Below, piece after piece: positions 1 to 64,000 of a stretch of 64,000 nucleotides of DNA (positions are counted from its first letter, which is position 1; each line of letters begins with the position of its first letter). The notes beneath the pieces were generated by a model. The model saw only the letters and a list, made by a program, of their open reading frames with translations, had not been told where the DNA came from and ran no database searches. The position numbers and the translations under genes were made by a program. The DNA is from a virus: the UHGV virus genome UHGV-0371537; one strand, written 5' to 3'.

Positions 1-841
1 ACCGGGATACGGGCTTGCAAGATCGGGTTGGTCACAACTCTGATGGCTCTGAACGTTCTTTTCACTAGTCATCCACAACTGATATTCGGATATCCAGAAC
101 CATCAGAGTTGCAGCCATGCTACAACCCGCATCTGGGTGAGGTTAAGGTGATCGACCCCAGACACTTGCCTGTTTCGCCAGGCCAAACGGTTTAGCGTCG
201 GGTGCCTCCCGATGCCATTATCATGGCGAATAATGGCGTTGACTTACCCTCAGGTGTTTCTTTGCCACTCAACCCTTGCGCTTAGCAGGATTCACCAAAC
301 AACCCGCACTTCAGTGTCTTCGTCACACTTCGGCACTTGTCCTCTACGCTCGGACCAAACGAGGCTGGCCGACAGAAACATAACACCACTCATCACTAGA
401 GCGAGGATGTGGTTGATAGCCACGATGCTATGCTTTGTCGAAGAGTGATCACACTTGTCAGGATGATCACTGTTTTGCAGTACCTGCCGCAAAGTGGAGT
501 CCTCTGAACTTCAATGACCCCTCATCTTGTACTATCGCCGCCGGGAACGTTCACATTGTGAATCAACCCTTGGGTTAAGTTCAACGTCCAGAGGACTCTA
601 CTTTGCGTTGTGGGGGCAAACCCCCACACGGCTACTTCTTTAACAGGGATTGCTAGCCCTGGGGATTCCACTGTTTAAGGCTTTATCCCATAACGCCTGA
701 GGCGTGTTTTAACTTATTGAAGCTTGCATAACTGCAAACTGATGTGGCTATGGGACACATCTGGGAGGACACTCCGTGGATTCATTTTACAGCATCCCGT
801 ATAGCGGATACCGACCTCGATCAAGTGCCCTCTCAGATGTC

Positions 842-880
842 GGCGGGAGCTTATTAATCACACCCTCCCGCCTATTTTTA
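842..880 (+). terminator. terminator-like hairpin in the ORF-poor region
   Basis: GGCGGGAG (842-849) pairs with CTCCCGCC (865-872), followed by TATTTTT. Confidence 0.35.
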
Positions 881-1752
881 GTGCGCCGAATTTTGTTATG
901 AGGAGTCGGAAGACCTCACTGGTTTATAGGCTATTACGCCGCCGCCAGAAATTCATCAGAGTTTGCATTTATCTTTGTGGTCTGTTTCTTAAAACCCGCA
1001 AAGCCGCAAGCAACGAGAACGAAAACCTGTTTGAGCACAAGACGCCATGTCCTGGGATCACATCGAAGTGTTTGTCTAGTGCCCAAACAGCTTTTCGTTC
1101 AGTGGGTTAACTATACTCTGCAACCCGTTATTGACAAAACCTTAAATTATTTCGCGGTGGTCGGAGTCTAACCGACAGCTGGTTGAGCGCAGAGTCCTAG
1201 GAGAAGGTGCTAACCCGACCATCACCAGCAAGCTTCGCACCGGAAGCCTTTCCTCGTCTGCCTATGTTCACACGCAGTCCGTGTGTACACCGCGATATAA
1301 TCTACCGGAACTTACGCATCCAGCCTCGCCTGTTGGTGCTCCTTCGAATCCGGGAAGATCAGCAGGAACTATGAATCAAGTTAATTCAACCAACAGGAAC
1401 CTTTGTGTTGCCCTTTGACGCAACATTATGAACCCTCTATGAAGACTCATAATGTTGTCGGCGTGATGGAGATTAGCGCCCCCCGACCTCCCCTATGTGT
1501 TGGTGTCGACTTGCCAACGGGGTGCTCTCTATTTCTGAGCTAATCACGCTACAACAGGGAGTTTCGTTCTCCGACGGTCAGTGCGTCCACTAACACCATG
1601 CAAGGTGGATGTCACGCCTCTATTCACAACGGTGTCCTGAGACTGGACTTTCCTGGTTTCTGGCCCCAACCATACTTCCACCGCGCTATTCGCCTCACGT
1701 TTAATACTTTACTGCAGTCCAGCTAATTTGAAAAGTCCTCTCCTCTTTGAGC

Positions 1753-1899
1753 TACACTGCCCACAGCAGTGCGGACGAACCTTCACTCAAAACCGGATGC
1801 GCCGAAGTGGGCGACTGTTCACCGGACTGATCGGGTAGACCCAGGAGAGTAAAGGTAATCCCGATCAGGAGGATGAGGAGCAACATCATGTAAAACATA
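1753..1899 (-). CDS. possible small hydrophobic membrane peptide (48 aa)
   Basis: ATG at fwd 1897-1899 with GGAGG-like SD about 7 nt upstream; hydrophobic N-terminus MFYMMLLLILLIGITFTLLGL; below ORF-track cutoff; 57 nt downstream of the 189-aa minus-strand gene. Confidence 0.25.
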
Positions 1900-1955
1900 G
1901 TGTTCCCTCCCTTCCATGCAACTAACTTTACTGCAATTATTTATTGAATAAAGCG

Positions 1956-2525
1956 TTATTTTACCACTTTTAACTTCACATCGCGCTCGAGCAGATACAC
2001 ATACTCATGGGCGGCTTCACGCGACATATAATGGGTAGATGGGGTGCTGTGTTTGTTCAGCGTCTCTTTTAATACAACGCGCTCAGCCCAACCATTAATA
2101 GATGTACCATAGAAGCCGATGATGGCTGCAAAATAAATGTTGCTAGTTTCAGGCTCCAGGATATAGTTCACCGTGAAGCACACCTCTGAGCGAACACCGG
2201 ATGGCCTGATGCCGATGCGTGAAGATGGCATGTCTTGTTCAACACATAAATGGCGGAAGCGGTCGCGACGAGCTTGTGATGACTCCATGAGTTCGCTGCG
2301 CAGATACGTGTCGTCAATATTGAAAGAGAAGGTGTTGGCACCTTTCAAATCAGATTTCGCCAAATCAATGGCCGAAGGAATAATTCGGCGGAAATTAATT
2401 TCTTTCTTGGTCAGGCGTAAAACTTCCGACGTGATCATTTTAAAATCGATGTCGTTTACTTTCTTCCCTTCATATTTTTCTAACAAAGGGATGATGTGTT
2501 TTAATACAGCAGTGTTGATATGCAT
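1956..2525 (-). CDS. hypothetical protein (189 aa)
   Basis: Only long ORF in the first 2.8 kb; divergent from the gp6-like gene; no motif recognised. Confidence 0.5.
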   Translation of the reverse strand: MHINTAVLKHIIPLLEKYEGKKVNDIDFKMITSEVLRLTKKEINFRRIIPSAIDLAKSDLKGANTFSFNIDDTYLRSELMESSQARRDRFRHLCVEQDMPSSRIGIRPSGVRSEVCFTVNYILEPETSNIYFAAIIGFYGTSINGWAERVVLKETLNKHSTPSTHYMSREAAHEYVYLLERDVKLKVVK

Positions 2526-2680
2526 GAGAGGTTCCTTAATATACGGTTGATTGACCGGACTATTATATTGGTGAAGGTGTTATTGAATTAAAGGCCAACA
2601 AAACAGGAGCGCGGTTTATTAATAGGCAGAAACTACTTTTCTACACCACTTACAAACTGTATCGTATCGCTGTGCCCTTT

Positions 2681-2773
2681 GAGTTGTGAGTGTTAACGAA
2701 CAACGAAAAGCAGCCTCCATGGCTGTGGAATGGGACTGCCTGTCAAGGCGGTGTTACGAGCGAAGCGAGTAGG
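2681..2773 (+). repeat. bipartite conserved intergenic element, copy A (upstream of gp6-like gene)
   Basis: GAGTTGTGAGTGTTAACGAACAACGA (2681-2706) and GAGCGAAGCGAGTAGG (2758-2773) recur at 46405-46459 with one mismatch each. Confidence 0.55.
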
Positions 2774-2824
2774 TTAACTCTATTCGAATAATATAACGCG
2801 CGAGGAAGATCCATTCCCGTCCGG

Positions 2825-2831
2825 CTAAATA
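2825..2831 (+). promoter_or_regulatory. late-promoter-like CTAAATA motif upstream of the gp6-like gene
   Basis: CTAAATA about 45 nt upstream of ATG 2872; same heptamer recurs before other structural genes. Confidence 0.4.
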
Positions 2832-2871
2832 TCTTCAACACCATATTCAAGATCAGGTGATGGAGATTAAC

Positions 2872-4650
2872 ATGGCCACACAAACAGTTCCCTCACTCGA
2901 TGTCAGAACATACGAGTTCCTTCTTAAGAAGCGAATGAAAGCAGACCCGACCTTCAAAGACTATGATTTTGAAGGTTCCGGCCTCAGTGCCATCATTCGC
3001 CTCTTGGCCTCGGATGCCAATGCCGTCGGGTTCATGCAGAACATGCTGAATGGCGAAAGCCATCTTCACTCTGCCCAACAGCGTTCCAACGTCGGTCTTG
3101 CGGCGGGGTTCCTTTCATACACCCCTGACAACTACAAGGCTGCGTTCCTGTATGCCAACGTAACAGTCACACCGTATGATCCAACAACTGCCCCTGAAAC
3201 GATCGTAATCGATCGACGTGCGATGTTTATTGGTGCAAAGGATGGCAAGTCATACAACTTCACTGTCGAAGCCCCGGCGAGTGCTACTTTGGTGGATGGG
3301 TCTTACAAGTTTGAAAACCTGAAACTGATCCAGGGCAACTGGCTGTACAAGTCATATGATGTCGAAGGAAGTGCGATCTCGTCTTATGTGATCCCTTCTT
3401 CAACTGTAGACATCAATCATATGGTGGTACAGGTGGCGGCTTCGGATACAGCCGATGAGACCAGCACGTACTCTCGTTATGTCAGCCCATTTGACCTGAG
3501 TCAATATGCTCAGCTCTACTTTGTGGAACTTGGCCTGGATGGGATGTACACCTTCGAATTTGGAGATGGGTACATCTGCAAACGTGTGGAAGATGGGAAC
3601 GTCATATATCTACAGTACCTGGAAACGTCTGGCGAAGATGGCAACGACATCACCTCTTTGTCTTCAGCTTCTTCCATCGGTGGATTCAACCTCGTGGATG
3701 TTGAACTGGTGTCCGAGCGTTCTTCCGGTGGTGCGCCACCAGAAAGTATCGAAGACACGAAACGCCTTGCTCCTCTGGCCTACCAGGCCGAGGGCGCGGC
3801 TGTAGCTGAGATGGATTACGCTGTTCTAACAGAACGCTTGTTCTCCAATGTGTCACGCGCCAAAGCATATGGCGGAGATACGCTCTCTCCTCCCGACTCC
3901 GGCTATGTCTACATTGCTGTCATCCCTACTACTGGTGAGTCACTTTCGGACGCGGAGAAGGCAGATATCGTGGCGACGTTAGATAAGTACAACGTTGGCA
4001 CCATCACACCAAAGATCGTCAACGCCGACATCACGTATATCGACGTGACAACAACGGTGTTCTGGGATTCAACATCTACAGCATACAACGAAGAGCAATT
4101 GAAAACCGTTGTTGTAAACGGGGTGCAAAACTGGGGCGCATCTAATCTTGAAGGGTTCGAAGAGTTGTTCGACAAAGAGCAACTGCAAGAAGCCATCACC
4201 AAGATGGATCGTTCTATCGCTTCCAACATCGCTTCGGTGAAATACAAACGTCACTTTAAACCAGATTACGGCGTTCTGGATAGTTTCACTTTCGATTTCG
4301 ACAGATCTATCGCTTCTGGTTCGGTGCGCATCAGTGGGTTTAAACCTCTTCCGGCTGAAGTTGATTTCACGTACTACATACGAGACGTCAATGGTGTGTT
4401 GAATATGTACAAGGTGAGCACCGCCGACACGACGAAAGAATATCTTGTACAGGCTGTGGGTACTGTAGACTATGTGAATGGTGTTGTGGAATTACAGCAG
4501 ATCACAGTTTCGAATTACAACGCCGAAGGAGTAACGATTGTGGTGTCTCCTGATGGACTGAACCAGAACCTACAGGCTGTGCAGAACCAGGTGCTCCGCA
4601 TCGGTGCAGTAACTGTCCTGCCGGAGGTGCGCTATGTCCAAAGATCTTAA
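2872..4650 (+). CDS. gp6: baseplate wedge protein, T4 gp6-like
   Basis: N-terminal DYDFEGSGLSAIIRLLA matches the T4 gp6 DYDFEGS region; track ORF begins at GTG 2857, ATG 2872 has GGAG SD 6 nt upstream; CTAAATA late-promoter motif at 2825. Confidence 0.75.
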   Translation: MATQTVPSLDVRTYEFLLKKRMKADPTFKDYDFEGSGLSAIIRLLASDANAVGFMQNMLNGESHLHSAQQRSNVGLAAGFLSYTPDNYKAAFLYANVTVTPYDPTTAPETIVIDRRAMFIGAKDGKSYNFTVEAPASATLVDGSYKFENLKLIQGNWLYKSYDVEGSAISSYVIPSSTVDINHMVVQVAASDTADETSTYSRYVSPFDLSQYAQLYFVELGLDGMYTFEFGDGYICKRVEDGNVIYLQYLETSGEDGNDITSLSSASSIGGFNLVDVELVSERSSGGAPPESIEDTKRLAPLAYQAEGAAVAEMDYAVLTERLFSNVSRAKAYGGDTLSPPDSGYVYIAVIPTTGESLSDAEKADIVATLDKYNVGTITPKIVNADITYIDVTTTVFWDSTSTAYNEEQLKTVVVNGVQNWGASNLEGFEELFDKEQLQEAITKMDRSIASNIASVKYKRHFKPDYGVLDSFTFDFDRSIASGSVRISGFKPLPAEVDFTYYIRDVNGVLNMYKVSTADTTKEYLVQAVGTVDYVNGVVELQQITVSNYNAEGVTIVVSPDGLNQNLQAVQNQVLRIGAVTVLPEVRYVQRS

Positions 4651-5488
4651 TAACGGCCACAACGGGGTAAAGTATGAGACTCCGTTGTTCTACCAGAACG
4701 AGTTCCCGGCGTTCATTGAGTTCATGGACACTTTCTTCAATTGGTTGTACCGCCAGCAGGGGTTCACTGAAGAAGAGATCTTGTCTTATCTTGCGGAGCC
4801 AGATGCTTGGGTGAACCCGAACACCGAAGATTCACCCCTTGAGCAGCTGATTGATATCAAGAAACGAAAGACTCCGGGAACCGAAGCCAAGGATTTCTTG
4901 GAAGACAAGTTCCTGACCCGCACGTTTGAAAACATGATGGCGCTTGATGCAGAAGAACTCTTGGACGCAGATGGTCGACCGCTCATATCTATGGAAGATA
5001 AGAATGAACGTATCGATGATTGGTATAGCGACTTCGGTTTCCAGAGAACGGTTGACAAGAACTTCCTTGAATTCGGACACTTTGTACCAGTGGGTTCAGA
5101 TTCACTTGTGACATCTGATGGAGACACGTTTTCTGTTTTCGTGGCCGGGGTTCGACGCCGAACCCTGGACCATGTTCGTTGGTTGAAGTTGCTGAAACAT
5201 ATCTACCGTATTCGTGGGACGAAGAAAGCTATCGAACTGTTCTTCTGGATTTACTTTGGATGTCCTGTGTCTGTATACTATCCAAAGGAAGAGATCGGCG
5301 GCCTGGATGATAACTTTGAATGTGATGGCGCAACCGGGATGCGTGATGACTATTACTATGATGAATTCACTTATGTGATAAGAGTTCCTGGCGACGTATC
5401 TGATTTTGAAGGCGTATTTGAACGCGTCTTCCGTCAGCATTTCCATCCTGCTGGGTTTACCGTATTCCTGGAAAGTTCAAGGAGTTAA
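4634..5488 (+). CDS. hypothetical virion/baseplate-associated protein (284 aa)
   Basis: ORF overlapping the gp6-like stop with GGAGGTG SD; position inside the baseplate module. Confidence 0.5.
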   Translation: MSKDLNNGHNGVKYETPLFYQNEFPAFIEFMDTFFNWLYRQQGFTEEEILSYLAEPDAWVNPNTEDSPLEQLIDIKKRKTPGTEAKDFLEDKFLTRTFENMMALDAEELLDADGRPLISMEDKNERIDDWYSDFGFQRTVDKNFLEFGHFVPVGSDSLVTSDGDTFSVFVAGVRRRTLDHVRWLKLLKHIYRIRGTKKAIELFFWIYFGCPVSVYYPKEEIGGLDDNFECDGATGMRDDYYYDEFTYVIRVPGDVSDFEGVFERVFRQHFHPAGFTVFLESSRS

Positions 5489-5490
5489 AA

Positions 5491-6702
5491 ATGGCCGATT
5501 TCCTGAGTCAATATACAGGTCAGCAGATTGATGCAATACTTGGTTCTGTTGACGACAAAGTAAGTAAGAATGATGTTATCAACGATTTCGCCGTTGATGA
5601 CCCGTTGTTTCCTCCGTCAGCTCATTTGACATATGAGCTGAAGCGTTCTGTGGATAATATCTACGACATACTGGAAAACAAAGTGATCCGCACCGACGGT
5701 GGTGAACAAACTATCAACGGGCGGAAGACTTTTGCCGCAGAAATCCGAGCCAATGCTGGTGTCAGTATCCCTACGGGGAAGAAACTTACCATCACAGATG
5801 AGCCAGTTGATTCCACTGATGGCGTCAATCTGTCTATGCTGCGCAAGCACGGCGTGAGTGAAGACACTGCCGGGGTTAACTCTGGTCTGAAAATCGAGTT
5901 GTTACCTGGTGGCTACAACAAACTCACTTTCGATGGCACAAATCTGGCCACTTACTCTGGTACTGGTGTGCCAACTACCATGTTACTGGTGAGTGGAACC
6001 GACACTGTCAAGTACGACACATCTGCGTTTGTGACTTCTATCTTCAATGATACGCGTTTCAACGCTTATCTGAAGGTTGTTGATTATGATGCCGATATGT
6101 TGGATATCCAGTCTCAGTTCAACACTGTCAACACCACTCTGGCTGCGAAGGTCAACACGTCGACTTACAACTCCAAGATGTCTAGCCTGGACACCAGTAT
6201 ACTGGATCTGACGAACAACAAAGTGAACGTCAGTACGTATAACACGAAGATGGCGGCGTTGGACAGTTCCATCAGTGGCATTCAGAGTGATATCGGCACG
6301 ATCAATACCACGTTGTCTGGAAAGGTCAACACATCGACCTACAACGCCAAAATGACAAGCCTGGACGCCGACATTGCTGCCCGTGTGAAGATCGGGAAGA
6401 CCAACCCAAGCGGTATCACTGTCTCTGCTTCTGGGAACTCTGCGTTGCCCGACTTCGATTTGGTGAACCTTTGCCAGGTGTTGATCAGTGCACAATGGGG
6501 TACAGGCAACGTCGTGGATACGTACCGCGTGACGATCACCCGTGACGGGACTATCAAGTCTGAGCTGTTGGTACAGAAGTCCACTTCCGGTACGGTGACA
6601 TTCGCGGGTTCTGTAGTGTCTTCAAAACTTCGTTTGACGATAACAAATGCGAACACGACGACTGCTTGCTCCGTTGACTACAATCTAGTCGCTTCTTTCT
6701 AA
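5491..6702 (+). CDS. fibre-like structural protein with three tandem ~30-aa repeats
   Basis: Repeats of the form NT.NTTL..KVNTSTYN.KM..LD..I between aa ~204-298 (nt ~6100-6390); Ser/Thr/Asn-rich; sits in the tail-fibre module. Confidence 0.6.
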   Translation: MADFLSQYTGQQIDAILGSVDDKVSKNDVINDFAVDDPLFPPSAHLTYELKRSVDNIYDILENKVIRTDGGEQTINGRKTFAAEIRANAGVSIPTGKKLTITDEPVDSTDGVNLSMLRKHGVSEDTAGVNSGLKIELLPGGYNKLTFDGTNLATYSGTGVPTTMLLVSGTDTVKYDTSAFVTSIFNDTRFNAYLKVVDYDADMLDIQSQFNTVNTTLAAKVNTSTYNSKMSSLDTSILDLTNNKVNVSTYNTKMAALDSSISGIQSDIGTINTTLSGKVNTSTYNAKMTSLDADIAARVKIGKTNPSGITVSASGNSALPDFDLVNLCQVLISAQWGTGNVVDTYRVTITRDGTIKSELLVQKSTSGTVTFAGSVVSSKLRLTITNANTTTACSVDYNLVASF

Positions 6703-6710
6703 AGTGAAAA

Positions 6711-6751
6711 CTAAATACCCCTAGATGAAACGAACACATTTAGGGGTATTT
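6711..6751 (+). promoter_or_regulatory. late-promoter-like CTAAATA plus 11-bp hairpin covering the SD region
   Basis: CTAAATACCCCTA (6711-6723) pairs with TAGGGGTATTT (6741-6751); ATG 6755 follows 3 nt later. Confidence 0.5.
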
Positions 6752-6754
6752 GAA

Positions 6755-9736
6755 ATGGCTAATAAACCAACACAGCCTGTTTTCCCTCTCGGTCTGGCGG
6801 CTGAAGAGCAGTCTACTTTGGCTGGTGTCCTCAACACGGGTACGATTGAGCATGGACCAGATGCTGTCCTGACTTTACCAGAGGGTAATGCCAGCGCAGG
6901 ACTCCCGTCTTCCGTTCGCTACAATGCCGACTCCGACGAATTTGAGGGCTTCTATGAAAATGGTGGATGGTTGCCGCTGGGTGGCGGTGGTATCCGCTGG
7001 GAAGTCCTTCCGCATGCCTCTACGGCAACGCTCACTGAAGGGCGAGGCTATCTCATTAATAATACCACAGGGGCATCTACAGTGGTTCTCCCTTCCCCTA
7101 CGCGTATTGGGGATTCCGTTACTATTTGTGATGCTTATGGGAAATTTGCCACTTACCCATTGACCGTGTCTCCTTCTGGAAATAATTTGTATGGCTCCAC
7201 TGAAGACATGGCTATAACAACTGATAACGTATCAGCAACGTTCACTTGGTCTGGACCTGAACAAGGTTGGATTATTACATCCGGCGTCGGTCTTGGCCAA
7301 GGTCGTGTCTACAGTCGTGAAATCTTTACAAAAATTTTGGCGTCTGAAACAAGTTCTGTCGCTCTCAATACTCCACCAACAATTGTGGACGTGTATGCTG
7401 ACGGAAAACGTCTTGCGGAATCCAAATATTCACTAGATGGGAATGTAATCACTTTCAGTCCTTCTTTGCCAGCCAACACAGAACTTCAGGTGATTGAATA
7501 TACTCCTATTCAATTGGGTAATGTCAGTGGTTCTGGTTCTTCTACGATTACCTGGGTCTATAATGGGGGTTCAGCGATTGGTGGTGAAACCGAAATCACG
7601 TTGGACGTCGTTGTTGATGATGTTCCGGCCATTGATATAAACGGAAGTCGCCAGTATAAAAATCTGGGATTCACATTCGATCCATTAACCAGTAAAATCA
7701 CTCTTGCGCAAGAACTGGAACCAGAGGATGAAGTTGTTGTAATTATCAATGGAACACCAAACATCTATAATCAAATTGATTATACTTTGCGGGAAGTTGC
7801 TCGAGCAACCAATGTTAAAGATACAGAGGTCGTTTATTTTAGTGTTGGTGCTGCGTTAAGTGGGTATAAAGTTATTTATGACAAGGAGACGCAAAGGGCT
7901 TATCCCTTGCCTGCTGATATTGTCCCTGGTACTACTGCTGTCAGTCTTAGTTCTTCCGCTATACTTGTGCATTCTGCTGGTAGTGTTGATCTGGGCGCAT
8001 TAGCTGTATCTCGTGAAGAATATGTTACATTGTCTGGGACATTTGATTCTGGTGCTGTCATCAATGTTAAAAATGAATTACTCACCCATACTGATGGAAA
8101 GTATCGTTGGGATGGTACACTTCCTAAAACCGTTGCTCCTGGCTCAACTCTTATGACAACAGGCGGCGTTGGTGTTGGCGCATGGATTAGTGTTGGTGAT
8201 GCTTCATTGAAGTCAGAATTGGCTAAACCTACAGGAGCAGGTTTTTCAGGTTTTGATAAGTCAATTGATTACGAAACTGGTACTGTTGGCAATGCGCTTA
8301 AGAAAATTATAAATGTCAACCCGGATATGTATCCATCATTACAGGATGCGATTGATGCTGCGGCAGCTTTAACAGGTTTAGAACATGCACCAAGTAGTGC
8401 TGCTAACCATCCTGACTGGCTACAACCTAACACTGTAAGCAAAGTTATCAGGCTGAATGGGAAGAAATATCCTATCAGTACGACACTACACATTCACGGA
8501 GATGTTAGCATTGATGCTGGTTTCGGTGGGGTGTACCTCACCGATGACTTCGTTGCAGACTCCTCTGGCTATGCTGTTAAATGCGATAAAGGGACGGGTA
8601 ATCAATACGCTGGGCATATCAGCAACTTATTAATTGATGCCCGTGCAAAAACTGTTAATGGGTTTAAGATATCCGATGGCTATGCTAACAAGTTAGAAGG
8701 CATTTACGTAGCCAACGTTGATGGTCATGGCATCCATATTGCTGGCGGTATGGGTGTGCACCTATTGAAGTTTTATGCTGTTGGTGTATTAAAACCAACT
8801 AATCCGCTCAGCACAGCCCACATTGTTGAAGGTAGCGATCATCAGGTTAGCATGGGTGAAGGTCGTTATTTCCGATTTGGTACCTGGGTTCGTGGTGGTG
8901 GTAATAACAGAATTGGTAAGGTGCACAACTGGGGCATGTATGACGATACAGTCACCGACCAGAACTCAAGGATGAAATGCTGCTTTGTTGTACAGAACTC
9001 AATAAACAATTCCTTCAATCAATGTTTTGCAGATTCTCCATCAAAATGGGACTACACGAAAGCTAATTTAGATCCTGTAGATGGTTATATTAACGGCGGG
9101 ATTGGTTTTTTTATTGATGGTGGAGCCACCGGTAATACGTTCTCTCAATGCCAGACGTTTGTGAATATGAATGCGTTTAATGACGCAGGGTTATCTGCAT
9201 ATGCGGCATCACTAATGCCATTCGCCGTTGGCAGTATCAATTGCTCATTCATTGAGTGTGAAAACTCAAACTCACCAGCATGGGTGGCAAGACTGATAAC
9301 TCATATTTACTCTGTGGATCAGGCATTTACTAACATACTCGCAGCTAAGAATTTTGTTGGTATAGAGTATGATATGGTTTGCAATGGTACAATTTTCAGG
9401 AAAAATGTTGGAGTTCCTGTATTGGTAAGAAATTCAAAGTTCGAGACGCCAACAGCAAGTTATGCGCCTAACTTTTCAGACGCATCTTACATCGCAGCTA
9501 CAGTTACAGGAGATGTAACAATAACACCAGCAGTATTAACAAATACACTAATTGGTTATGTTGAGGTTCTTTTGGCTGTCTATTCAACAACATCTAAAAC
9601 AATAACATTTGGTGCAAATGTTATATTAGCAAGTAGTACCCCATCTTTGACAGCAGCTGGAACACAAGTTTTTAGGTTGTCAACAACTGATGGAGGAACG
9701 ACTTGGTTCTGTAAGTTCGAGAGTGCTTACCCGTAA
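6755..9736 (+). CDS. tailspike protein, long form with N-terminal extension (TSP4-like)
   Basis: Internal anchor domain (aa ~350-510) paralogous to the N-termini of the 9839 and 15080 genes (VSREEYVTL, VKNELLTHT, KYRWDG); track start ATG 6725 lies in a hairpin loop, ATG 6755 follows the CTAAATA motif and hairpin. Confidence 0.8.
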   Translation: MANKPTQPVFPLGLAAEEQSTLAGVLNTGTIEHGPDAVLTLPEGNASAGLPSSVRYNADSDEFEGFYENGGWLPLGGGGIRWEVLPHASTATLTEGRGYLINNTTGASTVVLPSPTRIGDSVTICDAYGKFATYPLTVSPSGNNLYGSTEDMAITTDNVSATFTWSGPEQGWIITSGVGLGQGRVYSREIFTKILASETSSVALNTPPTIVDVYADGKRLAESKYSLDGNVITFSPSLPANTELQVIEYTPIQLGNVSGSGSSTITWVYNGGSAIGGETEITLDVVVDDVPAIDINGSRQYKNLGFTFDPLTSKITLAQELEPEDEVVVIINGTPNIYNQIDYTLREVARATNVKDTEVVYFSVGAALSGYKVIYDKETQRAYPLPADIVPGTTAVSLSSSAILVHSAGSVDLGALAVSREEYVTLSGTFDSGAVINVKNELLTHTDGKYRWDGTLPKTVAPGSTLMTTGGVGVGAWISVGDASLKSELAKPTGAGFSGFDKSIDYETGTVGNALKKIINVNPDMYPSLQDAIDAAAALTGLEHAPSSAANHPDWLQPNTVSKVIRLNGKKYPISTTLHIHGDVSIDAGFGGVYLTDDFVADSSGYAVKCDKGTGNQYAGHISNLLIDARAKTVNGFKISDGYANKLEGIYVANVDGHGIHIAGGMGVHLLKFYAVGVLKPTNPLSTAHIVEGSDHQVSMGEGRYFRFGTWVRGGGNNRIGKVHNWGMYDDTVTDQNSRMKCCFVVQNSINNSFNQCFADSPSKWDYTKANLDPVDGYINGGIGFFIDGGATGNTFSQCQTFVNMNAFNDAGLSAYAASLMPFAVGSINCSFIECENSNSPAWVARLITHIYSVDQAFTNILAAKNFVGIEYDMVCNGTIFRKNVGVPVLVRNSKFETPTASYAPNFSDASYIAATVTGDVTITPAVLTNTLIGYVEVLLAVYSTTSKTITFGANVILASSTPSLTAAGTQVFRLSTTDGGTTWFCKFESAYP

Positions 9737-9740
9737 AACT

Positions 9741-9766
9741 AACCCCCTCTTCGGCAGGGTTCTTGT
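9741..9766 (+). terminator. degenerate copy of the AACCCCGCTTCGGCGGGGTT terminator
   Basis: AACCCCCTCTTCGGCAGGGTT immediately after the tailspike stop at 9736. Confidence 0.35.
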
Positions 9767-9798
9767 TATACCTTTGTTCATAAATTTATTAGTTCAGC

Positions 9799-9834
9799 CT
9801 AAATACCCCATATTGGTCATCCTTTATGGGGTAT
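9799..9834 (+). promoter_or_regulatory. late-promoter-like CTAAATA plus 9-bp hairpin covering the SD region
   Basis: ATACCCCAT (9803-9811) pairs with ATGGGGTAT (9826-9834); ATG 9839. Confidence 0.5.
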
Positions 9835-9838
9835 TATC

Positions 9839-11788
9839 ATGATTTCTCAATTCAATCAACCACGCGGCTCCACTTCCATAGAAGTTAACAAACAATCTAT
9901 CGCTCGAAATTTCGGTGTCAAAGAAGACGAAGTCGTTTATTTCACTGCTGGTATTGATCTCAGTGGATTTAAAGTAATTTATAATGAGTCTACCCAACGG
10001 GCTTATTCTCTTCCTTCAGGTATTGTTTCAGGAACGACTGCTGTTAGTCTTAGTGCTAACGCTGTTCTTATGCACTCAGCTGGTTCTATAGACCTCGGAG
10101 AATTAGCCGTATCTCGTGAAGAATACGTTACATTGCCTGGGTCATTCACCTCGGGTGCTACGCTTAATGTTAAAAATGAATTGCTTACCCATACAACAGG
10201 CAAGTATCGCTGGGACGGGGAATTTCCTAAAACCGTTTCTGCAGGTTCTACCCCTGAATCTGCTGGTGGTGTTGGTCCTAGTGCGTGGGTTAGTGTTGGT
10301 GTTGCTTCTTTAAGAGCAGACCTGGAAAAACCAACAGGGGCAGGATTGATTGGATTTGGCTGTTCTCCATATATAAATAGAAATATTGGAGATGTTCTCC
10401 AGGATATACCAACGAACAAATATTTTGGTGCAAAGTGTGATGGCGTAACTGATGATACTGTAGCTAACCAAACTGCACTTGATTGGTCTGCTGACAATAA
10501 AAGAGATGTTATTTTTGTTGGAAAAAGCTGCATAACAAGCAGACTTGTACACAATTCAGGCTCCAGGGTAACACATCTTGGAGAGATCAAACCTCGTGAT
10601 TTTTCTGATGATGTTGTTATTGAGGTAAAGGACGATGCGTGGCGTGATCCTTACAATGATGGAATAACAGCAATCGATACTGGCGATAGAGTTCATATTG
10701 ATGGTCTATGTATTGCCCCTGACTCTGTAATAGATGCTGTTGGTATTCTTGGCACTGATGGAGTGGATCCGATCATATCAAGATTAAGAACATTCAACAT
10801 GAGAAGGGGAGGAATTAAGATTGTTAAGGGGTATGGATGGAACATATCAAACATTTCAATCATTGCACCTTTTGATCAAAATAACTCTCATGATTATGCA
10901 GGAATTAGGCATGAAACGTCAGATTCATTTTATTCTAGCGTTATAGTTTCAGGATATACTACTGGACTTGATATGCCTGGAAATGCTAATCAAGTATCAA
11001 AGGCCCACTGCTGGGGAATGTCATTACCAGATAGAACCACTCGTAATATGTTATTCGGCCTTAAAATGAGCGGTAGTGGTAATAACGTAGTGCAATTCTA
11101 TTCTGATTCTCCTAAAAAAATTGATAAAACACAAGCTGCAAGCATTACAAATGGTGGGATTGGCTATGTAATTTCTGGTTTTAACAACACATTTTTATCA
11201 CCTAGGAACCTATCTCATCAGGATTGTGGCTTGAAATATGGTAAGGTTTTTCTGATATCTGGTTCTGAGAATACCTTTATTAGCCCCTTAATAGGTGATT
11301 ATGACTACATTGAAGATGATGGATTTTTCACATTTACAGATTCGGCAAGCCCGCTAAACAACTATGTTTATGGTGGCAACATGCAATCTACATATTTGTA
11401 CCCAATTGCAAGTGGTAGCTATAAACCAACTGTAAACATCCCATGCACATACAGCTCTCAAATATATAACCATAATATCATTCAGAAAAATGTTATGGGA
11501 AGAGTTGTTATTACATGCAATATTACAAGTAATTCATCCGACGATCCATTCTATATACAACTGCCACCTTATCTATCAGCTGTATCTGGGATGGCAAGTG
11601 GATCAATAATTAACAACCTTACATCGTCAGTAAGAGCTGATAGCAACCTTTTTGCAGTCGAACCTTATGTTTCAAATGGTAAAATCTACTTCCGTAGATT
11701 ATTTAGATCTGGAGCTGCTGATGATATAAAGCAAAATATGCTTAACACAGGTAATGCTTTCTTTGATATATCAATAAATGCAAGATAA
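9839..11788 (+). CDS. tailspike protein, short form (TSP3-like)
   Basis: N-terminal anchor domain shared with the other three tailspike genes; 649 aa. Confidence 0.8.
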   Translation: MISQFNQPRGSTSIEVNKQSIARNFGVKEDEVVYFTAGIDLSGFKVIYNESTQRAYSLPSGIVSGTTAVSLSANAVLMHSAGSIDLGELAVSREEYVTLPGSFTSGATLNVKNELLTHTTGKYRWDGEFPKTVSAGSTPESAGGVGPSAWVSVGVASLRADLEKPTGAGLIGFGCSPYINRNIGDVLQDIPTNKYFGAKCDGVTDDTVANQTALDWSADNKRDVIFVGKSCITSRLVHNSGSRVTHLGEIKPRDFSDDVVIEVKDDAWRDPYNDGITAIDTGDRVHIDGLCIAPDSVIDAVGILGTDGVDPIISRLRTFNMRRGGIKIVKGYGWNISNISIIAPFDQNNSHDYAGIRHETSDSFYSSVIVSGYTTGLDMPGNANQVSKAHCWGMSLPDRTTRNMLFGLKMSGSGNNVVQFYSDSPKKIDKTQAASITNGGIGYVISGFNNTFLSPRNLSHQDCGLKYGKVFLISGSENTFISPLIGDYDYIEDDGFFTFTDSASPLNNYVYGGNMQSTYLYPIASGSYKPTVNIPCTYSSQIYNHNIIQKNVMGRVVITCNITSNSSDDPFYIQLPPYLSAVSGMASGSIINNLTSSVRADSNLFAVEPYVSNGKIYFRRLFRSGAADDIKQNMLNTGNAFFDISINAR

Positions 11789-11791
11789 ATA

Positions 11792-11822
11792 AGTAGAGCA
11801 GCAACATGATTGCTGCTCTACT
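11792..11822 (+). terminator. perfect 12-bp hairpin after the tailspike stop
   Basis: AGTAGAGCAGCA pairs with TGCTGCTCTACT around a 7-nt loop; weak T-tract. Confidence 0.4.
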
Positions 11823-11834
11823 TTCTCATACAAC

Positions 11835-11978
11835 CTAATTGAAGTTAGTGGGTATATTACAGGAGGTAAAATATTCTTTAGAAGGTTATTCAGAAGCGGC
11901 TCTCCTGTTGATGTTCAGATAACAGATCTGATAACAGGTTATGCATCAATAGACTTGAGCTTTACTTGCCAGCTATAA
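11835..11978 (+). pseudogene. vestigial C-terminal fragment of a tailspike gene
   Basis: Translates to EVSGYITGGKIFFRRLFRSGSPVDVQITDLITGYASIDLSFTCQL*, homologous to the last ~45 aa of the 9839-11788 tailspike (core GKI(F/Y)FRRLFRSG 11 of 12 identical) but divergent at DNA level; no start codon. Confidence 0.6.
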
Positions 11979-11983
11979 ACAAA

Positions 11984-12010
11984 AACCCCGCTTCGGCGGG
12001 GTTAGTTTTA
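11984..12010 (+). terminator. rho-independent terminator (AACCCCGC-TTCG-GCGGGGTT)
   Basis: 8-bp GC-rich stem with TTCG loop followed by T-rich tail. Confidence 0.7.
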
Positions 12011-12278
12011 TCATCAGAATGGTATTGAATCACTGTTGGTAATAGTAGGCTCATTGCCTCTTGGTTGGTTTGGATGCTGTTCAGTATAACCGGTTCCAAC
12101 CAAACCAATGAGGCAGTGGGTAAGGGGGGTTTTTGTTGTACCCCAAACAATTCATTAGGTAGACTGTTTTAGTCAATTACGACTTAACTAACCTGAGAAA
12201 ATCCCTATGGGAAATGAACCAGATAACGTAACTCTAGCCAGACTCGAAGAGAGACTGAGAAACATTTTCGAAAACCAA

Positions 12279-12305
12279 AACCCCGCTTCGGCGGGGTTCT
12301 TATTA
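12279..12305 (+). terminator. rho-independent terminator, second exact copy
   Basis: Identical 20-mer AACCCCGCTTCGGCGGGGTT followed by CTTATTAT. Confidence 0.7.
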
Positions 12306-12336
12306 TATCCATGTTCATAAATTTTATTAGTTCAGG

Positions 12337-12373
12337 CTAAATACCCCATATTGGCAAATCCTCTATGGGGTAT
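12337..12373 (+). promoter_or_regulatory. late-promoter-like CTAAATA plus 9-bp hairpin covering the SD region
   Basis: ATACCCCAT (12341-12349) pairs with ATGGGGTAT (12365-12373); ATG 12380. Confidence 0.5.
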
Positions 12374-12379
12374 CTTCAA

Positions 12380-15022
12380 ATGACCAGAAACGTCGAGAGC
12401 ATCTTTGGAGCGGTCGTAACAGCTCCGCACCAGATTCCATACACTTACACAGCAACGGGCGGAGAGAAGTTTATCTCCCTCCCGTTCTATCCTGTTACGG
12501 GCTTCATCACCATCAATGGGGGTGTTCAGGTTCCGACAGACAATTTCGAAATCGATGGTAACACTGTCAACCTGGGTCGAGCACTTGAGACCGGGGATGT
12601 TGTGTATTGCTTGTTTGACAAGATCCTGTCTCCAGAAGATTATGAAAACGGGATCCGCATCTACAAGTTCCAGACCGTTGGTAACGAGACCTCATTCACC
12701 CCAGACTTCACGACATATGGTGTGCAGTCTCTGTATGTTGACGGGAAGTTCCAGGTGCCGGACGTCAACTACACGTATTCCCCAACCAATGGTGTCGTTA
12801 ATTTCCTGACTGGATCTCCGGCGGCTGGTGTTTGGGTTGTTGCAGAAATGTCTGTGAAGCAGCCAAACATTTCCCCTCTCTTCGATAGAACAATTCAAGA
12901 AGTGGCCAGATCTGCGAAAGTTAAGGACTCGGATGTTGTTATCGCTGTATCCGGTGCTTCACTTTCTTCCAAGAAAGTCATCTTTGATAAAACTGCGCAA
13001 AGATGGTACTCGCTGTCAACCGGGTTGACTTCCACGGTGGTCAGTTTGGTTGATGGAATCCTCACTCACTCTTCAGGTACTGTTGATTTAGGTGCGCTGG
13101 CGGTTACTCGTGGCGAATATTTCACCATGTCTGAAACCTTCACAACCGGGTTCACAATCAGAGTGAAGAATGAGATCGTCAGCGACGGAACATATCTTTA
13201 TCGCTGGGCTGGTAGTTTGCCAAAAGTTGTTTCCGCTGGAACAACCGTGGACAACACCGGGGGTGTGAGTGCGAGTGCCTGGGTGAGATCAGATCAAAGA
13301 ACCATCAGCACCGTCAAGAGACAACTACAGCAATCCTACACGATGGCAGAATTAGTGGCCAAAACTGACATACAGTTGGGCGACTCTTTCCTTTGCTCGG
13401 ACAGGGCATATGGTGTTTATGACGTCGTTTCTTCGGTGGCTTACCCACCAAATGGTTATTCGAACGTAGTCAGCACAGTGAACTCCGGTTTGGTGTTCAG
13501 ACTGCGTGTGGTTGCTAACACAATCGATTTGGAGCAAATTGGTGGTAAGCCTCTCATCTGGGGAACCCAAGAAATCGACTGTAAACAGGCGTTGCAGGAA
13601 GCTTTCTATCTCTTGCTCGACTCCGAGAGCGCGACGGTTGATCTGAAGTCCAACAAATGGTTGCTGTCATCTTATGTGTTCAACGACGTCAAACAGCGCC
13701 GGAAAATTGTTGGTAACAACGCCATTATCTATGGGATGCCAGATGACGGTGTGACCAACTATGATTACCTGGTGAGTACTGCATGGAACTACCAAGACAT
13801 CGAAGGTGTTACGTTCGACTGTCAGTGGAACCCTCGTTATGCATGCTGTCTCCGTATCACTCATGGGTACGGACGATACGATGGCCTGACGATTCGTAAA
13901 GCTCGTTGCGCCATTCAGGTTGGTAAGAGCGAGGAAAGCCGGGTCAGCCTCAGCGAATTCATGTTCACACAACTTCGCACTGAAGAATGTGCGAAAGTCG
14001 CAATTGTTCACGGGCTTTATTCTGTGCTTAACATCAGCGATTCCATCGTGGCTTGCGGCGAGGGCGCTTTCTGGAAAACATATGACTGTACCGGGTTCAC
14101 CATCTATGGTGGTCGCGTATTCCTGATGAAATGTGGGGGCAACAGCAACGTCATCAACTTAGACAACCCTTATGTCTATTGCGCAAATACCACGGTTGCA
14201 GGCGCTCCATATATCGGTTCGTTCAACGCAGTGCAGTGCGACTTTGAATTCAGGACTCGCTTCTGCATCGTGAACGATACGACGACAGTTTATCAAGATT
14301 ACAACCAAGCAGTTGTTCTTGATTCTTGCCGAATTGGTGTATTCGCCAGCCTGGACTCTCGTGCGTTGAATTTCTTTGAAAGTAACGTCGGATACCGTGG
14401 GCAGCTCCGGATTAAGAACACAGATCTTCTGTTCGACACCACCGTGTCTCTGCCGCCGATCAAAGCTGGTGGGCATACCATCGTGGATATTGATTATGAT
14501 TCGATCTACATTCCTAACTTCAGGGGTCCAAAGATGGTCAGCTTCGCTGGTTATCCTCCGGTTCTTCCAGTCGGGATTGTGTTCCAGAACAACGTTGGGG
14601 CTGACACTCCTCTTTCTGGTAACCAGTTTGTGAACTTTTCTAACCCGATCATTGGCTTGGATTCTGATTCCTCTCTGCTTAGCAGCAACTGGAACTCGTC
14701 CACCAAGAAATTCGAATTGCCTCCTGGTGGCTTGAGTGATGTTACCGTCACTGTACGTCTGACATTGAAAGATCCTGCCACCGCCCCGGTGACAGCGTTG
14801 GTGGAATACAACAACGGCACAGCGATTGGACTTGCATTCGGGACAATCCCGGTTGGATCCAAAGATCTTTTGATCACTGGCAGGATCCGGGATCTTCGAG
14901 ATACAGCCCAGATATATTGTATCACGAGTTCTACAGCGGCGTACACCCTCAGCAATACCGGGGCATATGACTCTACTATGACAATTGAGGCCAGCATTCG
15001 GCCTCCGAAGACTAAAAGTTAA
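12380..15022 (+). CDS. tailspike protein, long form (TSP2-like)
   Basis: Internal anchor domain (VTRGEYFTM, VKNEIVSDGTYLYRW); track start ATG 12365 lies in the 3-prime arm of the promoter-proximal hairpin, ATG 12380 is in frame 15 nt downstream. Confidence 0.75.
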   Translation: MTRNVESIFGAVVTAPHQIPYTYTATGGEKFISLPFYPVTGFITINGGVQVPTDNFEIDGNTVNLGRALETGDVVYCLFDKILSPEDYENGIRIYKFQTVGNETSFTPDFTTYGVQSLYVDGKFQVPDVNYTYSPTNGVVNFLTGSPAAGVWVVAEMSVKQPNISPLFDRTIQEVARSAKVKDSDVVIAVSGASLSSKKVIFDKTAQRWYSLSTGLTSTVVSLVDGILTHSSGTVDLGALAVTRGEYFTMSETFTTGFTIRVKNEIVSDGTYLYRWAGSLPKVVSAGTTVDNTGGVSASAWVRSDQRTISTVKRQLQQSYTMAELVAKTDIQLGDSFLCSDRAYGVYDVVSSVAYPPNGYSNVVSTVNSGLVFRLRVVANTIDLEQIGGKPLIWGTQEIDCKQALQEAFYLLLDSESATVDLKSNKWLLSSYVFNDVKQRRKIVGNNAIIYGMPDDGVTNYDYLVSTAWNYQDIEGVTFDCQWNPRYACCLRITHGYGRYDGLTIRKARCAIQVGKSEESRVSLSEFMFTQLRTEECAKVAIVHGLYSVLNISDSIVACGEGAFWKTYDCTGFTIYGGRVFLMKCGGNSNVINLDNPYVYCANTTVAGAPYIGSFNAVQCDFEFRTRFCIVNDTTTVYQDYNQAVVLDSCRIGVFASLDSRALNFFESNVGYRGQLRIKNTDLLFDTTVSLPPIKAGGHTIVDIDYDSIYIPNFRGPKMVSFAGYPPVLPVGIVFQNNVGADTPLSGNQFVNFSNPIIGLDSDSSLLSSNWNSSTKKFELPPGGLSDVTVTVRLTLKDPATAPVTALVEYNNGTAIGLAFGTIPVGSKDLLITGRIRDLRDTAQIYCITSSTAAYTLSNTGAYDSTMTIEASIRPPKTKS

Positions 15023-15030
15023 TTAACACA

Positions 15031-15050
15031 AGCCCTCTTCGGAGGGCTTT
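15031..15050 (+). terminator. rho-independent terminator between tailspike genes
   Basis: AGCCCTC-TTCG-GAGGGCT followed by TTTAACAT. Confidence 0.6.
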
Positions 15051-15079
15051 AACATGACTAAAACAACAGGAGATTCGTT

Positions 15080-17347
15080 ATGAATCCGCAATTTTCACAG
15101 CCGAAAGGCGCTGTCTCCAAAGAGACAAACAAAGACTCTATTGCACGCAAATTCGGTTGCAAGAAGTCTGAGGTTCTGTATGCCAAGACGGGCGCTGCCC
15201 TGACCGGTTACAAGGTGATCTATGATAAGGTCACTCAGCGCTCCTATGCTCTGCCTTCTAACCTGCCCGCTGGCGCTACCATCACCAGCTTGGCAGATGG
15301 TGTTCTTGTACATTCTGGCGGCACTGTAGACCTCGGAGCACTCGCTGTACTTCGGGAAGAGTTCGTAACTCTGGTTGAGAATTTCACTTCCGGGTTTACG
15401 ATTCGGGTCAAGAATGAAGTCGTGAGTGATGGAACGTACCTGTATCGTTGGGGTGGTTCGTTACCAAAGACCGTCAATGCTTCATCAACTGTTGCTGGGA
15501 CGGGTGGGATTTCTCCTAGTGCTTGGGTGGGCGTGGGAAACACTTCATTTTTGGGTGTTGACGGCGCAACATTAGTGGGGTATCAAAACCCTCGTTCAAC
15601 TGTGAACGAAACAATAAAATCCGCTCTTGATAAAATAAACATGAAAGTTATCTTTGCGGCGGATTGGGGTGTTAAAACTGATTCGTCTGATAACCAGGAT
15701 TCTTTGTGGTCCTTGGGTCAATATCTCTCTGCGTCTACGGAACCGCTGTACGTTGTATTTCCTAGGGGGATAAGTTTGGTCGGGTCACAGCAGTTTGCCG
15801 GGGCGTCTTCGCAAGGATATTCTTATCGACCCAACTATTTACGCCGCTCATGGGCGGACTTGTCCGCCGCTGGTTGGTTTTCCATCAGTGAGACTAATCA
15901 AAAGATCGTCTTAGACATGACCGGGTGGACTTTAAAACTGAACTCTGGATTCAAGCTCGGTTCATTTGATCCGATAACCGGAAATCCCGCACCCGATTCT
16001 CCATCAGAAGATTTAAATTTTATGGCGTCTTCTGGGTATATGATTAAGCTGTATCTCGCACCAAATGTGGAAATTTTGAATGGAACCACTGATGGTAACT
16101 TAACAGGTGCTATTTGGGGTGGTACTTATGGTCCAGCAGGGTATCAAGTCCCAGCATACAATATGTGGATTAATCAATCTGAAGGCGTTTACATATCTCG
16201 GCATACTTTTAAAAACTCTGCCGTTGACGGATTGTATCTTCAAGCCACAGGGAATAGAAATTTCCTAGACATTATCCCCAAAACCATTATCGACAACTGC
16301 ATCATAACAGACTGCGGTCGTAATTGTTATTCTCTCACTGGGGCTGCAAATGTTGAGATGAGAAACATCATTATAACCCGATCGGGTTCAAAGGCCAATG
16401 GCATTTCTACGCACGCAAGTGATCCGCAAGCAGGGGTGGACATTGAAGCGGAAGGTGGCAACCCATATAACATAACCTTCATTAATCCTAAGATCGTTGA
16501 TTGTGCTAAGAACGCTCTTATGACCGTGTCGGTGCCAGGAACTGTCAACGATGTGACTGTAGATGGAGGGGTTATTCACAGTTATTCAGAATTGGGCGCT
16601 GTGTTTAATTCAGGAAACTCTCGTAACATTAAATTCAAAAACGCCACTATAATTGGTGGGGTAATTGATTCTAAAAGCCCTGCAGAAATGGGTTTGGAAT
16701 GTTATTCATTCGAAAACTGCACGTTTGCAAACAGATATGGTAACACCTATGCAATGAATTATCTACTTTCTTTCCGAGTTAGTAAATTTGTTGGTAATAC
16801 CATTGATTTTAATATCCCCACCACTGGGGTAACAGCTCCGACCATCGTTATCAATGATCAAGATGGGGTTGCTAACGGTTACTCGTTAGAACGCTGTAAA
16901 CAGAATCGTATTATCCTGACCGGAAATGCTGCTAATATCACCTATGCCAACGGATTGGGGGGATTTAACTTTTTCCGCAATGCTGAAGTGTTTGTTGAAG
17001 CAGGGGGCATGACGGGAACAACGAAGATGTTGGTAGACACATGTTCTGCAGCGCCTGGAGGCATGCTTACAAATTCTGCTAACTTCAACTTTGGTGTCAC
17101 CATGACTAAAGATACAAGTCGGAATTTATGGTATGCTGCTAAACAATCTTATGTGGGTAGCGTACTGACAGCGGCTCCCACGGCGGCAGGCTCCCAGAAT
17201 GGAAGCCTGGATTTAGGGAGCGTGAATGGAAGATTTCGGACTGGATATTTCGATTCTGGGGTGATTGTCAGGGACGGAGTAACTGGTACGCATTATAGAG
17301 TGCGAGTTACCAGCGGTTCTCTGAATATTGTGGCGGATGAAAATTAA
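15080..17347 (+). CDS. tailspike protein, short form (TSP1-like)
   Basis: N-terminal anchor domain (VLREEFVTL, VKNEVVSDGTYLYRW); AGGAG SD; terminator upstream at 15031. Confidence 0.8.
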   Translation: MNPQFSQPKGAVSKETNKDSIARKFGCKKSEVLYAKTGAALTGYKVIYDKVTQRSYALPSNLPAGATITSLADGVLVHSGGTVDLGALAVLREEFVTLVENFTSGFTIRVKNEVVSDGTYLYRWGGSLPKTVNASSTVAGTGGISPSAWVGVGNTSFLGVDGATLVGYQNPRSTVNETIKSALDKINMKVIFAADWGVKTDSSDNQDSLWSLGQYLSASTEPLYVVFPRGISLVGSQQFAGASSQGYSYRPNYLRRSWADLSAAGWFSISETNQKIVLDMTGWTLKLNSGFKLGSFDPITGNPAPDSPSEDLNFMASSGYMIKLYLAPNVEILNGTTDGNLTGAIWGGTYGPAGYQVPAYNMWINQSEGVYISRHTFKNSAVDGLYLQATGNRNFLDIIPKTIIDNCIITDCGRNCYSLTGAANVEMRNIIITRSGSKANGISTHASDPQAGVDIEAEGGNPYNITFINPKIVDCAKNALMTVSVPGTVNDVTVDGGVIHSYSELGAVFNSGNSRNIKFKNATIIGGVIDSKSPAEMGLECYSFENCTFANRYGNTYAMNYLLSFRVSKFVGNTIDFNIPTTGVTAPTIVINDQDGVANGYSLERCKQNRIILTGNAANITYANGLGGFNFFRNAEVFVEAGGMTGTTKMLVDTCSAAPGGMLTNSANFNFGVTMTKDTSRNLWYAAKQSYVGSVLTAAPTAAGSQNGSLDLGSVNGRFRTGYFDSGVIVRDGVTGTHYRVRVTSGSLNIVADEN

Positions 17348-17393
17348 ATGTGCTTAAGTTTTAGTTTAAGCTGATACCGTGACAACTGTAATA

Positions 17394-17424
17394 AAGCCCC
17401 TGAGTATGAGGGGCTTATTTCTTT
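17394..17424 (+). terminator. rho-independent terminator after the last tailspike gene
   Basis: AAGCCCC...GGGGCTT followed by ATTTCTTT. Confidence 0.65.
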
Positions 17425-17446
17425 CTAATCCTCGGTTGGCTGTATA

Positions 17447-17453
17447 CTAAATA
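17447..17453 (+). promoter_or_regulatory. late-promoter-like CTAAATA motif upstream of the 1612-aa gene
   Basis: CTAAATA 35 nt upstream of ATG 17488, downstream of terminator 17394-17424. Confidence 0.4.
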
Positions 17454-17487
17454 TCTCTATAATGACACCTATCGATGGAGCATCAAA

Positions 17488-20400
17488 ATGCAAGAAATGA
17501 ATCTAAACCGTCGCCCATACTGGGATGACTGGAACCCTGAGAAGCGTTTTTCGCGCATCTTATTCCGTCCGGCTCCGATCAAAGTACAGACGCGCGAACT
17601 GAACCAGATGCAGACCATCTTCCAGGATCAGCTGGAGAAACTCGGGAATCATCTGTTCAAAGATGGCTCAATGGTTATCCCCGGTGGCCTGACGATCACC
17701 AACACAGCCGTATCGATGAAGTTCACTCTGGCTGGTGGCACTGAATTCACCGACCTTGAGAACATCGCAGAACTGTATGTTCTGGGTAAAGACAACAACG
17801 CCAAGGCGCGCGTACTGTCCCTGGAGCGCTATGTTTCGGAACCAGACACGATGTATGCCATCCTGGAGATGACAGAGAGCGGTTCATCTGACGGCTTTGG
17901 TGTCGGAGACAATCTGTACTTCAACACGTACGACGTGAACGATAACTTCATCCGTATCGGTTATGGCGTTGCTGCGACTGTCGGCGGTTCTATTGTCGCA
18001 CGTATGACCAAAGGCGTTTACTTCGTCCGTGGCATGTTCCTGGACGTTGAGCCAGCGACTCTGATCGTCGACAACGCATCCAACTCTACTTCACACCGTG
18101 TGGGGTTCAAAGTAACAGAGACCATCGTTACTGAAGTAGAAGACGAAAGTCTGTTCTCAAATGCTCAGGGGACTCCGAACTCTAAAGCCCCCGGCGCGCA
18201 CCGCTTCCGCGTGGATCTGGTGCTGTCTCGCTTCGGTTATGACGAAGAAGTGTCCGACTTCGTTGAACTGGCGAAAGTCAAAGACGGGCGCATTCAGTCC
18301 ATGGTGACCCAGTCCACTTACAACATCCTCGAAGACAGTATGGCTCAGCGCACCTATGAGACCAACGGGGATTACAACGTCTCCACTCATCAGATCGACC
18401 TGCGCGAACACCTGAAAGAGAACAACAACGGCGGCGTTTACACTCCGGGCGAAGGTGGTGATGCAAGCAAATTCGTGGCTGTCATGAAGCCGGGGATCTC
18501 CTATGTTCGTGGTCGTCGTATCGAGAACCTGGGCGAAGAACTGGTCACCATTGACAAGGCGCGGGACACCGATATCCTGAACAACAACCCTGTGGCTGTG
18601 GCGACGGGCAATTACCTCGTGTCCAAGAACTCCAAAGGGGTTCCAGTTATCTCTCGCACGATCCGTTACAAGTTCCTGAACGCCTCAAGCGCGACTCAGG
18701 CCACAGCACTGCTGATTTCAGCGGAGCGCTCTGGCGCCGAATTCCGTCTGTACATGCGTGATCTGGTTGTGACCGGAGATATGGGTACTGTCACCAAAGT
18801 TGCATACGAAGAAAGCGGTACAACAATGTTCTCTTGCGACCTGGAATCTAACCAGTTCAGCCAGAGTTCGGCGATTGACCTGATCTTCCCTCTGCCTGTG
18901 TTTGGGGTGAAGACCCTGGCACCTACTGGCACCATCGATATCAACTACACTGTCCTGCGTTCTAACAAAATCACGTTGAACGCTGCTGGTGCTGGCTCCA
19001 TCTCTGCTCCTTTGGGTTACAGCTTCAGCCCCGAATTCTCTCTGTATTCGGCGGCGAAGGCAGATGGAACTGCGGCTCAGTTCGATATCTCCTCCGGCCT
19101 GTCCCTGACGGGTACGCCAGTGGGTTCCGCTCTGCAGATCTCGCTGGGTGCTGGCTATGCCAACCAGTCCATCAACCTTCTGGCTCTGATGGTGCGCACC
19201 ACAGCAACGATCAAGACCAAGACTGCCACTGAAGTTACCGAGACTGTGACGTTCACGGCTGCGACCAGTGTGCAGCTTGGGAACCATGATGGGTACAAGC
19301 TGATCAGCGTGAAGAACGCAAGTGGTGCTGACGTCACTTCTAACTTCACTCTGGATGGTGGTCAGCGTGATGCTGCGTACTATCGTTCTAACCTGTTATC
19401 GGGCACTGGAGCCATTTCAGGGACGTTCACGGTGGTGTATCAGTATTTCGCTCACAGCTCTGGTGATTTCTTCACAGCGGATTCCTATTCCTCCATCGAT
19501 TACCCAGACATCCCGAACTATGTTTCATCCAGTTCCGGTACTGTGTATGGTCTGGCCGACAGCCTGGACTTCCGTCCTAAGATCACCGGCGGCGCTTCCG
19601 ACACCGACATGGTTCGCCCGAACACTGCTATCGTTCTGGATGCAGAGTATTATCTTCCGCGCATCGATGCTGTGTATCTGGCCGACAACGGCGTGTTCAA
19701 CGTTGCGCGTGGTGTGAGTTCCAACAACCTGGCTTCGCCTGCGATCCCAGACAACGGCATGCGTCTGTACGAATTGATGATCCCACCTTACACAGCGAAC
19801 ATCGACGACATTCAGATTCGTACCATCGACAACCGCCGTTACACGATGCGCGACATCGGTAAACTGGAGACCCGCATCTCCAACGTTGAGTATTACACCT
19901 CACTGTCTCAGCTGGAATCTTCAGCGATGACTCAGCAGGTGTTCGACCCAATTACTGGCAACCCGCGCTTCAAAAACGGCATCGCCGCTGATCCGTTCAA
20001 AGACTTCCGTCTGATTGACGACCTGTCTGCAGACTGGGTGGGTTCAATTGATACTGACAATGGACGCCTGCGCCCGTTTGTCCAGCAGAACGCGATTGAC
20101 CTGACGCCAGTCGGCTGGAACAATGTCCAGGACGGCATGGTCGTGTGTAACTACACCCGCGAGATCTCTGTACGCCAGGATTATGCGACCACGACTATCA
20201 ACGTGAACCCGTATGCAGTGTTCAACTGGGAAGGTTTCCTGAAACTCAACCCAACTACCGACTACTGGTTCGAGAACTACTATGTTGCTCCACGTGTGAT
20301 CAACGAAACGATCAACACACGCGGCGCGATCAAAGAAGGTTCTGTGTATGGCACATGGCGTACTGTGTCAGTGTCTGAACGTGTGTGGGAACCGCATGGT

Positions 20401-22326
20401 GCAGGCGGCGTTTGGTGGGGCTACCGCTACCGCACGACTGTGTCTACTCGTGACGTCACCACGTACACATACACCGACAAGACGACCACTACCCTGACTG
20501 GTGAGCAGATCGTTGAAACGCAGGTTATCCCTTACATGCGTAAGACGAACATCAACTTCGAAGCCACAGGCCTCCGCCCGTTTACTCGTGTGTATCCGTT
20601 CTTCTCTGGGCGTGATGTCAGTCCGTACTGTACTCCAAATGGCGGGACACTGGGCGGCGCGTTGAATACTGATGCCAACGGTAACATCAAAGGCGTGTTC
20701 GCGGTTCCTCAGAACGAGACTATCAAGTTTAACACGGGTGACAACGTCTTCCGTCTGACTGACAGCCCTGTGGACAGCAAGTCTGCTGATGATACCCTGA
20801 CCAATGCCGAGGCTGTTCATAAGTCCTTCGGTAAGAAACAGGGCATCCAGAAGACTTATGTCAACACTCGCGTCCTGGGATACACTGCGACCAAGTCTAC
20901 GGAAAACAAAACAGAGACGGTTGAAGTCGCGAAGTGGAAAGACCCAATTGCTCAATCCTTCATGGTTGCCACCAACATCGGAGGCGAATACATCGAAGGA
21001 ATTGAGGTGTTCTTCTCTACCAAGTCTCGCGATATTCCAATCACTCTGGAAATCCGTGAGATGAGCAATGGTCTACCAGCGACGACTGTGGTCACTCGTA
21101 AGACTTTGAATCCATCAGAAGTTTCCATCTCCACGGACTCTTCTGTGCCGACGATGTTCAAGTTTGATTACCCTGTGTATCTGCAGGCTCAGACTGAGTT
21201 CGCGATTGTTCTCCTGGCCAACACTCAGGACTACAACGCATACATCGCAGAGATGGGCAAAAAGAACTTACTGTCTAATGAGTTCATCGCCAAGCAGCCG
21301 TACACTGGTGTGTTCTTCACATCTTCCAACGGTACGACCTGGACTCCGAACCAGACTGCGGATATGAAGTTCCGTGTGTATCGCTGCAACTTCAGTGCTG
21401 GCGACAACATCGTAACATTTGATGCCAAAGTCGGTCCAAAAACTCGCCCTCTGGGTCTGAACGCTGTGAATTGCGTAAGTGGTTCTTCAACAGTTACAGT
21501 GTACGCTCCGGGTCATGGTTTGACAGCGGGTGAAAATGTAACGTTGTCCGGTCTGACTGGCGGCTGTGGGTTCACCCCAGAGCAGCTGAACATCCAGCAT
21601 ACTGTGACTGATGCGACTTTCACGACTTTCAAAGTTGTCCTCAGCTCGAATGCGGATTCCAACGGACAGATCGGCGGCGAAGCTGCTTCGTTCCTGGGTA
21701 ACTACCTGGTCGATATGTTCTATGCAAGTGTCACCAACTCAGCTCTGGAAGGTTCTGTGTTGAAACTGGAATACCGCTACCGAGATGCGACCTCCAACTC
21801 ATTCTCTGATTGGGCTGAGTTCGAATCCGATACGGACGCCCCATTACCGACGGAAGGTATCTACCGCCAGGTGGGCGACTTCCAGGTGCGGGCAACCATG
21901 ACGCGCAACGAAAGCAACGTGTACACGGCTCCGATGATCGATGGTGATGACTTCACTATCATCTTCAACACCTACGGTGTGGATCCGTTTGAAGACGTGT
22001 TCAGCTACGTGACCAAGGATATCGGCTTCGATAACCCTTGCACAACACTGAAACAGTACTTCGGTGCAATGCTGCCTTCTCAGTCTTCAATGACTGTGCA
22101 GGTCAAACTGTTGCGTGCAGGTCAGGAGATGGATGATGTGGCATGGGAAACTGTGACACCGACATCTCCTCTGGTCAACGACGGCTCTACGTTCTTTGAA
22201 TATGAGTACGACAAGACCGTGGACAGCACCAACCCGTTTGTTGGCCTGAAGATCCGCCTGCTGGTGAGAGGCAACCGTACAGCGCCGCCATCATTCAAAG
22301 ATTTCCGTTTGATTGCTCTGGCATAA
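17488..22326 (+). CDS. large virion structural protein (1612 aa), possible baseplate/fibre component
   Basis: Uninterrupted 4.8-kb ORF after the tailspike cluster with CTAAATA motif at 17447 and GGAG SD; function assigned by context only. Confidence 0.65.
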   Translation: MQEMNLNRRPYWDDWNPEKRFSRILFRPAPIKVQTRELNQMQTIFQDQLEKLGNHLFKDGSMVIPGGLTITNTAVSMKFTLAGGTEFTDLENIAELYVLGKDNNAKARVLSLERYVSEPDTMYAILEMTESGSSDGFGVGDNLYFNTYDVNDNFIRIGYGVAATVGGSIVARMTKGVYFVRGMFLDVEPATLIVDNASNSTSHRVGFKVTETIVTEVEDESLFSNAQGTPNSKAPGAHRFRVDLVLSRFGYDEEVSDFVELAKVKDGRIQSMVTQSTYNILEDSMAQRTYETNGDYNVSTHQIDLREHLKENNNGGVYTPGEGGDASKFVAVMKPGISYVRGRRIENLGEELVTIDKARDTDILNNNPVAVATGNYLVSKNSKGVPVISRTIRYKFLNASSATQATALLISAERSGAEFRLYMRDLVVTGDMGTVTKVAYEESGTTMFSCDLESNQFSQSSAIDLIFPLPVFGVKTLAPTGTIDINYTVLRSNKITLNAAGAGSISAPLGYSFSPEFSLYSAAKADGTAAQFDISSGLSLTGTPVGSALQISLGAGYANQSINLLALMVRTTATIKTKTATEVTETVTFTAATSVQLGNHDGYKLISVKNASGADVTSNFTLDGGQRDAAYYRSNLLSGTGAISGTFTVVYQYFAHSSGDFFTADSYSSIDYPDIPNYVSSSSGTVYGLADSLDFRPKITGGASDTDMVRPNTAIVLDAEYYLPRIDAVYLADNGVFNVARGVSSNNLASPAIPDNGMRLYELMIPPYTANIDDIQIRTIDNRRYTMRDIGKLETRISNVEYYTSLSQLESSAMTQQVFDPITGNPRFKNGIAADPFKDFRLIDDLSADWVGSIDTDNGRLRPFVQQNAIDLTPVGWNNVQDGMVVCNYTREISVRQDYATTTINVNPYAVFNWEGFLKLNPTTDYWFENYYVAPRVINETINTRGAIKEGSVYGTWRTVSVSERVWEPHGAGGVWWGYRYRTTVSTRDVTTYTYTDKTTTTLTGEQIVETQVIPYMRKTNINFEATGLRPFTRVYPFFSGRDVSPYCTPNGGTLGGALNTDANGNIKGVFAVPQNETIKFNTGDNVFRLTDSPVDSKSADDTLTNAEAVHKSFGKKQGIQKTYVNTRVLGYTATKSTENKTETVEVAKWKDPIAQSFMVATNIGGEYIEGIEVFFSTKSRDIPITLEIREMSNGLPATTVVTRKTLNPSEVSISTDSSVPTMFKFDYPVYLQAQTEFAIVLLANTQDYNAYIAEMGKKNLLSNEFIAKQPYTGVFFTSSNGTTWTPNQTADMKFRVYRCNFSAGDNIVTFDAKVGPKTRPLGLNAVNCVSGSSTVTVYAPGHGLTAGENVTLSGLTGGCGFTPEQLNIQHTVTDATFTTFKVVLSSNADSNGQIGGEAASFLGNYLVDMFYASVTNSALEGSVLKLEYRYRDATSNSFSDWAEFESDTDAPLPTEGIYRQVGDFQVRATMTRNESNVYTAPMIDGDDFTIIFNTYGVDPFEDVFSYVTKDIGFDNPCTTLKQYFGAMLPSQSSMTVQVKLLRAGQEMDDVAWETVTPTSPLVNDGSTFFEYEYDKTVDSTNPFVGLKIRLLVRGNRTAPPSFKDFRLIALA

Positions 22327-22377
22327 GTAGTATTACCAAGGCGGGGGCAACCCCGTCCAACAACAGAGGATATTATC

Positions 22378-22629
22378 ATGCGTGGTGTAAAAGTACAGGG
22401 GCATGCATCGATGATGAGAAGTAGCTCTTGCCCTGGGGCTATCATCTGCACAGACAGTGCTGCTGGTTTAGCGGCTCTGAACGCCCGTCGAAATCAGGAA
22501 GAAAAGGACAGAATTATTGCAGCGCAGGCCGCGCAGATCGATCAACTGACGGCGACGGTACAACTCATGGCGGAGCACCTCGGGATTGAAATCCCTACAG
22601 GAGGCCAAGATGTCAACGTCGACGAATAA
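22378..22629 (+). CDS. hypothetical protein (83 aa)
   Basis: ATG with AGAGGA SD; coiled-coil-like C-terminal half. Confidence 0.4.
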   Translation: MRGVKVQGHASMMRSSSCPGAIICTDSAAGLAALNARRNQEEKDRIIAAQAAQIDQLTATVQLMAEHLGIEIPTGGQDVNVDE

Positions 22630-22948
22630 TATCATTGATGTCAAGTCCATCCTGACAGGAGTACTGACGGCGGCGATAGTCTCCGTGGGCTCTGTAGTTT
22701 GGATGATGGGTAAATTTGAAAACCGTCTTGACGTGGTTGAGCGAGATTCCACCAAAGTAGACCAAATTTTGACCAAGGTCAACGACATGAGCGAGAAGAT
22801 CGCTGTGCTGAACACAGACGTCAACTACGTCAAGCAGAATGTTGCTGAGCTAAAACTCAATAGCAGCAGTCTGTCCGACGACGTGCGCACTCTGCGGATC
22901 ACAGTCGCCGATCTCCAGAGCAACAAGGGGAACGTCAATGGCCGTTAA
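22610..22948 (+). CDS. hypothetical membrane-anchored coiled-coil protein (112 aa)
   Basis: ATG 22610 with AGGAGG SD 6 nt upstream (track start is TTG 22586); hydrophobic segment ILTGVLTAAIVSVGSVVWMMG followed by heptad-like sequence. Confidence 0.45.
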   Translation: MSTSTNNIIDVKSILTGVLTAAIVSVGSVVWMMGKFENRLDVVERDSTKVDQILTKVNDMSEKIAVLNTDVNYVKQNVAELKLNSSSLSDDVRTLRITVADLQSNKGNVNGR

Positions 22949-23690
22949 TTCAATCACAGATCGCAAAGGGTTTATGAATTACATCCTCAAGAAATTGGGG
23001 GCACCTGTAATTCAGATTAACCTTGACCCAACACAGGTGTCAGACGCTGTTGACGACGCTCTTCAGAAATTCTGGGAGTACCACCGTGATGGTAGTCAGG
23101 ACGCGTTCTTCGTCCATGTCGTGACTGAAGACACGATCACCAATGGTTACATCGAATTCCCCAAAGATATCGATGACGTCACAGAAGTCATTCCTGGCCC
23201 ACCAATCGAATCTATCGGTAACTGGGCGACACCTCAATGGCAGATGGCTCAGGCCATGTTGGTGCCAAAGTCCGCTCTGGTATCTATCCGCCTGATCGAC
23301 TATGTGTCCATGCAGCAGCGCCTGTCTGACATTACCAGTGTTCTGAACGTGAAGCGCACCTTCGTGTACAAGAAATTCCAGCGCAGACTCTATCCTCAAT
23401 TCGCCCTGACGAAGGACGAGGCTCTGGCGTTCAAATGTTTCCAGAACATCGACCCAGAGGTCGAGGGGAATGAAGAAGCATGGAATGACATGTGGCTGAA
23501 GGCATATGCAACAGCGCTGGTAAAACGTCGCTGGGCTGAAGTACTCAAGAAGGCAAGAGGCATCCGTCTCCCTGGCGGTATTGAGCTGGATGGTGATACT
23601 ATGTTCAGTGAGGCTGAAGCGGAGATCGAGCGTTTAGAGGAAGAACTTCGTACTGGCCAGCAATACCCGATTGACTTCTATATGGGATAA
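22938..23690 (+). CDS. gp13: neck protein, T4 gp13-like
   Basis: N-terminal ILKKLGAPVIQINLDPTQV and C-terminal LPGGIELDGD..EAEIERLEEELR resemble T4 gp13 termini. Confidence 0.8.
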   Translation: MAVNSITDRKGFMNYILKKLGAPVIQINLDPTQVSDAVDDALQKFWEYHRDGSQDAFFVHVVTEDTITNGYIEFPKDIDDVTEVIPGPPIESIGNWATPQWQMAQAMLVPKSALVSIRLIDYVSMQQRLSDITSVLNVKRTFVYKKFQRRLYPQFALTKDEALAFKCFQNIDPEVEGNEEAWNDMWLKAYATALVKRRWAEVLKKARGIRLPGGIELDGDTMFSEAEAEIERLEEELRTGQQYPIDFYMG

Positions 23691-23717
23691 GGAAAGGCGG
23701 GTTCCCCCGCCCTTCTT

Positions 23718-23930
23718 TTAGATTTTCAAATCCAGGTTTCCGTTGCCACTACCACGCAGCAGGCCGTCTTCGGTCTTGTCTTTGGAGTTCCACCACTCGA
23801 TGAAGTCTGTGTCATCCACTTCCTTCACCAGACCGACGATGTCGTAATCACCGCCTCCAATCTTGGCATCCACACAGATGATTCGGACGCGACGACCGCT
23901 GCGAACTTCTTTGATGTCTTCCACTTGCAT
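23718..23930 (-). CDS. hypothetical protein (70 aa)
   Basis: Minus-strand ORF inserted with the T5orf172-like gene between gp13 and gp14. Confidence 0.35.
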   Translation of the reverse strand: MQVEDIKEVRSGRRVRIICVDAKIGGGDYDIVGLVKEVDDTDFIEWWNSKDKTEDGLLRGSGNGNLDLKI

Positions 23931-23959
23931 GAGTTATTCCTCAAAAGAATAAACTTCGA

Positions 23960-24676
23960 CTAAATACCTTCAAACGTATTTCTGATAAATTCGATAATAC
24001 GACTTTCATGTTTAAACCATTCAGTCGCACCGTCAAATCCCTTGTAGTTCATACTAAATGACATTTCATGAGCCTTTCTTTCCAGTTCTAACACGAATTG
24101 TCCATCATTTGACTTAAAAACTTCTAGAACATTGAACTCAAATGGAGTTGATCTTCTTAAAGATTTAAATCTATTATTTGGTGAATTGGACACCCCGATT
24201 TTCATACAGCCTTCTTCGCTGGTCAATATGTACAAATAACCGACTTTAAAAGGATTGTATCCGGAAGTTGCGCAGTAGGGGCACCAACTTTTACCATTCA
24301 CCAAATTACAGTATCTTGACTCCCAACGATGTCCTTCTGAACATTCCATAAGGCAAACTGTCACATTATCTTTATACTTTCCACCAATAAATTCTATGAA
24401 TTTACCACCGTTGGTTTCAGCATGGTCGGTTATTCTCTTTTTAGATTCTTGCTGGGTATTTCTCTTGTTGCCATTACATGTTGGGCACCAACTGCCTTTA
24501 TTGATCAAATTTCCATAAGATGCTGAACTCCATTGATGCCCTTCACCACACTGTAATATACATTTTGTCTGATTAGTGATAAATTTATCACCAACGAATC
24601 CCTGGAACAAACCACCTTTAGATAAGGCATATTTGTGAAGATTTTGAATAGCAGTTTCTTCTGTCAGGATTTTCAT
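23960..24676 (-). CDS. T5orf172 (GIY-YIG superfamily) domain protein with two N-terminal zinc ribbons; homing-endonuclease-like
   Basis: Two repeats C-x4-C..GH.W....C.L.N.KSWCP.C then GYLYIL....MKIGVSN....R..SLRR.....EWF, typical of T5orf172/MUG113; opposite strand between two neck genes. Confidence 0.65.
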   Translation of the reverse strand: MKILTEETAIQNLHKYALSKGGLFQGFVGDKFITNQTKCILQCGEGHQWSSASYGNLINKGSWCPTCNGNKRNTQQESKKRITDHAETNGGKFIEFIGGKYKDNVTVCLMECSEGHRWESRYCNLVNGKSWCPYCATSGYNPFKVGYLYILTSEEGCMKIGVSNSPNNRFKSLRRSTPFEFNVLEVFKSNDGQFVLELERKAHEMSFSMNYKGFDGATEWFKHESRIIEFIRNTFEGI

Positions 24677-24733
24677 ATTATCTAACCTTTAACAATATTC
24701 AACTAAATATATTTAAATCCTGAGGAATAGATC

Positions 24734-25384
24734 ATGGCCACTTCTCGATATTTTAACTACACCAATCACCAAGGCACGCAGAAGCTGATTGAAGATTTGG
24801 TGCAAGAAATGATTCAATTGCGTGGGATAGACATCAAGTATATACCACGTTCCATCGTTGAAAAATTTCCTATCACCAACGATGCCAACCACCGTTTCGA
24901 CCAGGCGTTCGACATCGAAGCGTACATGCAGGATTACCAGGGCTTCAACACCCAGATGTGGGAGAAGTTCGGGGGCATCCAACTGCAGGACGAAGTCACG
25001 TTCTCTATATCTCGCCGTCGATTTTCTGAAGTGATTGGTAACGGCGTTGGCCTGGAGCAACAGCCTCAAGAAGGTGATTTGATCTATCTGCCTCTAGCGA
25101 ACAAGATCTTCAAGGTTAACAACCCGAACAATGATGAAGACTTCATGCAGTTCGGGAAATGGTACACCTATTCTCTACCATGCACGTTGTTCCAGTATGG
25201 CAACGAGAACTTCGACACAGGCATGCCCGAGATTGATGACATCGATAAGCGCTTGTCTATCCTGGATGAGGAAGAGGAACCGGGCGTGTATAAAGATTCG
25301 TCTCTTCAGACAGACAATGCTCAGGCCGATACGTTGGAGCAAGGTCTTGCACCAGACAATCTGAAGATTGATTTTGGAGATTAA
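24734..25384 (+). CDS. gp14: neck protein, T4 gp14-like
   Basis: EGDLIYLP and YTYSLPC motifs as in T4 gp14; synteny gp13-gp14-gp15. Confidence 0.75.
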   Translation: MATSRYFNYTNHQGTQKLIEDLVQEMIQLRGIDIKYIPRSIVEKFPITNDANHRFDQAFDIEAYMQDYQGFNTQMWEKFGGIQLQDEVTFSISRRRFSEVIGNGVGLEQQPQEGDLIYLPLANKIFKVNNPNNDEDFMQFGKWYTYSLPCTLFQYGNENFDTGMPEIDDIDKRLSILDEEEEPGVYKDSSLQTDNAQADTLEQGLAPDNLKIDFGD

Positions 25385-25386
25385 AC

Positions 25387-26082
25387 ATGGCCAGACCATT
25401 TGAAAAATACTTCTACCATAAGTCTCTAGAGAAGTACATCAACCTCTTCGCCACCATCATGTCGGACCTGAAGGTTGACACAGAGCGTGGGCTGATGGAA
25501 GTTCCTCTACATATGGCTATTGGTCGGCGCAACGACCTCAACAGGAATGTTCCGGTCAATATGCTGCCGTTTGCAACGTTCAGTTTTGGGCAATTCGAAC
25601 CCAATAAGAGCGTTACGAAGTCTTTCCACAACCGCCAATCCACCCCAACAGCCGGGGCGAAGCAGCGCATTCCGATCAATATTGATTTCGAGTACAACAT
25701 TCGTTGTAAGAAATTGATCGAAATGCTACAGGTGTTGGAACAGATTTATTCTGTTTACACACCATCTTTGGACTGTGCTATCAAGGACAACGACACACTG
25801 CAGCAAGACCAGAAAATCAAGATCCAGCTGACAGGACACCAAATGTCTGACAACTGGGAAGGGGATGCCAGTGATTCTCCACACGTGGATTGTACGTTCA
25901 CCTTTGTGCTCAGTGGATTCATCTATGGGTATGATTATTGGGTGGATAACGGCGGTGGTGGGGATCCTAATGGGATCAAAGAGATAATTATAGAAATGTC
26001 TAATGATTTGAAAACGCCGTGGTCGGAATTGCCTGAATGGTTCCGCGTCGATAAAGACGGTGTACATCATCCTGGAGATTGA
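25387..26082 (+). CDS. gp15: tail sheath stabiliser/tail completion protein, T4 gp15-like
   Basis: Synteny plus N-terminal resemblance to T4 gp15. Confidence 0.7.
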   Translation: MARPFEKYFYHKSLEKYINLFATIMSDLKVDTERGLMEVPLHMAIGRRNDLNRNVPVNMLPFATFSFGQFEPNKSVTKSFHNRQSTPTAGAKQRIPINIDFEYNIRCKKLIEMLQVLEQIYSVYTPSLDCAIKDNDTLQQDQKIKIQLTGHQMSDNWEGDASDSPHVDCTFTFVLSGFIYGYDYWVDNGGGGDPNGIKEIIIEMSNDLKTPWSELPEWFRVDKDGVHHPGD

Positions 26083-26783
26083 TTATGAGTGCTATGTCAG
26101 AACGCCTGTTAAACACCCTTGGCGCTATCCAGGCGCGGGATGAAGTCGCTCAAGAAGTCATGGAGAAGACCGCGCCTGTGGCTGGAAAAGATTATGATCC
26201 GGATACAGGTGAATGGTTGGGTGAAAGACCTGCAGGGTATGAGCCTGTGGTGTTCCCTCCTTCACTGGATCCAGAAGAGCTGAAGTCAAAGGAATCCAAA
26301 GTTCCAGACTTTGATGACACGGATGCCACCACGGATTACAAACGCATCCGTGATACGACTTATGCGATGCAGGAAGCCACGATGTTCATGATGGGACAGG
26401 CGGCCAAACTCGCAACGACCACAGAAGCGCCTCGGGCGTTCACAGTCTTCAAGGAGTTGGGTGAACTCATGCGCGGCCTGAACAAAGACCTGATGGAGAA
26501 CCAGAAGACCATCAAGGCTGTTACGGGCGACAAAGAGCCTCCTGAAGAGACGACTGTTGAGGTCACGACTTCCCCTGATGGTACAACGACAGTCAACGTT
26601 GGCAAGCAAGCCAGATCTTCTCGTGATTTACTCAAGACTATTGAAGAGGCGCGCAAACGGGCTGAAGAGCGTACTGCGGCCAAAGCTGTAGGTAAAGAAG
26701 AGAAAGCCGAAGATGTGATCGATGTCGAGGCAGAGCCACAGCCGAAGGAAGAAGGTGAAGACAATGGCGTATCAGAAGCGTGA
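26079..26783 (+). CDS. gp16: terminase small subunit, T4 gp16-like
   Basis: Overlaps neighbours by 4 nt at both ends; central region resembles T4 gp16; charged C-terminus. Confidence 0.7.
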   Translation: MIMSAMSERLLNTLGAIQARDEVAQEVMEKTAPVAGKDYDPDTGEWLGERPAGYEPVVFPPSLDPEELKSKESKVPDFDDTDATTDYKRIRDTTYAMQEATMFMMGQAAKLATTTEAPRAFTVFKELGELMRGLNKDLMENQKTIKAVTGDKEPPEETTVEVTTSPDGTTTVNVGKQARSSRDLLKTIEEARKRAEERTAAKAVGKEEKAEDVIDVEAEPQPKEEGEDNGVSEA

Positions 26784-28974
26784 TGTAGAATACGCCCCGC
26801 TCAAGACGGGGTTTAAGACAGAAGACGTCAGACTGCGTATGGACCAAACGTTCATGCGCAAGCCGTCTGTGCGTGCTCCTCGCGTGGAGTTGATGCTAAC
26901 AGATGAGCAGGAATCGGAGTTCGTCGAGTGCGCGATGGATGCCCATTACTTCGCCGCCAACTACTACAAGATCACGACCATCGATAAAGGCTTCATCCTC
27001 TTTGACATGCACGATTACCAGAAGCAGTTGTTCCATGACTTCCAGGACTATCGATTCAATGCGGTCGTCCAGGCTCGTCAGTCTGGGAAATGTGTAAAAG
27101 GTGACACGCTTGTCACAGTTTACGATACTCTCAGCCAAGAAGAGTTCAGCATCACCGTCGAGGAGCTTCACAGCCGCTTCGAGGGACCGAATCATGCTGA
27201 GCCACTGAATGCCTTTGGTAAACACGATAAGTTCGTAGACAGCCGCTTCGGCAAGCGTTATTTTGTTCGCTGTGATAAGGGCTGGGTTCCGGTTATTGCA
27301 GCACACAAGACAAAACAGTATCAGGAATATGTGGTAATCACGACCACAGGTCGACGCATTCACGTCGCTGATGACCACATGTTCTTCAACAGCCACATGA
27401 AGGAAGTATTCGCCAAAGACCTGGAAGCCGGGTCTCTGCTCCAGACTGAAAATGGTTTGGAAGAAGTTGCAGAAGTGTGGCAGACAGGTGAAATGCACCA
27501 TATGTTCGACCTGCAAGTCAAGTCGAGCGATCAACGATATTACACAGGCGGTTTCCTCAGCCACAACACGACCGTCGTGGCAGCGTTCCTGCTCTGGTAT
27601 GCGATGTTCCACTCCGACAAAGAGATCGCAGTACTGGCGAACAAAGAGAAGCAGGCCATTGAAATCCTTGACCGTATCCGCAAGGCTTATCAGGATCTGC
27701 CATTCTTCCTACAACAAGGTTGTGAGAAGTTCGGTTCTACTCTGATCGAGTTCGAAAACGGTTCTAAGATCTATGCATACGCAACATCATCGGACTCCAT
27801 CCGTGGTCGTTCAGTATCACTCCTGTATGTCGACGAAGTAGCGTTCATTGAAAACGACTTTGAGTTCTGGGAGTCTACATTCCCTGCGATTGCATCTGCA
27901 GAGACTTCCCGTTGTATCCTGACCAGTACACCAAAAGGCCAGCGCGGGTTGTTCTACGATATCGTCACCAAGGCGAATCCAGACCACCCACAGTACAACG
28001 ACTTCAAACTCACGGAGGTGCCTTGGTATCGTGTGCCAACATACACCAAGGATCCAAACTGGGAATCCAAACAGAGGGCGAAGCTGGGGGATGCACGTTT
28101 CGATCAGGAATTCGGTATCAAGTTCCGTGGTTCCGTTGGTTCATTGATCCCGGCCAAGTGTCTGGACAAAATGACCTCGAAGCTCTATCTGGAGCCGAAC
28201 GAGTTCACCAAGATCTACCACGAATACGATCCGAAGCGTATCTACATGGGCATCGCAGATACAGGCAAGGGTGTGGAGGGGGATTACTCTGTTCTGACGA
28301 TATTGGACATCACAGACTACCCTCACAAGATTGCGGCCAAGTATCGAAACAACACGATACCGCCAATGATGTATGCATACACTATCGCCGATATGGGCGA
28401 GAAGTATGGCACATGTCCAATGCTGGTAGAAACCAACAACGACGTGGGTGGTCAGGTAATCACAATTCTATATCAGGAAATTGAATACCCAGAAATCATC
28501 TTCACCACAACAGATGCGAAGGGTACTGGTAAACGAATTGGCGGTCGTCGACCTGAACCTGGTATCAACACCAACAAGAAGGTTCGATCAAACGGTTGTG
28601 CTAACCTCAAGGCGCTTATTGAACGTGAAATGTTGGTTATTGATGACCAAGATACAATTGACGAACTCAGTACATTCGTATGGACTGGGACAAGGTATGA
28701 AGCCGATGATGGTTGTCATGACGACTGTGTAATGCCTCTTGTGCTCTATGCATGGGCGGTGAAACAAGAATGGTTTAGTGATCTCACCAACTCCAGCATC
28801 TCGGTTGATATGAGGGGGCGGTTGTCTGCGATGGAAGAATCTCAGATGATGCCTTTCGGCGGGGTTCTTTCAGCTCCCGACCCACACTCTGTCGAGAGCA
28901 TACCGGGCTTTGGTGGAGTCCAGGTTTATGACGAACGTTCCGGTATGACCATGGAAGAATGGCTGAGACGGTGA
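26764..28974 (+). CDS. gp17: terminase large subunit (gp17-like) carrying a mini-intein in the Walker A loop
   Basis: Exteins read VVQARQSGK|TTVVAAFLLWYAMF (Walker A) and resemble T4 gp17 ATPase and nuclease regions; start taken at ATG 26764 (track ATG 26722 also possible). Confidence 0.9.
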   Translation: MAYQKRDVEYAPLKTGFKTEDVRLRMDQTFMRKPSVRAPRVELMLTDEQESEFVECAMDAHYFAANYYKITTIDKGFILFDMHDYQKQLFHDFQDYRFNAVVQARQSGKCVKGDTLVTVYDTLSQEEFSITVEELHSRFEGPNHAEPLNAFGKHDKFVDSRFGKRYFVRCDKGWVPVIAAHKTKQYQEYVVITTTGRRIHVADDHMFFNSHMKEVFAKDLEAGSLLQTENGLEEVAEVWQTGEMHHMFDLQVKSSDQRYYTGGFLSHNTTVVAAFLLWYAMFHSDKEIAVLANKEKQAIEILDRIRKAYQDLPFFLQQGCEKFGSTLIEFENGSKIYAYATSSDSIRGRSVSLLYVDEVAFIENDFEFWESTFPAIASAETSRCILTSTPKGQRGLFYDIVTKANPDHPQYNDFKLTEVPWYRVPTYTKDPNWESKQRAKLGDARFDQEFGIKFRGSVGSLIPAKCLDKMTSKLYLEPNEFTKIYHEYDPKRIYMGIADTGKGVEGDYSVLTILDITDYPHKIAAKYRNNTIPPMMYAYTIADMGEKYGTCPMLVETNNDVGGQVITILYQEIEYPEIIFTTTDAKGTGKRIGGRRPEPGINTNKKVRSNGCANLKALIEREMLVIDDQDTIDELSTFVWTGTRYEADDGCHDDCVMPLVLYAWAVKQEWFSDLTNSSISVDMRGRLSAMEESQMMPFGGVLSAPDPHSVESIPGFGGVQVYDERSGMTMEEWLRR
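27091..27567 (+). mobile_element. mini-intein (159 aa) within the terminase large subunit P-loop
   Basis: Starts Cys (CVKGDTLV), ends HN followed by Thr +1; blocks F/G-like MFDLQVKSSDQRYYTGGFLSHN; splits GK|T of the Walker A; no endonuclease domain. Confidence 0.8.
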
Positions 28975-28977
28975 TCA

Positions 28978-28984
28978 CTAAATA
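28978..28984 (+). promoter_or_regulatory. late-promoter-like CTAAATA motif upstream of the sheath gene
   Basis: CTAAATA 43 nt upstream of ATG 29027. Confidence 0.4.
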
Positions 28985-29026
28985 TCTTTCAAATTGAGCG
29001 AAACTCTACCGAGAAGGAATAAGATT

Positions 29027-30925
29027 ATGGCAACTACAAGCTTCAGCGTTGCGCCGTCCGTACAATGGACGGAGCGTGATGCCACGCTTCAGACGTCTCC
29101 GTCCGTTGTTGTTCAGGGCGCGACTGTCGGTAAATTCCAGTGGGGGGAAGTTGAACTCCCTGTGCTGGTTACTGGTGGTGAGACTGGTCTGGTGAAGAAA
29201 TTCTTCAAACCTAACGATGACACTGCGGTCGACTTCCTGGTCGTGGCGGACTTCCTGTCCTATAGCTCCACAGCATGGGTCACCCGTGTTGTTGGACCTC
29301 TGGCCAAGAACTCTGTTACCAAAGGCCAGACTGCAATCACCATTAAGAACAAGCTGGACTTCGAAATGGCAAGTCCTTCTGCGTCTATTACCTGGACTGG
29401 TCGCTACCCTGGCTCCCTGGGTAACGATGTGGCTGTGAATATCTGTGATTCCGCGTCTTTCCCGACTTGGGAATTCCGCAATAACTTCGCCTATGCACCG
29501 CAGCCGGGTGAGTATCACATCGTTGTTCTGGACAAAGTGGGTCGCATCACCAACTCTTCCGGCGCTGTCGGCCAGGTTGAACGTATTTCTCTGTCTGGTA
29601 CTGCAACCGCTGATGGCAACATCACTGTTGACGGCGTGGCTTACGACTTCCTGACAGGCGACACAGCGGCTGAAATCGCTGCTCAGCTGGGTACTGACCT
29701 GGCGGCGCTGACCAACAAATTCACCAACGTGGTCGCCAAGTCCAACACCGTGACTTTCACTCGCGTTGACATCGGTCCACAGACTGCGGTGGCTGTGTCG
29801 GTTGAAGCCTACAAAGGCATCAGCATCAGCAACGTTGTGACCACTGTTGGTACTTCCGGCTCAATCATCGAGAAGTATGAACTGATGCAGCAGACCCAGG
29901 GTTCTAAGAAATCCGACGGTTCTAACGCATACTTCAAAGATGTGATCAACGACACTTCCAACTGGGTGTATGTCTTCACCGATACCCTGGCTGCTGGCGT
30001 GACTGAGCTGGAAGGTGGTGTGGACGACTACAACGTGAACCGCGTGGCTGCAATTGAAGTTCTGAACAATGCAGAAGCCTATGCTGCTAAACCAGTGTTT
30101 GCCTACTGTGAAGAACTCATCGAGCAGCAGGCCATCATCGACCTGTCTACCGAGCGCAAAGACACCGTGTCCTTCGTTTCTCCACTGCGCGATAACGTTG
30201 TTGGCAATCGTGGCCGTGAAATGGATGATGTTGTTGCCTGGCGTGAAAGCCTGGTGCGCGACTCTTCCTACTTCTTCATGGACGACAACTGGGCGTATGT
30301 GTACGACAAGTACAACGACAAGATGCGTTGGATCCCTGCTTGTGGTGGTACGGCGGGTGTTTGGGCACGCAGTATTGAACTGGCTGGCATCTACAAGTCT
30401 CCAGCGTTCCATAACCGTGGCAAATACAACAACTACAACCGCATGGCGTGGTCTGCGTCTTCTGATGAGCGTGCTGTCCTGTATCGCAACCAGATCAACA
30501 GCATCGTGACCTTCTCCAACGAAGGCATCGTGCTGTACGGGGACAAGACTGGCCTGACTCGTCCATCTGCGTTCGACCGCATCAACGTTCGCGGCCTGTT
30601 CATTATGGCCGAGCAGAACATCGCTGCAATCGCCAAATACTATCTTGGTGAGAACAACGACGAGTTTACTCGCAGCCTGTTCAGCAACGCCGTTCGTCCG
30701 TATCTGCGCCAGCTGACCAACATGGGCGCGATCTACGACGGTATGGTCAAGTGTGATGCTGACAACAACACCGCCGACATCATCGCTGCGAACCAGATGG
30801 TTGCGGGTATCTGGATGAAACCAGAATACAGTATAAATTGGATTTATCTTGATTTCGCCGCCGTTCGACCAGACATGGAGTTCAGCGAGATCGAAACGGG
30901 TGGTGGCATCGTAGCCGCTTCTTAA
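29027..30925 (+). CDS. gp18: tail sheath protein, T4 gp18-like
   Basis: 632-aa ORF from ATG 29027 (track start is TTG 28994) with GAGAAGGAA SD; CTAAATA at 28978; synteny gp17-gp18-gp19. Confidence 0.85.
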   Translation: MATTSFSVAPSVQWTERDATLQTSPSVVVQGATVGKFQWGEVELPVLVTGGETGLVKKFFKPNDDTAVDFLVVADFLSYSSTAWVTRVVGPLAKNSVTKGQTAITIKNKLDFEMASPSASITWTGRYPGSLGNDVAVNICDSASFPTWEFRNNFAYAPQPGEYHIVVLDKVGRITNSSGAVGQVERISLSGTATADGNITVDGVAYDFLTGDTAAEIAAQLGTDLAALTNKFTNVVAKSNTVTFTRVDIGPQTAVAVSVEAYKGISISNVVTTVGTSGSIIEKYELMQQTQGSKKSDGSNAYFKDVINDTSNWVYVFTDTLAAGVTELEGGVDDYNVNRVAAIEVLNNAEAYAAKPVFAYCEELIEQQAIIDLSTERKDTVSFVSPLRDNVVGNRGREMDDVVAWRESLVRDSSYFFMDDNWAYVYDKYNDKMRWIPACGGTAGVWARSIELAGIYKSPAFHNRGKYNNYNRMAWSASSDERAVLYRNQINSIVTFSNEGIVLYGDKTGLTRPSAFDRINVRGLFIMAEQNIAAIAKYYLGENNDEFTRSLFSNAVRPYLRQLTNMGAIYDGMVKCDADNNTADIIAANQMVAGIWMKPEYSINWIYLDFAAVRPDMEFSEIETGGGIVAAS

Positions 30926-30933
30926 TTTTAAAC

Positions 30934-30958
30934 GCCCCCGAAAGGGGGCTAATTCTTT
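30934..30958 (+). terminator. rho-independent terminator after the sheath gene
   Basis: GCCCCC-GAAA-GGGGGC followed by TAATTCTTT. Confidence 0.65.
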
Positions 30959-30966
30959 GGTGATTT

Positions 30967-31272
30967 ATGAAAACATTTTTGGATTTCCTGAACGAAGGCG
31001 CTTTGAAGGGTGATCTTCAGAAAGTCAAGGACGCCACCATCGAGTGGCTAGAAGACCAAGATGTGCGACTGAAGAAGTCGGACGTTCAGAACGGCGTATT
31101 CGGTGACTTCTTCCGCATCACGATTGACGGTGAATTCGAATACACCTACAACGGCAAAGAAATCCGAGTGATGGACGTCAAGAAAGACAAAGACGTCGCC
31201 ACCAAAGCCGCGTCTTCTCGTGAAGCCCAGGGTGAACTGGCCAAGCTGATGAAGAAGTACAGCAAGGTCTAA
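30967..31272 (+). CDS. hypothetical protein (101 aa) inserted between sheath and tube genes
   Basis: ORF preceded by terminator hairpin 30934-30958. Confidence 0.5.
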   Translation: MKTFLDFLNEGALKGDLQKVKDATIEWLEDQDVRLKKSDVQNGVFGDFFRITIDGEFEYTYNGKEIRVMDVKKDKDVATKAASSREAQGELAKLMKKYSKV

Positions 31273-31330
31273 CAATTCCCAACAGCTTGGCTAATTAGAA
31301 TTGTATAACCCTCTATTTGGAGAATCTATA

Positions 31331-31864
31331 ATGGCTACAGTAAACCAATTTCGAGCGGCCATGTCACGTGGGGGCGGCGTGCAGCGTCAGCACCGCTGGC
31401 GTGTGACCGTAAACTTCCCAGCATTTGTTGCGGGTTCGGACACCATTCGTGATGTGTCTCTGTTGGCTGTAACAACCAACACCCCAACTGGTCAGCTTGG
31501 TGAGATCCTTGTCCCATGGGGTGGTCGTGAATTGCCATTCCCTGGAGACCGTCGTTTTGAAGCGCTGCCTATCACCTTCATCAACGTTGTAGAGAACGGT
31601 CCATACAACGCGTTCGAAGTCTGGCAGCAGTACATCAACGGCAGTAACAACAACCGTGCGTCTGCGAACCCGGATGATTACTTCCGCGACGTGGTTATGG
31701 AACTGTTGGATGCCAACGACAATGTCACCAAGACCTGGACTCTGCAGGGCACCTGGCCTCAGAACCTCGGTCAACTCGAACTGGATATGTCCGCAATGGA
31801 CTCATATACTCAGTTTACCGTTGACCTGCGTTATTTCCAGGCCATCTCTGACCGCTCTCTCTAA
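31331..31864 (+). CDS. gp19: tail tube protein, T4 gp19-like
   Basis: C-terminal GTWPQNLGQLELDM...FTVDLRYFQ resembles the T4 gp19 C-terminus; ATG 31331 with GGAG SD (track start TTG 31301). Confidence 0.8.
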   Translation: MATVNQFRAAMSRGGGVQRQHRWRVTVNFPAFVAGSDTIRDVSLLAVTTNTPTGQLGEILVPWGGRELPFPGDRRFEALPITFINVVENGPYNAFEVWQQYINGSNNNRASANPDDYFRDVVMELLDANDNVTKTWTLQGTWPQNLGQLELDMSAMDSYTQFTVDLRYFQAISDRSL

Positions 31865-31931
31865 TGTCCTCTAGTGCTGGGGGAAGTGAATTCCCCCTCA
31901 CTAATTACAAGAAAATGTTGAGGACTTAATC

Positions 31932-33626
31932 ATGGCATTCGGTAATGGTGCATTCGGAAACGGGTTCTTTGGCCTGTTCGGTAGCGGTGGTAAAGTAGAA
32001 GCCCCCGTCGACACCGACAAAATGGTCACGAACCAGGAAGAAAAGTTGCTTTCAAAAGCGACTGTTGTTGCGCTGGACGATGCTCAGGATGGTTCCATCA
32101 TCCTCCAGGGCGGCGCAAATACATTCAATTTCGTAGGCGTTGAAAGCGAACTCCTCAACGTCAAACAGCTGGTCGAAGAGTACCAGAGCATGGCACAACA
32201 GCCTGAGATCCGTAAGGCTGTGGATATCATTGTTAACGACGTCGTCACCTGTGAAGAGGACGAAACTCCCGTATCTATCAACCTGGAAAAGGTAGAGGGC
32301 ATCACAGACGACGTCAAAGAGAAGATCACCGAAGCGTTCAAAGAGATCATGCATCTCTTGGACTTCGACAACACTGCCTACCAAAAGATTCGCAAGTGGT
32401 ATGTCGAAGGTCGTCAGGCTTATCATGTCGTAGTGGACCCGAAGAACAAGAAAGCGGGTATCGCCAAACTCATCATGATGGATTCTCGTTGTATCCGACC
32501 TGTGTATATCGTCCAAAAAGCGATGCGCGACGGTATCGAAGTCATCAATGATGTCAAACTTCAATACTACTACAACCCCAATTACAACCGCAACCAGTTC
32601 ACTGGCCAGTCCGGTACATCTCAGAACTTCCAGCCTTCACAGCAAGAACTGGTGTTTGATGACGAGAGCATCGTGTACCTGGACAGTGGTGAAGAGCCAT
32701 TGGCGAATGGGGTTGTTCCAAGCCTGTTAAACCCGGCTATTCGTCCCCTGAACAACCTCGTCACAACCGAGGATGCAACGGTCATCTACGCCATCACGCG
32801 TGCTCCCGAGAAGCGTGCATTCTATCTCGACGTGGGTACTTTGGGTAAGAAGTCTGCCGAAGAATACATGCAAGCTATGATGGGCAAGTTCAAGAACCGC
32901 CTGGCATATGATCGCATCACAGGTAAAGTCGCAGGCAACACGCATCTGATGGGCATCGCAGAGGATTACTGGCTGCCACGTCGTGAAGGACAGAACGCAA
33001 CCGAGATCTCTAACGTCGGTGGTGGTGATCAGCTTGGCCAGATGGATCACGTGAACTATTTCCGTGAGAAGCTGTATGAAGCCCTGATGATCCCGAAAGG
33101 GCGTCTACAAGAGGAAGGGTCCATCAACATCGGTGGTTCCAACCTGGCTGAGATTACTCAGGAAGAACTGCGCTTCAACAAATTCTGCGCCAGTCTGCGT
33201 CGTCGTTATTCAGGTGGTATATTCCTGGAACTTCTGCGTCGTCAGTTGATTCTGAAGAACATCACAGATCAGGCCGATTGGAACGAGAAGATCAAGCCGT
33301 TCGTCAAGTTCGAATTCACGTCCGACAGTTTCATCCGCGAGCAGCAAGAGAACGAAATCTTGGCACAGCGTATGTCAGCTTTGGGACAGATCGAACCGTA
33401 TATTGGCACCATCTTCTCTATCGATTATGCTCAACGCAATCTGCTGCGTATGTCTGATGAAGACATCAAAGATCAGCAAGAGAAGATCGCAAAAGAGAAG
33501 AAAGAAGGCAAATATCCTGAAGTGCAGGCAGATGAATCCGGCGGCTTTGGCGGCGGGGAAGTCAGCCCACTGAAATTCAGACCTAATGTCATCCCAGCGC
33601 CGACCCCGCCTGGTGGTGAAGAATAA
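31932..33626 (+). CDS. gp20: portal vertex protein, T4 gp20-like
   Basis: 564-aa ORF between tube and prohead core genes; size and synteny. Confidence 0.8.
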   Translation: MAFGNGAFGNGFFGLFGSGGKVEAPVDTDKMVTNQEEKLLSKATVVALDDAQDGSIILQGGANTFNFVGVESELLNVKQLVEEYQSMAQQPEIRKAVDIIVNDVVTCEEDETPVSINLEKVEGITDDVKEKITEAFKEIMHLLDFDNTAYQKIRKWYVEGRQAYHVVVDPKNKKAGIAKLIMMDSRCIRPVYIVQKAMRDGIEVINDVKLQYYYNPNYNRNQFTGQSGTSQNFQPSQQELVFDDESIVYLDSGEEPLANGVVPSLLNPAIRPLNNLVTTEDATVIYAITRAPEKRAFYLDVGTLGKKSAEEYMQAMMGKFKNRLAYDRITGKVAGNTHLMGIAEDYWLPRREGQNATEISNVGGGDQLGQMDHVNYFREKLYEALMIPKGRLQEEGSINIGGSNLAEITQEELRFNKFCASLRRRYSGGIFLELLRRQLILKNITDQADWNEKIKPFVKFEFTSDSFIREQQENEILAQRMSALGQIEPYIGTIFSIDYAQRNLLRMSDEDIKDQQEKIAKEKKEGKYPEVQADESGGFGGGEVSPLKFRPNVIPAPTPPGGEE

Positions 33627-33664
33627 TTCGACTAAGTATAGAAAACATTTTAGAGGATACGAAC

Positions 33665-33835
33665 ATGGCCGCTATCGATCTGGTAAAAGCAATCATCGCT
33701 GGTGACACCGATGCAGCTGTAGCTGAGTGTGAAACTGAACTGTCTGCTCGCGCCCAAGAACTGGTACAGCAGGGCACTGCATATGTCATGAACTCTCTGA
33801 GTCAAGACATGAATCCTGTTGACGACGATCAATAA
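33665..33835 (+). CDS. small acidic prohead core-like protein (56 aa), gp67-like position
   Basis: ATG 33665 to TAA 33833-33835; missing from ORF track (under 60 aa); between portal and gp68-like genes. Confidence 0.4.
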   Translation: MAAIDLVKAIIAGDTDAAVAECETELSARAQELVQQGTAYVMNSLSQDMNPVDDDQ

Positions 33836-33847
33836 GAGGGTGGTATC

Positions 33848-34153
33848 ATGGAAATCGAAGAAATTGCAACGTTCGCTGATTTCCTGGCTTCCCGCATGGA
33901 CGAGCAGAAAGTCATTGACAAGGTGAACGCGAAAGGTAAACGCCGCCGTCGCCTGCAGTGTGCTCCTGGTTTCAAACTGTCTGCAGACGGTTCCCGTTGT
34001 GAGGTTATGGTCGCCAGTGAGCGCCGGACTCGCAAGCTGGGCAACCGCAAGGCAATTCGAGCCAAGAAACGCATGGGTATGGGCTACCAGCGCAAAATTG
34101 AACGTCGTAAGAAGAAAGCGATGAAGTTCCGTCGTATGATGGGGCTGAGTTAA
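33848..34153 (+). CDS. basic prohead core-like protein, gp68-like position
   Basis: Highly basic C-terminus (KRRRR, RRKKKAMKFRR); synteny. Confidence 0.5.
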   Translation: MEIEEIATFADFLASRMDEQKVIDKVNAKGKRRRRLQCAPGFKLSADGSRCEVMVASERRTRKLGNRKAIRAKKRMGMGYQRKIERRKKKAMKFRRMMGLS

Positions 34154-34160
34154 GGAGCGA

Positions 34161-34829
34161 ATGATGAAACTGTTGCGTGAGATCACTGCGATAGGGAAAG
34201 ACCTTCAGATTGGTGAAGCGGCCACGGCGACTGGCGGTAAAGCCATGTACATCGAAGGTCCATTCGTGATGTGTAACCAGGTGAACCGTAATCGTCGCAA
34301 CTACGATCTCCAGAAAGTGGGTATCCCTGCCGTGGAAGCATATGACAGGGAGTACATCCAGGATCGTCGCGCAATCGGTGAACTCAAACATCCGGATTAT
34401 CCTTTCCCTGATATTGAACATGCTGCACTCAAAACCGAATCTTTGCGCTGGGAAGGCACCAACGCTATCGGTCGAGCGCGGATCTTAAATACACCGAAAG
34501 GCCAGATCATTCGTGCTCTGGCTGAAGCAGACTTCAACCTGGCCGTGTCTACACGCGGTCTTGGTGAGACCAAGTCGGTAGACGGTTACGATGACGTCCA
34601 ACCTGGCTTTATGCTCACTGCTGTTGATGCAGTCGACCGTCCTTCTGGACAAGTTTGTTATGTAAAGGCTGTGAGCGAATCTGTTGAATGGCAGCTTGAT
34701 GAATCTTCAGGAATCTGGGTTCCTAAAGACATCAAAGGGCAAGTGGTCGATTCATTGGTGAAAACCAATATTCAGTTCGAAGACGACTTCCTGCGCCGCC
34801 TCGATATCGCATTGAGACATCTGGGCTGA
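34161..34829 (+). CDS. gp21: prohead protease, T4 gp21-like
   Basis: 222-aa ORF immediately upstream of scaffold and capsid genes; size and synteny. Confidence 0.75.
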   Translation: MMKLLREITAIGKDLQIGEAATATGGKAMYIEGPFVMCNQVNRNRRNYDLQKVGIPAVEAYDREYIQDRRAIGELKHPDYPFPDIEHAALKTESLRWEGTNAIGRARILNTPKGQIIRALAEADFNLAVSTRGLGETKSVDGYDDVQPGFMLTAVDAVDRPSGQVCYVKAVSESVEWQLDESSGIWVPKDIKGQVVDSLVKTNIQFEDDFLRRLDIALRHLG

Positions 34830-34840
34830 ATTCAGCCTCA

Positions 34841-34847
34841 CTAAATA
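34841..34847 (+). promoter_or_regulatory. late-promoter-like CTAAATA motif upstream of the scaffold gene
   Basis: CTAAATA 28 nt upstream of ATG 34875. Confidence 0.4.
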
Positions 34848-34874
34848 CTGAAAATCGTTCAGAAGGAAACAATC

Positions 34875-35747
34875 ATGAAACCTGAATTGCAAAAACTGTT
34901 TGAGGGCGTTAACGGCCTCAGCACCGACTTCCTGGATAAAGTGTCTGGCCTGCTGGAATCTAAAGTAGAAGCTGCTCGCCTGACTGCTATCCAAGAAACC
35001 GAAAACGCTGCCAACATTGAGCGTCTGCGTCTTGTTGAAGCTCACCAGTCTGAAATTGCTCAGCTGAAAGAGTCTCACATCCAAGAGCTGGCCATCAAAG
35101 TCGACGGCTTCCTGAACGCCGTTGTAGAAGAGTGGGCTAACAAGAACGCTCCTGCTATCGACGCTCAGATCAAACGTGAAGCGGCTGAAAATCTGCTGAC
35201 TGGTCTGACTGGCGTTCTGAAAGAAGCTGGTATCAACTTCGCTACCGACGAAAACGGCCAGATCGCTGCGCTGACTGCTCGCCTGACCGAAGCTGAACGC
35301 CGTGCGGCTGAAGCTGAAGCAGAAAACCGTCAGATCAAAGAAGCGGCCAATGCGACTCTGCGCGACTCTGTTGTTGCCCGTATCTGTGAAGGTATGGTAG
35401 ACACCAAGAAAGCCACCGTCGTCGGCCTGCTGGAAGCGGTTCAGTTCACCACCGAAAGCGAATTCGCTTCTCGTGTTCAGACCTTCCGTAATCTGGTAGA
35501 AGGTAAGTCTGCCAAGAAAGAAGGTGACGACAACGACGATGACGACTTCAAAGACAAAGTCGGCGGCAAAGACGGCGACGATGACAACAAAGAGTCGAAA
35601 GACAAAGTCGACGAGAGCAAGAAATCCAAGAAAGAAGGCGACGACGACAACGACGACGATGAAGATGATGAAGCTGGTAAAGAGCTGAAAGAATCTATCC
35701 GTCGTCAGCGCGAATTGTATCGTGCGAAGTACAACGTCAACGGCTAA
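34875..35747 (+). CDS. gp22: prohead scaffold protein, T4 gp22-like
   Basis: Alpha-helical, Ala/Glu-rich with an acidic DDDDEDDE tail; CTAAATA at 34841. Confidence 0.75.
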   Translation: MKPELQKLFEGVNGLSTDFLDKVSGLLESKVEAARLTAIQETENAANIERLRLVEAHQSEIAQLKESHIQELAIKVDGFLNAVVEEWANKNAPAIDAQIKREAAENLLTGLTGVLKEAGINFATDENGQIAALTARLTEAERRAAEAEAENRQIKEAANATLRDSVVARICEGMVDTKKATVVGLLEAVQFTTESEFASRVQTFRNLVEGKSAKKEGDDNDDDDFKDKVGGKDGDDDNKESKDKVDESKKSKKEGDDDNDDDEDDEAGKELKESIRRQRELYRAKYNVNG

Positions 35748-35760
35748 TTTTAGCAGCCAC

Positions 35761-35786
35761 AGCCCTCGAAAGGGGGCTTGATTTTG
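35761..35786 (+). terminator. terminator-like hairpin after the scaffold gene
   Basis: AGCCCTC-GAAA-GGGGGCT followed by TGATTTTG. Confidence 0.55.
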
Positions 35787-35838
35787 AACTACTAAGTAAT
35801 TTCAACTTAACTGAATATCAATGTAAGGAATGAGCATC

Positions 35839-37161
35839 ATGGCTAAGAAACTTGTAACCGAAGAAATGCGCAAAGAGTGGCTGCCTGTTCTTCAAAAAGA
35901 ATCTGAACAGATCCAGCCTCTGTCTGCCGAAAACGTCGCTGTCCGTCTCCTGGAAAACCAGGCTGAGTGGAACGCCAAAAACCTGGGTGAATCCGAAGCC
36001 CCTGGCTCTCTGAACAACACTGTCGGTAAATGGCAGCCAGTTCTGATTGACATGGCTAAACGTCTGGCTCCGATCAACATCGCGATGGACTTCTTCGGCG
36101 TTCAGCCGCTGTCTGGTCCTGACGGTCAGATCTTCGCACTGCGTGCTCGCCAGGGCGTTGCAGATAGTTCCAACACCGCGCAGTCTCGTAAAGAACTGTT
36201 CATGCAGGAAGCTGATTCCGGCTACTCTGGTGACGGTACTGTACAGGCTGGCGACCCATCTGGCTTTACCCAGGCTGAAATCGAAGGTTCCGGCGCTGGT
36301 ACAACCACCATCGGTAAAGGTATGCCAAGCACCGACGCTGAACTGCTGGGTACTACCACCAACCCATGGGCGCGTGTTGGTATCACCGTGCAGAAAGCTA
36401 CCGTGACTGCGAAGTCTCGCGGCCTGTACGCTGACTACAGCCATGAGCTGCGCCAGGACATGATGGCGATTCACGGCGAAGACGTGGACAGCATCCTGTC
36501 TGACGTGATGGTCACTGAAATTCAGGCGGAAATGAACCGTGAGTTTATCCGCACCATGAACTTCAGCGCAGTACGCTTCAAAAAATTCGGCGCAAACGGC
36601 ATCGTGGACATCTCCACCGATATCTCCGGTCGTTGGGCTCTGGAAAAATGGAAGTACATGACTTTCATGCTGGAAGTTGAAGCGAACGGTATCGCCGTTG
36701 ACACCCGTCGTGGTAAAGGGAACCGTGTTCTGTGTTCTCCGAACGTAGCATCTGCCCTGGCGATGTCCGGCATGCTGGATTACGCTCCGGCGCTGCAGGA
36801 AAACACCAAGCTGGCGATCGACCCAACTGGCCAGACCTTCGCTGGTGTTCTGTCTAACGGCATGCGCGTTTACATCGACCCGTATGCAGTAGCAGAGTAC
36901 ATCACCCTGGCATACAAAGGCGCGACCGCGCTGGATGCTGGTATCTTCTTCGCGCCGTATGTGCCGCTGGAAATGTACCGCACCCAGGGTGAAACCACCT
37001 TCAGCCCACGTATGGCGTTCAAGACCCGCTACGGGATTTGTGCTAACCCATTCGTTCAGATCCCAGCGAACCAGGATCCACAGGTCTATGTGACTGCGGA
37101 TGGTATCGCCCAGGACAGCAACCCTTACTTCCGTAAAGGGTTAATAAAAGGCCTGTTTTAA
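35839..37161 (+). CDS. gp23: major capsid protein, T4 gp23-like
   Basis: GVQPLSGPDGQIFALRA, KTRYGICANPF and C-terminal YFRKG resemble T4 gp23; ATG 35839 preferred over 35830 on SD spacing. Confidence 0.9.
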   Translation: MAKKLVTEEMRKEWLPVLQKESEQIQPLSAENVAVRLLENQAEWNAKNLGESEAPGSLNNTVGKWQPVLIDMAKRLAPINIAMDFFGVQPLSGPDGQIFALRARQGVADSSNTAQSRKELFMQEADSGYSGDGTVQAGDPSGFTQAEIEGSGAGTTTIGKGMPSTDAELLGTTTNPWARVGITVQKATVTAKSRGLYADYSHELRQDMMAIHGEDVDSILSDVMVTEIQAEMNREFIRTMNFSAVRFKKFGANGIVDISTDISGRWALEKWKYMTFMLEVEANGIAVDTRRGKGNRVLCSPNVASALAMSGMLDYAPALQENTKLAIDPTGQTFAGVLSNGMRVYIDPYAVAEYITLAYKGATALDAGIFFAPYVPLEMYRTQGETTFSPRMAFKTRYGICANPFVQIPANQDPQVYVTADGIAQDSNPYFRKGLIKGLF

Positions 37162-37190
37162 TAATTAAAACAATGGCTTACGTCCTAACA

Positions 37191-37220
37191 AACCCCGCTT
37201 CGGCGGGGTTTTTGTTTGTT
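37191..37220 (+). terminator. rho-independent terminator after the major capsid gene, third exact copy
   Basis: AACCCCGCTTCGGCGGGGTT followed by TTTGTTTGTT. Confidence 0.75.
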
Positions 37221-37268
37221 CATAATACCAAACAGGTTATACTAGATACCATACGAAGGAGAACAATT

Positions 37269-38741
37269 ATGTATCAGGTAATCTGTAGTGTCTGTCATGA
37301 ACAGTTCAAAGCATCCAGGAAAGATAAGAAATTTTGTTCAGATGGTTGTAAAACGTTTTCTAGCAACACATTGAAAAATCTATCACCGGAATTTGTTGCT
37401 GATGCGACGTGCCTTTCGGATGAAGAATCTTATCGTCAATTTTTCCATAAACACATGTTCACTAAGAACAATAAATTGGATATTCAGAAATGCAAATCTA
37501 ATTTGTTAATGAAGCACATCAGATTGGACCTGTTGATATTTGCCAACGCCCATAACACCCTACAAGATCTGGCCTGTAAAGTCACAGCATGGTTACACAA
37601 TAGAACCGTGAAAATGTGCCCTGTGTGTTCCAAAGAAACCAACTTTTACATCAATGACAAAGATTACAGAACATATTGTTCCGAAGAATGTTATCAGATT
37701 TCTATGTGTAAAGGCGGGGTTGGTCGGAAAGCTATAGAGGCTTCAAATATATCCAAATATGGGAGCTGCTCTACACTACAACTACCTGGTGTGAGGAAGA
37801 AGGCGTTGATAACATTACAAGAACGTTATGGTGTTGACAATCCCATGAAAAACTCGATCATATTGAAACGTGCATTGTTTAACAATGGTTCTGTCAGGAA
37901 TAAGAAATCTTCTTATGAAAAAGAAATATCCGAGTTCCTCACCTCAATAGGAGTTGTGAACAAGGTTTCTAATTACAGTATATTGTCAGGCAAACAATTG
38001 GATATCTACTGCCCGGAACACAAACTTGCAATAGAATTCAATGGGTTGTACTGGCATTCAGAAGTTTTTAAAGAAAAACGGTATCATCTAGAAAAGACTG
38101 AAATGTGTGAATCTCAGGGTATCCAGTTGATCCATATTTGGGAAGACGAATGGGCTGAGAAACAGGATGTGGTCAAATCTCTTCTGAAGGCAAAACTCGG
38201 CATTAAAACGCCTGTCTCATACGCTCGCCAACATAAAGTTGTTTGGGGTAATATAAACGGTGTGAGGGAGTTTCTAGACGCCCATCATATACAAGGTTCC
38301 GTGTCGTCCACCCACCACTTATCGCTAATTGATAAGGCTGGTGTGATACAGGCCGTGATGTTGTTTACCAAAAGGAAAGATGGCCTGGAATTAGTCAGAT
38401 TTGCCTCTAATGATTGCCACGGGGCGTTCAGTAAACTTCTATCGCACTTCAGAAGGAAATTTGTTGGTGTCCCAATCTATTCTTTTGGCGACAGGTGTGT
38501 CGTAAGCAGGCTGTCGAACATTTACCTATCCCACAGGTTCATAGAAGAGGAAGTACAGAAGCCGGATTACAAATATCACAAGCCTGGTACATTTATGCGT
38601 GAGCACAAGTTCGGTTTCAGAAAAGATTCATTTGCTCGGATGGGTTATGACATAGAAGGCAAAACAGAAAGCCAGTTAGCAACCGAAGCCGGGCTGGTCA
38701 GGATTTGGAATTGTGGTCTGATCAAATATACCTTGAACTAA
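37269..38741 (+). CDS. freestanding homing-endonuclease-like protein with zinc fingers and a Vsr-like PD-(D/E)xK domain
   Basis: LAIEFNGLYWHSE matches the Vsr/DUF559 signature; CxxC/CxxxC clusters at the N-terminus; track start 37173 would read through the terminator at 37191. Confidence 0.65.
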   Translation: MYQVICSVCHEQFKASRKDKKFCSDGCKTFSSNTLKNLSPEFVADATCLSDEESYRQFFHKHMFTKNNKLDIQKCKSNLLMKHIRLDLLIFANAHNTLQDLACKVTAWLHNRTVKMCPVCSKETNFYINDKDYRTYCSEECYQISMCKGGVGRKAIEASNISKYGSCSTLQLPGVRKKALITLQERYGVDNPMKNSIILKRALFNNGSVRNKKSSYEKEISEFLTSIGVVNKVSNYSILSGKQLDIYCPEHKLAIEFNGLYWHSEVFKEKRYHLEKTEMCESQGIQLIHIWEDEWAEKQDVVKSLLKAKLGIKTPVSYARQHKVVWGNINGVREFLDAHHIQGSVSSTHHLSLIDKAGVIQAVMLFTKRKDGLELVRFASNDCHGAFSKLLSHFRRKFVGVPIYSFGDRCVVSRLSNIYLSHRFIEEEVQKPDYKYHKPGTFMREHKFGFRKDSFARMGYDIEGKTESQLATEAGLVRIWNCGLIKYTLN

Positions 38742-38804
38742 AAGATCATTTCAATAACGGGGTGAGAGGTATTATTGCCCCGTCTACTATCCGAGGGCTG
38801 TGAC

Positions 38805-39032
38805 ATGTACCTGAAAAAGATTGTGAAGAAGCCGAAAGGCGAAGTGATCGAAGTATGCCTTATTGAGGCTTATGTTGACTCCTGGAACAACGAGCAGCGT
38901 TACTTCATGGTCAACACATTGGTGTATGTCCCAGCCTCTCACCTTAACCGTGATTTCATCACACCCGAGAACATCGTCCGTTGGGAGATTGCAACGCAGT
39001 CCGACACCGACGAACACCCTATTTTGAACTGA
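38805..39032 (+). CDS. hypothetical protein (75 aa)
   Basis: ATG 38805 with GAGGG SD; track start is TTG 38775. Confidence 0.4.
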   Translation: MYLKKIVKKPKGEVIEVCLIEAYVDSWNNEQRYFMVNTLVYVPASHLNRDFITPENIVRWEIATQSDTDEHPILN

Positions 39033-39044
39033 AGGATCTATATC

Positions 39045-39488
39045 ATGTCAAAAGAGAAATACATCTTCATCAGCCCAGCCACGAAGGAGTTCTTTATCTC
39101 CGAAGTGAAAGATCGCGTTGAGAAGTTCCGCTACATGCGCAGCTATGGCCTGGCATCTGGTGAAATCGATTACCAGTCACTGGACAATGATCGCCAAGAT
39201 CTGATTGATGATGGCTGGCGTTTAGTCCCTTCCCCTCAGTATATCCACATCAAGCTGTACTACATGAAGGACAGCGGGAAGTATTACTCTGAAGGCGAAC
39301 TCATCCTCAATCGTGGCGAGGCTGAAGCTGAACCTGCTAAGTCCTGGATGGTCACTATGGATAAAATCCGCTATCTGCTCGACTCAGGCAATTTGCCCGG
39401 TTTGGTTAAAGGTGCCAGGTACGAGGTCTTCGTGACCGGAGAAGGGCATCCAGGTGGTTATCCACATCTGTTCCGCATTAACAACTGA
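39045..39488 (+). CDS. hypothetical protein (147 aa)
   Basis: ORF with upstream purine-rich SD. Confidence 0.5.
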   Translation: MSKEKYIFISPATKEFFISEVKDRVEKFRYMRSYGLASGEIDYQSLDNDRQDLIDDGWRLVPSPQYIHIKLYYMKDSGKYYSEGELILNRGEAEAEPAKSWMVTMDKIRYLLDSGNLPGLVKGARYEVFVTGEGHPGGYPHLFRINN

Positions 39489-39495
39489 GGTCATC

Positions 39496-39732
39496 ATGAG
39501 AATCAAAAAGATCGGCGCAAGTCCGCTCACTGGGACAATCTTCCAGGGCACCTTGAACACCAAAACCAGCATGTGGGTTGGTGAGAAGACCGACGTGACA
39601 GAGGACTGCGTGGCTGCCACGGCTGAACACATGCGACACATCAATAAAGACTACTGCTTCCCAACGACGGATGGTAAGTTCTTGGTGCTGAGCGCCGAGG
39701 TTCACGAGACCCTTCCTGATCGCTTCAAATAA
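39496..39732 (+). CDS. hypothetical protein (78 aa)
   Basis: ATG 39496 with GAGG SD; track start GTG 39454 overlaps the upstream gene. Confidence 0.4.
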   Translation: MRIKKIGASPLTGTIFQGTLNTKTSMWVGEKTDVTEDCVAATAEHMRHINKDYCFPTTDGKFLVLSAEVHETLPDRFK

Positions 39733-39835
39733 ATTTTAAATTTATTCAATAAACGGGGTTTACTTCTTCAATAAACCCCGTATACTTCATTCCATAAGCA
39801 GCACAACACTGACTCTGAAATGAAGGAACTACACC

Positions 39836-40132
39836 ATGAACAATATGCCAACCACCAAAACTGCTCTGGAAATCGATTCTCGCTTTATCGTTGAAGCATG
39901 GGCAAATAGCCAAAATGCGTATGTGTACTCCCTTTATATCGGCGACACCTATATTTCTTGTCTCGGTATCGACGGTTCTGTGAACGAGCACGGCGTGAAC
40001 GAGCGCTATACCAAGAAGCAGGCTATCGCGGATGCTACCAAATTCGCAACCGACATTCTGGATCGCATCAAAGCAGGCAAGCCGTACAAACGCGGTGAAA
40101 AGGGCTATGCCACCCAATTGCTCGGCGCTTGA
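39836..40132 (+). CDS. hypothetical protein (98 aa)
   Basis: ORF in small-gene cluster. Confidence 0.45.
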   Translation: MNNMPTTKTALEIDSRFIVEAWANSQNAYVYSLYIGDTYISCLGIDGSVNEHGVNERYTKKQAIADATKFATDILDRIKAGKPYKRGEKGYATQLLGA

Positions 40133-40201
40133 TTTGTTCTAAATCTTTGAACGGGGTATGTTAACTGCATACCCTTATCCCTACAAATAGAGGACTTTAC
40201 C

Positions 40202-40546
40202 GTGGCAAACGAAACCAAGGCAACGAAATCTGTGGAGATTCCCCACATCGTCAAGTTCGAAAAGCCGAGCGAGCGTAAACCGCGCAAAACTCGCCGCTTG
40301 GTCACCAAGTTGGACCTCCTGAAACAGAAGTTTGGCAACCACAGTGTGTTCACCCGCATTCGTAATGCATTAAAGGAAGGGCGAACCGAGCTGGAGCTAT
40401 ACCGTCCGAACGGTTCGACACGTGCGTATCAGACCACCGACGGCTTGCTGGAACTGATCCGCCTGAGCGGGATGACGATCGAACCTCGTTCGTCAGGCAC
40501 TCCCCTGTGCTCCCTCTATGTCATCGGCAATCTTGGGGCGCTGTAA
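40202..40546 (+). CDS. hypothetical basic protein (114 aa)
   Basis: GTG start with GAGGA SD 6-7 nt upstream. Confidence 0.4.
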   Translation: MANETKATKSVEIPHIVKFEKPSERKPRKTRRLVTKLDLLKQKFGNHSVFTRIRNALKEGRTELELYRPNGSTRAYQTTDGLLELIRLSGMTIEPRSSGTPLCSLYVIGNLGAL

Positions 40547-40551
40547 GTTCT

Positions 40552-40974
40552 ATGAAGAAGTATATCGTTGTCATCACTGGTTCCCGCTCAATTACCGAGC
40601 GGGATAAGGTCTTCGCCAAGCTGGATGAACTCCTCGATCCTCATGAAGTCTACACATTGATCGAGGGTGAGGCCAATGGTGTGGACAAGATTTGTCGCGA
40701 TTGGGCTGAAATCAATTATGTTGATGTCACTCCTATGCCGATCCCATCGGGCTATTATGAAAAATATGGCAAAGGGATGGGCAACAAACGCAATCAGGAC
40801 ATGTTAGACAAGGCATTGGATCTCGCTAGGCAGACTAAGCTGGAGGTGTATCCGATTGCGATGTGGGATGGTTCGTCCACTGGCACCCTGGACATGATAA
40901 ACAGGCTGAAGAAGGCAGGTCTCCCTGTGGATATCACTCTGATGGGTAAACCCAAAACCAAGCGCCTTTTGTAA
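40552..40974 (+). CDS. SLOG/DprA-like Rossmann-fold protein (140 aa)
   Basis: VVITGSRSI...GEANGVDK...W resembles the GSR...G..G.D signature of SLOG/DprA/LOG-type domains; ATG 40552. Confidence 0.4.
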   Translation: MKKYIVVITGSRSITERDKVFAKLDELLDPHEVYTLIEGEANGVDKICRDWAEINYVDVTPMPIPSGYYEKYGKGMGNKRNQDMLDKALDLARQTKLEVYPIAMWDGSSTGTLDMINRLKKAGLPVDITLMGKPKTKRLL

Positions 40975-41186
40975 CCTGTCATAAATAATCTGAGTTCACA
41001 CAGCGGAGATACATCATGTTTGTCGTCAATCTGTTCTGCTATATCTTCACGGCTTACTTCCTTGCAGCAGTAGCGCATGAGACGTATACTGATCTGAAGG
41101 AGGGCGAATACGCCGACTGGAAGGTCTATGCCAAGAAGTTCGCTCGCAAGTTCTGGTCCAACTTCGTTTACAAACTACCCTGATCC

Positions 41187-41217
41187 CTAAATACCCCCAT
41201 CATCCATGGGGGTATTT
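41187..41217 (+). promoter_or_regulatory. late-promoter-like CTAAATA plus perfect 12-bp hairpin
   Basis: AAATACCCCCAT (41189-41200) pairs with ATGGGGGTATTT (41206-41217); ATG 41222. Confidence 0.5.
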
Positions 41218-41221
41218 TCTT

Positions 41222-41950
41222 ATGAACGCACAGATCTATGACGCCCTTGAGCAGGGTAACGCATTTAACAATCCTCTCCCGTCCCTCAGCAGCACGTCAC
41301 AGGGTTTAATCACCAGTGGTAAGGCGACTACAGCTTCACTGGCTAACACAGGCGATACGCAAATCCAGGGCGCTCTGACGGCAGGTGGGCTTACCACAGC
41401 CAAACTGAACGAAGCAACCACTATGTTCAACTCTGCAGGTACGAGCCTCACCACCCTGAACAACTATGGTGACCAGACTGTCAGTGAAGCATATTCTCGG
41501 ATCGGGACTTCTGTTTCTTACAAATCTGGCCTGAAATCCATAGAGCGCGAGCCAACGAATTGTGATCTGATCAACAATGCATTCGGTGTCATTCAGACCC
41601 TTGGACGCCAGTGGATCGGTGCCATGGAGACCGCTCTCAGCACTGTCACGGCAAAAATGACCGAACTAGCCGAATTAGTAGCGCAGGGTGTGAGCGCAGG
41701 CCTGGCAAAGATCCAGGCGCTGGCTGCTGAGGTCACCGGGTACGTCAACACTGCCATAACTCAGGTCTCCCAGATAGCCCAGGATATTACGAGCGGTATC
41801 GCGGCAGAGCTAGCCCACATACAAGACATGGTTAGCAAGTGTCTGAACTTCTCATTTGCTAACGTCCTGTCTGAGTGGGCTAAAGATCTATGTGCTGGTG
41901 GTGTTATCAACAACATCGGTTCAGATAATCTCAAGAGTGCGCTGAAGTAA
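41222..41950 (+). CDS. late-expressed hypothetical protein (242 aa), possibly structural
   Basis: CTAAATA at 41187 followed by a perfect 12-bp hairpin; Ala/Thr/Ser-rich. Confidence 0.55.
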   Translation: MNAQIYDALEQGNAFNNPLPSLSSTSQGLITSGKATTASLANTGDTQIQGALTAGGLTTAKLNEATTMFNSAGTSLTTLNNYGDQTVSEAYSRIGTSVSYKSGLKSIEREPTNCDLINNAFGVIQTLGRQWIGAMETALSTVTAKMTELAELVAQGVSAGLAKIQALAAEVTGYVNTAITQVSQIAQDITSGIAAELAHIQDMVSKCLNFSFANVLSEWAKDLCAGGVINNIGSDNLKSALK

Positions 41951-42592
41951 TCAACGCTCCCTCGCCGGAAGAACTCCCACTGGCTCGATACCATCCAACA
42001 GTAGGGAGTTCACACCCACATTACTCAGTCTAATCCAGATCGTTCCCCCTGGGTTAACTTCAAAGATATTCATCTCATTCCCAACTGCGTCGTTGTTGAC
42101 AAACACACCCTGGGTTGCGATTCGTACTGGTTTATCTGAGTCATTCATGATTTTGAACGTCACGATTATATCCGATGTTGTACCCAGTCGCCCAACCATG
42201 TGTTGCTTCAGCTTGGCGTAGAATGATGGATTAAAAGTGATGATAATGCTGTTGTTCTGAGAGTAATAAATACTTGCTGATAGGTATGGAATCTTCCCTT
42301 CGTCGCCACGCCGCAGGAGGGGAATCGTGGTCTTCCAGTAAGGCTTGAGGGTGCTCGTGTTCTCCTCGAAGCAACCTAAAGGTACGAGCTTCTGGAAGGT
42401 CTGGAACTCTTGCACGATGATGTCCAGAATACCCTTGTTACAAGTGGGAACACTGGCCGACAACGTCACAGGTACGGTGCGTACTTCTGGGTTCCAGAGT
42501 TCGGAAACAGAAATTATTGGCGTGACAAAGATGCGACAGCTCGTGAGTAAGAGCATCGCGCATGCCAACAACAATCTACTGATCCCGCGCAT
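41951..42592 (-). CDS. putative lipoprotein (213 aa)
   Basis: MRGISRLLLACAMLLLTSC gives a signal peptide with LTSC lipobox; convergent with the 41222 gene; start at internal ATG fwd 42590-42592. Confidence 0.5.
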   Translation of the reverse strand: MRGISRLLLACAMLLLTSCRIFVTPIISVSELWNPEVRTVPVTLSASVPTCNKGILDIIVQEFQTFQKLVPLGCFEENTSTLKPYWKTTIPLLRRGDEGKIPYLSASIYYSQNNSIIITFNPSFYAKLKQHMVGRLGTTSDIIVTFKIMNDSDKPVRIATQGVFVNNDAVGNEMNIFEVNPGGTIWIRLSNVGVNSLLLDGIEPVGVLPARER

Positions 42593-42630
42593 CAGGGTCA
42601 CAAAATATCTCCACAGCAAAAGGTGCTATT

Positions 42631-43131
42631 ATGTCCGACGTACAATTCAAGAACGAAAACCCTAATTTTGCGGCGTCCGATAAGTGGCGTTTATCTATCG
42701 GAGACCTTGTACTCGTGTCCCGCAACATCCATGACTTCAGCATCCCTGGCTTGTATTCCGAGGGTATCGATGGTCCATCACCCGGTGACGTTCTCGTTTC
42801 CATATCTTCAGAACGTATCACATATGACCCCGTCGTATTTACTTTCGTAATCGATGAGGACTGGAAAACTTGGTTGGCGTTACACAACTGGATCCGCTCA
42901 AACGTCAAGCTGGACCAGCCTGTGAGCAAAGACATCACAATTGACTTGCTGGACAACCTCAATCGCCCCATCGGGCTGACTTTGGTGTTACAAGAATCAC
43001 GCCCAACTGCTCTTGACAACGTGTTGGTAGACGTGGATGCTGCTGTGCCTCAGCTGGTGTCGACTGTGACGTTCAAATTCCAGGAGATGGTGCCGACTCT
43101 TGTGAGCCGTGAGATAGATTCTAATCCGTGA
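42631..43131 (+). CDS. hypothetical protein (166 aa)
   Basis: ORF upstream of the UvsY-like gene. Confidence 0.5.
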   Translation: MSDVQFKNENPNFAASDKWRLSIGDLVLVSRNIHDFSIPGLYSEGIDGPSPGDVLVSISSERITYDPVVFTFVIDEDWKTWLALHNWIRSNVKLDQPVSKDITIDLLDNLNRPIGLTLVLQESRPTALDNVLVDVDAAVPQLVSTVTFKFQEMVPTLVSREIDSNP

Positions 43132-43173
43132 TGCGCGGTATAATTTTATGACATTGACAAGCTGGGATATTTT

Positions 43174-43626
43174 ATGAAAGAACAACTACAGACAATGGCA
43201 ACCGAGGATATCATGGACGAACTGGAGCCGCTGATAACAGTGGACCCAGAAGACATGAACCTTGACCAGATATCATTGAAGATTGGGCGCTCATGGATGG
43301 CCGTGCAGCGCCATTATCTGCGTGAAGGGCGTTATCTGGAATTCCTCAATGGACGCTTCCGGCAGATTGATCTTTACCTGCGCCGCTACTATGCAGGGGA
43401 GTTGCCACCGAATATCTATGCAGAACGCCCCCTGAAGGTTCGCCCCCTGAAGTCCGACCTGGACACATGGGTGAAAGCCGACGAAGACTATGTAGAATTG
43501 TCCGTTCTGCTACAAGAGCAGAAGGCAAAGGTCAAGTTTATTGAGACTTGTTTGGATCGTTTGAACAAGCTCGGCTACGAAGTGAAGAACGCCATAGATT
43601 GGCGTAAATACATGGATGGTTCATGA
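43174..43626 (+). CDS. uvsY: recombination mediator, T4 UvsY-like
   Basis: LYLRRYYAGE and C-terminal region resemble T4 UvsY; same module as the UvsW-like helicase. Confidence 0.55.
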   Translation: MKEQLQTMATEDIMDELEPLITVDPEDMNLDQISLKIGRSWMAVQRHYLREGRYLEFLNGRFRQIDLYLRRYYAGELPPNIYAERPLKVRPLKSDLDTWVKADEDYVELSVLLQEQKAKVKFIETCLDRLNKLGYEVKNAIDWRKYMDGS

Positions 43627-44372
43627 TGGCATCTCTCCAGGCTCTCAGAAAGCTGAACGACTTCGAAAATCGTCACTACACATTCCAGCAGTATGAACTC
43701 CCATACAAAGAACTGGAGTGTGTGACGACGGAGAATGGTCGACATTATGTGTCTCCGACTGGCGTCAAACTCACGTCTGTCACAACGATGCTGGGTCGAA
43801 CCGGAGACCATGAATGGCTCGAAGCCTGGAGGGAGAAGTTGGGCGCAGAGGCCGCCGATCTTGAGACCATGCGTTGTGCGGAACGTGGGGAGAAGCTGCA
43901 TCTTGCGTGTGAATTGTATTTGAAGAACCGCCCAATGAAAGAAGTGCTCGAGGCGGCTGGTGAATACATGTTCATGTTCAAGCAACTCTTCCCATACCTG
44001 AACAAGATGACCAAGATCTATGCTCAGGAGATTCCATTATATAGCGAAGTCCTTGGCCTCGCTGGGCGCGTAGACCTCATCGGGGTGTATGAGGGCAAAC
44101 CAGCCATAATCGACTTCAAGACCTCCAATGTAATGAAGACTCGGGGTATGATTGAGGACTACAGCATCCAGCTGTGTCTATACTCAGTCATGTTCCAACA
44201 GATGTTCGGCGTGAAGATCACCCGGTTGATAAACGTCATCGCCAACGAATCCTCTTTGAACCCAACTATCATCGAGTTCCATCGTGATGACATCCTGAGC
44301 AAGATGTTTGAGCGTGTCCGCCTGTACCATCGCATGGATAAAGAACAGAACGGAGTCTGGGCGAACCACTAA
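43623..44372 (+). CDS. PD-(D/E)xK nuclease-like protein (249 aa)
   Basis: GRVDLIGVYEGKPAIIDFKTS fits a D...(D/E).K core; sits between UvsY-like and UvsW-like genes. Confidence 0.45.
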   Translation: MMASLQALRKLNDFENRHYTFQQYELPYKELECVTTENGRHYVSPTGVKLTSVTTMLGRTGDHEWLEAWREKLGAEAADLETMRCAERGEKLHLACELYLKNRPMKEVLEAAGEYMFMFKQLFPYLNKMTKIYAQEIPLYSEVLGLAGRVDLIGVYEGKPAIIDFKTSNVMKTRGMIEDYSIQLCLYSVMFQQMFGVKITRLINVIANESSLNPTIIEFHRDDILSKMFERVRLYHRMDKEQNGVWANH

Positions 44373-44375
44373 ATA
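44369..44375 (+). promoter_or_regulatory. late-promoter-like CTAAATA motif upstream of the UvsW-like gene
   Basis: CTAAATACCCCAT inside the 3-prime end of the upstream gene, 26 nt before ATG 44401. Confidence 0.4.
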
Positions 44376-44400
44376 CCCCATATATCTTGGGAGATTTTGT

Positions 44401-45909
44401 ATGGCAGACGTTCAGATTGTTAAGGTTAACGAAGTCCGCATGCGTTGCATCGCAGATCTTTCTATCAGGGAAGAGCTGAACGATTACTTCAAATTCGAAG
44501 ACCCCAATTACACACCAAATCCATTCTCGAAATGGGATGGAATCGTTCGCCTTTTCACCAAGTCGTCCGGCCTCATCGATATCGGTCTCCTGTTCGAGGT
44601 TTTTAAATTCTGTAAGCATCACGGATACACAGTTGAATTGGACCCGGCGCTGAAGTACATACAGGACATCCCTGATGAAGAGATCTATGAATTCATCAAC
44701 AGCCTACACGCCAAAGTACGTACAGAAAATCATGAGTACATCGATGCGATCACCCGTGATTACCAGTTCGACACGATAGCCAAGGCGATGCGTCAAACCA
44801 GATGCGTCTGCGAACTGGCTACGAGTGCCGGGAAGTCCTTTGTTCTGTATGTCATGGCGCGGTACTACAGGCAACGCAGAGAAGCCCTAGAAAGCAATCT
44901 GAGGACGCTTATCGTGGTGCCGTCAATCCACCTGGTTACACAGCTGTACGACAACTTCGAAGAATACTCCCACGGCACTGACTGGAAGCCAGTTGTCCAC
45001 ACTCAGCTGATCTTTGAGGGGGCAACCAAGAACATCACCAAGCCGATTGTCATCAGTACCTGGCAGGGCATACAAGACCAACCGAAGGAGTGGTTCCACC
45101 AGTTTGGCGACATCGTTGTGGATGAAGTACATACATCCAAGTCCGAGAAGCTGTCCTACATCCTCAACAATTGTATCTACGCCGACCAGCGTCTGGGCGT
45201 GACGGGTACGCTGGCAAACACCAAAGTCGCTGGGCTTCAGGTGGTGGCTCACTTCGGCACTTATCACAAGATCATCACGGCTCGCGACCTTATCAATCTT
45301 GGGTACGCCACTGACATCAAGGTCAAGATGATCGAGCTGAAGCACACCATCGCTGACGCAATGACTCTTGACGGGGAGTACAGCAAGGAAATTGAATATC
45401 TTATCACCCATCAGTCGCGAAACGAAGTGATTGCGAAGATGGCGCTGAACCTCAAGGGGAATGTTGCTGTTATGTTCGAGCGTATTGACGCCCACATGAT
45501 GGTAGTGTATGAGATGCTGAGCGCAGTAAAGCCAAACGTGTTTGTCATCAACGGTGAAGTGAAGATCGAAGATCGTCGACGCATTCAGAAAGCGATGGAA
45601 GATGGCGAGGATATCACGTTGCTGGCTTCTTACGGGACAATGCAGCAGGGTGTTTCAATCAAGAAGTTGCATCACCTGGTACTGGCCCACCCGAGCAAGT
45701 CATATATCCGTGTCATACAGACATTGGGTCGTCTGATGCGTCAGCACTCCTCTAAGGATGTGGCATGGATCTGGGACTTAGTCGACAATGCGTCGTATAA
45801 AGGATCCCAGAACCACGCTGTGAGGCATTCGCAAGAGCGATACAAGTTCTATCTGTCTGAGCGCCACCCAGTAGAATTCATGAAAGTGGCGCTCGGTAAT
45901 CACGATTGA
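44401..45909 (+). CDS. uvsW: DNA/RNA helicase, T4 UvsW-like
   Basis: Walker A LATSAGKS, DEVH box, TWQGIQDQPKEWFHQFG and KKLHHLVLAH resemble T4 UvsW; 502 aa from ATG 44401 (track start 44308). Confidence 0.85.
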   Translation: MADVQIVKVNEVRMRCIADLSIREELNDYFKFEDPNYTPNPFSKWDGIVRLFTKSSGLIDIGLLFEVFKFCKHHGYTVELDPALKYIQDIPDEEIYEFINSLHAKVRTENHEYIDAITRDYQFDTIAKAMRQTRCVCELATSAGKSFVLYVMARYYRQRREALESNLRTLIVVPSIHLVTQLYDNFEEYSHGTDWKPVVHTQLIFEGATKNITKPIVISTWQGIQDQPKEWFHQFGDIVVDEVHTSKSEKLSYILNNCIYADQRLGVTGTLANTKVAGLQVVAHFGTYHKIITARDLINLGYATDIKVKMIELKHTIADAMTLDGEYSKEIEYLITHQSRNEVIAKMALNLKGNVAVMFERIDAHMMVVYEMLSAVKPNVFVINGEVKIEDRRRIQKAMEDGEDITLLASYGTMQQGVSIKKLHHLVLAHPSKSYIRVIQTLGRLMRQHSSKDVAWIWDLVDNASYKGSQNHAVRHSQERYKFYLSERHPVEFMKVALGNHD

Positions 45910-46277
45910 TCTTGGTTCACATAGGCGGGGGTTGCCTCGCCTTCTTCACCCGCTGCGCCGAACAATTTGTCCAAAGAAGCCAGGCACTGAGAATTCAGAT
46001 GTTCACTAATCGTGTCTTTCAACGTTCGTTCGCTGTCTAATTTGAACGGCAACACCTTCGCTTCAATGCCGTTTTCAAAGGTGACAACGCCGATGTACAG
46101 ACCAACTTTCATGCCTGTCATCAAGCCAAGAGGCACAAAGCGCGGCTCCGATGGTAAGTTCTTGTCTGACGCCAGCTGTGCCAGATAAACTGGAGTTCCG
46201 GTAACAAACTCTCCTGCGGTGAGGATGGCATCTGGCTTGCTGCATCCCACTGCGTACAATCCTACAAACTGTTTCAT
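45900..46277 (-). CDS. hypothetical protein (125 aa)
   Basis: Minus-strand ORF divergent from the sliding clamp gene. Confidence 0.45.
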   Translation of the reverse strand: MKQFVGLYAVGCSKPDAILTAGEFVTGTPVYLAQLASDKNLPSEPRFVPLGLMTGMKVGLYIGVVTFENGIEAKVLPFKLDSERTLKDTISEHLNSQCLASLDKLFGAAGEEGEATPAYVNQDQS

Positions 46278-46404
46278 ATATTACTCTCGTGTGTTGGTTA
46301 ACCTGACATACATATTATTTCGCGCCCATGTTTAGACCAAATTAAATTATTTTGCTGTTGAATAAAAACTGCTTTCTTGTTGAACAACTGGCGTGGTATT
46401 ATAC

Positions 46405-46459
46405 GAGTTGTGAGTGTTAACGAGCAACGAGTATTTGTTTTATGAGCGAAGCGAATAGG
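46405..46459 (+). repeat. bipartite conserved intergenic element, copy B (upstream of sliding clamp gene)
   Basis: GAGTTGTGAGTGTTAACGAGCAACGA (46405-46430) and GAGCGAAGCGAATAGG (46444-46459); spacer 13 nt here versus 51 nt in copy A. Confidence 0.55.
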
Positions 46460-46620
46460 ATTAATAAAGGTTGTTATCTTTAATAAATTCCATAAATGCC
46501 GAAGGCATTTATTAATAACGCGTAGCGGCAAATCACCACTTGTTCTATAAGCACAACACAGCGATACTAGATTGCGTCAAACATGACTTGAACCCCACTA
46601 TATTTTGAGGATACATACAA

Positions 46621-47289
46621 ATGCAAGAGATCACTCTCTCCGAACGTACACTTCAGTTGCTGGCCAACTTTGAGACCATCAACCCTTCTATCGTTCTGAC
46701 ACCGGGTAAAATGCTGCGCAGCATCAACGATTCTTCTACTGTGATTGCCGTGGCGCAGATCGAAGAAGACTTCCCGTTTGAGTTCCCTATCCTGGACCTG
46801 ACAAAGCTCCTGGCCATCCAGCGCCTGCCTTCCTTCAAAGGCGGTAAAGCCGAATTCCATCAGGACTACATCCTGCTGAAAGGTGAAAGCTCTCAGTTGC
46901 AGTTCTGGCGCTCTGCGAAGGAACTCACTGTTGTCCCGGCTGACACCATCGAACTGCCGTCTGTCGACTTCGAAGCGATCATCACTCCAGAAAAGATGAA
47001 AGAACTGACCCGCGCCTGTTCTACCCTCGGCCACAAGACCGTGCGCCTGGTTGCTCAGGGTGGCAAAACTCGCTTGGTTGCAACTACCACTACCCTGGAC
47101 AACTCTAACAACTACACCGTTGAGCTGGGTGAAACTGCTCTGCCGGACTTCGTCATGCCGCTGGACGTTGCCAACCTGAAGATGATCGAAGGCAACTATA
47201 CTCTGCGCGCCTGTGCAGAACTGCAGATGGTCAACTTCCAGTCCTCCGACGCGACGATCAATTACTTCGTCGGCGCACAGATTGAGTAA
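46621..47289 (+). CDS. gp45: sliding clamp, T4 gp45-like
   Basis: N-terminal LQLLANFETINPSIVL resembles T4 gp45; precedes the clamp loader. Confidence 0.8.
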   Translation: MQEITLSERTLQLLANFETINPSIVLTPGKMLRSINDSSTVIAVAQIEEDFPFEFPILDLTKLLAIQRLPSFKGGKAEFHQDYILLKGESSQLQFWRSAKELTVVPADTIELPSVDFEAIITPEKMKELTRACSTLGHKTVRLVAQGGKTRLVATTTTLDNSNNYTVELGETALPDFVMPLDVANLKMIEGNYTLRACAELQMVNFQSSDATINYFVGAQIE

Positions 47290-47368
47290 TCAATCTCCAG
47301 CCTGATGCTATAATGTGTGGGCGGGGGTTTCCCGCCCATTTGAAATGATTCTTCTACAAGAGGCTGAA

Positions 47369-48025
47369 ATGAGGAATCAACCGTTTGTATATCATTTGTT
47401 AGGAAAGGATGGTTCTTTCTATTTTGGTTCTAGAACGAAATTGGGTGCGCATCCTTTACAATTGTTCACTTCGTATTTCACTTCTTCACAAACGGTCAAG
47501 GAAATCATATCTAAGAAAGGTTCTGATTTCTTTGATGTGATATTTGTAGAATTGTTCGACTCTCCAGAAGATGCATATTGGAGAGAGCAGCAGTTGATTA
47601 GTGAGAACATTGATCACCCAAAATGTTTAAACAAATCATTTCAACCACTGGGTTGTGGTATCGCCAACGGTAGGTCAGCGGGACCCAAACATCACCGAGT
47701 TGGTGTCTCGAGTTGGTTGAAGGGTAAGTCTGGGAATCTTCATCCCATGCACGGAAGAACTGGTAAAAGCCACCCCGCCGCAGGAATAAAACCCTGGGAC
47801 ACCGGGGCTGCGCTGCTACACAACACCAGACCGATGTGGTTAAAGGCTGGGGTAGTGTATGATCACTGGGTTTCTACTGGTGATGGGTGCCATAGAATTG
47901 CCCGTTTGTTCTCTATCAAAGAGAACACCGCAACGAGTATGTTAAACAAATTCAAAGAGGGCTGGAACCCGTATGATGACGACGCTTGGGTTCTGTTCTG
48001 TAAACTATATCATGGAAATACATAA
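47369..48025 (+). CDS. GIY-YIG homing endonuclease (Seg-like)
   Basis: FVYHLLGKDGSFYFGSRT is a GIY-YIG core; NUMOD-like HPMHGRTGKSHP; ATG 47369 with GAGG SD; inserted between clamp and clamp-loader genes. Confidence 0.7.
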   Translation: MRNQPFVYHLLGKDGSFYFGSRTKLGAHPLQLFTSYFTSSQTVKEIISKKGSDFFDVIFVELFDSPEDAYWREQQLISENIDHPKCLNKSFQPLGCGIANGRSAGPKHHRVGVSSWLKGKSGNLHPMHGRTGKSHPAAGIKPWDTGAALLHNTRPMWLKAGVVYDHWVSTGDGCHRIARLFSIKENTATSMLNKFKEGWNPYDDDAWVLFCKLYHGNT

Positions 48026-49014
48026 TGTCTAATATCACGATTGTAAAAGACCAGTACGCTTGGGAGAACCGTTTCCGCCCTGACAACCTTGATGAGATTA
48101 TCATCCCTCAAGACGTCCGTGCTAAAATCCATGGCTACATTACCAGTGGCAACGGTAACATTCCTTCCATGCTGTTTTACTCCCCTCAGCCTGGTACTGG
48201 TAAAACCACCTCTGCCCTGGCTGTGTGCAACGAGATCGGTTGTAAACAACCCCTGATGATCAACGCATCCCTGGACAACAGCATTGATGTTATCCGTGAT
48301 CGCGTGATTCAATACTCTACTGGCGTGAGTGTATTCGGCGGTCGCAAAGTCGTTATCCTCGACGAAGTGGAGCGCCTGTCTATGGCGGCGCAAGAATCCC
48401 TGAAGGGTATTGTAGAGAAGGTCTCCAAGAACTGCTCGTTCATCCTGACCACCAACGCCAAGCAACGCGTGAACGAACCTTTGCGATCTCGTTGCCGTGA
48501 AATCGACTTCATCTGGAACGAGCAGGAAGCACTGGAAGTTCAGAACAAGTTCTGTTTGCGTTGCGTTGAAATCCTCCGCGCCGAAGGTGTTGAGTTCGTT
48601 CCCCAGGTTCTGGCTGCTATCGTTAAGCGCCATTTCCCCGATAATCGCCGCATTATGGGCACCCTGCAGGATAACGTCACCACCTATGGCAAGATTGACG
48701 AACGCGCCCTGGCTGTCTTGAAAGCGGCTGACCTTGGTACTCTGGTCGGCATGCTGAAAGCCAATGACTGGGCTGGTATGAAGCAGTGGGTGACTGACAA
48801 CCAGAACTACATCACAGAAGACTTCTATTCTCGCTTCTTCCAGTTCTGTGTACCGCAAGACAAAGAGAAGCCGATGATGGTTCAGAACGAGTCCATCCCA
48901 GACCTGGTCTGCGTCTGCGGCCAGTCACAAATCGAACATCGTCAGGTGGGTGATGTGTGGCTTCACGCCGTTTATTTCCTGACCAACGTCATGCTCAACA
49001 TTAAGTGGAAGTGA
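48025..49014 (+). CDS. gp44: clamp loader large subunit, T4 gp44-like
   Basis: Walker A SPQPGTGKTT, VVILDEVE Walker B and SRC motif resemble T4 gp44. Confidence 0.9.
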   Translation: MSNITIVKDQYAWENRFRPDNLDEIIIPQDVRAKIHGYITSGNGNIPSMLFYSPQPGTGKTTSALAVCNEIGCKQPLMINASLDNSIDVIRDRVIQYSTGVSVFGGRKVVILDEVERLSMAAQESLKGIVEKVSKNCSFILTTNAKQRVNEPLRSRCREIDFIWNEQEALEVQNKFCLRCVEILRAEGVEFVPQVLAAIVKRHFPDNRRIMGTLQDNVTTYGKIDERALAVLKAADLGTLVGMLKANDWAGMKQWVTDNQNYITEDFYSRFFQFCVPQDKEKPMMVQNESIPDLVCVCGQSQIEHRQVGDVWLHAVYFLTNVMLNIKWK

Positions 49015-49018
49015 TACT

Positions 49019-49441
49019 ATGGCCGCCCCTGGATTGTTCGATTATCTGTCTGCTCTGAACAGCAGCAAAGAGAACCTTCTGCAAACCGATGATCCGGAAG
49101 TGCAGAAGGGCTTCGACCCGTTCATGACGCGGCGTGGTCTCGCCCAGAGCAAAGACACTCTGGTGTTTGCGCAGCAGATGAATAAGCTGCATGCCACCAC
49201 TCCATGGATGCAATGGTCATACGCCTTTCATTCCATTCCAGCGCGTAAGCGTTATGACAAATGGTCTAAGAAAGGCGCTGTCGACCCTGATGTGAAGATG
49301 CTATCCGAGTATTTCTACATCAGCATGGAGAAGGCATCCGAGTACGTCCGTTTCTTGCCGCAGGAAGTCCTGGCTGAGATACGCGAAAAGATGGGACGTA
49401 CTGAGCTAAACGCCAAAGCGAAACCGCGCAAGGCTAAGTAG
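49019..49441 (+). CDS. clamp loader small subunit, gp62-like (by synteny)
   Basis: Position between gp44-like and regA-like genes; weak similarity only. Confidence 0.5.
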   Translation: MAAPGLFDYLSALNSSKENLLQTDDPEVQKGFDPFMTRRGLAQSKDTLVFAQQMNKLHATTPWMQWSYAFHSIPARKRYDKWSKKGAVDPDVKMLSEYFYISMEKASEYVRFLPQEVLAEIREKMGRTELNAKAKPRKAK

Positions 49442-49471
49442 TTCAAACTATTGCAAAAGGGGAAATAAGTC

Positions 49472-49936
49472 ATGGCGCGTAATACGCTGGACATATTGAA
49501 CATCTCAGCCGTCAACGATGAGGCCAGCATCGTTGATTGTATGGTTGAGGTTCAATTGAACCAAGATCGGCCAGGGATCTTCCTGGGGATCAAGGAAACA
49601 CTGAGCCGAATTGGGGTAAACACGCGCCAAGAGCCGAATACTCTGTACCAGACTTGTCATATCCTTCACAAGTATGGCAAGTATTATATCGTTCACTTCA
49701 AGCATCTGTTTATGCTGGATGGCCATTACAACGGCTTCAACCGTGAGGACATCCTGCGAATGAACCGCATCATCAAACTGCTTGAGCAGTGGAACATGGT
49801 GAAGGTCATTCACCCGGAACAGATCACCGAGGCCGCCGATATGTCACGCATCAAAGTGGTCAAACACGATCAGGTTCCCGAATGGAAACTGGTCCCAAAA
49901 TACATTATCCGGCCTACAAAGGCCAAAAGCGAATAA
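49472..49936 (+). CDS. regA: translational repressor RegA-like
   Basis: ETLSRIGVNTRQEPNTLYQTCHILHKYGKYYIVHFKHLFMLDG and EWKLVPKYII resemble T4 RegA. Confidence 0.8.
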   Translation: MARNTLDILNISAVNDEASIVDCMVEVQLNQDRPGIFLGIKETLSRIGVNTRQEPNTLYQTCHILHKYGKYYIVHFKHLFMLDGHYNGFNREDILRMNRIIKLLEQWNMVKVIHPEQITEAADMSRIKVVKHDQVPEWKLVPKYIIRPTKAKSE

Positions 49937-49952
49937 CTGGAGTCGCTAAATC

Positions 49953-50825
49953 ATGACAACTACATTTTCTAAGAACGTGAATCTGAATCTGGCTTTCGGT
50001 AATGCAAAGGGTGATGTGACGTCGCCCAATTTTGACAAGATCCGCAATCAGGCGAAACTGGTGCTGGAAGAAACCCGTGAACTGCTGGAAGCGGCGTATT
50101 TCGACCACGAGGTGAAAATTGAGTTCACTGCATCTCCGCGAGTCCTGAAAGAACCTGCTGTTGCCGACATCAAAGGCATTATGCGCCAGATTCTGGACGC
50201 TCAGGGCGACATCACAACAGTCAATGACGGCGTGGCTCACATTGCTGGTTTCGACGGCGATGAGTGCCTACAGCGCGTTTATGCTTCCAACATGAGCAAG
50301 TTCGTCCGCAATGCAGCTGAAGTTGTTCCGGCGCTGGAGTATTACTACAACAAAGGCTTCCCGCGTGAAAGCCTGCGCATCGAAGGTGAATTTCCACAGG
50401 CGTGCATCAAAGTGGTGGATACCATCACAATCGACGGCAAAGAGTATCCAGCAGGTAAGTTCCTGAAGAACATGGCGACATTCAAAGAGCCTGACTTCTC
50501 TGATATGCTGACTGCTGAGCCTAAGCGCCAGATCACAGAAATCATCTTGACGGGCACAGCCACTCCAGGCCAGCTTGGCTCAAATGAACATGCTGGTGTC
50601 GCTTTCGCTCCATTCGACTTCGTGGACGAGATCGTAGAATATTCCAAGATGGGCTTCCAGGCGTATTCAGGCGAAGCGATTGAGAGCTACATTCCTGTGT
50701 TTGTTTTTAATGAAGACAACTTCCCAACCCTGCCGATGATCTGGGGTGAATGGAAAGCCAACGTGCGCATTTACGTGGCTAGCCCAGTGCAGTCTTCAAT
50801 CACCCAGCTGACCCGTATCGATTAA
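49953..50825 (+). CDS. hypothetical protein (290 aa), possible MazG-like N-terminal domain
   Basis: LVLEETRELLEAA resembles the EE..E motif of all-alpha NTP pyrophosphohydrolases; weak. Confidence 0.4.
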   Translation: MTTTFSKNVNLNLAFGNAKGDVTSPNFDKIRNQAKLVLEETRELLEAAYFDHEVKIEFTASPRVLKEPAVADIKGIMRQILDAQGDITTVNDGVAHIAGFDGDECLQRVYASNMSKFVRNAAEVVPALEYYYNKGFPRESLRIEGEFPQACIKVVDTITIDGKEYPAGKFLKNMATFKEPDFSDMLTAEPKRQITEIILTGTATPGQLGSNEHAGVAFAPFDFVDEIVEYSKMGFQAYSGEAIESYIPVFVFNEDNFPTLPMIWGEWKANVRIYVASPVQSSITQLTRID

Positions 50826-50893
50826 GATATCCGGTTATTCACTAAACAACAGAGGCTATAATGGCCTCTGTTTTCGTATTCTAAGAGGATACC

Positions 50894-52093
50894 ATGAAAG
50901 ATAAAGCCCTGGACGTCCCGTACTGCGGTGTCCGCGAAGAAAAGATAAAGTCGGCCAAACCGGTTCTCAGTCCGACCCATACCCGCCTGTCTTATGACTG
51001 GATGAGCGAGCGCTATAAGATCCACGTTCGAAAGGACGTCCAGCGTCTTCCTGCTCCTTGGACGAATAATCCTATACTACGGCAGGTCAAGTTCTGTAAC
51101 GTCCGGAGAGAGCACGACAGGCAGTCTCTTAACCTGATCAACAACATCGTCAACAACGATGCTCTGGGTATGGCAGACAAGATGTTTAACTGCGTGCTGT
51201 TCCGCATGTTCAACCTCTGGGATCCGATCCAGGCTATCGGCGGCGCGATGACGATCAAAGAATTCGCCAAGATTAATCTTGACGCAACCCGTGAACGACT
51301 TCAGAAGTTCGAGGCTGACGGTGGTAAGGTATTCACCAATGCCTTCAACACAGGCGGCCTGAAGCAATGCCTGGCTTTCCCTGAGATGGTTGTCAACCAC
51401 AAGGAGCAGCTCTTCGGTGGGATGATGGTGAAAGTGTATCGCGTTGGCCAGGGTATTGTGGACGAGATGGACTACAAGGTCGCCAAGAAGCTGGTCGAAG
51501 AGAATCCTGGTGAATATACCATCGAGGGATGGGAACCGTACATGCCAATGCGTGTCATCCGTTCCCTGAAGGCATTCGTCAACAAGTATCCAAATTACTT
51601 CCATGACCTGCTGCGCCTTGGTACTCCTCTGGAAGTATACCAGCGCATGTACGACGACATCGAAGGGCTTGGTCCATTCCTGGCTTATCAGATCTGGGTG
51701 GACTTCACGTACATTCCTGAGTATCCGTTTAGTGAGAACCACTTCACGGTTGCTGGACCAGGCTGTCGTGCAGGCATCGACCTGATGTTCCTGAACAAAG
51801 ACGGTATGACCCACGAAGAATGCATCTTCTGGTTACGGGACAACCAGGACGCAGTGTATTCCCAATATGGATATGTTCGTGAGCAATTCTGGTCTGCGGA
51901 AGAGCCTTGGGATCAGTGTATGAATGTTCAACAATTAGAAAACCACTTTTGTGAATTGTCGAAATATACCCGTTGTGTAGAGGCTTTACAGCAAGGTAAA
52001 AAACCGCGCGGGAAGGTTGGATACGATGGGGAAGGACAACCTAAAGCGGCGACATCTGGTTCTAAAAACCTACTAAATTTATTTAAAAAGTAA
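50894..52093 (+). CDS. hypothetical protein (399 aa)
   Basis: Long ORF; no motif recognised by eye. Confidence 0.5.
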   Translation: MKDKALDVPYCGVREEKIKSAKPVLSPTHTRLSYDWMSERYKIHVRKDVQRLPAPWTNNPILRQVKFCNVRREHDRQSLNLINNIVNNDALGMADKMFNCVLFRMFNLWDPIQAIGGAMTIKEFAKINLDATRERLQKFEADGGKVFTNAFNTGGLKQCLAFPEMVVNHKEQLFGGMMVKVYRVGQGIVDEMDYKVAKKLVEENPGEYTIEGWEPYMPMRVIRSLKAFVNKYPNYFHDLLRLGTPLEVYQRMYDDIEGLGPFLAYQIWVDFTYIPEYPFSENHFTVAGPGCRAGIDLMFLNKDGMTHEECIFWLRDNQDAVYSQYGYVREQFWSAEEPWDQCMNVQQLENHFCELSKYTRCVEALQQGKKPRGKVGYDGEGQPKAATSGSKNLLNLFKK

Positions 52094-52152
52094 CTTACTT
52101 TGTGAGTTAAGAAAGTATATTATAACAGGAACTTTCATTTGGAGTTCCTGTT

Positions 52153-53082
52153 ATGTTTTACGAATTATTGATTTCTAAAGGCGGTAAACCGCATTTTATC
52201 AAGAAGTATTTGAGGATGGTTCAATCTTTCAAATATTCTGATAGTGACTACACTGAATTACACCACATCCTTCCCAAGAGCATGTTCCCTGAATATTCTA
52301 AAGATAAGATAAATTTGGTTCGATTAACAGGCAGACAACATTATCTTGTCCATGTATGCTTGGCCTTGGCTTTCCCAAACACGAGAATGGTGTATGCTGT
52401 TGTAGCTATGAGAAAGGGAGGAAGAAGAAATAAATCAGGTATTCGGTTTAATTCTCATTTGTATGAAAGTTTCAGAATTAAATTCAGCGAACAACTATCT
52501 TTACAATGGAAAGGGGTTTCTCGGTTTGTGGGTAAAGACAACCCAATGTATGGGAGAAGAGGAAAGAATAATCCCCAATATGGGTATAAGAGAACTCCAG
52601 AGCAAGTCAAGAAAATTACCAAAGGATTGATGAAAATCCATGAAAGGATGGCTTCTGATCCGGAATATAAAAGAGAAGTTTTAGAGCAGCGTCGTACCAA
52701 TACGGATTTAAAGCAATTTTCTGAGCGTTCCCGCCAAGCAAAACTCGGTGAACTCAATCCTAATTATGGGAAGGACTTAACCAACTCTTTCACACCGGAA
52801 CAACGCGCCAAACAGAAAGAAAACGCTCAGAAAGGCATGTTGGCTAAGATGCCTTGGGAGAAGGGTAAATGGAACCCCGACAATGACGTATATTGGGAGA
52901 AAGCTGATCAATTCCTTGAAGCCCTGAATACGATGAAACGTTCAGAAGCCCTCTTGTTCGTGTATGGAACAAAAGATCTGAAGGCGTTTAATGCCACCAG
53001 TGGGATAATCGAACGTTTCAATAAAGGCTGGGAACCATTAAAATGCGTAAAATGGTTAAAAAGATATAAGGGTGAAAAATGA
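52153..53082 (+). CDS. HNH homing endonuclease
   Basis: ELHHILPKSMFPEYSKDKINLVRLTGRQHYLVH is an HNH core; repeated NP.YG(R/K) NUMOD-like motifs. Confidence 0.7.
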   Translation: MFYELLISKGGKPHFIKKYLRMVQSFKYSDSDYTELHHILPKSMFPEYSKDKINLVRLTGRQHYLVHVCLALAFPNTRMVYAVVAMRKGGRRNKSGIRFNSHLYESFRIKFSEQLSLQWKGVSRFVGKDNPMYGRRGKNNPQYGYKRTPEQVKKITKGLMKIHERMASDPEYKREVLEQRRTNTDLKQFSERSRQAKLGELNPNYGKDLTNSFTPEQRAKQKENAQKGMLAKMPWEKGKWNPDNDVYWEKADQFLEALNTMKRSEALLFVYGTKDLKAFNATSGIIERFNKGWEPLKCVKWLKRYKGEK

Positions 53083-53303
53083 GCTGGAAATTGTTCAAAC
53101 TGTGTAAAGCGACTGATGAGTTTCTTCTGAAAGCCCGTATGGAAGGACGTCTCGTGTACACTCCTTACCCAGGCACTATTCGGTTTTGTAGTACGTTGAG
53201 GAAACAGAAATCAGTTTCTGGGCCAAGACGTTTGTTGATGCAGGGGATGCTGGCATACAACTCCGGTGATACTCGGCCTTGTGACGGTGGTAAGATCGTC
53301 TGA
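53079..53303 (+). CDS. hypothetical protein (74 aa)
   Basis: Short ORF overlapping the HNH gene stop. Confidence 0.3.
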   Translation: MSWKLFKLCKATDEFLLKARMEGRLVYTPYPGTIRFCSTLRKQKSVSGPRRLLMQGMLAYNSGDTRPCDGGKIV

Positions 53304-53422
53304 ATAAAGATTCCCTTTACTTCATTCTTCAATAACTTTTTTCAACGTATTATTGACCTCACTTAAACGAAGCGCCCTGGCAAACGGGGCGCACATTTGA
53401 ACTGAAACAGGAAGACTACATC

Positions 53423-55441
53423 ATGTCAGAATTTAAGCCCTTCGCAGTAGCTGTTAACAACAACGTGCTGGCCATGTCAGCAACTGGTCTGTTCATGACC
53501 AACATCGATAAAGATGCTCTGTGGGATCTGTATCTGTCTTCTTTCCCTGCTGGCACCAACCCGCTCTACCGTGAGCGTACCGAGCACGACTGCACCTGCT
53601 GCAAACAATTCATCCGTAATATCGGTGGTGTGGTTACCATCGACACTGACCTGAACGTGATCTCTATCTGGGATAACATTCAGCTGGGCAACGAATACGA
53701 CGTTGTCGCTGCGGCGCTGTCTGCGTATGTCAAGCAACACGCAATCGTCGACGTGTACTTCAACGATACCAAGAAAGTCGGTGTTGAGTCGAATCACGAA
53801 ATGAAAGACGGTAATGTCCGCACCTACAACCACTTCCACACCGACCTGCTGCCCAGCTATGTTCTGCGGGCTGATGCCATCGCTTCTAAGAAGGGTGAAA
53901 TCCGTCAGGCGATTGAAGTGTTTGAGCGCGGCCTGCGTGAACTGTCTCTGGAATCGGCTGAAATCGTTCTGGAATTGATCGACCAGAATTCTCTGTATCG
54001 CGGTGAAGAGCACAAGGCGGCAGTGCAGGCGTTCGTGGTGAACAAGACCCTGTACGAACAGACTGCAGAAGAGAAACGCGCTCTGTGGGCTTGGCGCACT
54101 GGCTATCATGCGAACGGTCATACCCCTCACGGCATTCGTAATACCGTGATTGGCTCTCTGTTGGTAGACCTCAACGAAGGCCGCGACCTGGAAACCGCCG
54201 TCAAGTCTTTCGAAGCCAAAGTAGCTCCGACGAACTACAAGCGCCCAACCGCGCTGGTAACTAAGTCGATGATCGAAAATGCGCAGAAAGAAGTTGAAGC
54301 GCTGGGTCTGACCGATTCACTGGGTCGCCGTTATGCCGTGTATGACGATCTGACCATCAACAACGTTCTGTTTGCCGACCTGGCAGCACAGAAGAAGATG
54401 GACCCGTTTGCTCAGCTGGCGTCTGAAGTGAAGACTCCGACCAAGTCCCTGGACAAGGTTGAAGAGATCACCATCGACGACTTCCTGGCGAACGTGCTGC
54501 CGAAAGCGCACTCAATGGAAGTGCTGGTTGAGAACTCTCACACTGGCAACCTGATGTCCCTGATCGCTCCGGCTACGGCAGGTGCTCCTAACCTGTTCAA
54601 GTGGAACAACGGCTTCAGCTGGTCATACAACGGTGAAGTGGCCGACTCCATCAAAGAGCGCGTGAAGACAGCAGGTGGCAACGTTGACGGTTTCCTCCGT
54701 GTGTCGCTGGCGTGGCATAACAACGACGACCTGGATCTGAGCCTGAACGATCCTTTACACAATCATGTGTATTACCACAACCGTCGCTCAGCAACTGGCG
54801 CAACCCTGGATATCGACATGAACGGTATGGACGGCATTGACCCGAATCGCCGCCCGGTGGAGAACATCTTCTTCAGCGATGAGCGCAAGCTGCGTAATGG
54901 TCTGTACGAGTTCTATGTCACTAACTTCAGCCAGCGTGAAACCTGTGATATGGGCTTCGAAATCGAAGTCGAATACAAAGGCCAGACCAAGCGTTTTTCG
55001 CATCCTGGCCTGAAGCACAAAGATCGCACTCTGGCTGTTGTGATTGATGTCCGCGCCGGACAGGTGGTAGACATCCGCTCTACTCTGAAAGACGATGCTC
55101 GTTCTCAGGAAATCTGGGGCATCAAGACCTCGGTCTTCCAGAAGGTACAGCTGGTTCTGAACTCACCAAACCATTGGGACGGCGAGCAGACGGGCAACAA
55201 GCACGTGTTCTTCATCCTGGAAGGTTGTGCTAACCCTGTCGGCACTCGTGGCTTCTATAACGAATATCTGAAGCCGGAACTGGATAAACACCGTAAGGTT
55301 TTTGAAATGTTAGGTAGTAAGATGAAAGTACAGCCAAGCACTGAGCAGCTGTCCGGTCTGGGCTTCTCTACCACCCAACGCAACCACGTGTTCGTGAAGG
55401 TGAGCGGCTCGTTCAACCGCACTGTAAAAGTTGTGTTCTAA
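53423..55441 (+). CDS. hypothetical protein (672 aa), unknown function
   Basis: Uninterrupted 2-kb ORF; no Walker, HxGH or other motif recognised. Confidence 0.55.
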   Translation: MSEFKPFAVAVNNNVLAMSATGLFMTNIDKDALWDLYLSSFPAGTNPLYRERTEHDCTCCKQFIRNIGGVVTIDTDLNVISIWDNIQLGNEYDVVAAALSAYVKQHAIVDVYFNDTKKVGVESNHEMKDGNVRTYNHFHTDLLPSYVLRADAIASKKGEIRQAIEVFERGLRELSLESAEIVLELIDQNSLYRGEEHKAAVQAFVVNKTLYEQTAEEKRALWAWRTGYHANGHTPHGIRNTVIGSLLVDLNEGRDLETAVKSFEAKVAPTNYKRPTALVTKSMIENAQKEVEALGLTDSLGRRYAVYDDLTINNVLFADLAAQKKMDPFAQLASEVKTPTKSLDKVEEITIDDFLANVLPKAHSMEVLVENSHTGNLMSLIAPATAGAPNLFKWNNGFSWSYNGEVADSIKERVKTAGGNVDGFLRVSLAWHNNDDLDLSLNDPLHNHVYYHNRRSATGATLDIDMNGMDGIDPNRRPVENIFFSDERKLRNGLYEFYVTNFSQRETCDMGFEIEVEYKGQTKRFSHPGLKHKDRTLAVVIDVRAGQVVDIRSTLKDDARSQEIWGIKTSVFQKVQLVLNSPNHWDGEQTGNKHVFFILEGCANPVGTRGFYNEYLKPELDKHRKVFEMLGSKMKVQPSTEQLSGLGFSTTQRNHVFVKVSGSFNRTVKVVF

Positions 55442-55484
55442 ACCCTTTTGAAACTGTAACCCATTTATCATTGAGGAAAGTAAA

Positions 55485-55856
55485 ATGTTCGATAAAGCAA
55501 CCCGTCTGAAACTGCGCTTCGAGTCCAACAAAGGTCTGCTGTCTGTTGAGCAGGTTTGGGACCTGAGCCTGACCGCCCTGAACGAAATGGCCAAAGGTCT
55601 GAGCCGTCAGGTGAAGGCAGCGGAAACCGATGAAGAAGATTTCATCGGCACCAAAAGCGCCGTTGACTCCGAACTGCAGCTGCGCTTCGACGTTGTCAAG
55701 CACATTATCGGCGTTAAGCTGAAAGAGCGTGACGACAGCAAAGACGCGGCACAGCGTAAGGCGGACAACCAGGTTATTATGGAGCTGATCCAGCGTAAGA
55801 AACAGCAGGAGCTGGAAGGCAAATCTGTTGAAGAACTGGAAGCGCTGCTGAAATAA
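55485..55856 (+). CDS. hypothetical protein (123 aa)
   Basis: ORF with charged helical C-terminus. Confidence 0.45.
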   Translation: MFDKATRLKLRFESNKGLLSVEQVWDLSLTALNEMAKGLSRQVKAAETDEEDFIGTKSAVDSELQLRFDVVKHIIGVKLKERDDSKDAAQRKADNQVIMELIQRKKQQELEGKSVEELEALLK

Positions 55857-55921
55857 CCCTGTTGGCTCCGGCCTGAGCAACCCCGCCTTGTGCGGGGTTT
55901 CTTTTATCTGAGGAAACCGTT

Positions 55922-56716
55922 ATGACAACCATCAATCGTAATGAACCCAAAGGTGTTGAGCTGAAGGGTAAATCTGTTCGCGAAGGTCTGAAGCTGTCTC
56001 CAGACCTCCTGAAGTCCCACATTGCTGAAGTCATCTATGAAGACCGTGAAGTCGGCGGTCATCGTGTCATCACCTGCCACTTCAAGATGGATAATGGATT
56101 TATCGTCTGGGGCAAGAATAGCTCTACTTCCATCGACCCTGCCAACTTTGATGAAGAGTTGGGTAAGAAGCTGGCCTATGACAAGACCTTCTCTCAGTTG
56201 TGGGAACTGGAAGCCTACCGCGCCGTTGTGGAGAAGCAGATGTTGGAGGTGGCTACCGCCGATGCGAAGATAGACATCTTCCAGTACATCTCCGAAAGGG
56301 GGAAGATAAATCAGATGGCTGGTATGGAATTCTTGCAAGGCCACGGTCAGTCTTTCGTGTTCCGACATCCACGAGACCCAAGCCGGGGTTTCTGTGCTGA
56401 ATTTATTCAGACTGACAACGAACGCCACAACGAACAATTCAATGGTAAATCCCGAGAGAAGGTTGAAACCTATCTGCGTTCGTTCATGCACCCGGATGAA
56501 TTGTATTCTGAACTCGTTGTCCGTCTGGCAAAGACATGCATGGCGGCTTACAAGGGTGGGATCTACTTCAATGCCACCACTTGGGATAAGATGAGCGCCG
56601 AAGAACAGAAAGACTGCTGTGAAGGCATCAGGCGGCTCTTGCTGGCTCCGGCGGATTATATCCCAACTGATCAGAAGGACGCGCTGTTCAAGGCCATCGT
56701 CGATTCCTACAAATAA
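55922..56716 (+). CDS. hypothetical protein (264 aa)
   Basis: ORF immediately upstream of the Prs-like/Nampt-like operon; followed by terminator 56747-56776. Confidence 0.5.
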   Translation: MTTINRNEPKGVELKGKSVREGLKLSPDLLKSHIAEVIYEDREVGGHRVITCHFKMDNGFIVWGKNSSTSIDPANFDEELGKKLAYDKTFSQLWELEAYRAVVEKQMLEVATADAKIDIFQYISERGKINQMAGMEFLQGHGQSFVFRHPRDPSRGFCAEFIQTDNERHNEQFNGKSREKVETYLRSFMHPDELYSELVVRLAKTCMAAYKGGIYFNATTWDKMSAEEQKDCCEGIRRLLLAPADYIPTDQKDALFKAIVDSYK

Positions 56717-56746
56717 CTGAATCAGCAAACTCCTTCAATAACAATG

Positions 56747-56776
56747 ACGCCCAGTATATTTGCTGGGCGTTTCAAT
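56747..56776 (+). terminator. terminator-like hairpin upstream of the Prs-like/Nampt-like operon
   Basis: ACGCCCAG pairs with CTGGGCGT around an 8-nt loop, followed by TTCAATTTGT. Confidence 0.5.
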
Positions 56777-56789
56777 TTGTGCATCACAG

Positions 56790-56795
56790 TATAAT
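56790..56795 (+). promoter_or_regulatory. candidate sigma70-type -10 element (TATAAT) for the Prs-like/Nampt-like operon
   Basis: TATAAT 31 nt upstream of ATG 56827 and just after terminator 56747-56776; -35 region (GTTTCA) is imperfect. Confidence 0.3.
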
Positions 56796-56826
56796 ACGAC
56801 TGTACAATACACCATGAGGCTACATT

Positions 56827-57681
56827 ATGTTTCGTTTGAAATTGAACGACCAAGATGTGTTCTATAAGCACTTCACCTTCCCAGGTGGTGAGGAACATAT
56901 CAAGATCCAAAAGGCTGGAATCCCTATCGGCCACGTCCAGAACGTGGTGATTGATGCTCACATCAAATCCTCTGCTGACTTCGTTGAGCTGGCACTGCTG
57001 GTTAACGCTGTTCGTGGCCTGGGTAACGTGGACCGTCTGACGGCATTCCATGCATATATCCCGTACTTCCCATATGCGCGTCAGGATCGTCATTGTGACT
57101 TTGGTGAGCCTCTGTCCGTGAAGTGGGCGGCTGAGTTCATCAACAGCATGAACTTTGACCGCGTGGCGATCAAAGACCCTCATAGCCATGTCGTGTCTTC
57201 TCTGATCAACAACGTCCATGTGGTCCCGCAAGATTACATCGTGCGTCAATATCTGGGCTGGTTCATTCGCGGCAACAATGCTGTGCTGGTAGCCCCTGAC
57301 GGCGGCGCGGCGAAGAAGACCGAAGCCCTCAGCCTGTCATTGGACGGCGTTCCTGTTGTCTACGGACACAAGAACCGTGACACCAAGACTGGTGAGATCA
57401 TTGGGGTGAGTATTACAAACCCTGAACTGATCAAAGACCGCTATCTGGTTGTGGTTGATGATATCTGCGACGGTGGGCGCACGTTTGTTGAGCTGGGCAA
57501 AGAGCTTCAGAAGCACGAGCCTAAGCACATGACGCTCTTCGTCACCCATGGCATCTTCAGCAAAGGTCTCTCTGTTTTCGACGGGATCTATGATGCTGTG
57601 TATGCCGACACTGTCTGGTGGGAGAACATCACCGCCGACGGTCTTCCTTTCAAAACTGAAAATACAGGACGTGTAAAATGA
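56827..57681 (+). CDS. ribose-phosphate pyrophosphokinase (Prs) family protein; candidate ADPR-pyrophosphate synthetase (Adps-like)
   Basis: YARQDR motif and phosphoribosyl-pyrophosphate binding loop VVVDDICDGGRT; 284 aa; 4-nt overlap with the downstream Nampt-like gene. Confidence 0.8.
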   Translation: MFRLKLNDQDVFYKHFTFPGGEEHIKIQKAGIPIGHVQNVVIDAHIKSSADFVELALLVNAVRGLGNVDRLTAFHAYIPYFPYARQDRHCDFGEPLSVKWAAEFINSMNFDRVAIKDPHSHVVSSLINNVHVVPQDYIVRQYLGWFIRGNNAVLVAPDGGAAKKTEALSLSLDGVPVVYGHKNRDTKTGEIIGVSITNPELIKDRYLVVVDDICDGGRTFVELGKELQKHEPKHMTLFVTHGIFSKGLSVFDGIYDAVYADTVWWENITADGLPFKTENTGRVK

Positions 57682-59342
57682 GCATGCGCCACTTAGATCC
57701 GATCCATGCAATCGACTTCTACAAATCAGGGCACATCTATCAGTTCCCTGAAGGCAGCGAGCTGGTGTTCTCCAACGGAACTCCGCGCTCCAACAAACTG
57801 TTCAACTCTCACCTGCCGAAGAACGGCGTGGTGGTCTGGGGCATCCAGGGCTTCATGACTTGGTTCCATGAACTGTTTGACGAAGCATTCTTCCAGCGCC
57901 CGAAGGCCAAGGTGTTGAAGAAGTATGCCCGTCGCATGAACAAAGTCCTGGGTCCAGGTCGTGTTGGTACAGAGCATATTGAAGCCCTGCATGACCTCGG
58001 CTACCTGCCTATCGAAGTCCGTGCGCTGCCCGAAGGCACCATGTGTCCGTATGGCGTTCCGGTGTATGTGATGTTCAACACCTTGCCGGAGTTCTACTGG
58101 CTGACCAACTATCTGGAGACTGTGTTCAGCTCTGAGATCTGGAAGCCGATGACGAACGCCACCATCGCCCTGCATTACAAGGCACTGATGGTGAAAGCCG
58201 CTATCGCTACAGGTGTGTCGCCGGACCATTGGTTCATCGACTACCAAGGCCACGACTTCTCCTTCCGTGGCATGAGCGGGTGGCATGACGCGGCGTCTTC
58301 CGGTTCCGGCCATTTGGTATTCTTCAAAGGCACCGATACCAACCCTGCCCTGGACTTCGTAGAAGAGTATTATGGCGCAGACATCGACGAAGACTATGTC
58401 GTTGCTGGTTCTGTTGCGGCTACCGAACACGCCGTGATGTGTATGGGCACGAAGGATGGTGAATTCGAAACCTTCCGCCGCCTGGTGCAGGACGTGTATC
58501 CTGATGGCATCGTCAGTATCGTATCTGATGCATGGGATTACTGGCAGGTCATCGACGACTATCTCCCTCGCCTGAAAGACATTATCATGGCGCGTAACGG
58601 TAAAGTCGTGATCCGCCCCGACTCGGGCGACCCAGTACACATCGTTGGCGGCTACCGCATCGAGGGGTTCAAAGACCGCGCCACGCTGAACATCAGCGGC
58701 GTGTCTAGCAGCACCGAAGTCATTCACATCGAAGAGACGAACACCTATCACCTGATCACAGGCGAAGGCACGATCAATTCTCTGATGGCAGACGACCGTA
58801 ATATCATCAGCCGTTCTGAAGCAGTCGGCTCTATCCAGCGCCTGTGGGAGATCTTTGGCGGTACTCAAACTGAGACTGGTCACTTCCTTTTGGATGATCA
58901 CATCGGTCTGATCTACGGCGACTCCATCACCCTGGCACGTGAAGACCAGATCTTTAGCCGTCTGGCTGGCCGGAACTTCGCTTCCATCAACGTGGTGTTC
59001 GGTATCGGTTCCTACACCTACCAGATGAACACCCGTGACAGTACTGGCACGGCAGTGAAAGCCACGGCTGGTAAAGTGAACGGCGAATTCCGTGAGATCT
59101 TCAAAGAGCCGAAGACCGACAAAGGCGGGACTAAAAAGTCTGCACGTGGTTTCCTTAAAGTCATTAAAGACTCTCAGGGTAAACTAGTGTTGGTTGACGG
59201 TATCACCTTTGATCAGGTACAAGACGCCGACAACCAGCACCAACTGGTGTATCGTGATGGTAAGTTCTTCAACACTCAGACTCTGGAAGATGCGCGTGTT
59301 CGTGCTGCTCCTCTGGTGGCGGAACTGGCCTCACAAATCTGA
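57678..59342 (+). CDS. nicotinamide phosphoribosyltransferase (Nampt/NadV) family protein; candidate nicotinamide ADPR transferase (Namat-like)
   Basis: GHDFSFRGMSG and surrounding region resemble Nampt family; 554 aa; coupled to the Prs-like gene. Confidence 0.8.
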   Translation: MSMRHLDPIHAIDFYKSGHIYQFPEGSELVFSNGTPRSNKLFNSHLPKNGVVVWGIQGFMTWFHELFDEAFFQRPKAKVLKKYARRMNKVLGPGRVGTEHIEALHDLGYLPIEVRALPEGTMCPYGVPVYVMFNTLPEFYWLTNYLETVFSSEIWKPMTNATIALHYKALMVKAAIATGVSPDHWFIDYQGHDFSFRGMSGWHDAASSGSGHLVFFKGTDTNPALDFVEEYYGADIDEDYVVAGSVAATEHAVMCMGTKDGEFETFRRLVQDVYPDGIVSIVSDAWDYWQVIDDYLPRLKDIIMARNGKVVIRPDSGDPVHIVGGYRIEGFKDRATLNISGVSSSTEVIHIEETNTYHLITGEGTINSLMADDRNIISRSEAVGSIQRLWEIFGGTQTETGHFLLDDHIGLIYGDSITLAREDQIFSRLAGRNFASINVVFGIGSYTYQMNTRDSTGTAVKATAGKVNGEFREIFKEPKTDKGGTKKSARGFLKVIKDSQGKLVLVDGITFDQVQDADNQHQLVYRDGKFFNTQTLEDARVRAAPLVAELASQI

Positions 59343-59349
59343 TAACCGA

Positions 59350-59371
59350 AGGGGAGGCAACTCCCCTGTTT
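59350..59371 (+). terminator. terminator-like hairpin after the Nampt-like gene
   Basis: AGGGGAG-GCAA-CTCCCCT followed by GTTT. Confidence 0.5.
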
Positions 59372-59383
59372 CGAGGTCGAGGA

Positions 59384-59554
59384 ATGTCCAAACCATTCAA
59401 AAATGCGGGTGTCGACAACCTCGACCGCCGCTTTAGCCCATCGGAAACGCTGATGAGTCAGATTGAACTCAATCGCGATTTCCTGGAACATATGCTGGTC
59501 AAGCCGGAAGGTGAGGCCGAAGACAACCCTGAAGAAGGCAATAACGATGATTGA
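59384..59554 (+). CDS. small acidic protein (56 aa)
   Basis: ATG 59384 after terminator hairpin; stop overlaps the start of the vWA gene; below ORF-track cutoff. Confidence 0.3.
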   Translation: MSKPFKNAGVDNLDRRFSPSETLMSQIELNRDFLEHMLVKPEGEAEDNPEEGNNDD

Positions 59555-61808
59555 ATCCCTGGAGTTTAAGAATGCGGTTTCGACTGTTGCTCCGTCCAAC
59601 CATGTAATCGTTGTGGACATCTCTTATTCGATGTACCGTGCGCTCCCTGAAGTCCGTAAGCACCTGAAGGAGAACCTGCCTTCCCTGGTGAAACCGGAAG
59701 ACACTGTGAGCCTCCTATACTTCTCATCCCGTGGCGACTTTGGTACTGTGTTCTCTGGTCGCCAGATCAGTGTTGCGTCTGATCTGAGCGAGCTGAACAA
59801 ACTGATTGATCGCTTCCTGCAACCATCCGGCTGTACTGGTTTTGTTGAACCTCTGGGTCTGGCGGTAGATACTGCGCGCAGTCTGAAGAAACCCGGCTAT
59901 GTCAACAACCTGGCATTCATGACCGATGGTTATGACAACTGCTGGCGCTCCAATGAGATCCTGGCCGTTGCCGAAACCTTGCCATTCGTCTTTGATAACA
60001 TCACTTTCATCGAATACGGCTGGTACTGTAACCGCGAACTGCTGGCTCAGATGTCTGAGCGTTCCGGCGCGACTCACGTGTTCGCCGAAGGCCAGACTGA
60101 ATATCAGACTGAGCTGGAAAACGTGTTGAAGTCCTCGGTGCCGAAGGTTCGTGTTGACGTTCCTCTGGTGTACACTCACGCCATTTATGTCGAAAACGGC
60201 GTAGCAACCGTGCTGGCGGTGCAAGCCGAAGCAAGAATGGATTTCCAGATTGGCGATGAGTCCGTAAAACGGAAAGTGATTGAAGTAGGCCACGTGAGCA
60301 TCCCTGAGAGCGTCACGAAGCTGTGGGTTGTCAATCCTAACATGATCGACCAGCTTGATGCGCTGGCGGACATCCAGGCGGCATACGTGCTGGCGTTCTA
60401 CGGCGTACACATCATGGACGCAGACCTGGTGTGGGCTGCACTGAAGAAAACGGGCGACGTTCGCTTCATCAAACAGTACAGCAACTGCTTCACCAAGCAG
60501 GACTACTCCAACATCAAAGTTGATCTGACCCAGGCCATCGTTGATGACCAGCTGCGCGGCGTTGATGGTATCGATTACAATATGGTCCCGGCTGAAGATG
60601 CCACGACCGTGGTTGATGTGCTGACGTACCTGGCCGAAGCTGGCGTGTCTGTTGCCACCAAGCACCCGATGTTCTCCTACAAGAGTATCGGTCGCGGTAC
60701 TGTACAGAAAGCCGACGACACCGAAGACAAACTGGCCGAAGAAATCGCGAACGCCCAGTCCAAAGAAGAGCGCAAAGCCCTGGCTCTCAAGCTGGCCGAG
60801 CACGAAGAGTGGACGCCGTCGTTTGAACCTGCCAATGATCTGGGTGTGGTTCCAATCAGCGACCTGGTCTATAACTCCGAGCGCCCGAACATCAGTGTGC
60901 GGACAGTGCAGCATGGTACTGTTGCAGTTCCTGAGTTCGCGCAGAAGAAGTACGGCCTGCCTGAAGAACTTGACACCTTCCAGTGGCGCAATTACACCAT
61001 CGTCAAAGATGGTATCATCAACGTGAAGACTCTACCGTTTAGACATACCGAATCACCAGTCCGGGGTGCTGAGGTTGTGCAAAAGCTGATCGAGATGGGC
61101 GTTCACGTGTTTGGTGGTCCAGAAGTGTTCATCTTGAACCTGGAAAGCGTACCGCTGGTCAACCGTGCGATGGTCAAGAACATCAGTGCTGCTCAGTTCT
61201 TTGCGGACAATGTCCGCCTGGAAGCCCTGAAAGGCAAGCAGAAGGTGCTGAAGTTCTATCGCGACGCTCTGGTTGGTAAAGGCAATGCCAAAGGTCTGGC
61301 TATTCAGTACGGCGCTGAGGCCGCAGAATACCTGTCTGGTGTTGGCATTCGCGATTACGGCTTCTCGCCGAAGACTGAGACCAAGGAGTCTACCGACTTC
61401 TACATGAGCCGTGAGCTGAACGTTAAGATCGCTGGCGCTTCTTCCCTGCCGAGCATCGCAGCGGTACAGAAGAAGATTGCCGACAAAAAGACTCTCAATG
61501 CGGGTGATATGTTCATCGCCAATGCCCTGAAAGAGTACGATGCATTCGTGAAGTCCCCGGCGATCACTGCCGTGCCTGAAGCCGTACAGAAACAGCTGAT
61601 CGAAAACTGGATCGACGCTGCTGCCAAGGCGGCCATCACTGAAGTCCGCGCTCTGAACAAGACGCTGTCTAAAGTGGTTTATGGTATCGTTGCTGGCCAC
61701 GGCTGGTTCACCGACCTCGACCTGGAAGAGTCCACCATGGAAGTTGAAGTGGATGGCGTGAAGTACAAGGTCACTGCCGAACTGGCAGAGAAAGAGATCA
61801 AAATCTAA
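59547..61808 (+). CDS. von Willebrand factor A (vWA) domain protein (754 aa)
   Basis: MIDAS-like VIVVDISYS (DxSxS) and downstream MTDGYDN near the N-terminus; start taken at ATG 59547 (track start 59463). Confidence 0.6.
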   Translation: MIESLEFKNAVSTVAPSNHVIVVDISYSMYRALPEVRKHLKENLPSLVKPEDTVSLLYFSSRGDFGTVFSGRQISVASDLSELNKLIDRFLQPSGCTGFVEPLGLAVDTARSLKKPGYVNNLAFMTDGYDNCWRSNEILAVAETLPFVFDNITFIEYGWYCNRELLAQMSERSGATHVFAEGQTEYQTELENVLKSSVPKVRVDVPLVYTHAIYVENGVATVLAVQAEARMDFQIGDESVKRKVIEVGHVSIPESVTKLWVVNPNMIDQLDALADIQAAYVLAFYGVHIMDADLVWAALKKTGDVRFIKQYSNCFTKQDYSNIKVDLTQAIVDDQLRGVDGIDYNMVPAEDATTVVDVLTYLAEAGVSVATKHPMFSYKSIGRGTVQKADDTEDKLAEEIANAQSKEERKALALKLAEHEEWTPSFEPANDLGVVPISDLVYNSERPNISVRTVQHGTVAVPEFAQKKYGLPEELDTFQWRNYTIVKDGIINVKTLPFRHTESPVRGAEVVQKLIEMGVHVFGGPEVFILNLESVPLVNRAMVKNISAAQFFADNVRLEALKGKQKVLKFYRDALVGKGNAKGLAIQYGAEAAEYLSGVGIRDYGFSPKTETKESTDFYMSRELNVKIAGASSLPSIAAVQKKIADKKTLNAGDMFIANALKEYDAFVKSPAITAVPEAVQKQLIENWIDAAAKAAITEVRALNKTLSKVVYGIVAGHGWFTDLDLEESTMEVEVDGVKYKVTAELAEKEIKI

Positions 61809-61851
61809 TCCAACAGGCGGGGCAACCCCGCCTTTCTTTGGGAGAAGTAAC

Positions 61852-62175
61852 ATGAGCGGTAAACCAACATATGTTGAGGTAATGCGCCACCTGGCCCGGT
61901 ACGCCACCGATAATCTGAATATGGATCTGTGGCGTGACGATGACAAGCGCAAACTGCTGGATGATGTGGCGGCTCAAAACGAGGATGCCCTGGACAAGCT
62001 GGCTGGCCTCCGCACCAAGAAAGACCTCGGCGGCGACGAACTCGATGCCATAGAAATCGTAATGGATCTCGAAGAAGAGTTTCAGGTCGAAATCGACGAC
62101 GGTTGGCTGGGTAGTAAAGGCGATGACCCGACCATGGGTGAACTCGCTGAACTCGTGGTCGCCCTGCGCAAATAA
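61852..62175 (+). CDS. acyl-carrier-protein-like protein with Glu in place of the phosphopantetheine Ser
   Basis: LGGDELDAIEIVMDLEEEFQVEI parallels ACP [23 protein letters not shown], with DSL replaced by DEL (GAA codon). Confidence 0.5.
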   Translation: MSGKPTYVEVMRHLARYATDNLNMDLWRDDDKRKLLDDVAAQNEDALDKLAGLRTKKDLGGDELDAIEIVMDLEEEFQVEIDDGWLGSKGDDPTMGELAELVVALRK

Positions 62176-62181
62176 CAGAAG

Positions 62182-62210
62182 TCCCCAACAAACGTTGGGG
62201 ATTTTTACTT
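62182..62210 (+). terminator. rho-independent terminator after the ACP-like gene
   Basis: TCCCCAAC-AAAC-GTTGGGGA followed by TTTTTACTTTT. Confidence 0.7.
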
Positions 62211-62297
62211 TTAGGGGTTTACTTCCTCTAAGGAATGTCCTATTATTCAATAACTGGCGAACGATGGGTTCATCAGGTTGAAAGGTAAGATTATATC

Positions 62298-62537
62298 ATG
62301 AAGAACAAAATGGTCGAAACTTCAGTAGAGATTGATCGCAATTGGGGCTTGCTGCGCGCAAAGGGGTTCCGTCGTGTGTATGCGACCAAAGAAGTCTACG
62401 CACAGCGCCGTGACGTTATTATCAGTAAGAAGGGTAAAGAGTGGGTTGCTGAAGAAGTCGATGTTGAGACTGGCGTCGTCGGCAAGATAAAGGCCAAATC
62501 TGCAATTCTCTTCGCTCTTCTGAAGCATATCAGTTAA
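62298..62537 (+). CDS. hypothetical protein (79 aa)
   Basis: ORF after a strong terminator at 62182-62210. Confidence 0.4.
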   Translation: MKNKMVETSVEIDRNWGLLRAKGFRRVYATKEVYAQRRDVIISKKGKEWVAEEVDVETGVVGKIKAKSAILFALLKHIS

Positions 62538-62576
62538 TTCTATAAACCCACGGCGGGGTATGTTTACTCCGCCTAT

Positions 62577-62975
62577 TTGACATCAAGAGACTATATCATG
62601 AAAAAGTTAATCCTCGCTGTTGCTATGCTGGGCGCTTCCTTTGCTGCTGTTTCCGCTCCTACTGTCATCACCGGAGTGTCTACCAACGGCGTTTATGCTT
62701 TCAAGGCGTATGGACAAGACCTCGTCCTGTATAAGAACGGGAAGATGATTGAGCGCTGTGTAGCGGACGGTGTAAACCGTGGGATCGACAATCAGGGCAG
62801 TCCGTTCATTCTGGACTTCTATGCCTGCTCCAACGGGACGAAGACCTTTGGTGTCAAGACCTTCGGCAACGTCGCCGACGGCGGTTGGGGGTTTATGGTT
62901 GAAACCCGCAATCGCCGCCCGGTCACGACTATTGAAGAAGAGTTCTTGATCTCTGTCGGGGGTGGTTCGTTATGA
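62577..62975 (+). CDS. putative secreted/periplasmic protein (132 aa)
   Basis: N-terminal signal peptide MKKLILAVAMLGASFAAVSA. Confidence 0.5.
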   Translation: MTSRDYIMKKLILAVAMLGASFAAVSAPTVITGVSTNGVYAFKAYGQDLVLYKNGKMIERCVADGVNRGIDNQGSPFILDFYACSNGTKTFGVKTFGNVADGGWGFMVETRNRRPVTTIEEEFLISVGGGSL

Positions 62976-63259
62976 AAAAGGACGAAGAACTCGCTCTATT
63001 CTCTATGGTGCGCAGTGAAGTCGAAACAGGTTTCAGGGAGACAGACGCGATTATTGACTTAATGAAAGTCAAAAACGATATCGACAATGAACGGTACAAA
63101 ACAGCGCTCTACGGCCTTCTCGAGTTCATTCTGCGCAAGGCCGATCTTGGTCCTGTCGACACCCTTGATGATCTGACCAAGCTGTTGAACACGGGCGGGG
63201 AAACTTTCGACACCGCTCGTATCCTGATTGACGGTGGACCTGAAGAAGACGAGGTGTGA
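62972..63259 (+). CDS. hypothetical protein (95 aa)
   Basis: ORF overlapping the upstream stop by 4 nt. Confidence 0.4.
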   Translation: MKKDEELALFSMVRSEVETGFRETDAIIDLMKVKNDIDNERYKTALYGLLEFILRKADLGPVDTLDDLTKLLNTGGETFDTARILIDGGPEEDEV

Positions 63260-63380
63260 TATGGACTGGGGAATTATTCTTCAATGTGTTGCTACTTTCG
63301 TCTTGGTGTTCCTGATTGTGTTCTGTTTTGGTTTCAGGATGCGCTAACTAAGGGATAATCCATATCCCGAGGTGAATCTC

Positions 63381-63830
63381 ATGTTCATGTCTTCCTTCAT
63401 AGACTGGTTGAACATTATCAACGGCCTGAGGATTCCTGTTGGAAATCTCGGGCTTTCTCGTTCTTCTATGCCACAGATTGACGATGACAAGCAGCAGGCG
63501 TTCCATGACTACCTGGAGGAACTCGGCATCACTATCGATGCTGGCCAGGTTCCTATCAAATCGCTCCGTCTCACCCAGAACGAAATCAACAAGATGAAGG
63601 TCTGGAAGATCATGAAGAACATTCGAAACAAGAAGCCGATGGGTCGGGTTTGGGTGTCTTCTGACAATTATGTGGTCGACGGCTCCCACCGCTATGTTGC
63701 TGCCCTGAACATGGATGATCGCCAGCGCATCAAGGTCTACAAAGTGGACATGCCAGCGATGGAGTTCGTCAAGGTTGCCAAGCAGTTCAAGGGTGTGAAG
63801 TTCAGAACTGTATCTGATGCCCGATACTAA
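63381..63830 (+). CDS. ParB-like nuclease domain protein
   Basis: VVDGSHRYVAALN resembles the ParB/sulfiredoxin DGhHR motif; ATG 63381 with GAGGTG SD (track start GTG 63372). Confidence 0.45.
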   Translation: MFMSSFIDWLNIINGLRIPVGNLGLSRSSMPQIDDDKQQAFHDYLEELGITIDAGQVPIKSLRLTQNEINKMKVWKIMKNIRNKKPMGRVWVSSDNYVVDGSHRYVAALNMDDRQRIKVYKVDMPAMEFVKVAKQFKGVKFRTVSDARY

Positions 63831-63914
63831 TCTGAATACGATAGTTTATTGAAACCCTTTACTCAACATGGTGAGCCGCCTATCATTTCATCCAATGAAA
63901 TAAGGAGAATCACC

Positions 63915-64000
63915 ATGAAACGTTTAATCCTCGGGGTCGTGCTGGCTGGTCTGGCATTACCCGCCGCCGCCAAGCTGAACTCCACAGGTGACAAACTGTG
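63915..64000 (+). CDS. putative secreted protein, 5-prime partial at window end
   Basis: ATG 63915 with AAGGAG SD; signal-peptide-like MKRLILGVVLAGLALPAAA; truncated by window edge. Confidence 0.4.
   Translation, partial: MKRLILGVVLAGLALPAAAKLNSTGDKL

Follow-up and report, generated by a model that had tools for sequence, protein, structure and literature searches.

Phages of the Ackermannviridae adsorb with four tailspikes (TSP1 to TSP4), a system that is already well known and textbook material for this family. In the Kuttervirus CBA120, ultracentrifugation experiments have established that a D1-D2 head docks TSP1 onto the XD3 domain of TSP4 and TSP3 onto the TSP2:TSP4 complex, that TSP2 docks by its own XD2, and that the first ~80 residues of TSP4 form the baseplate anchor (PMC8825819). 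The heads of TSP2 and TSP4 have no known docking role, and the docking of TSP3, which requires a pre-formed TSP2:TSP4 complex, is the most demanding step (PMC8825819). In the Agtrevirus AV101, TSP1-4 recognise Escherichia coli O8, O82, O153 and O159 (PMC10791037). A published model of module exchange infers its hotspots from motif conservation (PMC8432352; PMC10408124). Spikes of the gp63.1 type begin with the same D1-D2 head in G7C-like phages (Gamaleyavirus, N4-like; spikes gp66 and gp63.1), which are podoviruses with two spikes.

Here, we describe a spike locus within a 64-kb stretch of viral DNA (hereafter the window). In all likelihood, an Agtrevirus-like phage of the Ackermannviridae encodes its branched receptor-binding complex here, with modules that have been exchanged through the heads.

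Organization of the locus

Four consecutive open reading frames on the plus strand, between positions 6755 and 17347 of the window, encode the spikes T1, T2, T3 and T4. Their lengths of 993, 649, 880 and 755 residues agree with those listed in a first-pass annotation of this DNA, with the start codons of T1 (ATG 6755) and T3 (ATG 12380) chosen from alignments to PDB entries and AV101. The genes and their neighbours are as follows.

4634..5488, plus strand: baseplate wedge subunit in the upstream flank (PF23786, E 3e-148)
5491..6702, plus strand: conserved 403-aa protein in the upstream flank (phrog_3838, E 3e-204)
6755..9736, plus strand: T1, TSP4-type spike, 993 aa (PDB 7rej/7rfo, PF18668)
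9839..11788, plus strand: T2, TSP3-type spike, 649 aa (PDB 6nw9/5w6f)
12380..15022, plus strand: T3, TSP2-type spike, 880 aa (PDB 6w4q)
15080..17347, plus strand: T4, TSP1-type spike, 755 aa (PDB 4qnl, 9d84, 4oj5; PF18668, PF13229)
17488..22326, plus strand: VriC-like protein (DUF4815), 1612 aa, in the downstream flank (PF16075, E 7e-60)

The tandem tsp genes lie downstream of baseplate-wedge genes and upstream of a VriC-like gene, which is the setting of TSP1-4 in Ackermannviridae. Gene order and flanks are those of AV101, where the gene at the VriC-like position is annotated as virulence-associated VriC. Each spike gene has its own hairpin terminator; the intergenic regions yielded no Rfam family above threshold, and sigma-70-like promoter matches were no more frequent than expected by chance. 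A 24-kb backbone stretch of the window is 87-89% identical (93-97% coverage) to pSal-SNUABM-02, ChubbyThor and AV101, and similarly close to Limestonevirus phages (88%). The backbone is Agtrevirus-like, whereas CBA120 is a Kuttervirus.

Docking domains and the shared head

The orthology of the docking domains can be read directly from alignments with CBA120 structures (7rej, 6w4q, 6nw9 and 4oj5; E 1e-44 to 3e-195). Residues 11-348 of T1 (longer-ORF numbering) match the TSP4 N-terminus 7rej/7rfo from end to end (338 residues, E 3e-195), residues 1-214 of T2 match TSP3 (6nw9/5w6f, E 8e-83), and residues 6-246 of T3 align to residues 1-243 of 6w4q, the TSP2 N-terminus (E 3e-93). T4, the orthologue of TSP1, matches 4qnl, 9d84 and 4oj5 from residue 1, the top PDB match being the gp63.1 structure 4qnl. 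The resulting domain limits are given below.

T1: anchor domain-XD1-XD2-XD3, ~6755-7774; D1-D2 head, ~7775-8239; neck and distal receptor-binding module, 8240-9736
T2: D1-D2 head, 9839 to ~10330; distal module, 10331-11788
T3: XD2-XD3, ~12380-12841; D1-D2 head, ~12842-13324; distal module, 13325-15022
T4: D1-D2 head, 15080 to ~15559; distal module, 15560-17347

T1 carries the N-terminal anchor domain followed by XD1, XD2 and XD3 that distinguishes TSP4, T3 has the N-terminal XD2 and XD3 of TSP2, and T4 and T2 start directly with the D1-D2 head in the manner of TSP1 and TSP3. This architecture supports the assignment of the cluster as the TSP4-TSP3-TSP2-TSP1 set, in that order, of an Ackermannviridae phage. 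Together with the AV101 gene order and the Agtrevirus-like backbone, the CBA120 structure matches lend support to the first-pass comparison with the four-tailspike apparatus of ViI/CBA120-type phages. Although CBA120 has the same four genes and docking domains, none of its distal modules has a sequence match to any of the four in the window. Another difference resides in T3, which possesses a full D1-D2 head (PF18668, E 3e-15; the 6w4q match ends at residue 246), whereas the published description of CBA120 TSP2 mentions D1 only (PMC8825819) and AV101 TSP2 has no detectable PF18668.

A homologous segment of ~150 residues in all four proteins, already noticed in the first pass, was recovered by BLASTP in every pairwise comparison (E 8e-34 to 3e-51, 42-56% identity); the four-way alignment contains 47 invariant columns, and PF18668 scores above the Pfam cut-off in T1, T2, T3 and T4. 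As had been described, the segment is internal in the two longer proteins (residues ~341-495 of T1 and ~155-315 of T3) and N-terminal in the two shorter ones, with PF18668 at residues 90-154 of T2 and 92-153 of T4. Every motif quoted at that time was found, the cluster displaying VSREEYVTL, VTRGEYFTM and VLREEFVTL, then VKNE, K/LYRW(D/A/G)G and TV..(G/S)ST, the last with V for the first T and T for S in T3. Judged by its sequence, this segment is the D1-D2 head. Its earlier designation as the one anchor domain of the spikes is correct insofar as the head docks TSP1 and TSP3, but in CBA120 it is the TSP4 N-terminus that provides the baseplate anchor, with the XD domains of TSP4 and TSP2 acting as hubs (PMC8825819).

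The remaining sequences had been considered unrelated to each other. This holds for the distal domains of T3 and T4, which show no sequence relation to the other distal domains of the cluster (hhalign probability <1% when the T3 profile is compared with the distal part of T1, T2 or T4), but not for the other two spikes. T1 and T3 share XD3, their BLASTP alignment beginning ~65 residues N-terminal to the head, inside that domain. The similarity between T1 and T2 runs on through the neck, and their distal cores are remote homologues with a stretch of ~75-130 residues in common (BLASTP E 3e-7; hhalign probability 89%, E 2e-6).

Distal modules

In TSP1-4 complexes, the expected distal end of a spike is a right-handed beta-helix for polysaccharide binding or depolymerisation. 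A depolymerase fold, expected for every distal domain in the first pass, was obtained for T3. Its AlphaFold2 model directly displays a small N-terminal domain, a right-handed beta-helix and a C1q-like C-terminal jelly-roll. An alignment of 9 sequences had produced an unusable core (pLDDT 51), and the model became usable once distant relatives from an exhaustive search were added; such relatives carry PF12708. With sequence-only searches, the T3 distal domain returned nothing from Pfam, PHROGs, NCBIfam or the PDB. Its module had no match in ~50,000 phage genomes, nor in any of 5,426 complete genomes of E. coli; among 1.84 billion representative proteins, no more than 25 relatives were retrieved. 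T3 relatives are present in SRR23126187, SRR18174293 and ERZ27264775. Invariant acidic residues of the module are E211, D254 and E308 (distal-domain numbering). A related phage has the module on a TSP1 scaffold, its tsp1 gene being 91% identical to T3 over D2 and the distal part, and the module is also seen in T7-like, SU10-like and P22-type contexts. T3 belongs to a beta-helix family that is very rare and moves among four or more tail architectures. The passage of a module from TSP1 to TSP2, which would be new with respect to the Kuttervirus survey, has already been reported for the Agtrevirus phages ChubbyThor and Gloob.

For the other spikes, the fold signals are fainter. T4 matches PF13229 (Beta_helix) with 25.9 bits, exactly the Pfam cut-off, and its single-sequence PDB search returned head or head-binding domains only, or nothing, as did PDB profile searches with the T1 and T2 families. 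T1 and T2 give only weak signals of a pectate-lyase cap; the distal part of T2 has a sub-threshold PF12708 cap match only, and that of T1 has no sequence match in Pfam, PHROG, NCBIfam or the PDB. One might therefore suppose that at least one distal module, most likely that of T1 or T2, only binds its glycan or modifies it (e.g. by deacetylation) instead of cleaving it, in which case several specificities would be kept with a different chemistry. Besides the lack of family or PDB matches for both distal parts, their modules hold the position of gp63.1 in G7C-like phages. The GenBank record of G7C gp63.1 mentions a 'possible hydrolase domain' only, and the protein reportedly acts as an esterase that deacetylates O-antigen and does not cleave the glycan; hence not every module can be taken to be a depolymerase. 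However, neither distal part matches 4qnl past the head, a pectate-lyase-like cap is present in 6 of the 11 T2-family members (E down to 2e-4), and both modules form the bodies of E. coli prophage tailspikes, where they follow P22-type head-binding domains. We consider a non-cleaving module unlikely.

Assembly and specificity

From the comparison with CBA120, we infer physical assembly, enzyme activity and host range along the following lines. T1 would be fixed to the baseplate by its N-terminal anchor domain and would offer XD2 and XD3 as docking platforms. T3 would attach to T1 via its own XD2, T4 to XD3 of T1 via its D1-D2 head, and T2 to the T1:T3 complex via its head. The distal module differs from trimer to trimer; each would bind, and probably cleave, a surface polysaccharide of its own, so that the phage could have as many as four receptor specificities. 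The multi-serotype range proposed in the first pass is a reasonable expectation from four such modules.

This scheme presumes that the four spikes are all functional and incorporated. One candidate for failure is T2, which was recently imported and may no longer dock: its head is a mosaic of three sources, with junctions near 10030 and 10331 and a middle part from a third source, and TSP3 docking is the step with the strictest demands in CBA120 (PMC8825819). Nevertheless, all four spike genes are intact and individually terminated, and over its first ~64 codons, where the D1 docking end is encoded, T2 has 97-100% identity to AV101 TSP3, an experimentally functional spike. The loss of a spike from the complex is thus improbable, and a complete four-spike assembly is retained here.

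Exchange of modules

The mosaic structure is directly visible in the DNA. T1 shares 97.6% identity with AV101 tsp4 in its N-terminal part (6700-7850) and 94.1% with a gp63.1-type gene of the uncultured G7C-like contig L009 in its distal part (8180-9761). In T2, the leader and gene start (9741-10035) are 97% identical to AV101 tsp3, while the sequence from 10331 onward is 97.9% identical to L008, another uncultured G7C-like contig that also carries the whole downstream flank of T2. The N-terminal parts and leaders of T1 and T2 hence stand at 97-98% identity to AV101 against ~87% for the rest of the backbone, and all four distal modules differ from those of AV101, the best pair (T2 and AV101 TSP3) sharing 54% amino-acid identity. 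The distal part of T4 is 57% identical to its best phage relative. Spike modules have been swapped with unrelated phages, T1 and T2 combining an AV101-like scaffold with podophage-like distal parts. The sequences around T2 contain several elements that bear on this exchange.

9732..9838, plus strand: terminator-like hairpin and leader cassette upstream of T2 (direct repeats D3, D4, D5 and D12, 82-94% identity)
11791..11823, plus strand: hairpin with a 15-bp stem directly 3' of the T2 stop codon, identical in L008
11831..11978, plus strand: 3'-end remnant of an AV101-tsp3-like allele (~49 codons and stop), stranded downstream of the T2 stop
11984..12003, plus strand: GC-rich terminator hairpin of 20 nt, AACCCCGCTTCGGCGGGGTT, repeated at 12279-12298
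12123..12279, plus strand: 157-bp element common with N4-like podophages, 94% identical to G7C and 97% to AV101
12269-12378: second copy of the leader cassette, upstream of T3 (direct repeats D3, D4, D5 and D12)

The hairpin-leader cassette also matches AV101 sequence upstream of tsp3 and tsp2. The remnant shares 91.9% identity with the terminal ~148 nt of AV101 tsp3, and when translated it matches the C-terminal consensus of the T2 module family. The peptide following T2 was also considered as a duplicate of the T2 C-terminus, which was rejected since its DNA has no similarity to the T2 3' end and is 92% identical to the tsp3 3' end of AV101. The hairpin AACCCCGCTTCGGCGGGGTT, also found after tailspike genes in G7C and AV101, is probably the published 20-nt 'motif three' (PMC10408124).

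The 157-bp element includes the start of the podophage gene gp63, namely its ribosome-binding region and 24 codons from ATG 12207, and breaks off at the second copy of the terminator. Colinearity with L008 extends as far as codon 24 of gp63, which has 110 aa in that contig. Podophages continue this flank with a complete gp63-holin-lysis cassette, of which the window retains only the 24 gp63 codons; in AV101, the element lies downstream of tsp1. Because the gp63 fragment is present, the downstream flank of T2 is, on sequence grounds, assigned a podophage origin. Recombination could use the fragment as a right-hand homology arm in both directions, including back into a podophage.

On their left side, the T1 and T2 modules join at the head end (D2/neck boundary), a further T2 junction falls on the GTTAVSL motif, and the right junction of the T2 cassette is at a 20-nt terminator hairpin. 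These sites are in line with the published exchange model (PMC8432352; PMC10408124), to which the window adds a single hairpin-bounded cassette with hitch-hiking podophage DNA. The D1-D2 head would accordingly have, besides docking, a second role as homology region for distal-module exchange. That the four genes are instead paralogues that arose by in-situ duplication and divergence in this lineage is very improbable, since homologous heads and remotely homologous T1/T2 distal cores make an ancient head duplication plausible but sit beside near-identical podophage and AV101 segments within single genes, a podophage gp63 fragment inside the T2 cassette, a T3 module spread over several tail contexts, and distal GC contents of 36.7% and 41.5% unlike the 48.6% of the window, all of which point to a scaffold with repeated foreign insertions.

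Significance

As a further representative of the four-tailspike system, the cluster is a new member and brings no new biology of kind. We give an even chance to a more ambitious reading, in which the T3 distal module may form a depolymerase family of new glycan specificity that has not been characterised before, and the T2 cassette may be a directly observable transfer linking an N4-like podophage with a myophage of the Ackermannviridae. The new four-module receptor-binding combination on an AV101-like scaffold is useful for host-range prediction and chimeric-spike engineering. Finally, the T2 cassette and its stranded gene fragments bring concrete sequence-level support for the published view that unrelated families of lytic phages recombine at the head end and at the downstream terminator.

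A four-tailspike cluster in an Agtrevirus-like phage

Four consecutive long ORFs on the plus strand occupy 6755-17347 and, after start correction, have the lengths given in the first-pass annotation. The starts of T1 and T3 were chosen from alignments with solved structures and with annotated genes of the Agtrevirus phage AV101.

6725-9736, plus strand, T1 ORF; start set to ATG 6755, giving 993 aa
9839-11788, plus strand, T2 ORF; 649 aa
12365-15022, plus strand, T3 ORF; start set to ATG 12380, giving 880 aa
15080-17347, plus strand, T4 ORF; 755 aa

Each N-terminal part maps to one spike of the Kuttervirus CBA120, so that the plus-strand order is TSP4, TSP3, TSP2, TSP1: T1 residues 11-348 match the TSP4-N structure (7rej, E 3e-195), T2 residues 1-214 match TSP3 (6nw9, E 8e-83), T3 residues 6-246 match TSP2 (6w4q, E 3e-93), and T4 residues 1-180 match TSP1, gp63.1 of the N4-like podophage G7C and relatives (4oj5, 4qnl, 9d84). 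The genes on either side of the cluster encode baseplate-wedge proteins, a conserved protein of 403 aa (phrog_3838) and a DUF4815/VriC-like protein of 1612 aa, and the same layout of cluster and flanks is found in AV101. These N-terminal matches and the AV101-like layout support the earlier reading as a four-tailspike apparatus, which is essentially right, and a multi-serotype host range is a reasonable prediction from it. Since a 24-kb backbone of the window is 87-89% identical to Agtrevirus phages (e.g. pSal-SNUABM-02, ChubbyThor and AV101) and no record of the phage collection covers at least 80% of the four-gene block, the window represents an Agtrevirus-like member of the Ackermannviridae outside that collection.

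The gene of the 403-aa protein (5491-6702), directly upstream of tsp4, contains a 90-nt direct repeat (6106-6195 and 6280-6369) encoding NTSTYN.KM.SLD-type repeats. Elsewhere in the window, a 238-aa ORF on the minus strand, opposite to its neighbours (23960-24676), carries T5orf172/MUG113 domains, which are typical of homing-endonuclease-like genes. As 23974-24698 is missing from the alignment with L001 (Logan SRR23126187), a related Ackermannviridae contig, sequence comparison suggests a mobile insertion. A 309-aa plus-strand ORF (52153-53082) bears NUMOD3, a homing-endonuclease DNA-binding motif, and lies in a low-GC dip (43% versus 49% for the window).

A shared head with unequal roles

The ~150-aa segment common to T1-T4 is well supported by pairwise BLASTP (E 8e-34 to 3e-51, 42-56% identity), by a four-way alignment that contains all motifs previously ascribed to it and 47 invariant columns, and by Pfam PF18668 (Tail_spike_N), which exceeds its cut-off in all four spikes. 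As described, it is N-terminal in T2 and T4 and internal in T1 and T3. The proposal that the remaining sequences are unrelated holds for the distal parts of T3 and T4, for which BLASTP and hhalign revealed no similarity to the other distal parts, but not throughout. The T1-T3 alignment reaches ~65 residues upstream of the head, into the docking domain XD3, while T1-T2 similarity continues across the neck and their distal cores are partly alike (BLASTP E 3e-7 over 75 aa; hhalign probability 89%, E 2e-6, 129 columns).

The CBA120 literature calls this segment the D1-D2 head; a helical neck comes after it. Ultracentrifugation showed that the head domain D1 of TSP1 binds XD3 of TSP4, that XD2 of TSP2 mediates its binding to TSP4, and that only the pre-formed TSP2:TSP4 complex accepts TSP3; the baseplate anchor domain consists of the first ~80 residues of TSP4, whose head has no effect on the binding of partners (PMC8825819). 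From these docking data, the supposed common anchor domain thus acts as an assembly module only in TSP1 and TSP3; the head of TSP2 and TSP4 is a conserved spacer as well as a homology region. Besides, its presence in all four spikes is not universal: CBA120 TSP2 is described with D1 only (PMC8825819) and the TSP2 proteins of AV101 and L001 have no PF18668 match. Nor is a D2 shared by all four spikes a family constant, since TSP2, TSP3 and TSP4 of L001 lack this match at E 0.001. The full head of T3 is explained by the TSP1 type of its D2 and distal part. The spike set of L001 (2740-12187) is wholly different from that of the window.

Mosaic origin of T1-T3

Junctions were mapped by sliding-window DNA comparison. 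T1 is 97.6% identical to AV101 tsp4 over 6700-7850, mosaic over 7840-8190, and 94.1% identical over 8180-9761 to a gp63.1-type gene of the uncultured contig L009. T2 follows AV101 tsp3 at 97-100% identity through the leader and ~64 codons, as far as the GTTAVSL motif; 10030-10320 comes from a third source, and 10331-12283 (distal part and flank) is 97.9% identical to the uncultured contig L008 over 1,954 nt. In both contigs the genes are ordered as in G7C (terminase, adaptor, gp66-like, gp63.1-like, gp63, holin, muramidase, portal). The distal parts of T2 and T1 have a lower GC content (36.7% and 41.5%) than the window as a whole (48.6%). Finally, XD2-XD3 of T3 are 83% like TSP2 of AV101 and L001, and 13146-15049 is 91.3% identical to L001 tsp1, whose product (P0001) is T4-like to about residue 110 and T3-like thereafter.

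The T2-T3 gap (11789-12379), colinear with L008 as far as 12283, contains the following features.

11791-11823, hairpin with a 15-bp stem after the T2 stop codon
11831-11978, last ~148 nt (about 49 codons) of an AV101-tsp3-like allele, 92% identical
11984-12003, terminator hairpin, 20 nt
12123-12279, 157-bp element, matching the region after gp63.1 in G7C at 94% identity and the region after tsp1 in AV101 at 97%
12279-12298, second copy of the terminator hairpin

The stranded tsp3-like 3' end is also present in L008, and its translation agrees with the consensus C-terminus of the T2 family. The 157-bp element corresponds to the ribosome-binding region and first 24 codons (ATG 12207) of podophage gp63; G7C and L008 carry the whole gene (110 aa), while the copy in the window stops at the terminator. 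This truncated 5' end shows that the T2 flank originated in an N4-like podophage; the T2 transfer itself may have run in either direction, since the gp63 fragment might also provide homology for a move back. A ~108-nt terminator-plus-leader cassette precedes both T2 (9732-9838) and T3 (12269-12378), with 82-94% identity. An inverted repeat (ACCCCATA...TATGGGGT) forms its end and comes within 10-12 nt of the start codon; a role in translation control is possible.

Distal modules

The T3 distal module (ORF residues ~321-885) matched nothing in Pfam, PHROGs, NCBIfam or PDB sequences, nor among 50,697 phage records or 5,426 complete E. coli genomes. Relatives number 8 among 5.8 billion proteins and 25 among 1.84 billion representatives; those at 19-25% identity score E 4e-25 to 4e-39 against the profile, and most carry a pectate-lyase-like cap (PF12708) at the corresponding position. 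Further copies of the module lie in a T7-like and an SU10-like contig and, in another case, after a P22 head-binding domain. With distant relatives added, AlphaFold2 (pLDDT 91.1, pTM 0.84) predicts a small N-terminal domain, a right-handed beta-helix and a C1q-like jelly-roll, in line with the depolymerase-type fold anticipated for the distal domains. Foldseek retrieved the Klebsiella K2-2 tailspike (E 8e-12), Fri1 gp49, Depo32 and the HK620 spike; among viral models, the spike of phage GA2A comes closest (TM 0.74, 17% identity). The acidic residues E211, D254 and E308, invariant across the module family, are candidate catalytic residues.

T4, whose best phage relative is 57% identical, matches PF13229 (Beta_helix) at 25.9 bits, exactly the cut-off. 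The PF12708 cap is matched only below threshold in T2, and T1 has no family match, this cap included (Pfam, PHROGs, PDB profile search). T1 and T2 modules form the bodies of P22-type E. coli prophage tailspikes with a head-binding domain, T2 copies being 85-88% identical in prophages of four of the 5,426 complete genomes. This context supports tailspike function, though not a particular fold.

Significance

Earlier publications already describe the four-spike complex and its docking rules, module swaps between spike positions and exchange with Gamaleyavirus (PMC8825819, PMC8432352, PMC10791037, PMC10408124), as well as a tsp2/tsp1 module swap in the Agtrevirus phages ChubbyThor and Gloob (PMC10791037). 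The kind of system is thus known, and this cluster is a further example. What the window adds is a new combination of modules, with a very rare one borne on TSP2, and a T2 cassette that agrees with the published recombination model in its boundaries and in the fragments it carries along.

What the first reader, a model, noticed from the sequence alone, without database searches (positions are those of the whole stretch)
11789..12364. Vestigial tailspike C-terminus and duplicated terminator/promoter cassettes between tailspike genes: footprint of module swapping
After the stop of the 9839-11788 tailspike there is a 12-bp hairpin, then an ORF fragment (11835-11978) whose translation ...GKIFFRRLFRSGSPVDVQITDLITGYASIDLSF... 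is clearly homologous to the true C-terminus ...GKIYFRRLFRSGAADDIKQNMLNTGNAFFDIS... but divergent at DNA level. It is followed by two exact copies of the terminator AACCCCGCTTCGGCGGGGTT (11984, 12279) about 270 nt apart. The roughly 70-nt cassette of terminator, TGTTCATAAATTT and CTAAATACCCCA at 12279-12347 is about 85-90 percent identical to the one at 9741-9810. This looks like replacement of a receptor-binding module by recombination at conserved flanks, leaving the old 3-prime end behind.
Basis: seen in the sequence. Interest (0 to 1): 0.6.

Follow-up and report, generated by a model that had tools for sequence, protein, structure and literature searches.

The report
Layered recombination scars between tailspike genes
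The spacer between two tailspike genes of this large E. coli/Salmonella-type phage is dead passenger DNA left by successive swaps of host-recognition modules among a prophage, an N4-like podovirus and this myovirus, which documents the route of a known process and is not a new kind of element.

Summary
After the 649-aa tailspike gene (9839-11788) come a 14-bp hairpin, a start-less 47-codon copy of a tailspike C-terminus (11831-11978), two exact copies of AACCCCGCTTCGGCGGGGTT (11984, 12279), and a terminator/CTAAATACCCC cassette 86% identical to the one at 9741-9810.

The fragment is the 3' end of a different allele. It is 46/48 aa and 94-95% nt identical to P22-like E. coli prophage tailspikes, and 92% nt to AV101 TSP3.

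The footprint-of-swapping reading holds, but three details differ:
- The junction that made the remnant is a 6-nt microhomology (CAACCT) inside the old gene, just past a prophage tailspike/acyltransferase hairpin. It is not at a conserved flank.
- Window 10338-12282 is about 98% identical and collinear with a phi G17-like N4-family podovirus contig. It ends with the first 24 codons of podoviral gp63, so the remnant travelled as a passenger.
- The two terminator copies are not a local duplication. One belongs to the podoviral backbone and the other to the Ackermannviridae cassette.

AV101 carries analogous scars. Receptor-binding-domain exchange and the conserved terminator motif are already published; the nested scars are apparently not. 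I judge it an ordinary mechanism with a well-resolved history and moderate interest.

The parts
9732..9838 (+). Upstream copy of the Ackermannviridae inter-tsp cassette. It holds a weak terminator variant CCCCTCTTCGGCAGGG (9744-9759), TGTTCATAAATTT, the CTAAATACCCC motif (9799-9809) and the leader to the TSP3 start codon.
   Evidence: The stretch 9750-10041 is 98-100% identical to Agtrevirus-type phages AV101 and PC3.
9839..10041 (+). 5' part of the TSP3 gene (codons 1-68), resident Ackermannviridae backbone. Identity to AV101/PC3 breaks inside the codons for GTTAVSL.
   Evidence: 99% identity to AV101 up to 10041, then an abrupt drop. GTTAVSL is the recombination site proposed in PMC8432352.
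10042..10337 (+). Middle segment of TSP3, including the Tail_spike_N domain. Its source is unknown, with 60-86% identity to every relative examined.
   Evidence: sliding identity; listed whole-segment matches about 79% identical; PF18668 at residues 90-154.
10338..11788 (+). Current receptor-binding domain of TSP3 with its stop codon, starting at the codons for (PT)GAGLIGFG. It is 98% identical to podovirus contig L007 and 93% identical to an E. coli prophage tailspike (L008).
   Evidence: 28 differences in 1451 nt versus L007.
11791..11823 (.). 14-bp hairpin. It is the bidirectional terminator that sits between a tailspike gene and a convergent O-antigen acyltransferase gene in temperate-phage donors.
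   Evidence: -21.5 kcal/mol. The same hairpin follows the tailspike stop codon in prophages L008 and L013.
11826..11834 (-). Stop codon plus the last two codons (V V *) of the prophage acyltransferase gene: a 9-nt passenger fragment at the donor end of the junction.
   Evidence: alignment with L013 and L008, with translation of the acyltransferase C-termini; PF01757 for the L013 gene.
11831..11978 (+). Vestigial 3' end (48 codons plus stop) of an older tailspike allele of the AV101 TSP3 / P22-like prophage type. It has no start codon and lies in the +1 frame relative to TSP3. The left junction is at the microhomology CAACCT (11831-11836).
   Evidence: 46/48 aa to prophage tailspikes; 94-95% nt to prophages of strains TST3 and TBE6.
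11984..12003 (+). Terminator copy 1 (AACCCCGCTTCGGCGGGGTT). This is the native terminator of the G17/G7C-type podovirus backbone, downstream of its last tailspike gene.
   Evidence: -15.6 kcal/mol. Homology between phi G17 and L007 begins exactly here and continues for 4.3 kb.
12004..12206 (+). Podoviral intergenic DNA (the spacer between the tailspike gene and gp63 in phi G17-type phages). It includes a long stem-loop at 12049-12121 and the gp63 upstream region.
12207..12278 (+). First 24 codons of the N4-family gp63 gene (gp63'). It is truncated and fused to the next terminator, which gives the spurious 37-aa ORF 12207-12320.
   Evidence: alignment with G7C, ST4, phi G17 and PC3. Junction: GAAAACCAAA|ACCCCGC. 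Intact gp63 of L007 matches phrog_5211 and the 37-aa ORF matches nothing. 91-98% identity to the 12 different Gamaleyavirus-type phages and 4 Ackermannviridae phages listed.
12279..12379 (+). Resident Ackermannviridae cassette: terminator copy 2 (12279-12298), TGTTCATAAATTT, the CTAAATACCCC motif (12337-12347) and the leader to TSP2. The first ATG is at 12365; the probable start is ATGACC at 12380.
   Evidence: (100% identity to PC3 from 12300). The motif is listed as an Ackermannviridae regulatory motif in PMC7283392.

Best explanation
The 576-nt spacer is a stack of non-functional recombination scars lying on functional transcription signals. It records at least three transfers of a tailspike receptor-binding domain (RBD) with its 3' flank.

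Step 1, shown by comparison. A lytic phage carried an 'old' tailspike allele of the AV101 TSP3 / P22-like prophage type. Directly after the stop codon came the podoviral terminator AACCCCGCTTCGGCGGGGTT, the podoviral spacer and gp63.

Step 2, junction shown, mechanism inferred.
- DNA from a temperate phage replaced most of that gene. The incoming piece held a related but only about 55-60% identical RBD, its stop codon, the hairpin it shares with a convergent acyltransferase gene, and 9 nt of that acyltransferase gene.
- The left exchange lay in the conserved PTGAGLIGFG-coding stretch.
- The right join was illegitimate, at a 6-nt microhomology (CAACCT) 48 codons before the old stop. The old 3' end therefore survived as an untranslatable remnant.

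Step 3, shown as collinearity about 98% identical, direction inferred.
- The whole block moved between a phi G17-like N4-family podovirus and this Aglimvirinae-type myovirus. The block comprises the RBD, hairpin, remnant, terminator, spacer and the first 24 codons of gp63.
- The right-hand exchange point falls between 12213 and 12282. That is inside, or at the end of, a gp63' scar that PC3, PH4 and A221 carry with the same junction.

Likely working parts today, inferred from sequence alone:
- three tandem stem-loop terminators that end TSP3 transcription;
- the CTAAATACCCC late-promoter-like motif that restarts transcription for TSP2.

The remnant and gp63' do nothing for the virion. They do supply homology to prophage and podovirus genes, and the remnant has been used this way at least once.
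For: Remnant identity
- It is 46/48 aa identical to the C-terminus of many 604-aa prophage tailspikes that carry a P22-type head-binding domain.
- It is 94-95% nt identical to the prophages of strains TST3 and TBE6, with the match starting exactly at 11831.
- It is 92% identical to the AV101 tsp3 3' end and 87% aa identical to Lewi.

Not translatable
- No start codon opens the frame. It lies in the +1 frame behind a TAA (sequence).
- It has no Pfam or PHROG match.

Donor of the current RBD
- Prophage L008 matches window 10331-11833 at 93%, and at 100% over 11600-11799. The match ends at the junction.
- Window 11826-11834 equals the stop codon and last two codons of the convergent acyltransferase gene.

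Block shared with a podovirus
- L007 6052-8445 matches window 9887-12282 in a single alignment. Identity is about 98% overall from 10338 (98-100% in most 50-nt windows), and the hairpin/remnant junction is identical.
- L007 is phi G17-like: 93% identity over 4.3 kb. It carries gp63, holin, endolysin and portal genes in N4-family order.

gp63'
- The alignment with G7C, ST4 and phi G17 shows the 24-codon truncation, and PC3 has the same junction.

Resident backbone
- 9750-10041 and the sequence from 12300 onwards are 98-100% identical to AV101 and PC3.

Recurrence in AV101
- AV101 tsp3 with its flank is 93.8% identical over 2146 nt to the G7C-like podovirus contig L011.
- That flank includes about 206 nt of an antisense prophage acyltransferase fragment and a different gp63' junction.
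- AV101 has a second gp63' scar after TSP1.

Use of the remnant as a homology arm
- The 5 window/L007 differences in the remnant cluster in 31 nt. They reproduce two natural haplotypes of the intact gene, TGYASIDL and TGNATIDL.

Literature
- RBD exchange among Ackermannviridae, Gamaleyavirus and prophages, and a conserved 20-nt downstream terminator motif, are already described.
Against: - The direction of step 3 is not proven. The block could have formed in an Ackermannviridae lineage that already carried podoviral flank DNA, and then moved back into a podovirus.
- The window keeps the prophage orientation of the hairpin loop, while L007 has it inverted. L007 itself is therefore not the direct donor.
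- No genome was found with exactly the predicted pre-swap state (old allele directly followed by the CCCCGCTTCGGCGGGG terminator). L011 and AV101 carry the old allele with a different terminator.
- The right exchange point of step 3 is resolved only to 12213-12282. One site (12269) agrees with the podovirus and not with PC3, so use of a pre-existing gp63' as a homology arm is an inference.
- No expression data exist, so non-function of the remnant, of the 37-aa ORF and of the 12049-12121 stem-loop is inferred and not shown.
- Exact junction searches in IMG/VR and JGI metagenomes found no further carriers.
Confidence: 0.85

Rival explanations
1. In-situ swap. The remnant was made in this phage's own lineage by recombination at the conserved flanks (anchor domain and terminator cassette), and the podovirus later acquired the block from an Ackermannviridae phage.
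For: - The left backbone breakpoint at 10041 lies in the conserved GTTAVSL site.
- The remnant allele is present in an Ackermannviridae phage, AV101.
- The window retains the prophage-like hairpin loop whereas L007 has a derived, inverted loop.
Against: - The remnant's left junction lies inside the old coding sequence at a 6-nt microhomology, not at a conserved flank.
- The DNA to the right of the remnant (11984-12278) is podoviral backbone contiguous with gp63. The old allele had therefore already resided in a podovirus context.
- The second terminator is a separate cassette and not a duplicate produced by the event.
Confidence: 0.15
2. The fragment, or the 37-aa ORF 12207-12320, or the 12049-12121 stem-loop, is a genuine expressed element. 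Candidates would be a small protein, a 3'UTR-derived sRNA, or a regulatory structure for tailspike expression.
For: - The remnant frame is still open over 61 codons in both carriers.
- An AGGAGG lies at 11862-11867 (sequence).
- gp63' keeps its native ribosome-binding region and is 91-98% conserved in four Ackermannviridae genomes.
- The stem-loop folds at -37.7 kcal/mol.
Against: - There is no canonical start codon for the remnant.
- It sits between terminators.
- There are no family matches and no Rfam hit above noise.
- There is no covariation support for the stem-loop, and G7C lacks that stretch altogether.
- The open frames are explained by the youth of the block, which differs from L007 by about 2% overall.
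- The adjoining 9-nt acyltransferase fragment and the truncation of gp63 inside a terminator look accidental.
Confidence: 0.05
3. Local tandem duplication of the gene's own 3' end followed by divergence, or a programmed alternative C-terminus cassette (invertase shufflon or DGR-like switching).
For: Two homologous C-terminal coding segments lie in tandem, 46% identical at the protein level.
Against: - The remnant is 94-95% nt identical to a different, intact allele in prophages. It has no detectable nt similarity to the adjacent gene's own 3' end.
- It is in direct rather than inverted orientation.
- The neighbourhood 6.7-17.3 kb holds only four tailspike genes, with no invertase or reverse transcriptase ORF.
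Confidence: 0.01
4. Assembly chimera: podovirus reads were mis-joined into a myovirus contig.
For: The block is about 98% identical to a podovirus contig, and the window's exact TSP3 protein is not on record elsewhere.
Against: - Both ends of the block are in-frame or motif-precise joins to Ackermannviridae sequence within 2.3 kb.
- The gp63'/terminator junction is identical in the isolate genomes PC3, PH4 and A221.
- Isolate AV101 shows the same architecture with another allele.
Confidence: 0.02

Closest known systems
Conserved DNA motifs flanking tailspike RBDs across lytic coliphage genera (Pas et al. 2023, PMC10408124), including 'motif three', a 20-nt terminator downstream of RBP genes in Gamaleya-, Kutter- and Justusliebigviruses
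   Same: A 20-nt terminator lies a few nucleotides after the stop codon and is shared by the Ackermannviridae cassette and the Gamaleyavirus backbone. [quoted passage not shown]
   Different: That paper proposes these motifs as homologous recombination hotspots and does not mention remnants or intergenic scars (0 occurrences of 'remnant' or 'intergenic'). Here the scar-forming junctions lie outside the motifs, at microhomologies. The motif logo is an image, so I could not verify letter by letter that it equals AACCCCGCTTCGGCGGGGTT.
Ackermannviridae TSP subtypes and the GTTAVSL recombination site (Sorensen et al. 2021, PMC8432352); AV101 TSP1-4 (Sorensen et al. 2023, PMC10791037)
   Same: There are four tandem tsp genes with a conserved N-terminus and a variable RBD. 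The window's backbone identity to AV101 and PC3 ends inside the GTTAVSL codons. The remnant is the AV101 TSP3 allele, which that paper reports as O153-specific, and the paper also notes that AV101 RBDs resemble prophage tailspikes.
   Different: Those papers work at protein and whole-gene level. They do not describe the 3' passenger DNA (acyltransferase fragment, gp63') that shows transfer through a podovirus. AV101's fragment is annotated there only as a hypothetical protein.
Gamaleyavirus (G7C / phi G17) tailspike module gp66 - gp63.1 - terminator - gp63
   Same: Window 11984-12278 is this module's downstream backbone: 85% identical to phi G17 overall and 91-98% identical over the last 155 nt in the 12 different Gamaleyavirus-type phages listed. 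The anchor domain PF18668 (TSP1/Gp66 N-terminal) is shared.
   Different: In the window gp63 is cut after codon 24 and the holin, endolysin and portal genes that follow it in the podovirus are absent. The module sits inside a roughly 150-kb myovirus-type tsp cluster.
K1-5 / K1E / SP6 tailspike cassettes with conserved intergenic linkers and truncated ORFs (recalled from memory of Scholl et al. 2001 and Stummeyer et al. 2006; not checked here)
   Same: The concept is the same: tailspike genes exchanged as cassettes between conserved linkers, with leftover gene fragments.
   Different: It involves a different phage family and different sequences. This is a lead from memory only, not a tested relationship.

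Membership tests
Gene remnant / recombination scar (pseudogene fragment) | High-identity homology to only the terminal part of an intact gene found elsewhere | tested here: met
   94-95% nt identity over 154-160 nt to the 3' ends of prophage tailspike genes; 46/48 aa; 92% nt to AV101 tsp3.
Gene remnant / recombination scar (pseudogene fragment) | No means of independent translation (no start codon, and not in frame with the upstream gene) | tested here: met
   No ORF of 30 aa or more with ATG/GTG/TTG in that frame. It lies in the +1 frame relative to TSP3, behind TAA 11790-11792 (sequence).
Gene remnant / recombination scar (pseudogene fragment) | Boundaries coincide with breakpoints of identity to donor and recipient lineages | tested here: met
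   The donor prophage match ends at 11833 and the old-allele matches begin at 11831.
Gene remnant / recombination scar (pseudogene fragment) | Absence of expression and of purifying selection | not testable with these tools
   Only two carriers are known, with 5 differences that look like a recombination patch. No transcript or proteome data are available.
Ackermannviridae inter-tsp regulatory cassette | CTAAATAcCcc motif upstream of the gene | tested here: met
   Exact copies at 6711, 9799 and 12337, ahead of three tsp genes. The motif is named in PMC7283392. Its role as a late promoter rests on its similarity to the T4 late promoter TATAAATA (my own knowledge) and was not tested.
Ackermannviridae inter-tsp regulatory cassette | Conserved position and sequence in related phages | tested here: met
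   12300-12399 is 100% identical to PC3 and 88-100% identical to AV101. About 110 phage records match this part of the query at 90-95%.
Intrinsic (Rho-independent) terminator | G+C-rich stem-loop followed by a T-run | tested here: met
   11984-12003 and 12279-12298 pass the scan on the + strand. The 11791-11823 hairpin passes only on the - strand and has a weaker T-run on the + strand. Energies are -15.6, -15.3 and -21.5 kcal/mol. Termination activity was not tested.
N4-family gp63 protein (phrog_5211) | Full-length protein of about 110 aa matching the family profile | tested here: not met
   Intact L007 gp63 matches phrog_5211 at E = 2.8e-49. The window ORF 12207-12320 shares only the first 24 codons and matches nothing. 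It is a fragment, not a member.
Invertible or diversity-generating tail-fibre switching systems (Gin/Cin shufflons, DGR) | Alternative C-terminal cassette in inverted orientation with a nearby invertase, or a template repeat with a reverse transcriptase | tested here: not met
   The remnant is in direct orientation. The ORF list for 6-18 kb shows only the tsp genes and short spurious ORFs. The repeat finder on 9600-12500 found no inverted repeat flanking the remnant and no nucleotide repeat of it, and blastn of the remnant against the window found only itself.

The most novel reading that the evidence does not exclude
The scars are not merely passive. The retained prophage-type 3' end and the podoviral gp63' fragment may act as standing homology arms (landing pads). 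They would make the tsp3 slot of Aglimvirinae phages a preferred capture site for RBD cassettes from Gamaleyaviruses and temperate phages, so each illegitimate capture raises the rate of later homologous captures.

Three observations support this reading:
- the haplotype patch inside the remnant;
- the right-hand exchange point falling in gp63';
- the recurrence of gp63' scars after TSP3 (window, PC3, PH4, A221, AV101) and after TSP1 (AV101).
Probability: 0.3. Interest if true: 0.55.

Novelty: new member of a known kind. Interest (0 to 1): 0.4.

Why it matters
Tailspike RBD exchange sets the host range of Ackermannviridae and Gamaleyavirus phages, which are candidates for therapy and biocontrol. 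Published evidence for it is mostly protein-level similarity.

This locus preserves the passenger DNA of successive hops: 9 nt of a prophage acyltransferase gene, 48 codons of the displaced allele, and a podoviral terminator, spacer and 24 codons of gp63. That gives base-pair-level junctions and shows a route linking temperate phage, N4-like podovirus and myovirus; the order prophage, then podovirus, then myovirus is the likely one but is not proven.

The locus also shows three other things:
- Capture events can end by microhomology rather than at the conserved motifs.
- One backbone breakpoint falls in the GTTAVSL site predicted in the literature.
- Some 'hypothetical proteins' annotated between tsp genes, for example in AV101, are probably such scars.

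The practical value lies in annotation and in choosing homology arms for engineering. It is not a new mechanism.

Tried and rejected
- tRNA scan of the window: none found.
- Rfam E-value scan of 9000-13000: only sub-threshold noise, such as mir-4868 and RsmY terminator-like hits.
- Consensus folding of the 12004-12135 element with phi G17, ST4 and Lewi: no supported common structure.
- Exact-match searches for the hairpin/remnant junction and the gp63'/terminator junction in IMG/VR and JGI metagenomes: no hits.
- Exact look-up of the window's TSP3 protein: not on record.
- Source of 10042-10337: the listed whole-segment matches are about 79% identical.
- phi G17's own last tailspike CDS is unrelated to TSP3. 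Only its downstream backbone is shared.
- PC3's TSP3 RBD is not G7C gp63.1-like at the nucleotide level. The donor of PC3's own gp63' scar therefore stays unknown.
- A first query with wrong-frame coordinates failed.
- I considered and rejected tandem duplication, a shufflon or DGR, and an assembly chimera (see the rival explanations).
Full report
CONTEXT

The window carries four tandem + strand tailspike (tsp) genes: 6725-9736, 9839-11788, 12365/12380-15022 and 15080-17347. This layout is typical of Ackermannviridae.
- Its structural genes are only 87-91% identical to known Aglimvirinae-type phages.
- Its 649-aa TSP3 is not on record anywhere.
- The genome is therefore a new relative of AV101 and PC3, not a deposited phage.

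The finding concerns the spacer between the second and third tsp genes.

- Hairpin: the stem has 14 perfect pairs, at 11791-11804 and 11810-11823, and folds at -21.5 kcal/mol.
- Remnant: 11835-11978 reads LIEVSGYITGGKIFFRRLFRSGSPVDVQITDLITGYASIDLSFTCQL*.
  - It is 46% identical to the last 46 residues of the adjacent gene, E = 2e-11.
  - It has no detectable nucleotide similarity to that gene's 3' end.
- Terminator: AACCCCGCTTCGGCGGGGTT is present exactly at 11984 and 12279.
- Cassette: 12279-12347 is 86% identical to 9741-9810.
- CTAAATACCCC occurs five times in the window, always on the + strand, and three of the copies lie directly ahead of tsp genes. Chance expectation is 0.39. The motif is listed as an Ackermannviridae regulatory motif in PMC7283392. 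I call it late-promoter-like from its resemblance to the T4 late promoter TATAAATA, which is my own knowledge.

2. WHAT THE FRAGMENT IS

It is the 3' end of a different allele of the same tailspike family.
- 46/48 aa are identical to the C-terminus of a widespread 604-aa E. coli prophage tailspike that carries a P22-type head-binding domain.
- It is 94-95% nt identical to the prophages of strains TST3 and TBE6, with the match beginning exactly at 11831.
- It is 92% nt identical to the end of AV101 tsp3. That protein is reported to recognise the O153 antigen (PMC10791037).
- It is 87% aa identical to a 616-aa ORF of the siphovirus-type phage EcoIv28_Lewi.

It cannot be translated on its own. 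No ATG, GTG or TTG opens the frame. It lies in the +1 frame relative to TSP3, behind a TAA at 11790-11792 (sequence).

3. HOW THE REMNANT AROSE

The current RBD and the hairpin are of temperate-phage type.
- Prophage locus L008 matches window 10331-11833 at 93%, and at 100% over 11600-11799. The match stops at the junction.
- In prophages L008 and L013 the tailspike gene converges on an O-antigen acyltransferase gene (PF01757), and the hairpin lies between the two genes.
- Window 11826-11834 (TCATACAAC) is the stop codon and last two codons of that acyltransferase on the minus strand.

The join itself is a microhomology.
- Donor: ...CTCATACAACCTTTGATGTTAGTGG...
- Old allele: ...GACACCAACCTAATTGAAGTTAGAGGG...
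- Window: ...CTCATACAACCTAATTGAAGTTAGTGGG...
- The join therefore lies in the shared CAACCT, with some patchy similarity beyond it.

This is illegitimate recombination mediated by microhomology, 48 codons before the old stop. It is not an exchange at a conserved flank.

4. THE REMNANT IS A PASSENGER IN A LARGER BLOCK

- A 70,073-bp Logan contig (L007) aligns with window 9887-12282 in one piece.
- From 10338 to 12282 identity is about 98% overall, and 98-100% in most 50-nt windows. The hairpin/remnant junction is the same.
- L007 is a phi G17-like N4-family podovirus. It is 93% identical to phi G17 over 4.3 kb, starting exactly at the terminator. The genes that follow are gp63, holin, endolysin and portal.
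- Window 11984-12206 is thus the podoviral terminator and spacer.
- Window 12207-12278 is the first 24 codons of podoviral gp63, cut at GAAAACCAAA|ACCCCGC, where the Ackermannviridae cassette begins.
- The 37-aa ORF 12207-12320 is this fragment read into the terminator. Intact gp63 matches phrog_5211 and the fragment matches nothing.
- The two exact terminator copies therefore have different histories. One is podoviral backbone and the other is the resident cassette. Both phage groups use the same 20-nt terminator, which is very probably the 'motif three' of Pas et al. 2023.

5. THE RESIDENT BACKBONE AND ITS BREAKPOINTS

- Window 9750-10041 is 98-100% identical to AV101 and PC3. Identity collapses at 10041/10042, inside the codons for GTTAVSL. 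This is the site Sorensen et al. 2021 proposed for recombination.
- Segment 10042-10337 has no close relative.
- The podovirus-like block starts at about 10338, at the codons for (PT)GAGLIGFG. Prophage homology also starts there.
- On the right, the sequence is 100% identical to PC3 from 12300 onwards.
- PC3, PH4 and A221 have the same gp63'/terminator junction, but their gp63' is about 8-9% diverged from the window's.
- Informative sites place the right-hand exchange between 12213 and 12282.

A pre-existing gp63' scar may therefore have served as the right homology arm. This is an inference, and the alternative that the junction first arose in the window's lineage is not excluded.

6. THE PATTERN RECURS

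- AV101 tsp3 with its flank (L001 2436-4570) is 93.8% identical to another G7C-like podovirus contig, L011. That contig carries the intact old allele, P0007 of 649 aa.
- Both AV101 and L011 retain about 206 nt of an antisense prophage acyltransferase gene downstream of the tailspike gene.
- AV101 ends this stretch in a different gp63' junction, at about codon 33.
- AV101's annotated hypothetical protein WJJ54144.1 lies on that acyltransferase fragment.
- AV101 has a second, G17-type gp63' scar 77 nt after TSP1.
- In the phage collection the 155-nt gp63' element occurs in 12 different Gamaleyavirus-type phages and 4 Ackermannviridae phages (20 matching records once duplicate records are counted).

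7. THE REMNANT HAS BEEN USED AS HOMOLOGY

- Window and L007 differ at 5 positions in the remnant. All 5 lie within 11924-11954.
- These differences convert TGYASIDL into TGNATIDL. Both haplotypes exist, at nucleotide level, in intact genes: TST3 and AV101 carry one, L011 and Lewi the other.
- Because the illegitimate junction is identical in both carriers, it has a single origin. The simplest reading is a later recombination patch with an intact allele.

8. FUNCTION

The likely working parts are three tandem stem-loop terminators and one promoter-like motif. The remnant, the 9-nt acyltransferase fragment and gp63' are best read as neutral scars. I could not test expression.

9. NOVELTY

The following are already published:
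- RBD exchange among Ackermannviridae, Gamaleyavirus and prophages;
- conserved N-terminal recombination sites;
- the conserved downstream terminator.

None of the four papers checked mentions remnants or intergenic scars. The finding is therefore a well-resolved new example of a known process. It adds junction-level detail and a route linking temperate phage, podovirus and myovirus whose direction is likely but not proven.

Noticed in passing
window 11805-11809; L007 7970-7974: The hairpin loop reads CATGA in the window, the same orientation as in prophage L013, but TCATG in the podovirus contig L007. The stems are identical, so the whole palindrome is inverted between otherwise about 98% identical blocks.
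   Followed up: partly
window 12049-12121: A long, nearly perfect stem-loop (-37.7 kcal/mol) lies in the podovirus-derived spacer. Related sequence occurs in phi G17, ST4 and Lewi but is absent from G7C. A four-sequence consensus fold gave no covariation support.
   Followed up: partly
window 9600-9761; L003 4796-4956: The 3' end of the first tailspike gene (6725-9736) plus its terminator is 88% identical to the 3' end of a 259-aa ORF in the siphovirus-type phage EcoIv28_Lewi. In Lewi this ORF directly follows the old-allele tailspike, and a G17-like terminator and spacer follow it.
   Followed up: no
window 9802-9812 / 9825-9835 and 12340-12350 / 12364-12373: In both cassettes the 3' half of the CTAAATACCCC motif (AATACCCCATA) is the reverse complement of TATGGGGTAT(T), which lies just upstream of the start codon. 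This is a conserved 10-11-nt inverted repeat that could form a leader hairpin (read from the sequence).
   Followed up: no
window 37190-37210: A further exact copy of the terminator core CCCCGCTTCGGCGGGG lies far from the tsp cluster.
   Followed up: no
L001 4149-4582 and L014 1501-1653 (phage AV101, OQ973471.1): AV101's spacer after tsp3 is also scar DNA: an antisense prophage acyltransferase fragment (annotated as hypothetical protein WJJ54144.1), then podoviral spacer, then a gp63' fragment with a different junction. A second gp63' scar (96.8% identical to the window's) lies 77 nt after AV101 TSP1.
   Followed up: partly
window 12365 vs 12380: The third tailspike ORF opens at ATG 12365 (ATGGGGTAT..., the start used in the PC3 annotation). 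The in-frame ATGACC at 12380 is the start used in AV101. By analogy with the TSP3 cassette it is the more likely start, so the spacer probably ends at 12379.
   Followed up: partly
window 10950-11100: 16 of the 28 differences between the window and L007 in the RBD cluster in this 150-nt stretch, where identity to prophage L008 is 82-94%. This suggests a further small recombination patch inside the functional RBD.
   Followed up: no
window 30000-36000: The portal, sheath and prohead genes are at most 87-91% identical to any phage in the INPHARED collection (best matches ZQ1, LHE287, pSal-SNUABM-02 and Dickeya limestoneviruses). The window therefore comes from an undeposited Aglimvirinae-like phage.
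   Followed up: partly

Follow-up and report, generated by a model that had tools for sequence, protein, structure and literature searches.

Organization of the locus

The window, by which is meant the whole stretch of 64,000 nucleotides (nt) analyzed from the virus genome UHGV-0371537, is part of an Ackermannviridae genome, with Agtrevirus and Limestonevirus as its closest relatives. The 3.8-kb region around the locus has matches in 205 phage records, the best of which are from Limestonevirus and Agtrevirus at 83-88% nt identity, and gp13 is 87-92% identical at the nt level to its counterparts in Ag3, EspM4VN, and LIMEstone1. A gap of 1043 nt separates the neck genes gp13 and gp14 and contains two minus-strand open reading frames (ORFs), one encoding 238 amino acids (aa) and the other, orf70, encoding 70 aa, both present where the original prediction had placed them (Table 1). 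Downstream of gp14, the genes gp15, gp16, and gp17 follow in order, as identified by Pfam or PHROG matches. The GC-rich hairpin between gp13 and orf70 is likely a bidirectional terminator; for the homologous hairpin, the Ag3 record gives a rho-independent terminator acting on either strand and the LIMEstone1 record gives a terminator. The GC content of the window is 48.6%, compared to 51.2% for orf70, 36.3% for the 238-aa gene, and 23% for the spacer before gp14. A 5-hmdU DNA kinase is also encoded within the window.

Table 1. Features of the region between gp13 and gp14, with positions numbered from the first nucleotide of the window.
Feature	Position	Strand	Evidence or remark
gp13, neck gene (head-tail adaptor), left resident flank	22938..23690	+	phrog_211, E 4e-42
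GC-rich hairpin GGCGGGTTCCCCCGCC, between convergent gp13 and orf70	23696..23711		Terminator scan
orf70, 70 aa, resident Ackermannviridae gene	23718..23930	-	phrog_4466, E 3e-34
Orphaned native gp14 late-promoter-like motif CTAAATACCT	23960..23969	+	Points antisense into the 238-aa gene
Probable free-standing homing endonuclease gene (HEG), 238 aa	23960..24676	-	Pfam MUG113 and T5orf172; phrog_681 "endonuclease," E 2e-59
T5orf172/MUG113 nuclease domain, residues 146-230	23987..24241	-	Pfam; invariant columns
Zinc module 2, residues 74-135	24272..24457	-	Conserved C112, H116, C132, C135
Zinc module 1, residues 5-67	24476..24664	-	Conserved C43, H47, C64, C67
Cassette-borne divergent spacer, 57 nt, GC 23%	24677..24733		Motif, near-palindrome, and gp14 RBS (GAGGAA)
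Second late-promoter-like motif CTAAATATAT, inside near-palindrome TAAATATATTTA	24703-24712	+	
Recoded first five gp14 codons (ATG GCC ACT TCT CGA)	24734..24748	+	Apparent right end of converted tract
gp14, neck gene (head closure), presumed endonuclease target	24734..25384	+	Pfam T4_neck-protein, E 2e-28; phrog_679, E 1e-71

Domains of the 238-aa protein

The larger ORF had been predicted to encode two tandem zinc ribbons and a T5orf172 domain, and both are recovered, the former as an internal repeat and the latter by two Pfam models that score above their gathering thresholds over residues 146-230: MUG113 (PF13455) with 32.8 bits (cut-off 22.3) and T5orf172 (PF10544), a family which we take to belong to the Pfam GIY-YIG clan, with 30.8 bits (cut-off 20). 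Across five orthologue clusters, the conserved positions of the nuclease domain are G146, Y149-I150-L151, K159, G161, R169, E199, H203, and T218-E219-W220-F221, and the putative catalytic Tyr, Arg, and Glu (Y149, R169, and E219) are invariant among the alleles. The AF2 model of this domain has a pLDDT of only 44-62, with an order of strand-strand-helix-strand-helices that is compatible with GIY-YIG. A Foldseek search of the PDB with this low-confidence model gave no match below E 0.08, a phmmer search of the PDB with the protein sequence gave only one chance match, and an NCBIfam scan of the protein gave no match. No paralogues of the gene were found elsewhere within the window.

Compared as internal repeats, the two zinc modules have 41% identity (E 1e-18), and their ligand positions are almost invariant in an alignment of 28 sequences; the AF2 pLDDT over the modules is 85-93. 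In homologues, this region has matches to PF14311 or PF21817, which are of the DUF4379/CapR type, with E values down to 3e-42, while a Pfam scan of the region itself finds DUF723 alone, below threshold (E 0.3). The modules are predicted to be DNA-binding and of the CapR/DUF4379 type.

Distribution and alleles of the 238-aa gene

With orthologues defined in tblastn by at least 60% aa identity, the gene is present in 49 phage records, and a blastn search with the gp13-gp14 region found 290 records, of which the same number, 49, cover the insert. The site is occupied in 49 of approximately 290 related phage records, with the gene absent from approximately 83%, and in five of the 19 loci from IMG/VR. 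The closest relatives, Ag3 and EspM4VN, do not have the gene, although their flanks are 80.6-98.6% identical to the window. The gene is 95.2% identical at the nt level to the copy in Mutine, a Kuttervirus from a different subfamily (Cvivirinae), whereas the flanking genes have 72-79.5% nt identity to those of Mutine (about 80% at the upper end) and orf70 has no nt match. Type B alleles also span subfamilies: those from LIMEstone1 (Limestonevirus) and pertopsoe (Kuttervirus) are 93% identical in aa sequence, with a dS of 0.24. All eight of the alleles sampled are intact, and dN/dS is 0.08-0.29 except in one nearly identical pair, LIMEstone1 and pSal-SNUABM-02, where a value of 0.44 comes from 11 substitutions; by these ratios, the gene is under purifying selection.

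At least five groups of alleles are found at the one fixed site: type A, the Se-J variant, type B, and two on metagenomic contigs, P0002 and P0003. Type A includes the window allele and those of Mutine, SS9, and barely, which have 94% aa identity to the window allele. The Se-J variant is 309 aa long with an extra zinc module and has 83% aa identity to the window allele (83-84% for type A versus Se-J). Type B is found in LIMEstone1 (as ORF152), pSal-SNUABM-02, pertopsoe, PhaxI, and EP75, with 63% aa identity to the window allele for those of LIMEstone1, PhaxI, EP75, and pertopsoe. Apart from the type A and Se-J pair, the groups are 59-75% identical in aa sequence, and the known allele closest to that of the window still differs from it by 5%. 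The orthologues from Ackermannviridae in GenBank have the identical site, between orf70 and gp14, and the same orientation, and they have a cassette-borne right end in common, with Se-J differing. Among the type A matches listed, all are from Salmonella phages, and the four that were checked (Mutine, SS9, barely, and Se-J) are Kuttervirus; unlike the other type A carriers, the window has an Aglimvirinae-like background and a diverged spacer.

The resident gene orf70

A homologue of orf70 lies antisense between gp13 and gp14 at all Ackermannviridae sites examined, occupied or empty, and its aa identity tracks the lineage of the host phage regardless of the presence of the 238-aa gene. The window copy is 99% identical to that of Ag3, and Kuttervirus copies are 97-100% identical to each other. 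Where contigs encode exactly the orf70 protein of the window, the site is empty in ten of the ten places listed. The homologues form 19 clusters, in which the named members are all Ackermannviridae phage proteins and no Pfam domain was found; orf70 has a weak Tudor-like resemblance. Given its normal GC content, its presence in all of the relatives examined, and its agreement with the phylogeny of the host phages, orf70 is, on this comparative evidence, a separate resident gene of the family that lies outside the insertion.

The original prediction treated the two genes as a pair that had been inserted, as a mobile or moron-type element, between gp13 and gp14 genes that might otherwise be adjacent. 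Mobility holds for the 238-aa gene, given its patchy occurrence, its foreign GC content, and a similarity across subfamilies that exceeds that of its flanks, but not for orf70, which is universal and has native GC content; comparison of the genomes thus indicates that, of the two minus-strand ORFs, only the 238-aa gene is mobile. Insertion of the pair as a single unit was rejected, since genomes with an empty site keep orf70. In the Ackermannviridae relatives examined, gp13 and gp14 are never adjacent because orf70 sits between them even at empty sites, where the gap (299-302 nt in Ag3, EspM4VN, and CBA120) consists of orf70 and the hairpin that is annotated as a terminator in Ag3, with the 238-aa gene absent. 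Conservation in all relatives is therefore found for orf70 and not for its larger neighbor. "Moron-type" is also the poorer label for the 238-aa gene, which has the hallmarks of a free-standing HEG and not those of host-benefit cargo.

Junctions, promoter motifs, and the start of gp14

At empty sites, the sequence GACTAAATACCTTCAAAATTGAGGGTA....ATGGCyACTTCAAAATATTTCAAC comprises a CTAAATA motif, a ribosome binding site (RBS), and the first gp14 codons, with the motif 34 nt upstream of the gp14 ATG. At occupied sites, the right end is CAACTAAATATATTTAAATCTTGAGGAA....ATGGCTACTTCTCG(A/T)TAyTTCAA, comprising a second, diverged motif, an RBS, and the gp14 start, and beyond this end the sequence of the recipient's own lineage resumes. 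Types A and B share this right end almost exactly, P0002 and P0003 have a similar one, and the right junction of Se-J is different. Copies of the promoter motif flank the A, B, P0002, and P0003 alleles, those bracketing the window HEG being at 23960 and 24703. Although their genome backgrounds are divergent, LIMEstone1, pSal-SNUABM-02, Mutine, and pertopsoe have almost the same spacer, and L038 and L039 have a similar one; in LIMEstone1, the spacer was annotated with a putative late promoter for each strand.

The extended motif CTAAATAYMY has ten copies in the window, all on the plus strand, compared to 0.54 expected. Nine of the ten precede a plus-strand ATG by a few tens of nt, and the exception is the copy at 23960. 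This distribution in the window suggests that the motif is probably a late promoter; its use as the late promoter of the family was not confirmed in the literature checked.

The left end of the insertion differs among alleles. Type B and P0003 have a remnant of the native promoter, RBS, and gp14 start, ATGGCyACTTCAAAA(TAT), in the version of the recipient lineage and abutting the 3' end of the HEG. Type A, including the window, and P0002 do not have the gp14-start remnant, a loss that would fit a deletion between two CTTCAAA repeats. As a result of this loss, the ORF extends into the promoter motif, and its TAG stop codon is provided by the reverse complement of the CTAAATA motif at 23960. In the window, the foreign sequence starts at 23975 and extends at least as far as 24747, where it has taken the place of 29 native nt and made the region longer by a net 744 nt.

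The first codons of gp14 also differ between occupied and empty sites. Codons 4-5 are changed from TCA AAA to TCT CGA in the window, and TCT CG(A/T) is found at these codons in types A, B, P0002, and P0003, while Se-J has different changes. Codon 5 is AAA in all 17 of the empty sites read, and gp14 positions 12-14 differ in every comparison of occupied with empty sites for types A, B, and the metagenomic alleles. Codon 4 alone is not a marker of immunity, since TCT is also found there in L010, an empty site.

Differences clustered at the start of gp14 are clearest in the comparison of Mutine with CBA120, which does not have the HEG. Their gp14 genes differ at seven of 642 positions, and all seven are within the first 36 nt, while the left flank differs at four of 444 positions. 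For Se-J, 12 of 15 gp14 differences are in the first 42 nt. The clustered differences between Mutine and CBA120 look like a co-conversion tract. The converted tract of the window appears to end directly after gp14 codon 5, although it is bounded only roughly because no near-isogenic HEG-free partner was found for this phage, the best flanks being 80-92% identical.

Proposed mechanism

The 238-aa gene is most probably a free-standing HEG of the T5orf172 family located at the 5' end of gp14. From the sequence we infer DNA binding, cleavage, the exact target, the timing of expression, and active homing by the window copy, and the following course is proposed. Homing would require co-infection of one cell by a phage carrying the HEG and a relative without it. 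The two N-terminal zinc modules would bind the conserved start of gp14, around ACT TCA AAA TAT TTC AAC, and the C-terminal T5orf172 (GIY-YIG clan) domain would cut the HEG-free DNA at the bound site. Phage recombination would then repair the break from the HEG-carrying genome, copying the HEG along with the promoter motif, RBS, and recoded gp14 codons. The HEG-carrying allele would be immune, both from separation of the target halves by the insertion and from recoding of the replacement 5' end (TCA AAA to TCT CGA). Type B genomes keep native sequence to approximately position 21 of gp14 and seem unharmed by it, so that the insertion point probably lies within the recognition site, and the right-hand copy of the gp14 start would need to be recoded to avoid recreating that site.

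A more specific proposal is that the cassette is a self-contained "5'-end replacement" homing unit that enters an essential gene within its first codons and supplies a substitute late promoter, RBS, and recoded gp14 start. This proposal is tentative, its chances being a little below even. If it is true, then expression of gp14 would be kept while the recognition site is destroyed, and the type B remnant ATGGCyACTTCAAAA(TAT) would mark the original point of breakage and insertion at gp14 codons 5-7. Mutine and CBA120 would then be a system for the first demonstration of T5orf172 homing, and on thymidine-hypermodified DNA.

Comparison with known systems

In the intronless homing of phage T4, the free-standing GIY-YIG endonucleases SegF, SegG, and SegB are encoded next to a conserved gene, cut the HEG-free allele, and co-convert markers, and the resident allele is protected through sequence differences. 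The course proposed here would resemble T4 Seg homing in outline. However, the nuclease is of the T5orf172 subfamily and is not a canonical GIY-YIG enzyme, and the accompanying domains are zinc modules, not NUMOD/HTH. In addition, the insertion, as known here from sequence, is within the first codons of the target and has a replacement 5' end, so that it is not simply intergenic as in the Seg system.

The T5orf172 HEGs covered by Barth, Dunham & Seed 2023 (PMC10448857) have repeated CapR/DUF723/DUF4379-type zinc modules together with T5orf172 and are often beside essential genes, and homing by the ICP1 T5orf172 genes is stated there as not experimentally verified. The HEGs of ICP1, T5-like phages, and Vibrio phages in that article (PMC10448857) are like the window gene in having N-terminal zinc repeats and a C-terminal T5orf172 domain; the window gene is also like T5orf172 HEGs in being free-standing, in adjoining an essential structural/packaging gene, and in being variable among close relatives. 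Homologues of the window gene were found by tblastn in 734 phage records, among them ICP1 genes that carry the annotation of putative homing endonuclease, but the T5orf172 homologues outside Ackermannviridae are only 28-36% identical to it. The words "Ackermannviridae," "Kuttervirus," "Limestone," and "neck" have no occurrences in the text of Barth et al. (PMC10448857), and a duplicated, recoded promoter and gene start such as that found here was not found described in the sections of the article examined. Aglimvirinae carry 14-25 HEGs at variable positions (PMC8472413). The locus is in itself an ordinary finding, an additional free-standing T5orf172 HEG and a selfish element of a known kind. 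With its several divergent alleles, its near-isogenic genomes with and without the HEG, and its remnant of the target, it is a clean natural system that could be used to test T5orf172 homing, recognition, and how a cassette can enter an essential gene at its start while leaving that gene functional.

Alternative explanations

The window copy may be an inactive relic that homed in the past, became fixed in its lineage, and no longer cuts or moves. Its spacer and gp14 5' end differ at approximately 10 of 60 positions from the near-identical cassette end of the other alleles, its short conversion tract goes no further than codon 5, and an exact-sequence look-up found no identical copy of the HEG in databases. 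However, the ORF is intact, has a dN/dS of 0.21 in comparison with the Mutine HEG, and retains every motif residue conserved among the alleles, and loss of activity is considered unlikely.

Slightly less probable still is that the protein has been domesticated, either as a CapR-like regulator of the divergent gp14/HEG promoter or as a nuclease used, like Odn of ICP1, against competing phages or satellites. According to Barth et al. (PMC10448857), CapR-type zinc modules are the kind used by the PLE satellite as a transcriptional repressor, and the T5orf172 nuclease Odn serves in defense. The HEG also sits on a near-palindromic, promoter-like spacer, and purifying selection is compatible with any functional protein. 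Presence in only 49 of approximately 290 records, a single site, near-identity across subfamilies, and a conversion tract of 36 nt form the pattern of homing and not that of a conserved regulator, and the motifs of the nuclease domain are invariant among the alleles. Cutting the gp14 of competitors would in practice be homing or marker exclusion.

Insertion of both minus-strand genes together as a single moron or accessory module, or a joint role for them as a neck assembly factor, is highly improbable: the two are adjacent on the same strand, could be transcribed together as far as the gp13/orf70 terminator, and gave one weak domain-level match in PADLOC (candidate PDC-S57, E 5e-5, 47 residues), but orf70 is found whether or not the HEG is there, its GC content is native, and it follows host phylogeny, the HEG is missing from too many relatives to be needed for assembly, and the LIMEstone1 record marks gp13 and gp14, and not ORF152 or ORF153, as confirmed structural proteins. 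Two roles considered for the HEG product by itself were also rejected: that of a defense-system component, for which that PADLOC match was the only one and NCBIfam had none, and that of a structural or assembly protein, given its absence from approximately 83% of relatives.

Annotation of the locus

Some orthologues are annotated in later records as "endonuclease" or "putative GIY-YIG endonuclease," while ORF152 is a hypothetical protein in the LIMEstone1 record; the LIMEstone1 paper (2012) has 14 HEGs in its list, and a text search found ORF152 nowhere in it. The annotation can now be tidied, with the opposite-strand gene in the late structural cluster as a probable selfish nuclease gene and its small neighbor as a resident gene and not cargo.

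The endonuclease allele, DNA modification and further candidate homing endonuclease genes

The allele of the probable T5orf172-type homing endonuclease in Salmonella phage Se-J carries one more zinc module at its N terminus, which tblastn picks up as a second match with 41% identity, and its right junction, the end of the cassette facing the start of the neck gene gp14, also differs: ATGGGCACTTCTAAATACTTTAAT. Because of the extra module and the differing junction, the Se-J sequence suggests that this allele has gained a module and has a shifted or altered target.

The presence of a 5-hmdU DNA kinase gene implies that thymidines in the phage DNA are hypermodified, so that any endonuclease acting at the T-rich start of gp14 would need to cut modified DNA (PMC8472413).

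Two other ORFs of low GC content are candidates for the same class of gene. The 522-aa ORF, with weak matches to DUF559, the MTES_1575 restriction-endonuclease-like family and zinc-finger families, probably encodes a further free-standing homing endonuclease, and the 309-aa ORF with a NUMOD3 motif probably encodes a third homing endonuclease.

Other features of the window

The terminase insert begins with Cys and ends with His-Asn, followed by Thr, and interrupts the Walker A motif (ARQSGK, then C...SHN, then TTVVAAF). The Pfam Terminase_6N match does not start until residue 283, and the terminases of relatives, 736 aa long, give a faint match to Intein_splicing.

The window has 10 copies of the motif CTAAATAYMY, against 0.54 expected, and only on the + strand. 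Since nine of them precede a + strand ATG by a few tens of nucleotides, the motif is probably the late promoter of the phage; the remaining copy, at 23960, has no downstream gene and is oriented antisense into the endonuclease gene.

GC content falls to 35-43% over much of the three tail-spike genes, and this low GC and the Tail_spike_N domains fit the exchange of receptor-binding modules usual in Ackermannviridae.

Coordinates of the features discussed (in the window unless Se-J is named)
Feature	Position	Strand	Remarks
Se-J endonuclease allele	2273-3202 (Se-J)		309 aa
Three tail-spike genes in a row	6725-15022	+	Tail_spike_N in each
gp17, terminase large subunit	26722-28974
Mini-intein-like insert in gp17	27091-27567		159 aa, residues 124-282
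gp23, major capsid	35830-37161
522-aa ORF	37173-38741	+	GC 40%; directly 3' of gp23
5-hmdU DNA kinase	50894-52093	+	PF18723, E 4e-81
309-aa ORF	52153-53082	+	GC 39%; directly 3' of kinase gene
CTAAATAYMY	2825, 6711, 9799, 12337, 17447, 23960, 24703, 28978, 41187, 44369	+

Follow-up and report, generated by a model that had tools for sequence, protein, structure and literature searches.

The large terminase subunit (TerL) of several phages is known to carry an intein closely related to the one analysed here. The element was described in the genome papers of Salmonella phages Maynard and Marshall (2013) and of Klebsiella phage Magnus (2019); RefSeq annotates it in Magnus (NC_049462) as a 477-nt mat_peptide “intein”, and protein YP_008772116.1 is also labelled “intein”. 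Virus genome UHGV-0371537, a 64,000-nt stretch hereafter termed the window, belongs to a phage of the Ackermannviridae and carries an ortholog of these inteins. Family, gene, RQSGK/TT insertion site, length (159 aa, 477 nt) and catalytic residues are the same, the boundaries are those given in the Magnus record, and the only difference is in the sequence itself (73–76% aa identity). The TerL intein was therefore already known from these genome papers and RefSeq, and the window copy is ordinary. The novelty implied in the preliminary description of this DNA was overrated, and the discovery value is small for a published element found at a textbook P-loop intein site.

The position between the Lys and the Thr of the P-loop has been called a “classic” intein site (Kelley et al. 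2016, PMC5050341). In the same work TerL inteins representing five other insertion sites were shown to splice, and some TerL inteins were found to have active endonuclease domains. The mycobacteriophage TerL1-a inteins (PMC5050341) occupy the P-loop site as does the window intein, but their host protein belongs to the Terminase_1 family whereas the window enzyme is a gp17-type Terminase_6. Other counterparts are AceL-TerL, GOS-TerL (the “Terminase” locus of Dassa et al. 2009), the consensus intein Cat (PDB 6dsl) and VidaL (PDB 6vgv), whose HINT domains are homologous to the window intein. The inteins named after TerL reside, as does the intein of metagenomic locus L015, in a gp17-like terminase. 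The members of this group are atypically split: they are encoded by two genes, with a break after about 25–37 residues and often a free-standing endonuclease gene in between. The window intein, in contrast, is one continuous polypeptide predicted to splice in cis. A further phage-borne mini HINT domain, gp41-1 (PDB 6qaz), interrupts a (cyanophage-like) DNA helicase and is split at the canonical position, its N part having 88–105 aa.

The features of the window locus are listed in Table 1. Translation of TerL likely starts at ATG 26764 (MAYQK...), as in its relatives, and not at ATG 26722 that opens the longest ORF. The 3′ end of the small terminase subunit gene overlaps the TerL start by 20 nt, and the order of the two genes is that of annotated relatives. 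The precursor exceeds the Pfam cut-offs for both Terminase_6N (62.9 bits) and Terminase_6C (27.8 bits), and 253 phage records align with the gene over at least 80% of its length. Neither a second terminase, nor a second intein, nor tRNA genes were found in the 64-kb window. The N-extein provides the first half of the Walker A motif, up to its invariant Lys. The C-extein (TTVVAAFLLWY...) provides the second half, its Thr+1 doubling as the Walker A Thr, followed by Walker B (LLYVDE) and an RNaseH-like nuclease domain. The insert consists of 159 codons in frame within a single ORF, without stops, and its GC content (0.49) compares with 0.49–0.52 for the rest of the gene. In the precursor the N-extein/intein junction reads ...QSGKCVKGD... 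and the intein/C-extein junction FLSHNTTVVAAF. Direct reading of the codons at both ends confirmed to the base the boundaries proposed earlier (Cys1 at one end, His-Asn followed by Thr at the other, 159 aa).

Table 1. Terminase genes of the window and features of the TerL intein (one-strand numbering of the 64,000-nt stretch).
Feature	Coordinates	Strand	Description	Basis
Small terminase subunit gene	26079..26783	+		Pfam DNA_Packaging, 28 bits (cut-off 25)
TerL (T4 gp17-type) precursor CDS	26764..28974	+	736 aa + stop, intein inside	ORF list, Pfam
N-extein	26764..27090	+	109 aa, ends ...VVQARQSGK	Sequence reading; aligns with T4 gp17 ...SRQLGK
Predicted class 1 mini-intein	27091..27567	+	159 aa (Cys1–Asn159)	Profile, Pfam, fold, RefSeq ortholog
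Block A region	27091..27129	+	C1 V2.. D5 ...; Cys1 nucleophile, TGT 27091–27093	Invariant residues
Variable surface loop	27181..27228	+	Intein aa 31–46	Alignments, low pLDDT
Block B	27349..27387	+	GRRIHVADDHMFF; conserved His96 at 27376–27378	Residue conservation
Block F	27496..27549	+	HHMFDLQVKSSDQRYYTG; Asp140 at 27508–27510	Residue conservation
Block G	27550..27567	+	GFLSHN; penultimate His158 and terminal Asn159, CAC AAC 27562–27567	Residue conservation
C-extein	27568..28974	+	468 aa + stop; begins with Thr+1, ACG 27568–27570	Reading, gp17 alignment, Pfam

Taken alone, the window intein matches Pfam Intein_splicing (PF14890) with E=1.8e-5 (25.1 bits versus a curated cut-off of 35.8) and TIGR01445 intein_Nterm with E=5.6e-4 (20.9 bits versus a curated cut-off of 24.5). 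A search of a 5.8-billion-protein collection with this single sequence returned two matches only, and a profile was required. PF14890 matches 10 out of 10 members of the family (best E=1.1e-8). When the family profile was compared to the PDB, the best match among solved structures was gp41-1 (E=1.5e-9 over intein aa 59–159), followed by VidaL (6.9e-9), Cat (8.2e-7) and the CDC21 inteins (6e-6); all matches at E<0.1 are inteins. The AlphaFold (AF2) model of the intein is a single all-beta domain (pLDDT 88, pTM 0.81) whose lowest pLDDT values are found at aa 31–50. Its top 50 Foldseek matches in the PDB (50/50) are inteins or BIL domains, VidaL being the best (E=2.4e-10, TM 0.73/0.80). Alignment to intein profiles had been put forward in the preliminary description as a check, and its intein reading is supported both by these matches to solved inteins and by the HINT fold of the model. 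The absence of a homing endonuclease, which it had deduced from length, holds as well: Pfam matches of the 159 aa are restricted to HINT families, and neither LAGLIDADG, HNH nor another endonuclease was detected between blocks B and F (Pfam at E<=1). Assignment of the insert as a class 1 mini-intein of HINT fold is strongly supported by these profiles and by the predicted structure.

Class 3 inteins are characterized by a WCT triplet (Trp in block B, Cys in block F and Thr in block G), and their residue 1 is not the first nucleophile. The window intein has Asp140 and not Cys at block F, and Cys1 is present; it also sits in one uninterrupted ORF, which distinguishes it from naturally split inteins. 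Cys1, His96, Asp140, Ser157, His158 and Asn159 are invariant in the 10 inteins compared, down to 32% identity. The same applies to C1, V2 and D5 of block A (10/10), to M138, D140, Q142 and V143 of block F, and to G154, L156, S157, H158 and N159 of block G, while A93, D94 and H96 of block B are invariant in the 10 inteins and nearly so in 42 sequences. Thr+1 is found in all 11 intein-bearing terminases compared. The boundary residues recognized initially (Cys1, His-Asn, Thr+1) are of class 1 type and invariant across the family. The Thr of the block B TxxH motif is replaced throughout the family by Ala93 (A-D-x-H), a tolerated variant. Kuja, VAP7 and metagenomic relatives have a His in block F (HRYY), whereas all nine enterobacterial copies have Gln148 in its place; this change could retard the C-terminal step of splicing or make it conditional. 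Thr is the rarest +1 nucleophile associated with Cys1 (12% of cases; review PMC11766414). Together with the scores below the curated cut-offs, these three traits count against splicing.

Comparison with intein-free terminases, also suggested earlier, is provided by TerL of Vibrio phage K414. It is an exact empty site (CRQSGK-TTVVAAFLLWY) in which the same flanks are joined directly, without insert. No intein-free allele was found in the phage collection with a 52-nt empty-site probe. Removal of the intein in silico yields ARQSGKTT; the spliced junction would read ...QARQSGKTTVVAAF... (longer form NAVVQARQSGKTTVVAAF). The Terminase_6N score of the protein increases from 62.9 to 79.9 bits upon splicing in silico (cut-off 22), and Terminase_6C scores 28.6 bits (cut-off 22.6). 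The spliced protein aligns without gaps across the junction to T4 gp17 (PDB 3ezk, 3cpe; E=1.7e-72), RQsGKTTVVA being aligned to RQLGKTTVVA. Restoration of a Walker A motif resembling that of T4 gp17, as the preliminary description had it, is borne out by this alignment (aRQsGKTT versus SRQLGKTT).

Patterns of the C...HN/T type are short, which is all that favours their occurrence here by chance, through a sequencing or assembly artefact, or as part of an intron removed from the nucleic acid. The insert is open and in frame, the same 477 nt are found in ~280 independent genomes, and GC content follows that of the gene. Evidence at the protein level is strong: dN/dS is 0.03–0.21, indicating purifying selection, and there are the profile and fold matches. 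The genomes, the dN/dS and these matches refute such explanations, whose probability is practically nil. An intein stands far beyond chance because of the profile E-values (to 1e-9), the exact empty-site allele and the gap-free gp17 alignment.

The break point of the split TerL inteins maps to the loop of the window intein at aa 31–46. The N-intein of L015, inserted at the same P-loop site (GK/C...HN/S), stops after 34 aa, and the loop has 14 and 20 additional residues in Kuja and VAP7, respectively. As judged from profiles and from the modelled fold, the window intein is related to the atypically split terminase inteins but is itself contiguous, a link that we add here. The idea that all profile matches of 200–300 aa are C-halves of split inteins was only partly right. 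The L015 terminase is truly fractured and its pieces carry split-intein halves, whereas in L017 and L018 gene calling was misled by a TAG codon at the position of the conserved Gln of RQxGK, and the “split” is an artefact. The phage concerned appears to read TAG as Gln.

It is very likely, on the basis of sequence and model, that the window TerL precursor self-splices its intein to give a mature terminase with an intact P-loop. The ~84 kDa precursor would be translated with its ATP-binding loop physically interrupted. An N-S acyl shift at Cys1 would then be followed by trans-esterification to the Thr+1 side chain, cyclisation of Asn159 with the help of His158 would free the intein, and an O-N shift would establish a normal Lys-Thr peptide bond. 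Expected products are the mature terminase (~66 kDa), its ARQSGKTT P-loop intact, and the excised intein (~18 kDa). A literature search retrieved no demonstration of splicing for the window intein or for any Ackermannviridae ortholog. We infer that splicing occurs, and also that DNA packaging depends on it, the latter because the P-loop is physically cut apart between its Lys and its Thr and no second terminase is encoded in the window.

That essentially all enterobacterial Ackermannviridae genomes have an insert of precisely 159 aa, maintained under purifying selection, is what a domesticated domain would show as well. Together with the replacement of the block F His by Gln148 this raises the question of a degenerate HINT domain that does not splice and stays permanently inside a working terminase. 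Such an enzyme would have the Lys and Thr of its GKT kept apart by a folded ~18 kDa domain, and the residues that serve splicing only (Cys1, His96, Asp140, His158, Asn159, Thr+1) would be needlessly invariant at 32% identity. The intein-free homolog, moreover, joins the same flanks directly, and a non-splicing domain is considered very unlikely. It is extremely unlikely that the intein acts as a cleavage-only HINT/BIL-like domain generating two terminase fragments that cooperate unjoined. BIL domains are found among the weaker structural matches (6y75) and in related phages the terminase is made up of separate pieces (L015), but true splicing inteins come out on top in both sequence and fold comparisons. 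A +1 nucleophile and a terminal Asn are in place, neither of which varies, and the P-loop requires a continuous GKT backbone. The fact that the pieces of fractured relatives bear split-intein halves also argues for ligation and not simple cleavage.

The intein appears to be fixed at 159 aa in ~280 enterobacterial Ackermannviridae genomes, as reported here, and to be vertically inherited. Its fixation fits a mini-intein that can be lost only by exact deletion within an essential catalytic motif. In most of these genomes the gene is labelled “terminase large subunit”, “hypothetical protein” or “pretoxin HINT domain protein” and the intein is unmarked, so that the mature terminase and its ATPase motif are mis-described in many records. 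This is relevant to anyone expressing Ackermannviridae terminases. The intein outpaces the extein in evolution by a factor of 2–10 and is therefore best stripped before Ackermannviridae terminase phylogenies are built. Being apparently fixed in a whole clade of phages used for therapy and biocontrol, it offers a handy system for asking whether P-loop inteins are regulators or irremovable parasites. The idea that it is kept as a switch of the packaging ATPase and, separately, that its aa 31–46 loop can be split to obtain a trans-splicing tool are both speculative and unlikely. Such a switch would act post-translationally, delaying activation of the ATPase or making it conditional. Its cue could be the redox state, the temperature, or the joining of TerL with the small terminase or with DNA. 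The clade-specific Gln148, in place of the block F His, might adjust how fast the last step proceeds. By analogy with the split terminase inteins, an intein split at the loop could give a trans-splicing tool with a short N-fragment working at 37 °C. For those inteins, used in protein engineering, the window intein would represent a natural cis-splicing reference originating from phages of 37 °C hosts.

The nearest allele to that of the window is found in Yersinia phage CAU_YEP3 (95.6% aa and 87.6% nt identity), no record of the phage collection being more than 89% nt identical to the window intein. With its two closest relatives, and also with the LIMEstone phages, the window aligns in two blocks separated by a NUMOD3 endonuclease gene. 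This suggested that their terminase might be fractured and its intein split, which was rejected: their inteins are intact, and the endonuclease gene (F-LimIX) is located after the small terminase gene and before the large one. A swap of the intein core with phage A221 was likewise downgraded, the identity just past the intein being ordinary conservation common to all relatives. The window and A221 share a near-identical tract of ~400 nt around the empty F-LimIX site, which ends 50 nt into the intein.

The preliminary description had placed in the Walker A motif of the large terminase (TerL) an insert that begins with Cys, ends with His-Asn and is followed by Thr; its coordinates, terminal residues and flanks match the window sequence exactly. 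Direct reading gives TGT as the first intein codon, CAC-AAC as the last two and ACG immediately thereafter. The 477 nt (159 codons) share one ORF with the terminase flanks, ...VVQARQSGK upstream and TTVVAAFLLWY... downstream, and their excision yields ARQSGKTT. Since the terminases of relatives start at the counterpart of an ATG (MAYQK or MAYKK) within the longest ORF, the gene is best taken from that codon. The GC content of the intein (0.49) is no different from that of the remainder of the gene.

Coordinates of the features in the window and in related loci
Feature	Location	Coordinates (strand)	Remark
Longest ORF containing the intein	window	26722-28974 (+)	
Large terminase gene	window	26764-28974 (+)	best taken as this ORF; 736 aa
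Intein	window	27091-27567 (+)	
First codon, Cys1	window	27091-27093	TGT
His-Asn	window	27562-27567	CAC-AAC
Thr+1	window	27568-27570	ACG
Gln148	window	27532-27534	block F; alignment with relatives
A221-near-identical tract	window	26734-27140	breakpoint 27140/27141
238-aa ORF	window	23960-24676 (-)	probably homing-endonuclease-like
L007	Campylobacter phage CP21	1985-4430	two CDSs
L008	Vibrio phage Va1	154-3571	two CDSs
L014	Klebsiella phage TTM-TASP117, partial genome	2201-2880	intein match in two pieces
L015	ENA ERZ27279226 k141_324138, 134-kb contig	2493-8421	gp17-like terminase in three genes, two split inteins
L017	ENA metagenome contig	5-1078	rejected as split intein

After in-silico splicing the protein aligns with T4 gp17 (PDB 3ezk, 3cpe; E=1.7e-72) without a gap across the junction (aRQsGKTTVVAaFL facing SRQLGKTTVVAIFL in gp17), which bears out the earlier statement that removal of the insert restores a gp17-like Walker A. 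Excision also improves the Pfam Terminase_6N match, which then covers model positions 4-200 instead of 11-198 and scores 79.9 bits, up from 62.9. Comparison with an intein-free terminase, also suggested in the preliminary description, was provided by Vibrio phage K414, whose TerL reads CRQSGK-TTVVAAFLLWY with nothing inserted between K and T; its identity to the window terminase is 56% over the whole extein (the parts flanking the intein) and 66% within the ATPase core.

The interpretation of the insert as an intein is supported by profiles, fold and catalytic residues. The sequence alone gives significant matches, under the curated cut-offs, to Pfam Intein_splicing (E=1.8e-5) and TIGR01445 intein_Nterm (E=5.6e-4), and weak matches among solved structures, all of them inteins. 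The comparison with intein profiles proposed earlier is clearer for the family: a profile of ten members searched against solved structures has its best matches in the gp41-1 intein (1.5e-9) and VidaL (6.9e-9), followed by the Cat consensus intein (8.2e-7) and CDC21 inteins (6e-6), with no non-intein match under E=0.1. All ten members match Intein_splicing (best E=1.1e-8). An AlphaFold2 model built from a 42-sequence alignment (mean pLDDT 88, pTM 0.81) is a single all-beta domain, for which the 50 top Foldseek matches in the PDB are without exception inteins or BIL domains, the best being VidaL (E=2.4e-10, TM 0.73/0.80). The positions without variation in the family include Cys1, the block B residue His96 (within A-D-x-H), Asp140 of block F, the block G triplet Ser157-His158-Asn159 and the Thr next to it; the same residues are kept in the inteins of phages Kuja and VAP7 at just 32-33% identity. 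By its sequence the intein is of class 1 and not class 3, with Cys1 present and Asp instead of Cys in block F. The block B Thr position is occupied by Ala. Kuja, VAP7 and almost all metagenomic relatives share a block F His (HRYY), and QRYY (Gln148) is found in the nine enterobacterial Ackermannviridae inteins examined (9/9). Neither Pfam nor the AlphaFold2 model revealed an endonuclease family in the 159 aa, a length that leaves no space for one, so the insert indeed lacks a homing endonuclease domain.

Ordinary class 1 cis-splicing is the mechanism with the best support. An N-S shift at Cys1 would be followed by trans-esterification to Thr+1, cyclisation of Asn159 assisted by His158, and an O-N shift that rejoins Lys and Thr in the GKT motif by a peptide bond. 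The Walker A Lys and Thr bind the ATP phosphates and Mg2+. Since an 18 kDa domain separates the two residues until splicing, the ATPase of the unspliced protein should be inactive, as judged from this anatomy and established knowledge of inteins and Walker A motifs. Thr is the rarer +1 partner of Cys1 (12%; review PMC11766414). Thr+1, the block B Ala and Gln148 could each influence the rate of the predicted splicing.

Published and annotated orthologues make the window terminase intein a correct but already known element. A large-terminase intein was stated for Salmonella phage Maynard (Tatsch et al.) and likewise for phage Marshall (Luna et al. 2013, PMC3853055); the database entry "intein [Salmonella phage Maynard/Marshall]" has 159 aa and 73% identity to the window intein. 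The announcement of Magnus (PMC6763660) mentions an intein element in the large terminase gene, and in RefSeq the element is annotated as a mat_peptide "intein" of 477 nt, together with a joined mature terminase. The intein in the Campylobacter phage terminase has been on record since 2012 (PMC3322345). Kelley et al. 2016 (PMC5050341) described the Lys|Thr P-loop position as a "classic" intein site, showed splicing of representative terminase inteins at five other insertion sites and argued that function requires splicing. The question on which the window intein bears is general and long-standing: do P-loop inteins regulate their hosts? Most of the ~280 related records leave the intein unmarked (e.g., KM209228 phiD3, MK509462 MK-13), the gene being labelled "terminase large subunit", "hypothetical protein" or "pretoxin HINT domain protein".

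Some 280 records carry the intein, each time with a length of exactly 159 codons, and it is present in essentially every record with a related extein (279 inteins at ≥60% identity, 283 exteins at ≥80%). No intein-free allele was found with a 52-nt empty-site probe in 50,697 phage records. Pairwise dN/dS of 0.03-0.21 indicates purifying selection on the intein, whose dN exceeds the extein value by a factor of 2-10 (amino-acid identity among pairs 69-96% and 79-98%, respectively). Kuja and VAP7 carry divergent inteins (173 and 179 aa) at the same insertion site, while Campylobacter phage CP21 has a related one three residues upstream (PRQ|C...SHN|SSKS). Extein comparison places K414, without an intein, beside VAP7 and Kuja, which implies either precise loss or separate gains. 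In close pairs (window versus Ag3, CAU_YEP3 or phiD3) synonymous divergence is about twofold higher in the intein than in the extein (e.g., 1.72 versus 0.65), and Escherichia phage A221 is 97% identical in extein protein but just 75% in the intein; intein alleles may have a deeper or separate history. In L014 the intein match spans 680 nt rather than 477 and the annotated CDS begins within the intein, which could reflect an insertion or duplication within it, or an assembly problem.

A profile search of a large protein collection retrieved 41 proteins, many of which begin about ten residues ahead of the conserved RKF motif (window K47-F48) and continue through SHN into the terminase C-extein. 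In the metagenomic locus L015, from a phage that seems to decode TAG as Gln, the terminase is genuinely "fractured". A true stop codon closes the N-extein and the 34-aa N-intein in the P-loop; next comes a 380-aa free-standing gene whose product has a DUF559 (Vsr-like) endonuclease domain, ahead of the C-intein and following extein; and a second intein, immediately before Walker B, is split by a 605-aa DUF7487 gene. The first report of such an arrangement, by Dassa et al. 2009 (PMC2677866), concerned a gp17-like terminase whose C-part was unusually long; the GOS-TerL, AceL-TerL and Cat tools were derived from it later (review PMC11766414). The window intein is a relative of these atypically split terminase inteins, contiguous where they consist of two halves. 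At the loop of residues 31-46 the split relatives are broken, the model has its lowest confidence, and Kuja and VAP7 differ in length. Six close intein relatives (P0020, P0024, P0028, P0030, P0034, P0038) have a C-extein unlike terminase that looks like an AAA+-type ATPase (ILIIEDAE Walker B, ATFN, LLRxGRL), which would place the intein lineage in P-loops of at least two ATPase families. The metagenomic loci L017 and L018 were rejected as split inteins: their terminase is called as two genes solely through a TAG in place of the conserved Gln codon of RQxGK, and with that TAG translated as Gln the intein is contiguous (ASRqTGK|CLFSS...SHN|TTTY). These P-loops are a trap for automated split-intein surveys. 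The terminases of CP21 and Va1 are also annotated as two CDSs, the first ending like an intein N-fragment (...FSC|CLENTRVQV... and ...NFE|CVSGSTIINIF...); in Va1 the second CDS contains a lengthy insert, after which comes an intein C-terminus (...NGVLNHN|CNFLGS). Both loci probably represent additional inteins, split or with an endonuclease, at other sites in the terminase.

Among phage records the large terminase gene has 258 matches, almost all in Ackermannviridae (Kuttervirus, Agtrevirus, Limestonevirus, Taipeivirus and others), the closest being that of Yersinia phage CAU_YEP3 (90.9%). As no phage record exceeds ~89% identity in a 24-kb comparison, the window represents an undescribed member of the Aglimvirinae-like group. 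Its late module has a T4-like order (neck gp14, sheath stabiliser gp15, small terminase, large terminase, tail sheath), and a search for a second terminase gene within the window found none. The 238-aa ORF directly upstream of the neck gene, on the strand opposite to the surrounding late structural genes, encodes T5orf172/MUG113 domains (GIY-YIG-related) and repeated Cys-rich N-terminal motifs, and is probably a free-standing homing-endonuclease-like gene. A ~400-nt tract spanning the small terminase 3′ end and the large terminase 5′ end, and stopping 50 nt into the intein, is 99-100% identical to A221, with just 73-91% identity in the surrounding 5 kb. It lies exactly where CAU_YEP3, pSal-SNUABM-02 and LIMEstone phages carry F-LimIX, an 879-nt NUMOD3 homing endonuclease gene absent from the window, and looks like a recent recombination or gene conversion around an empty endonuclease site.
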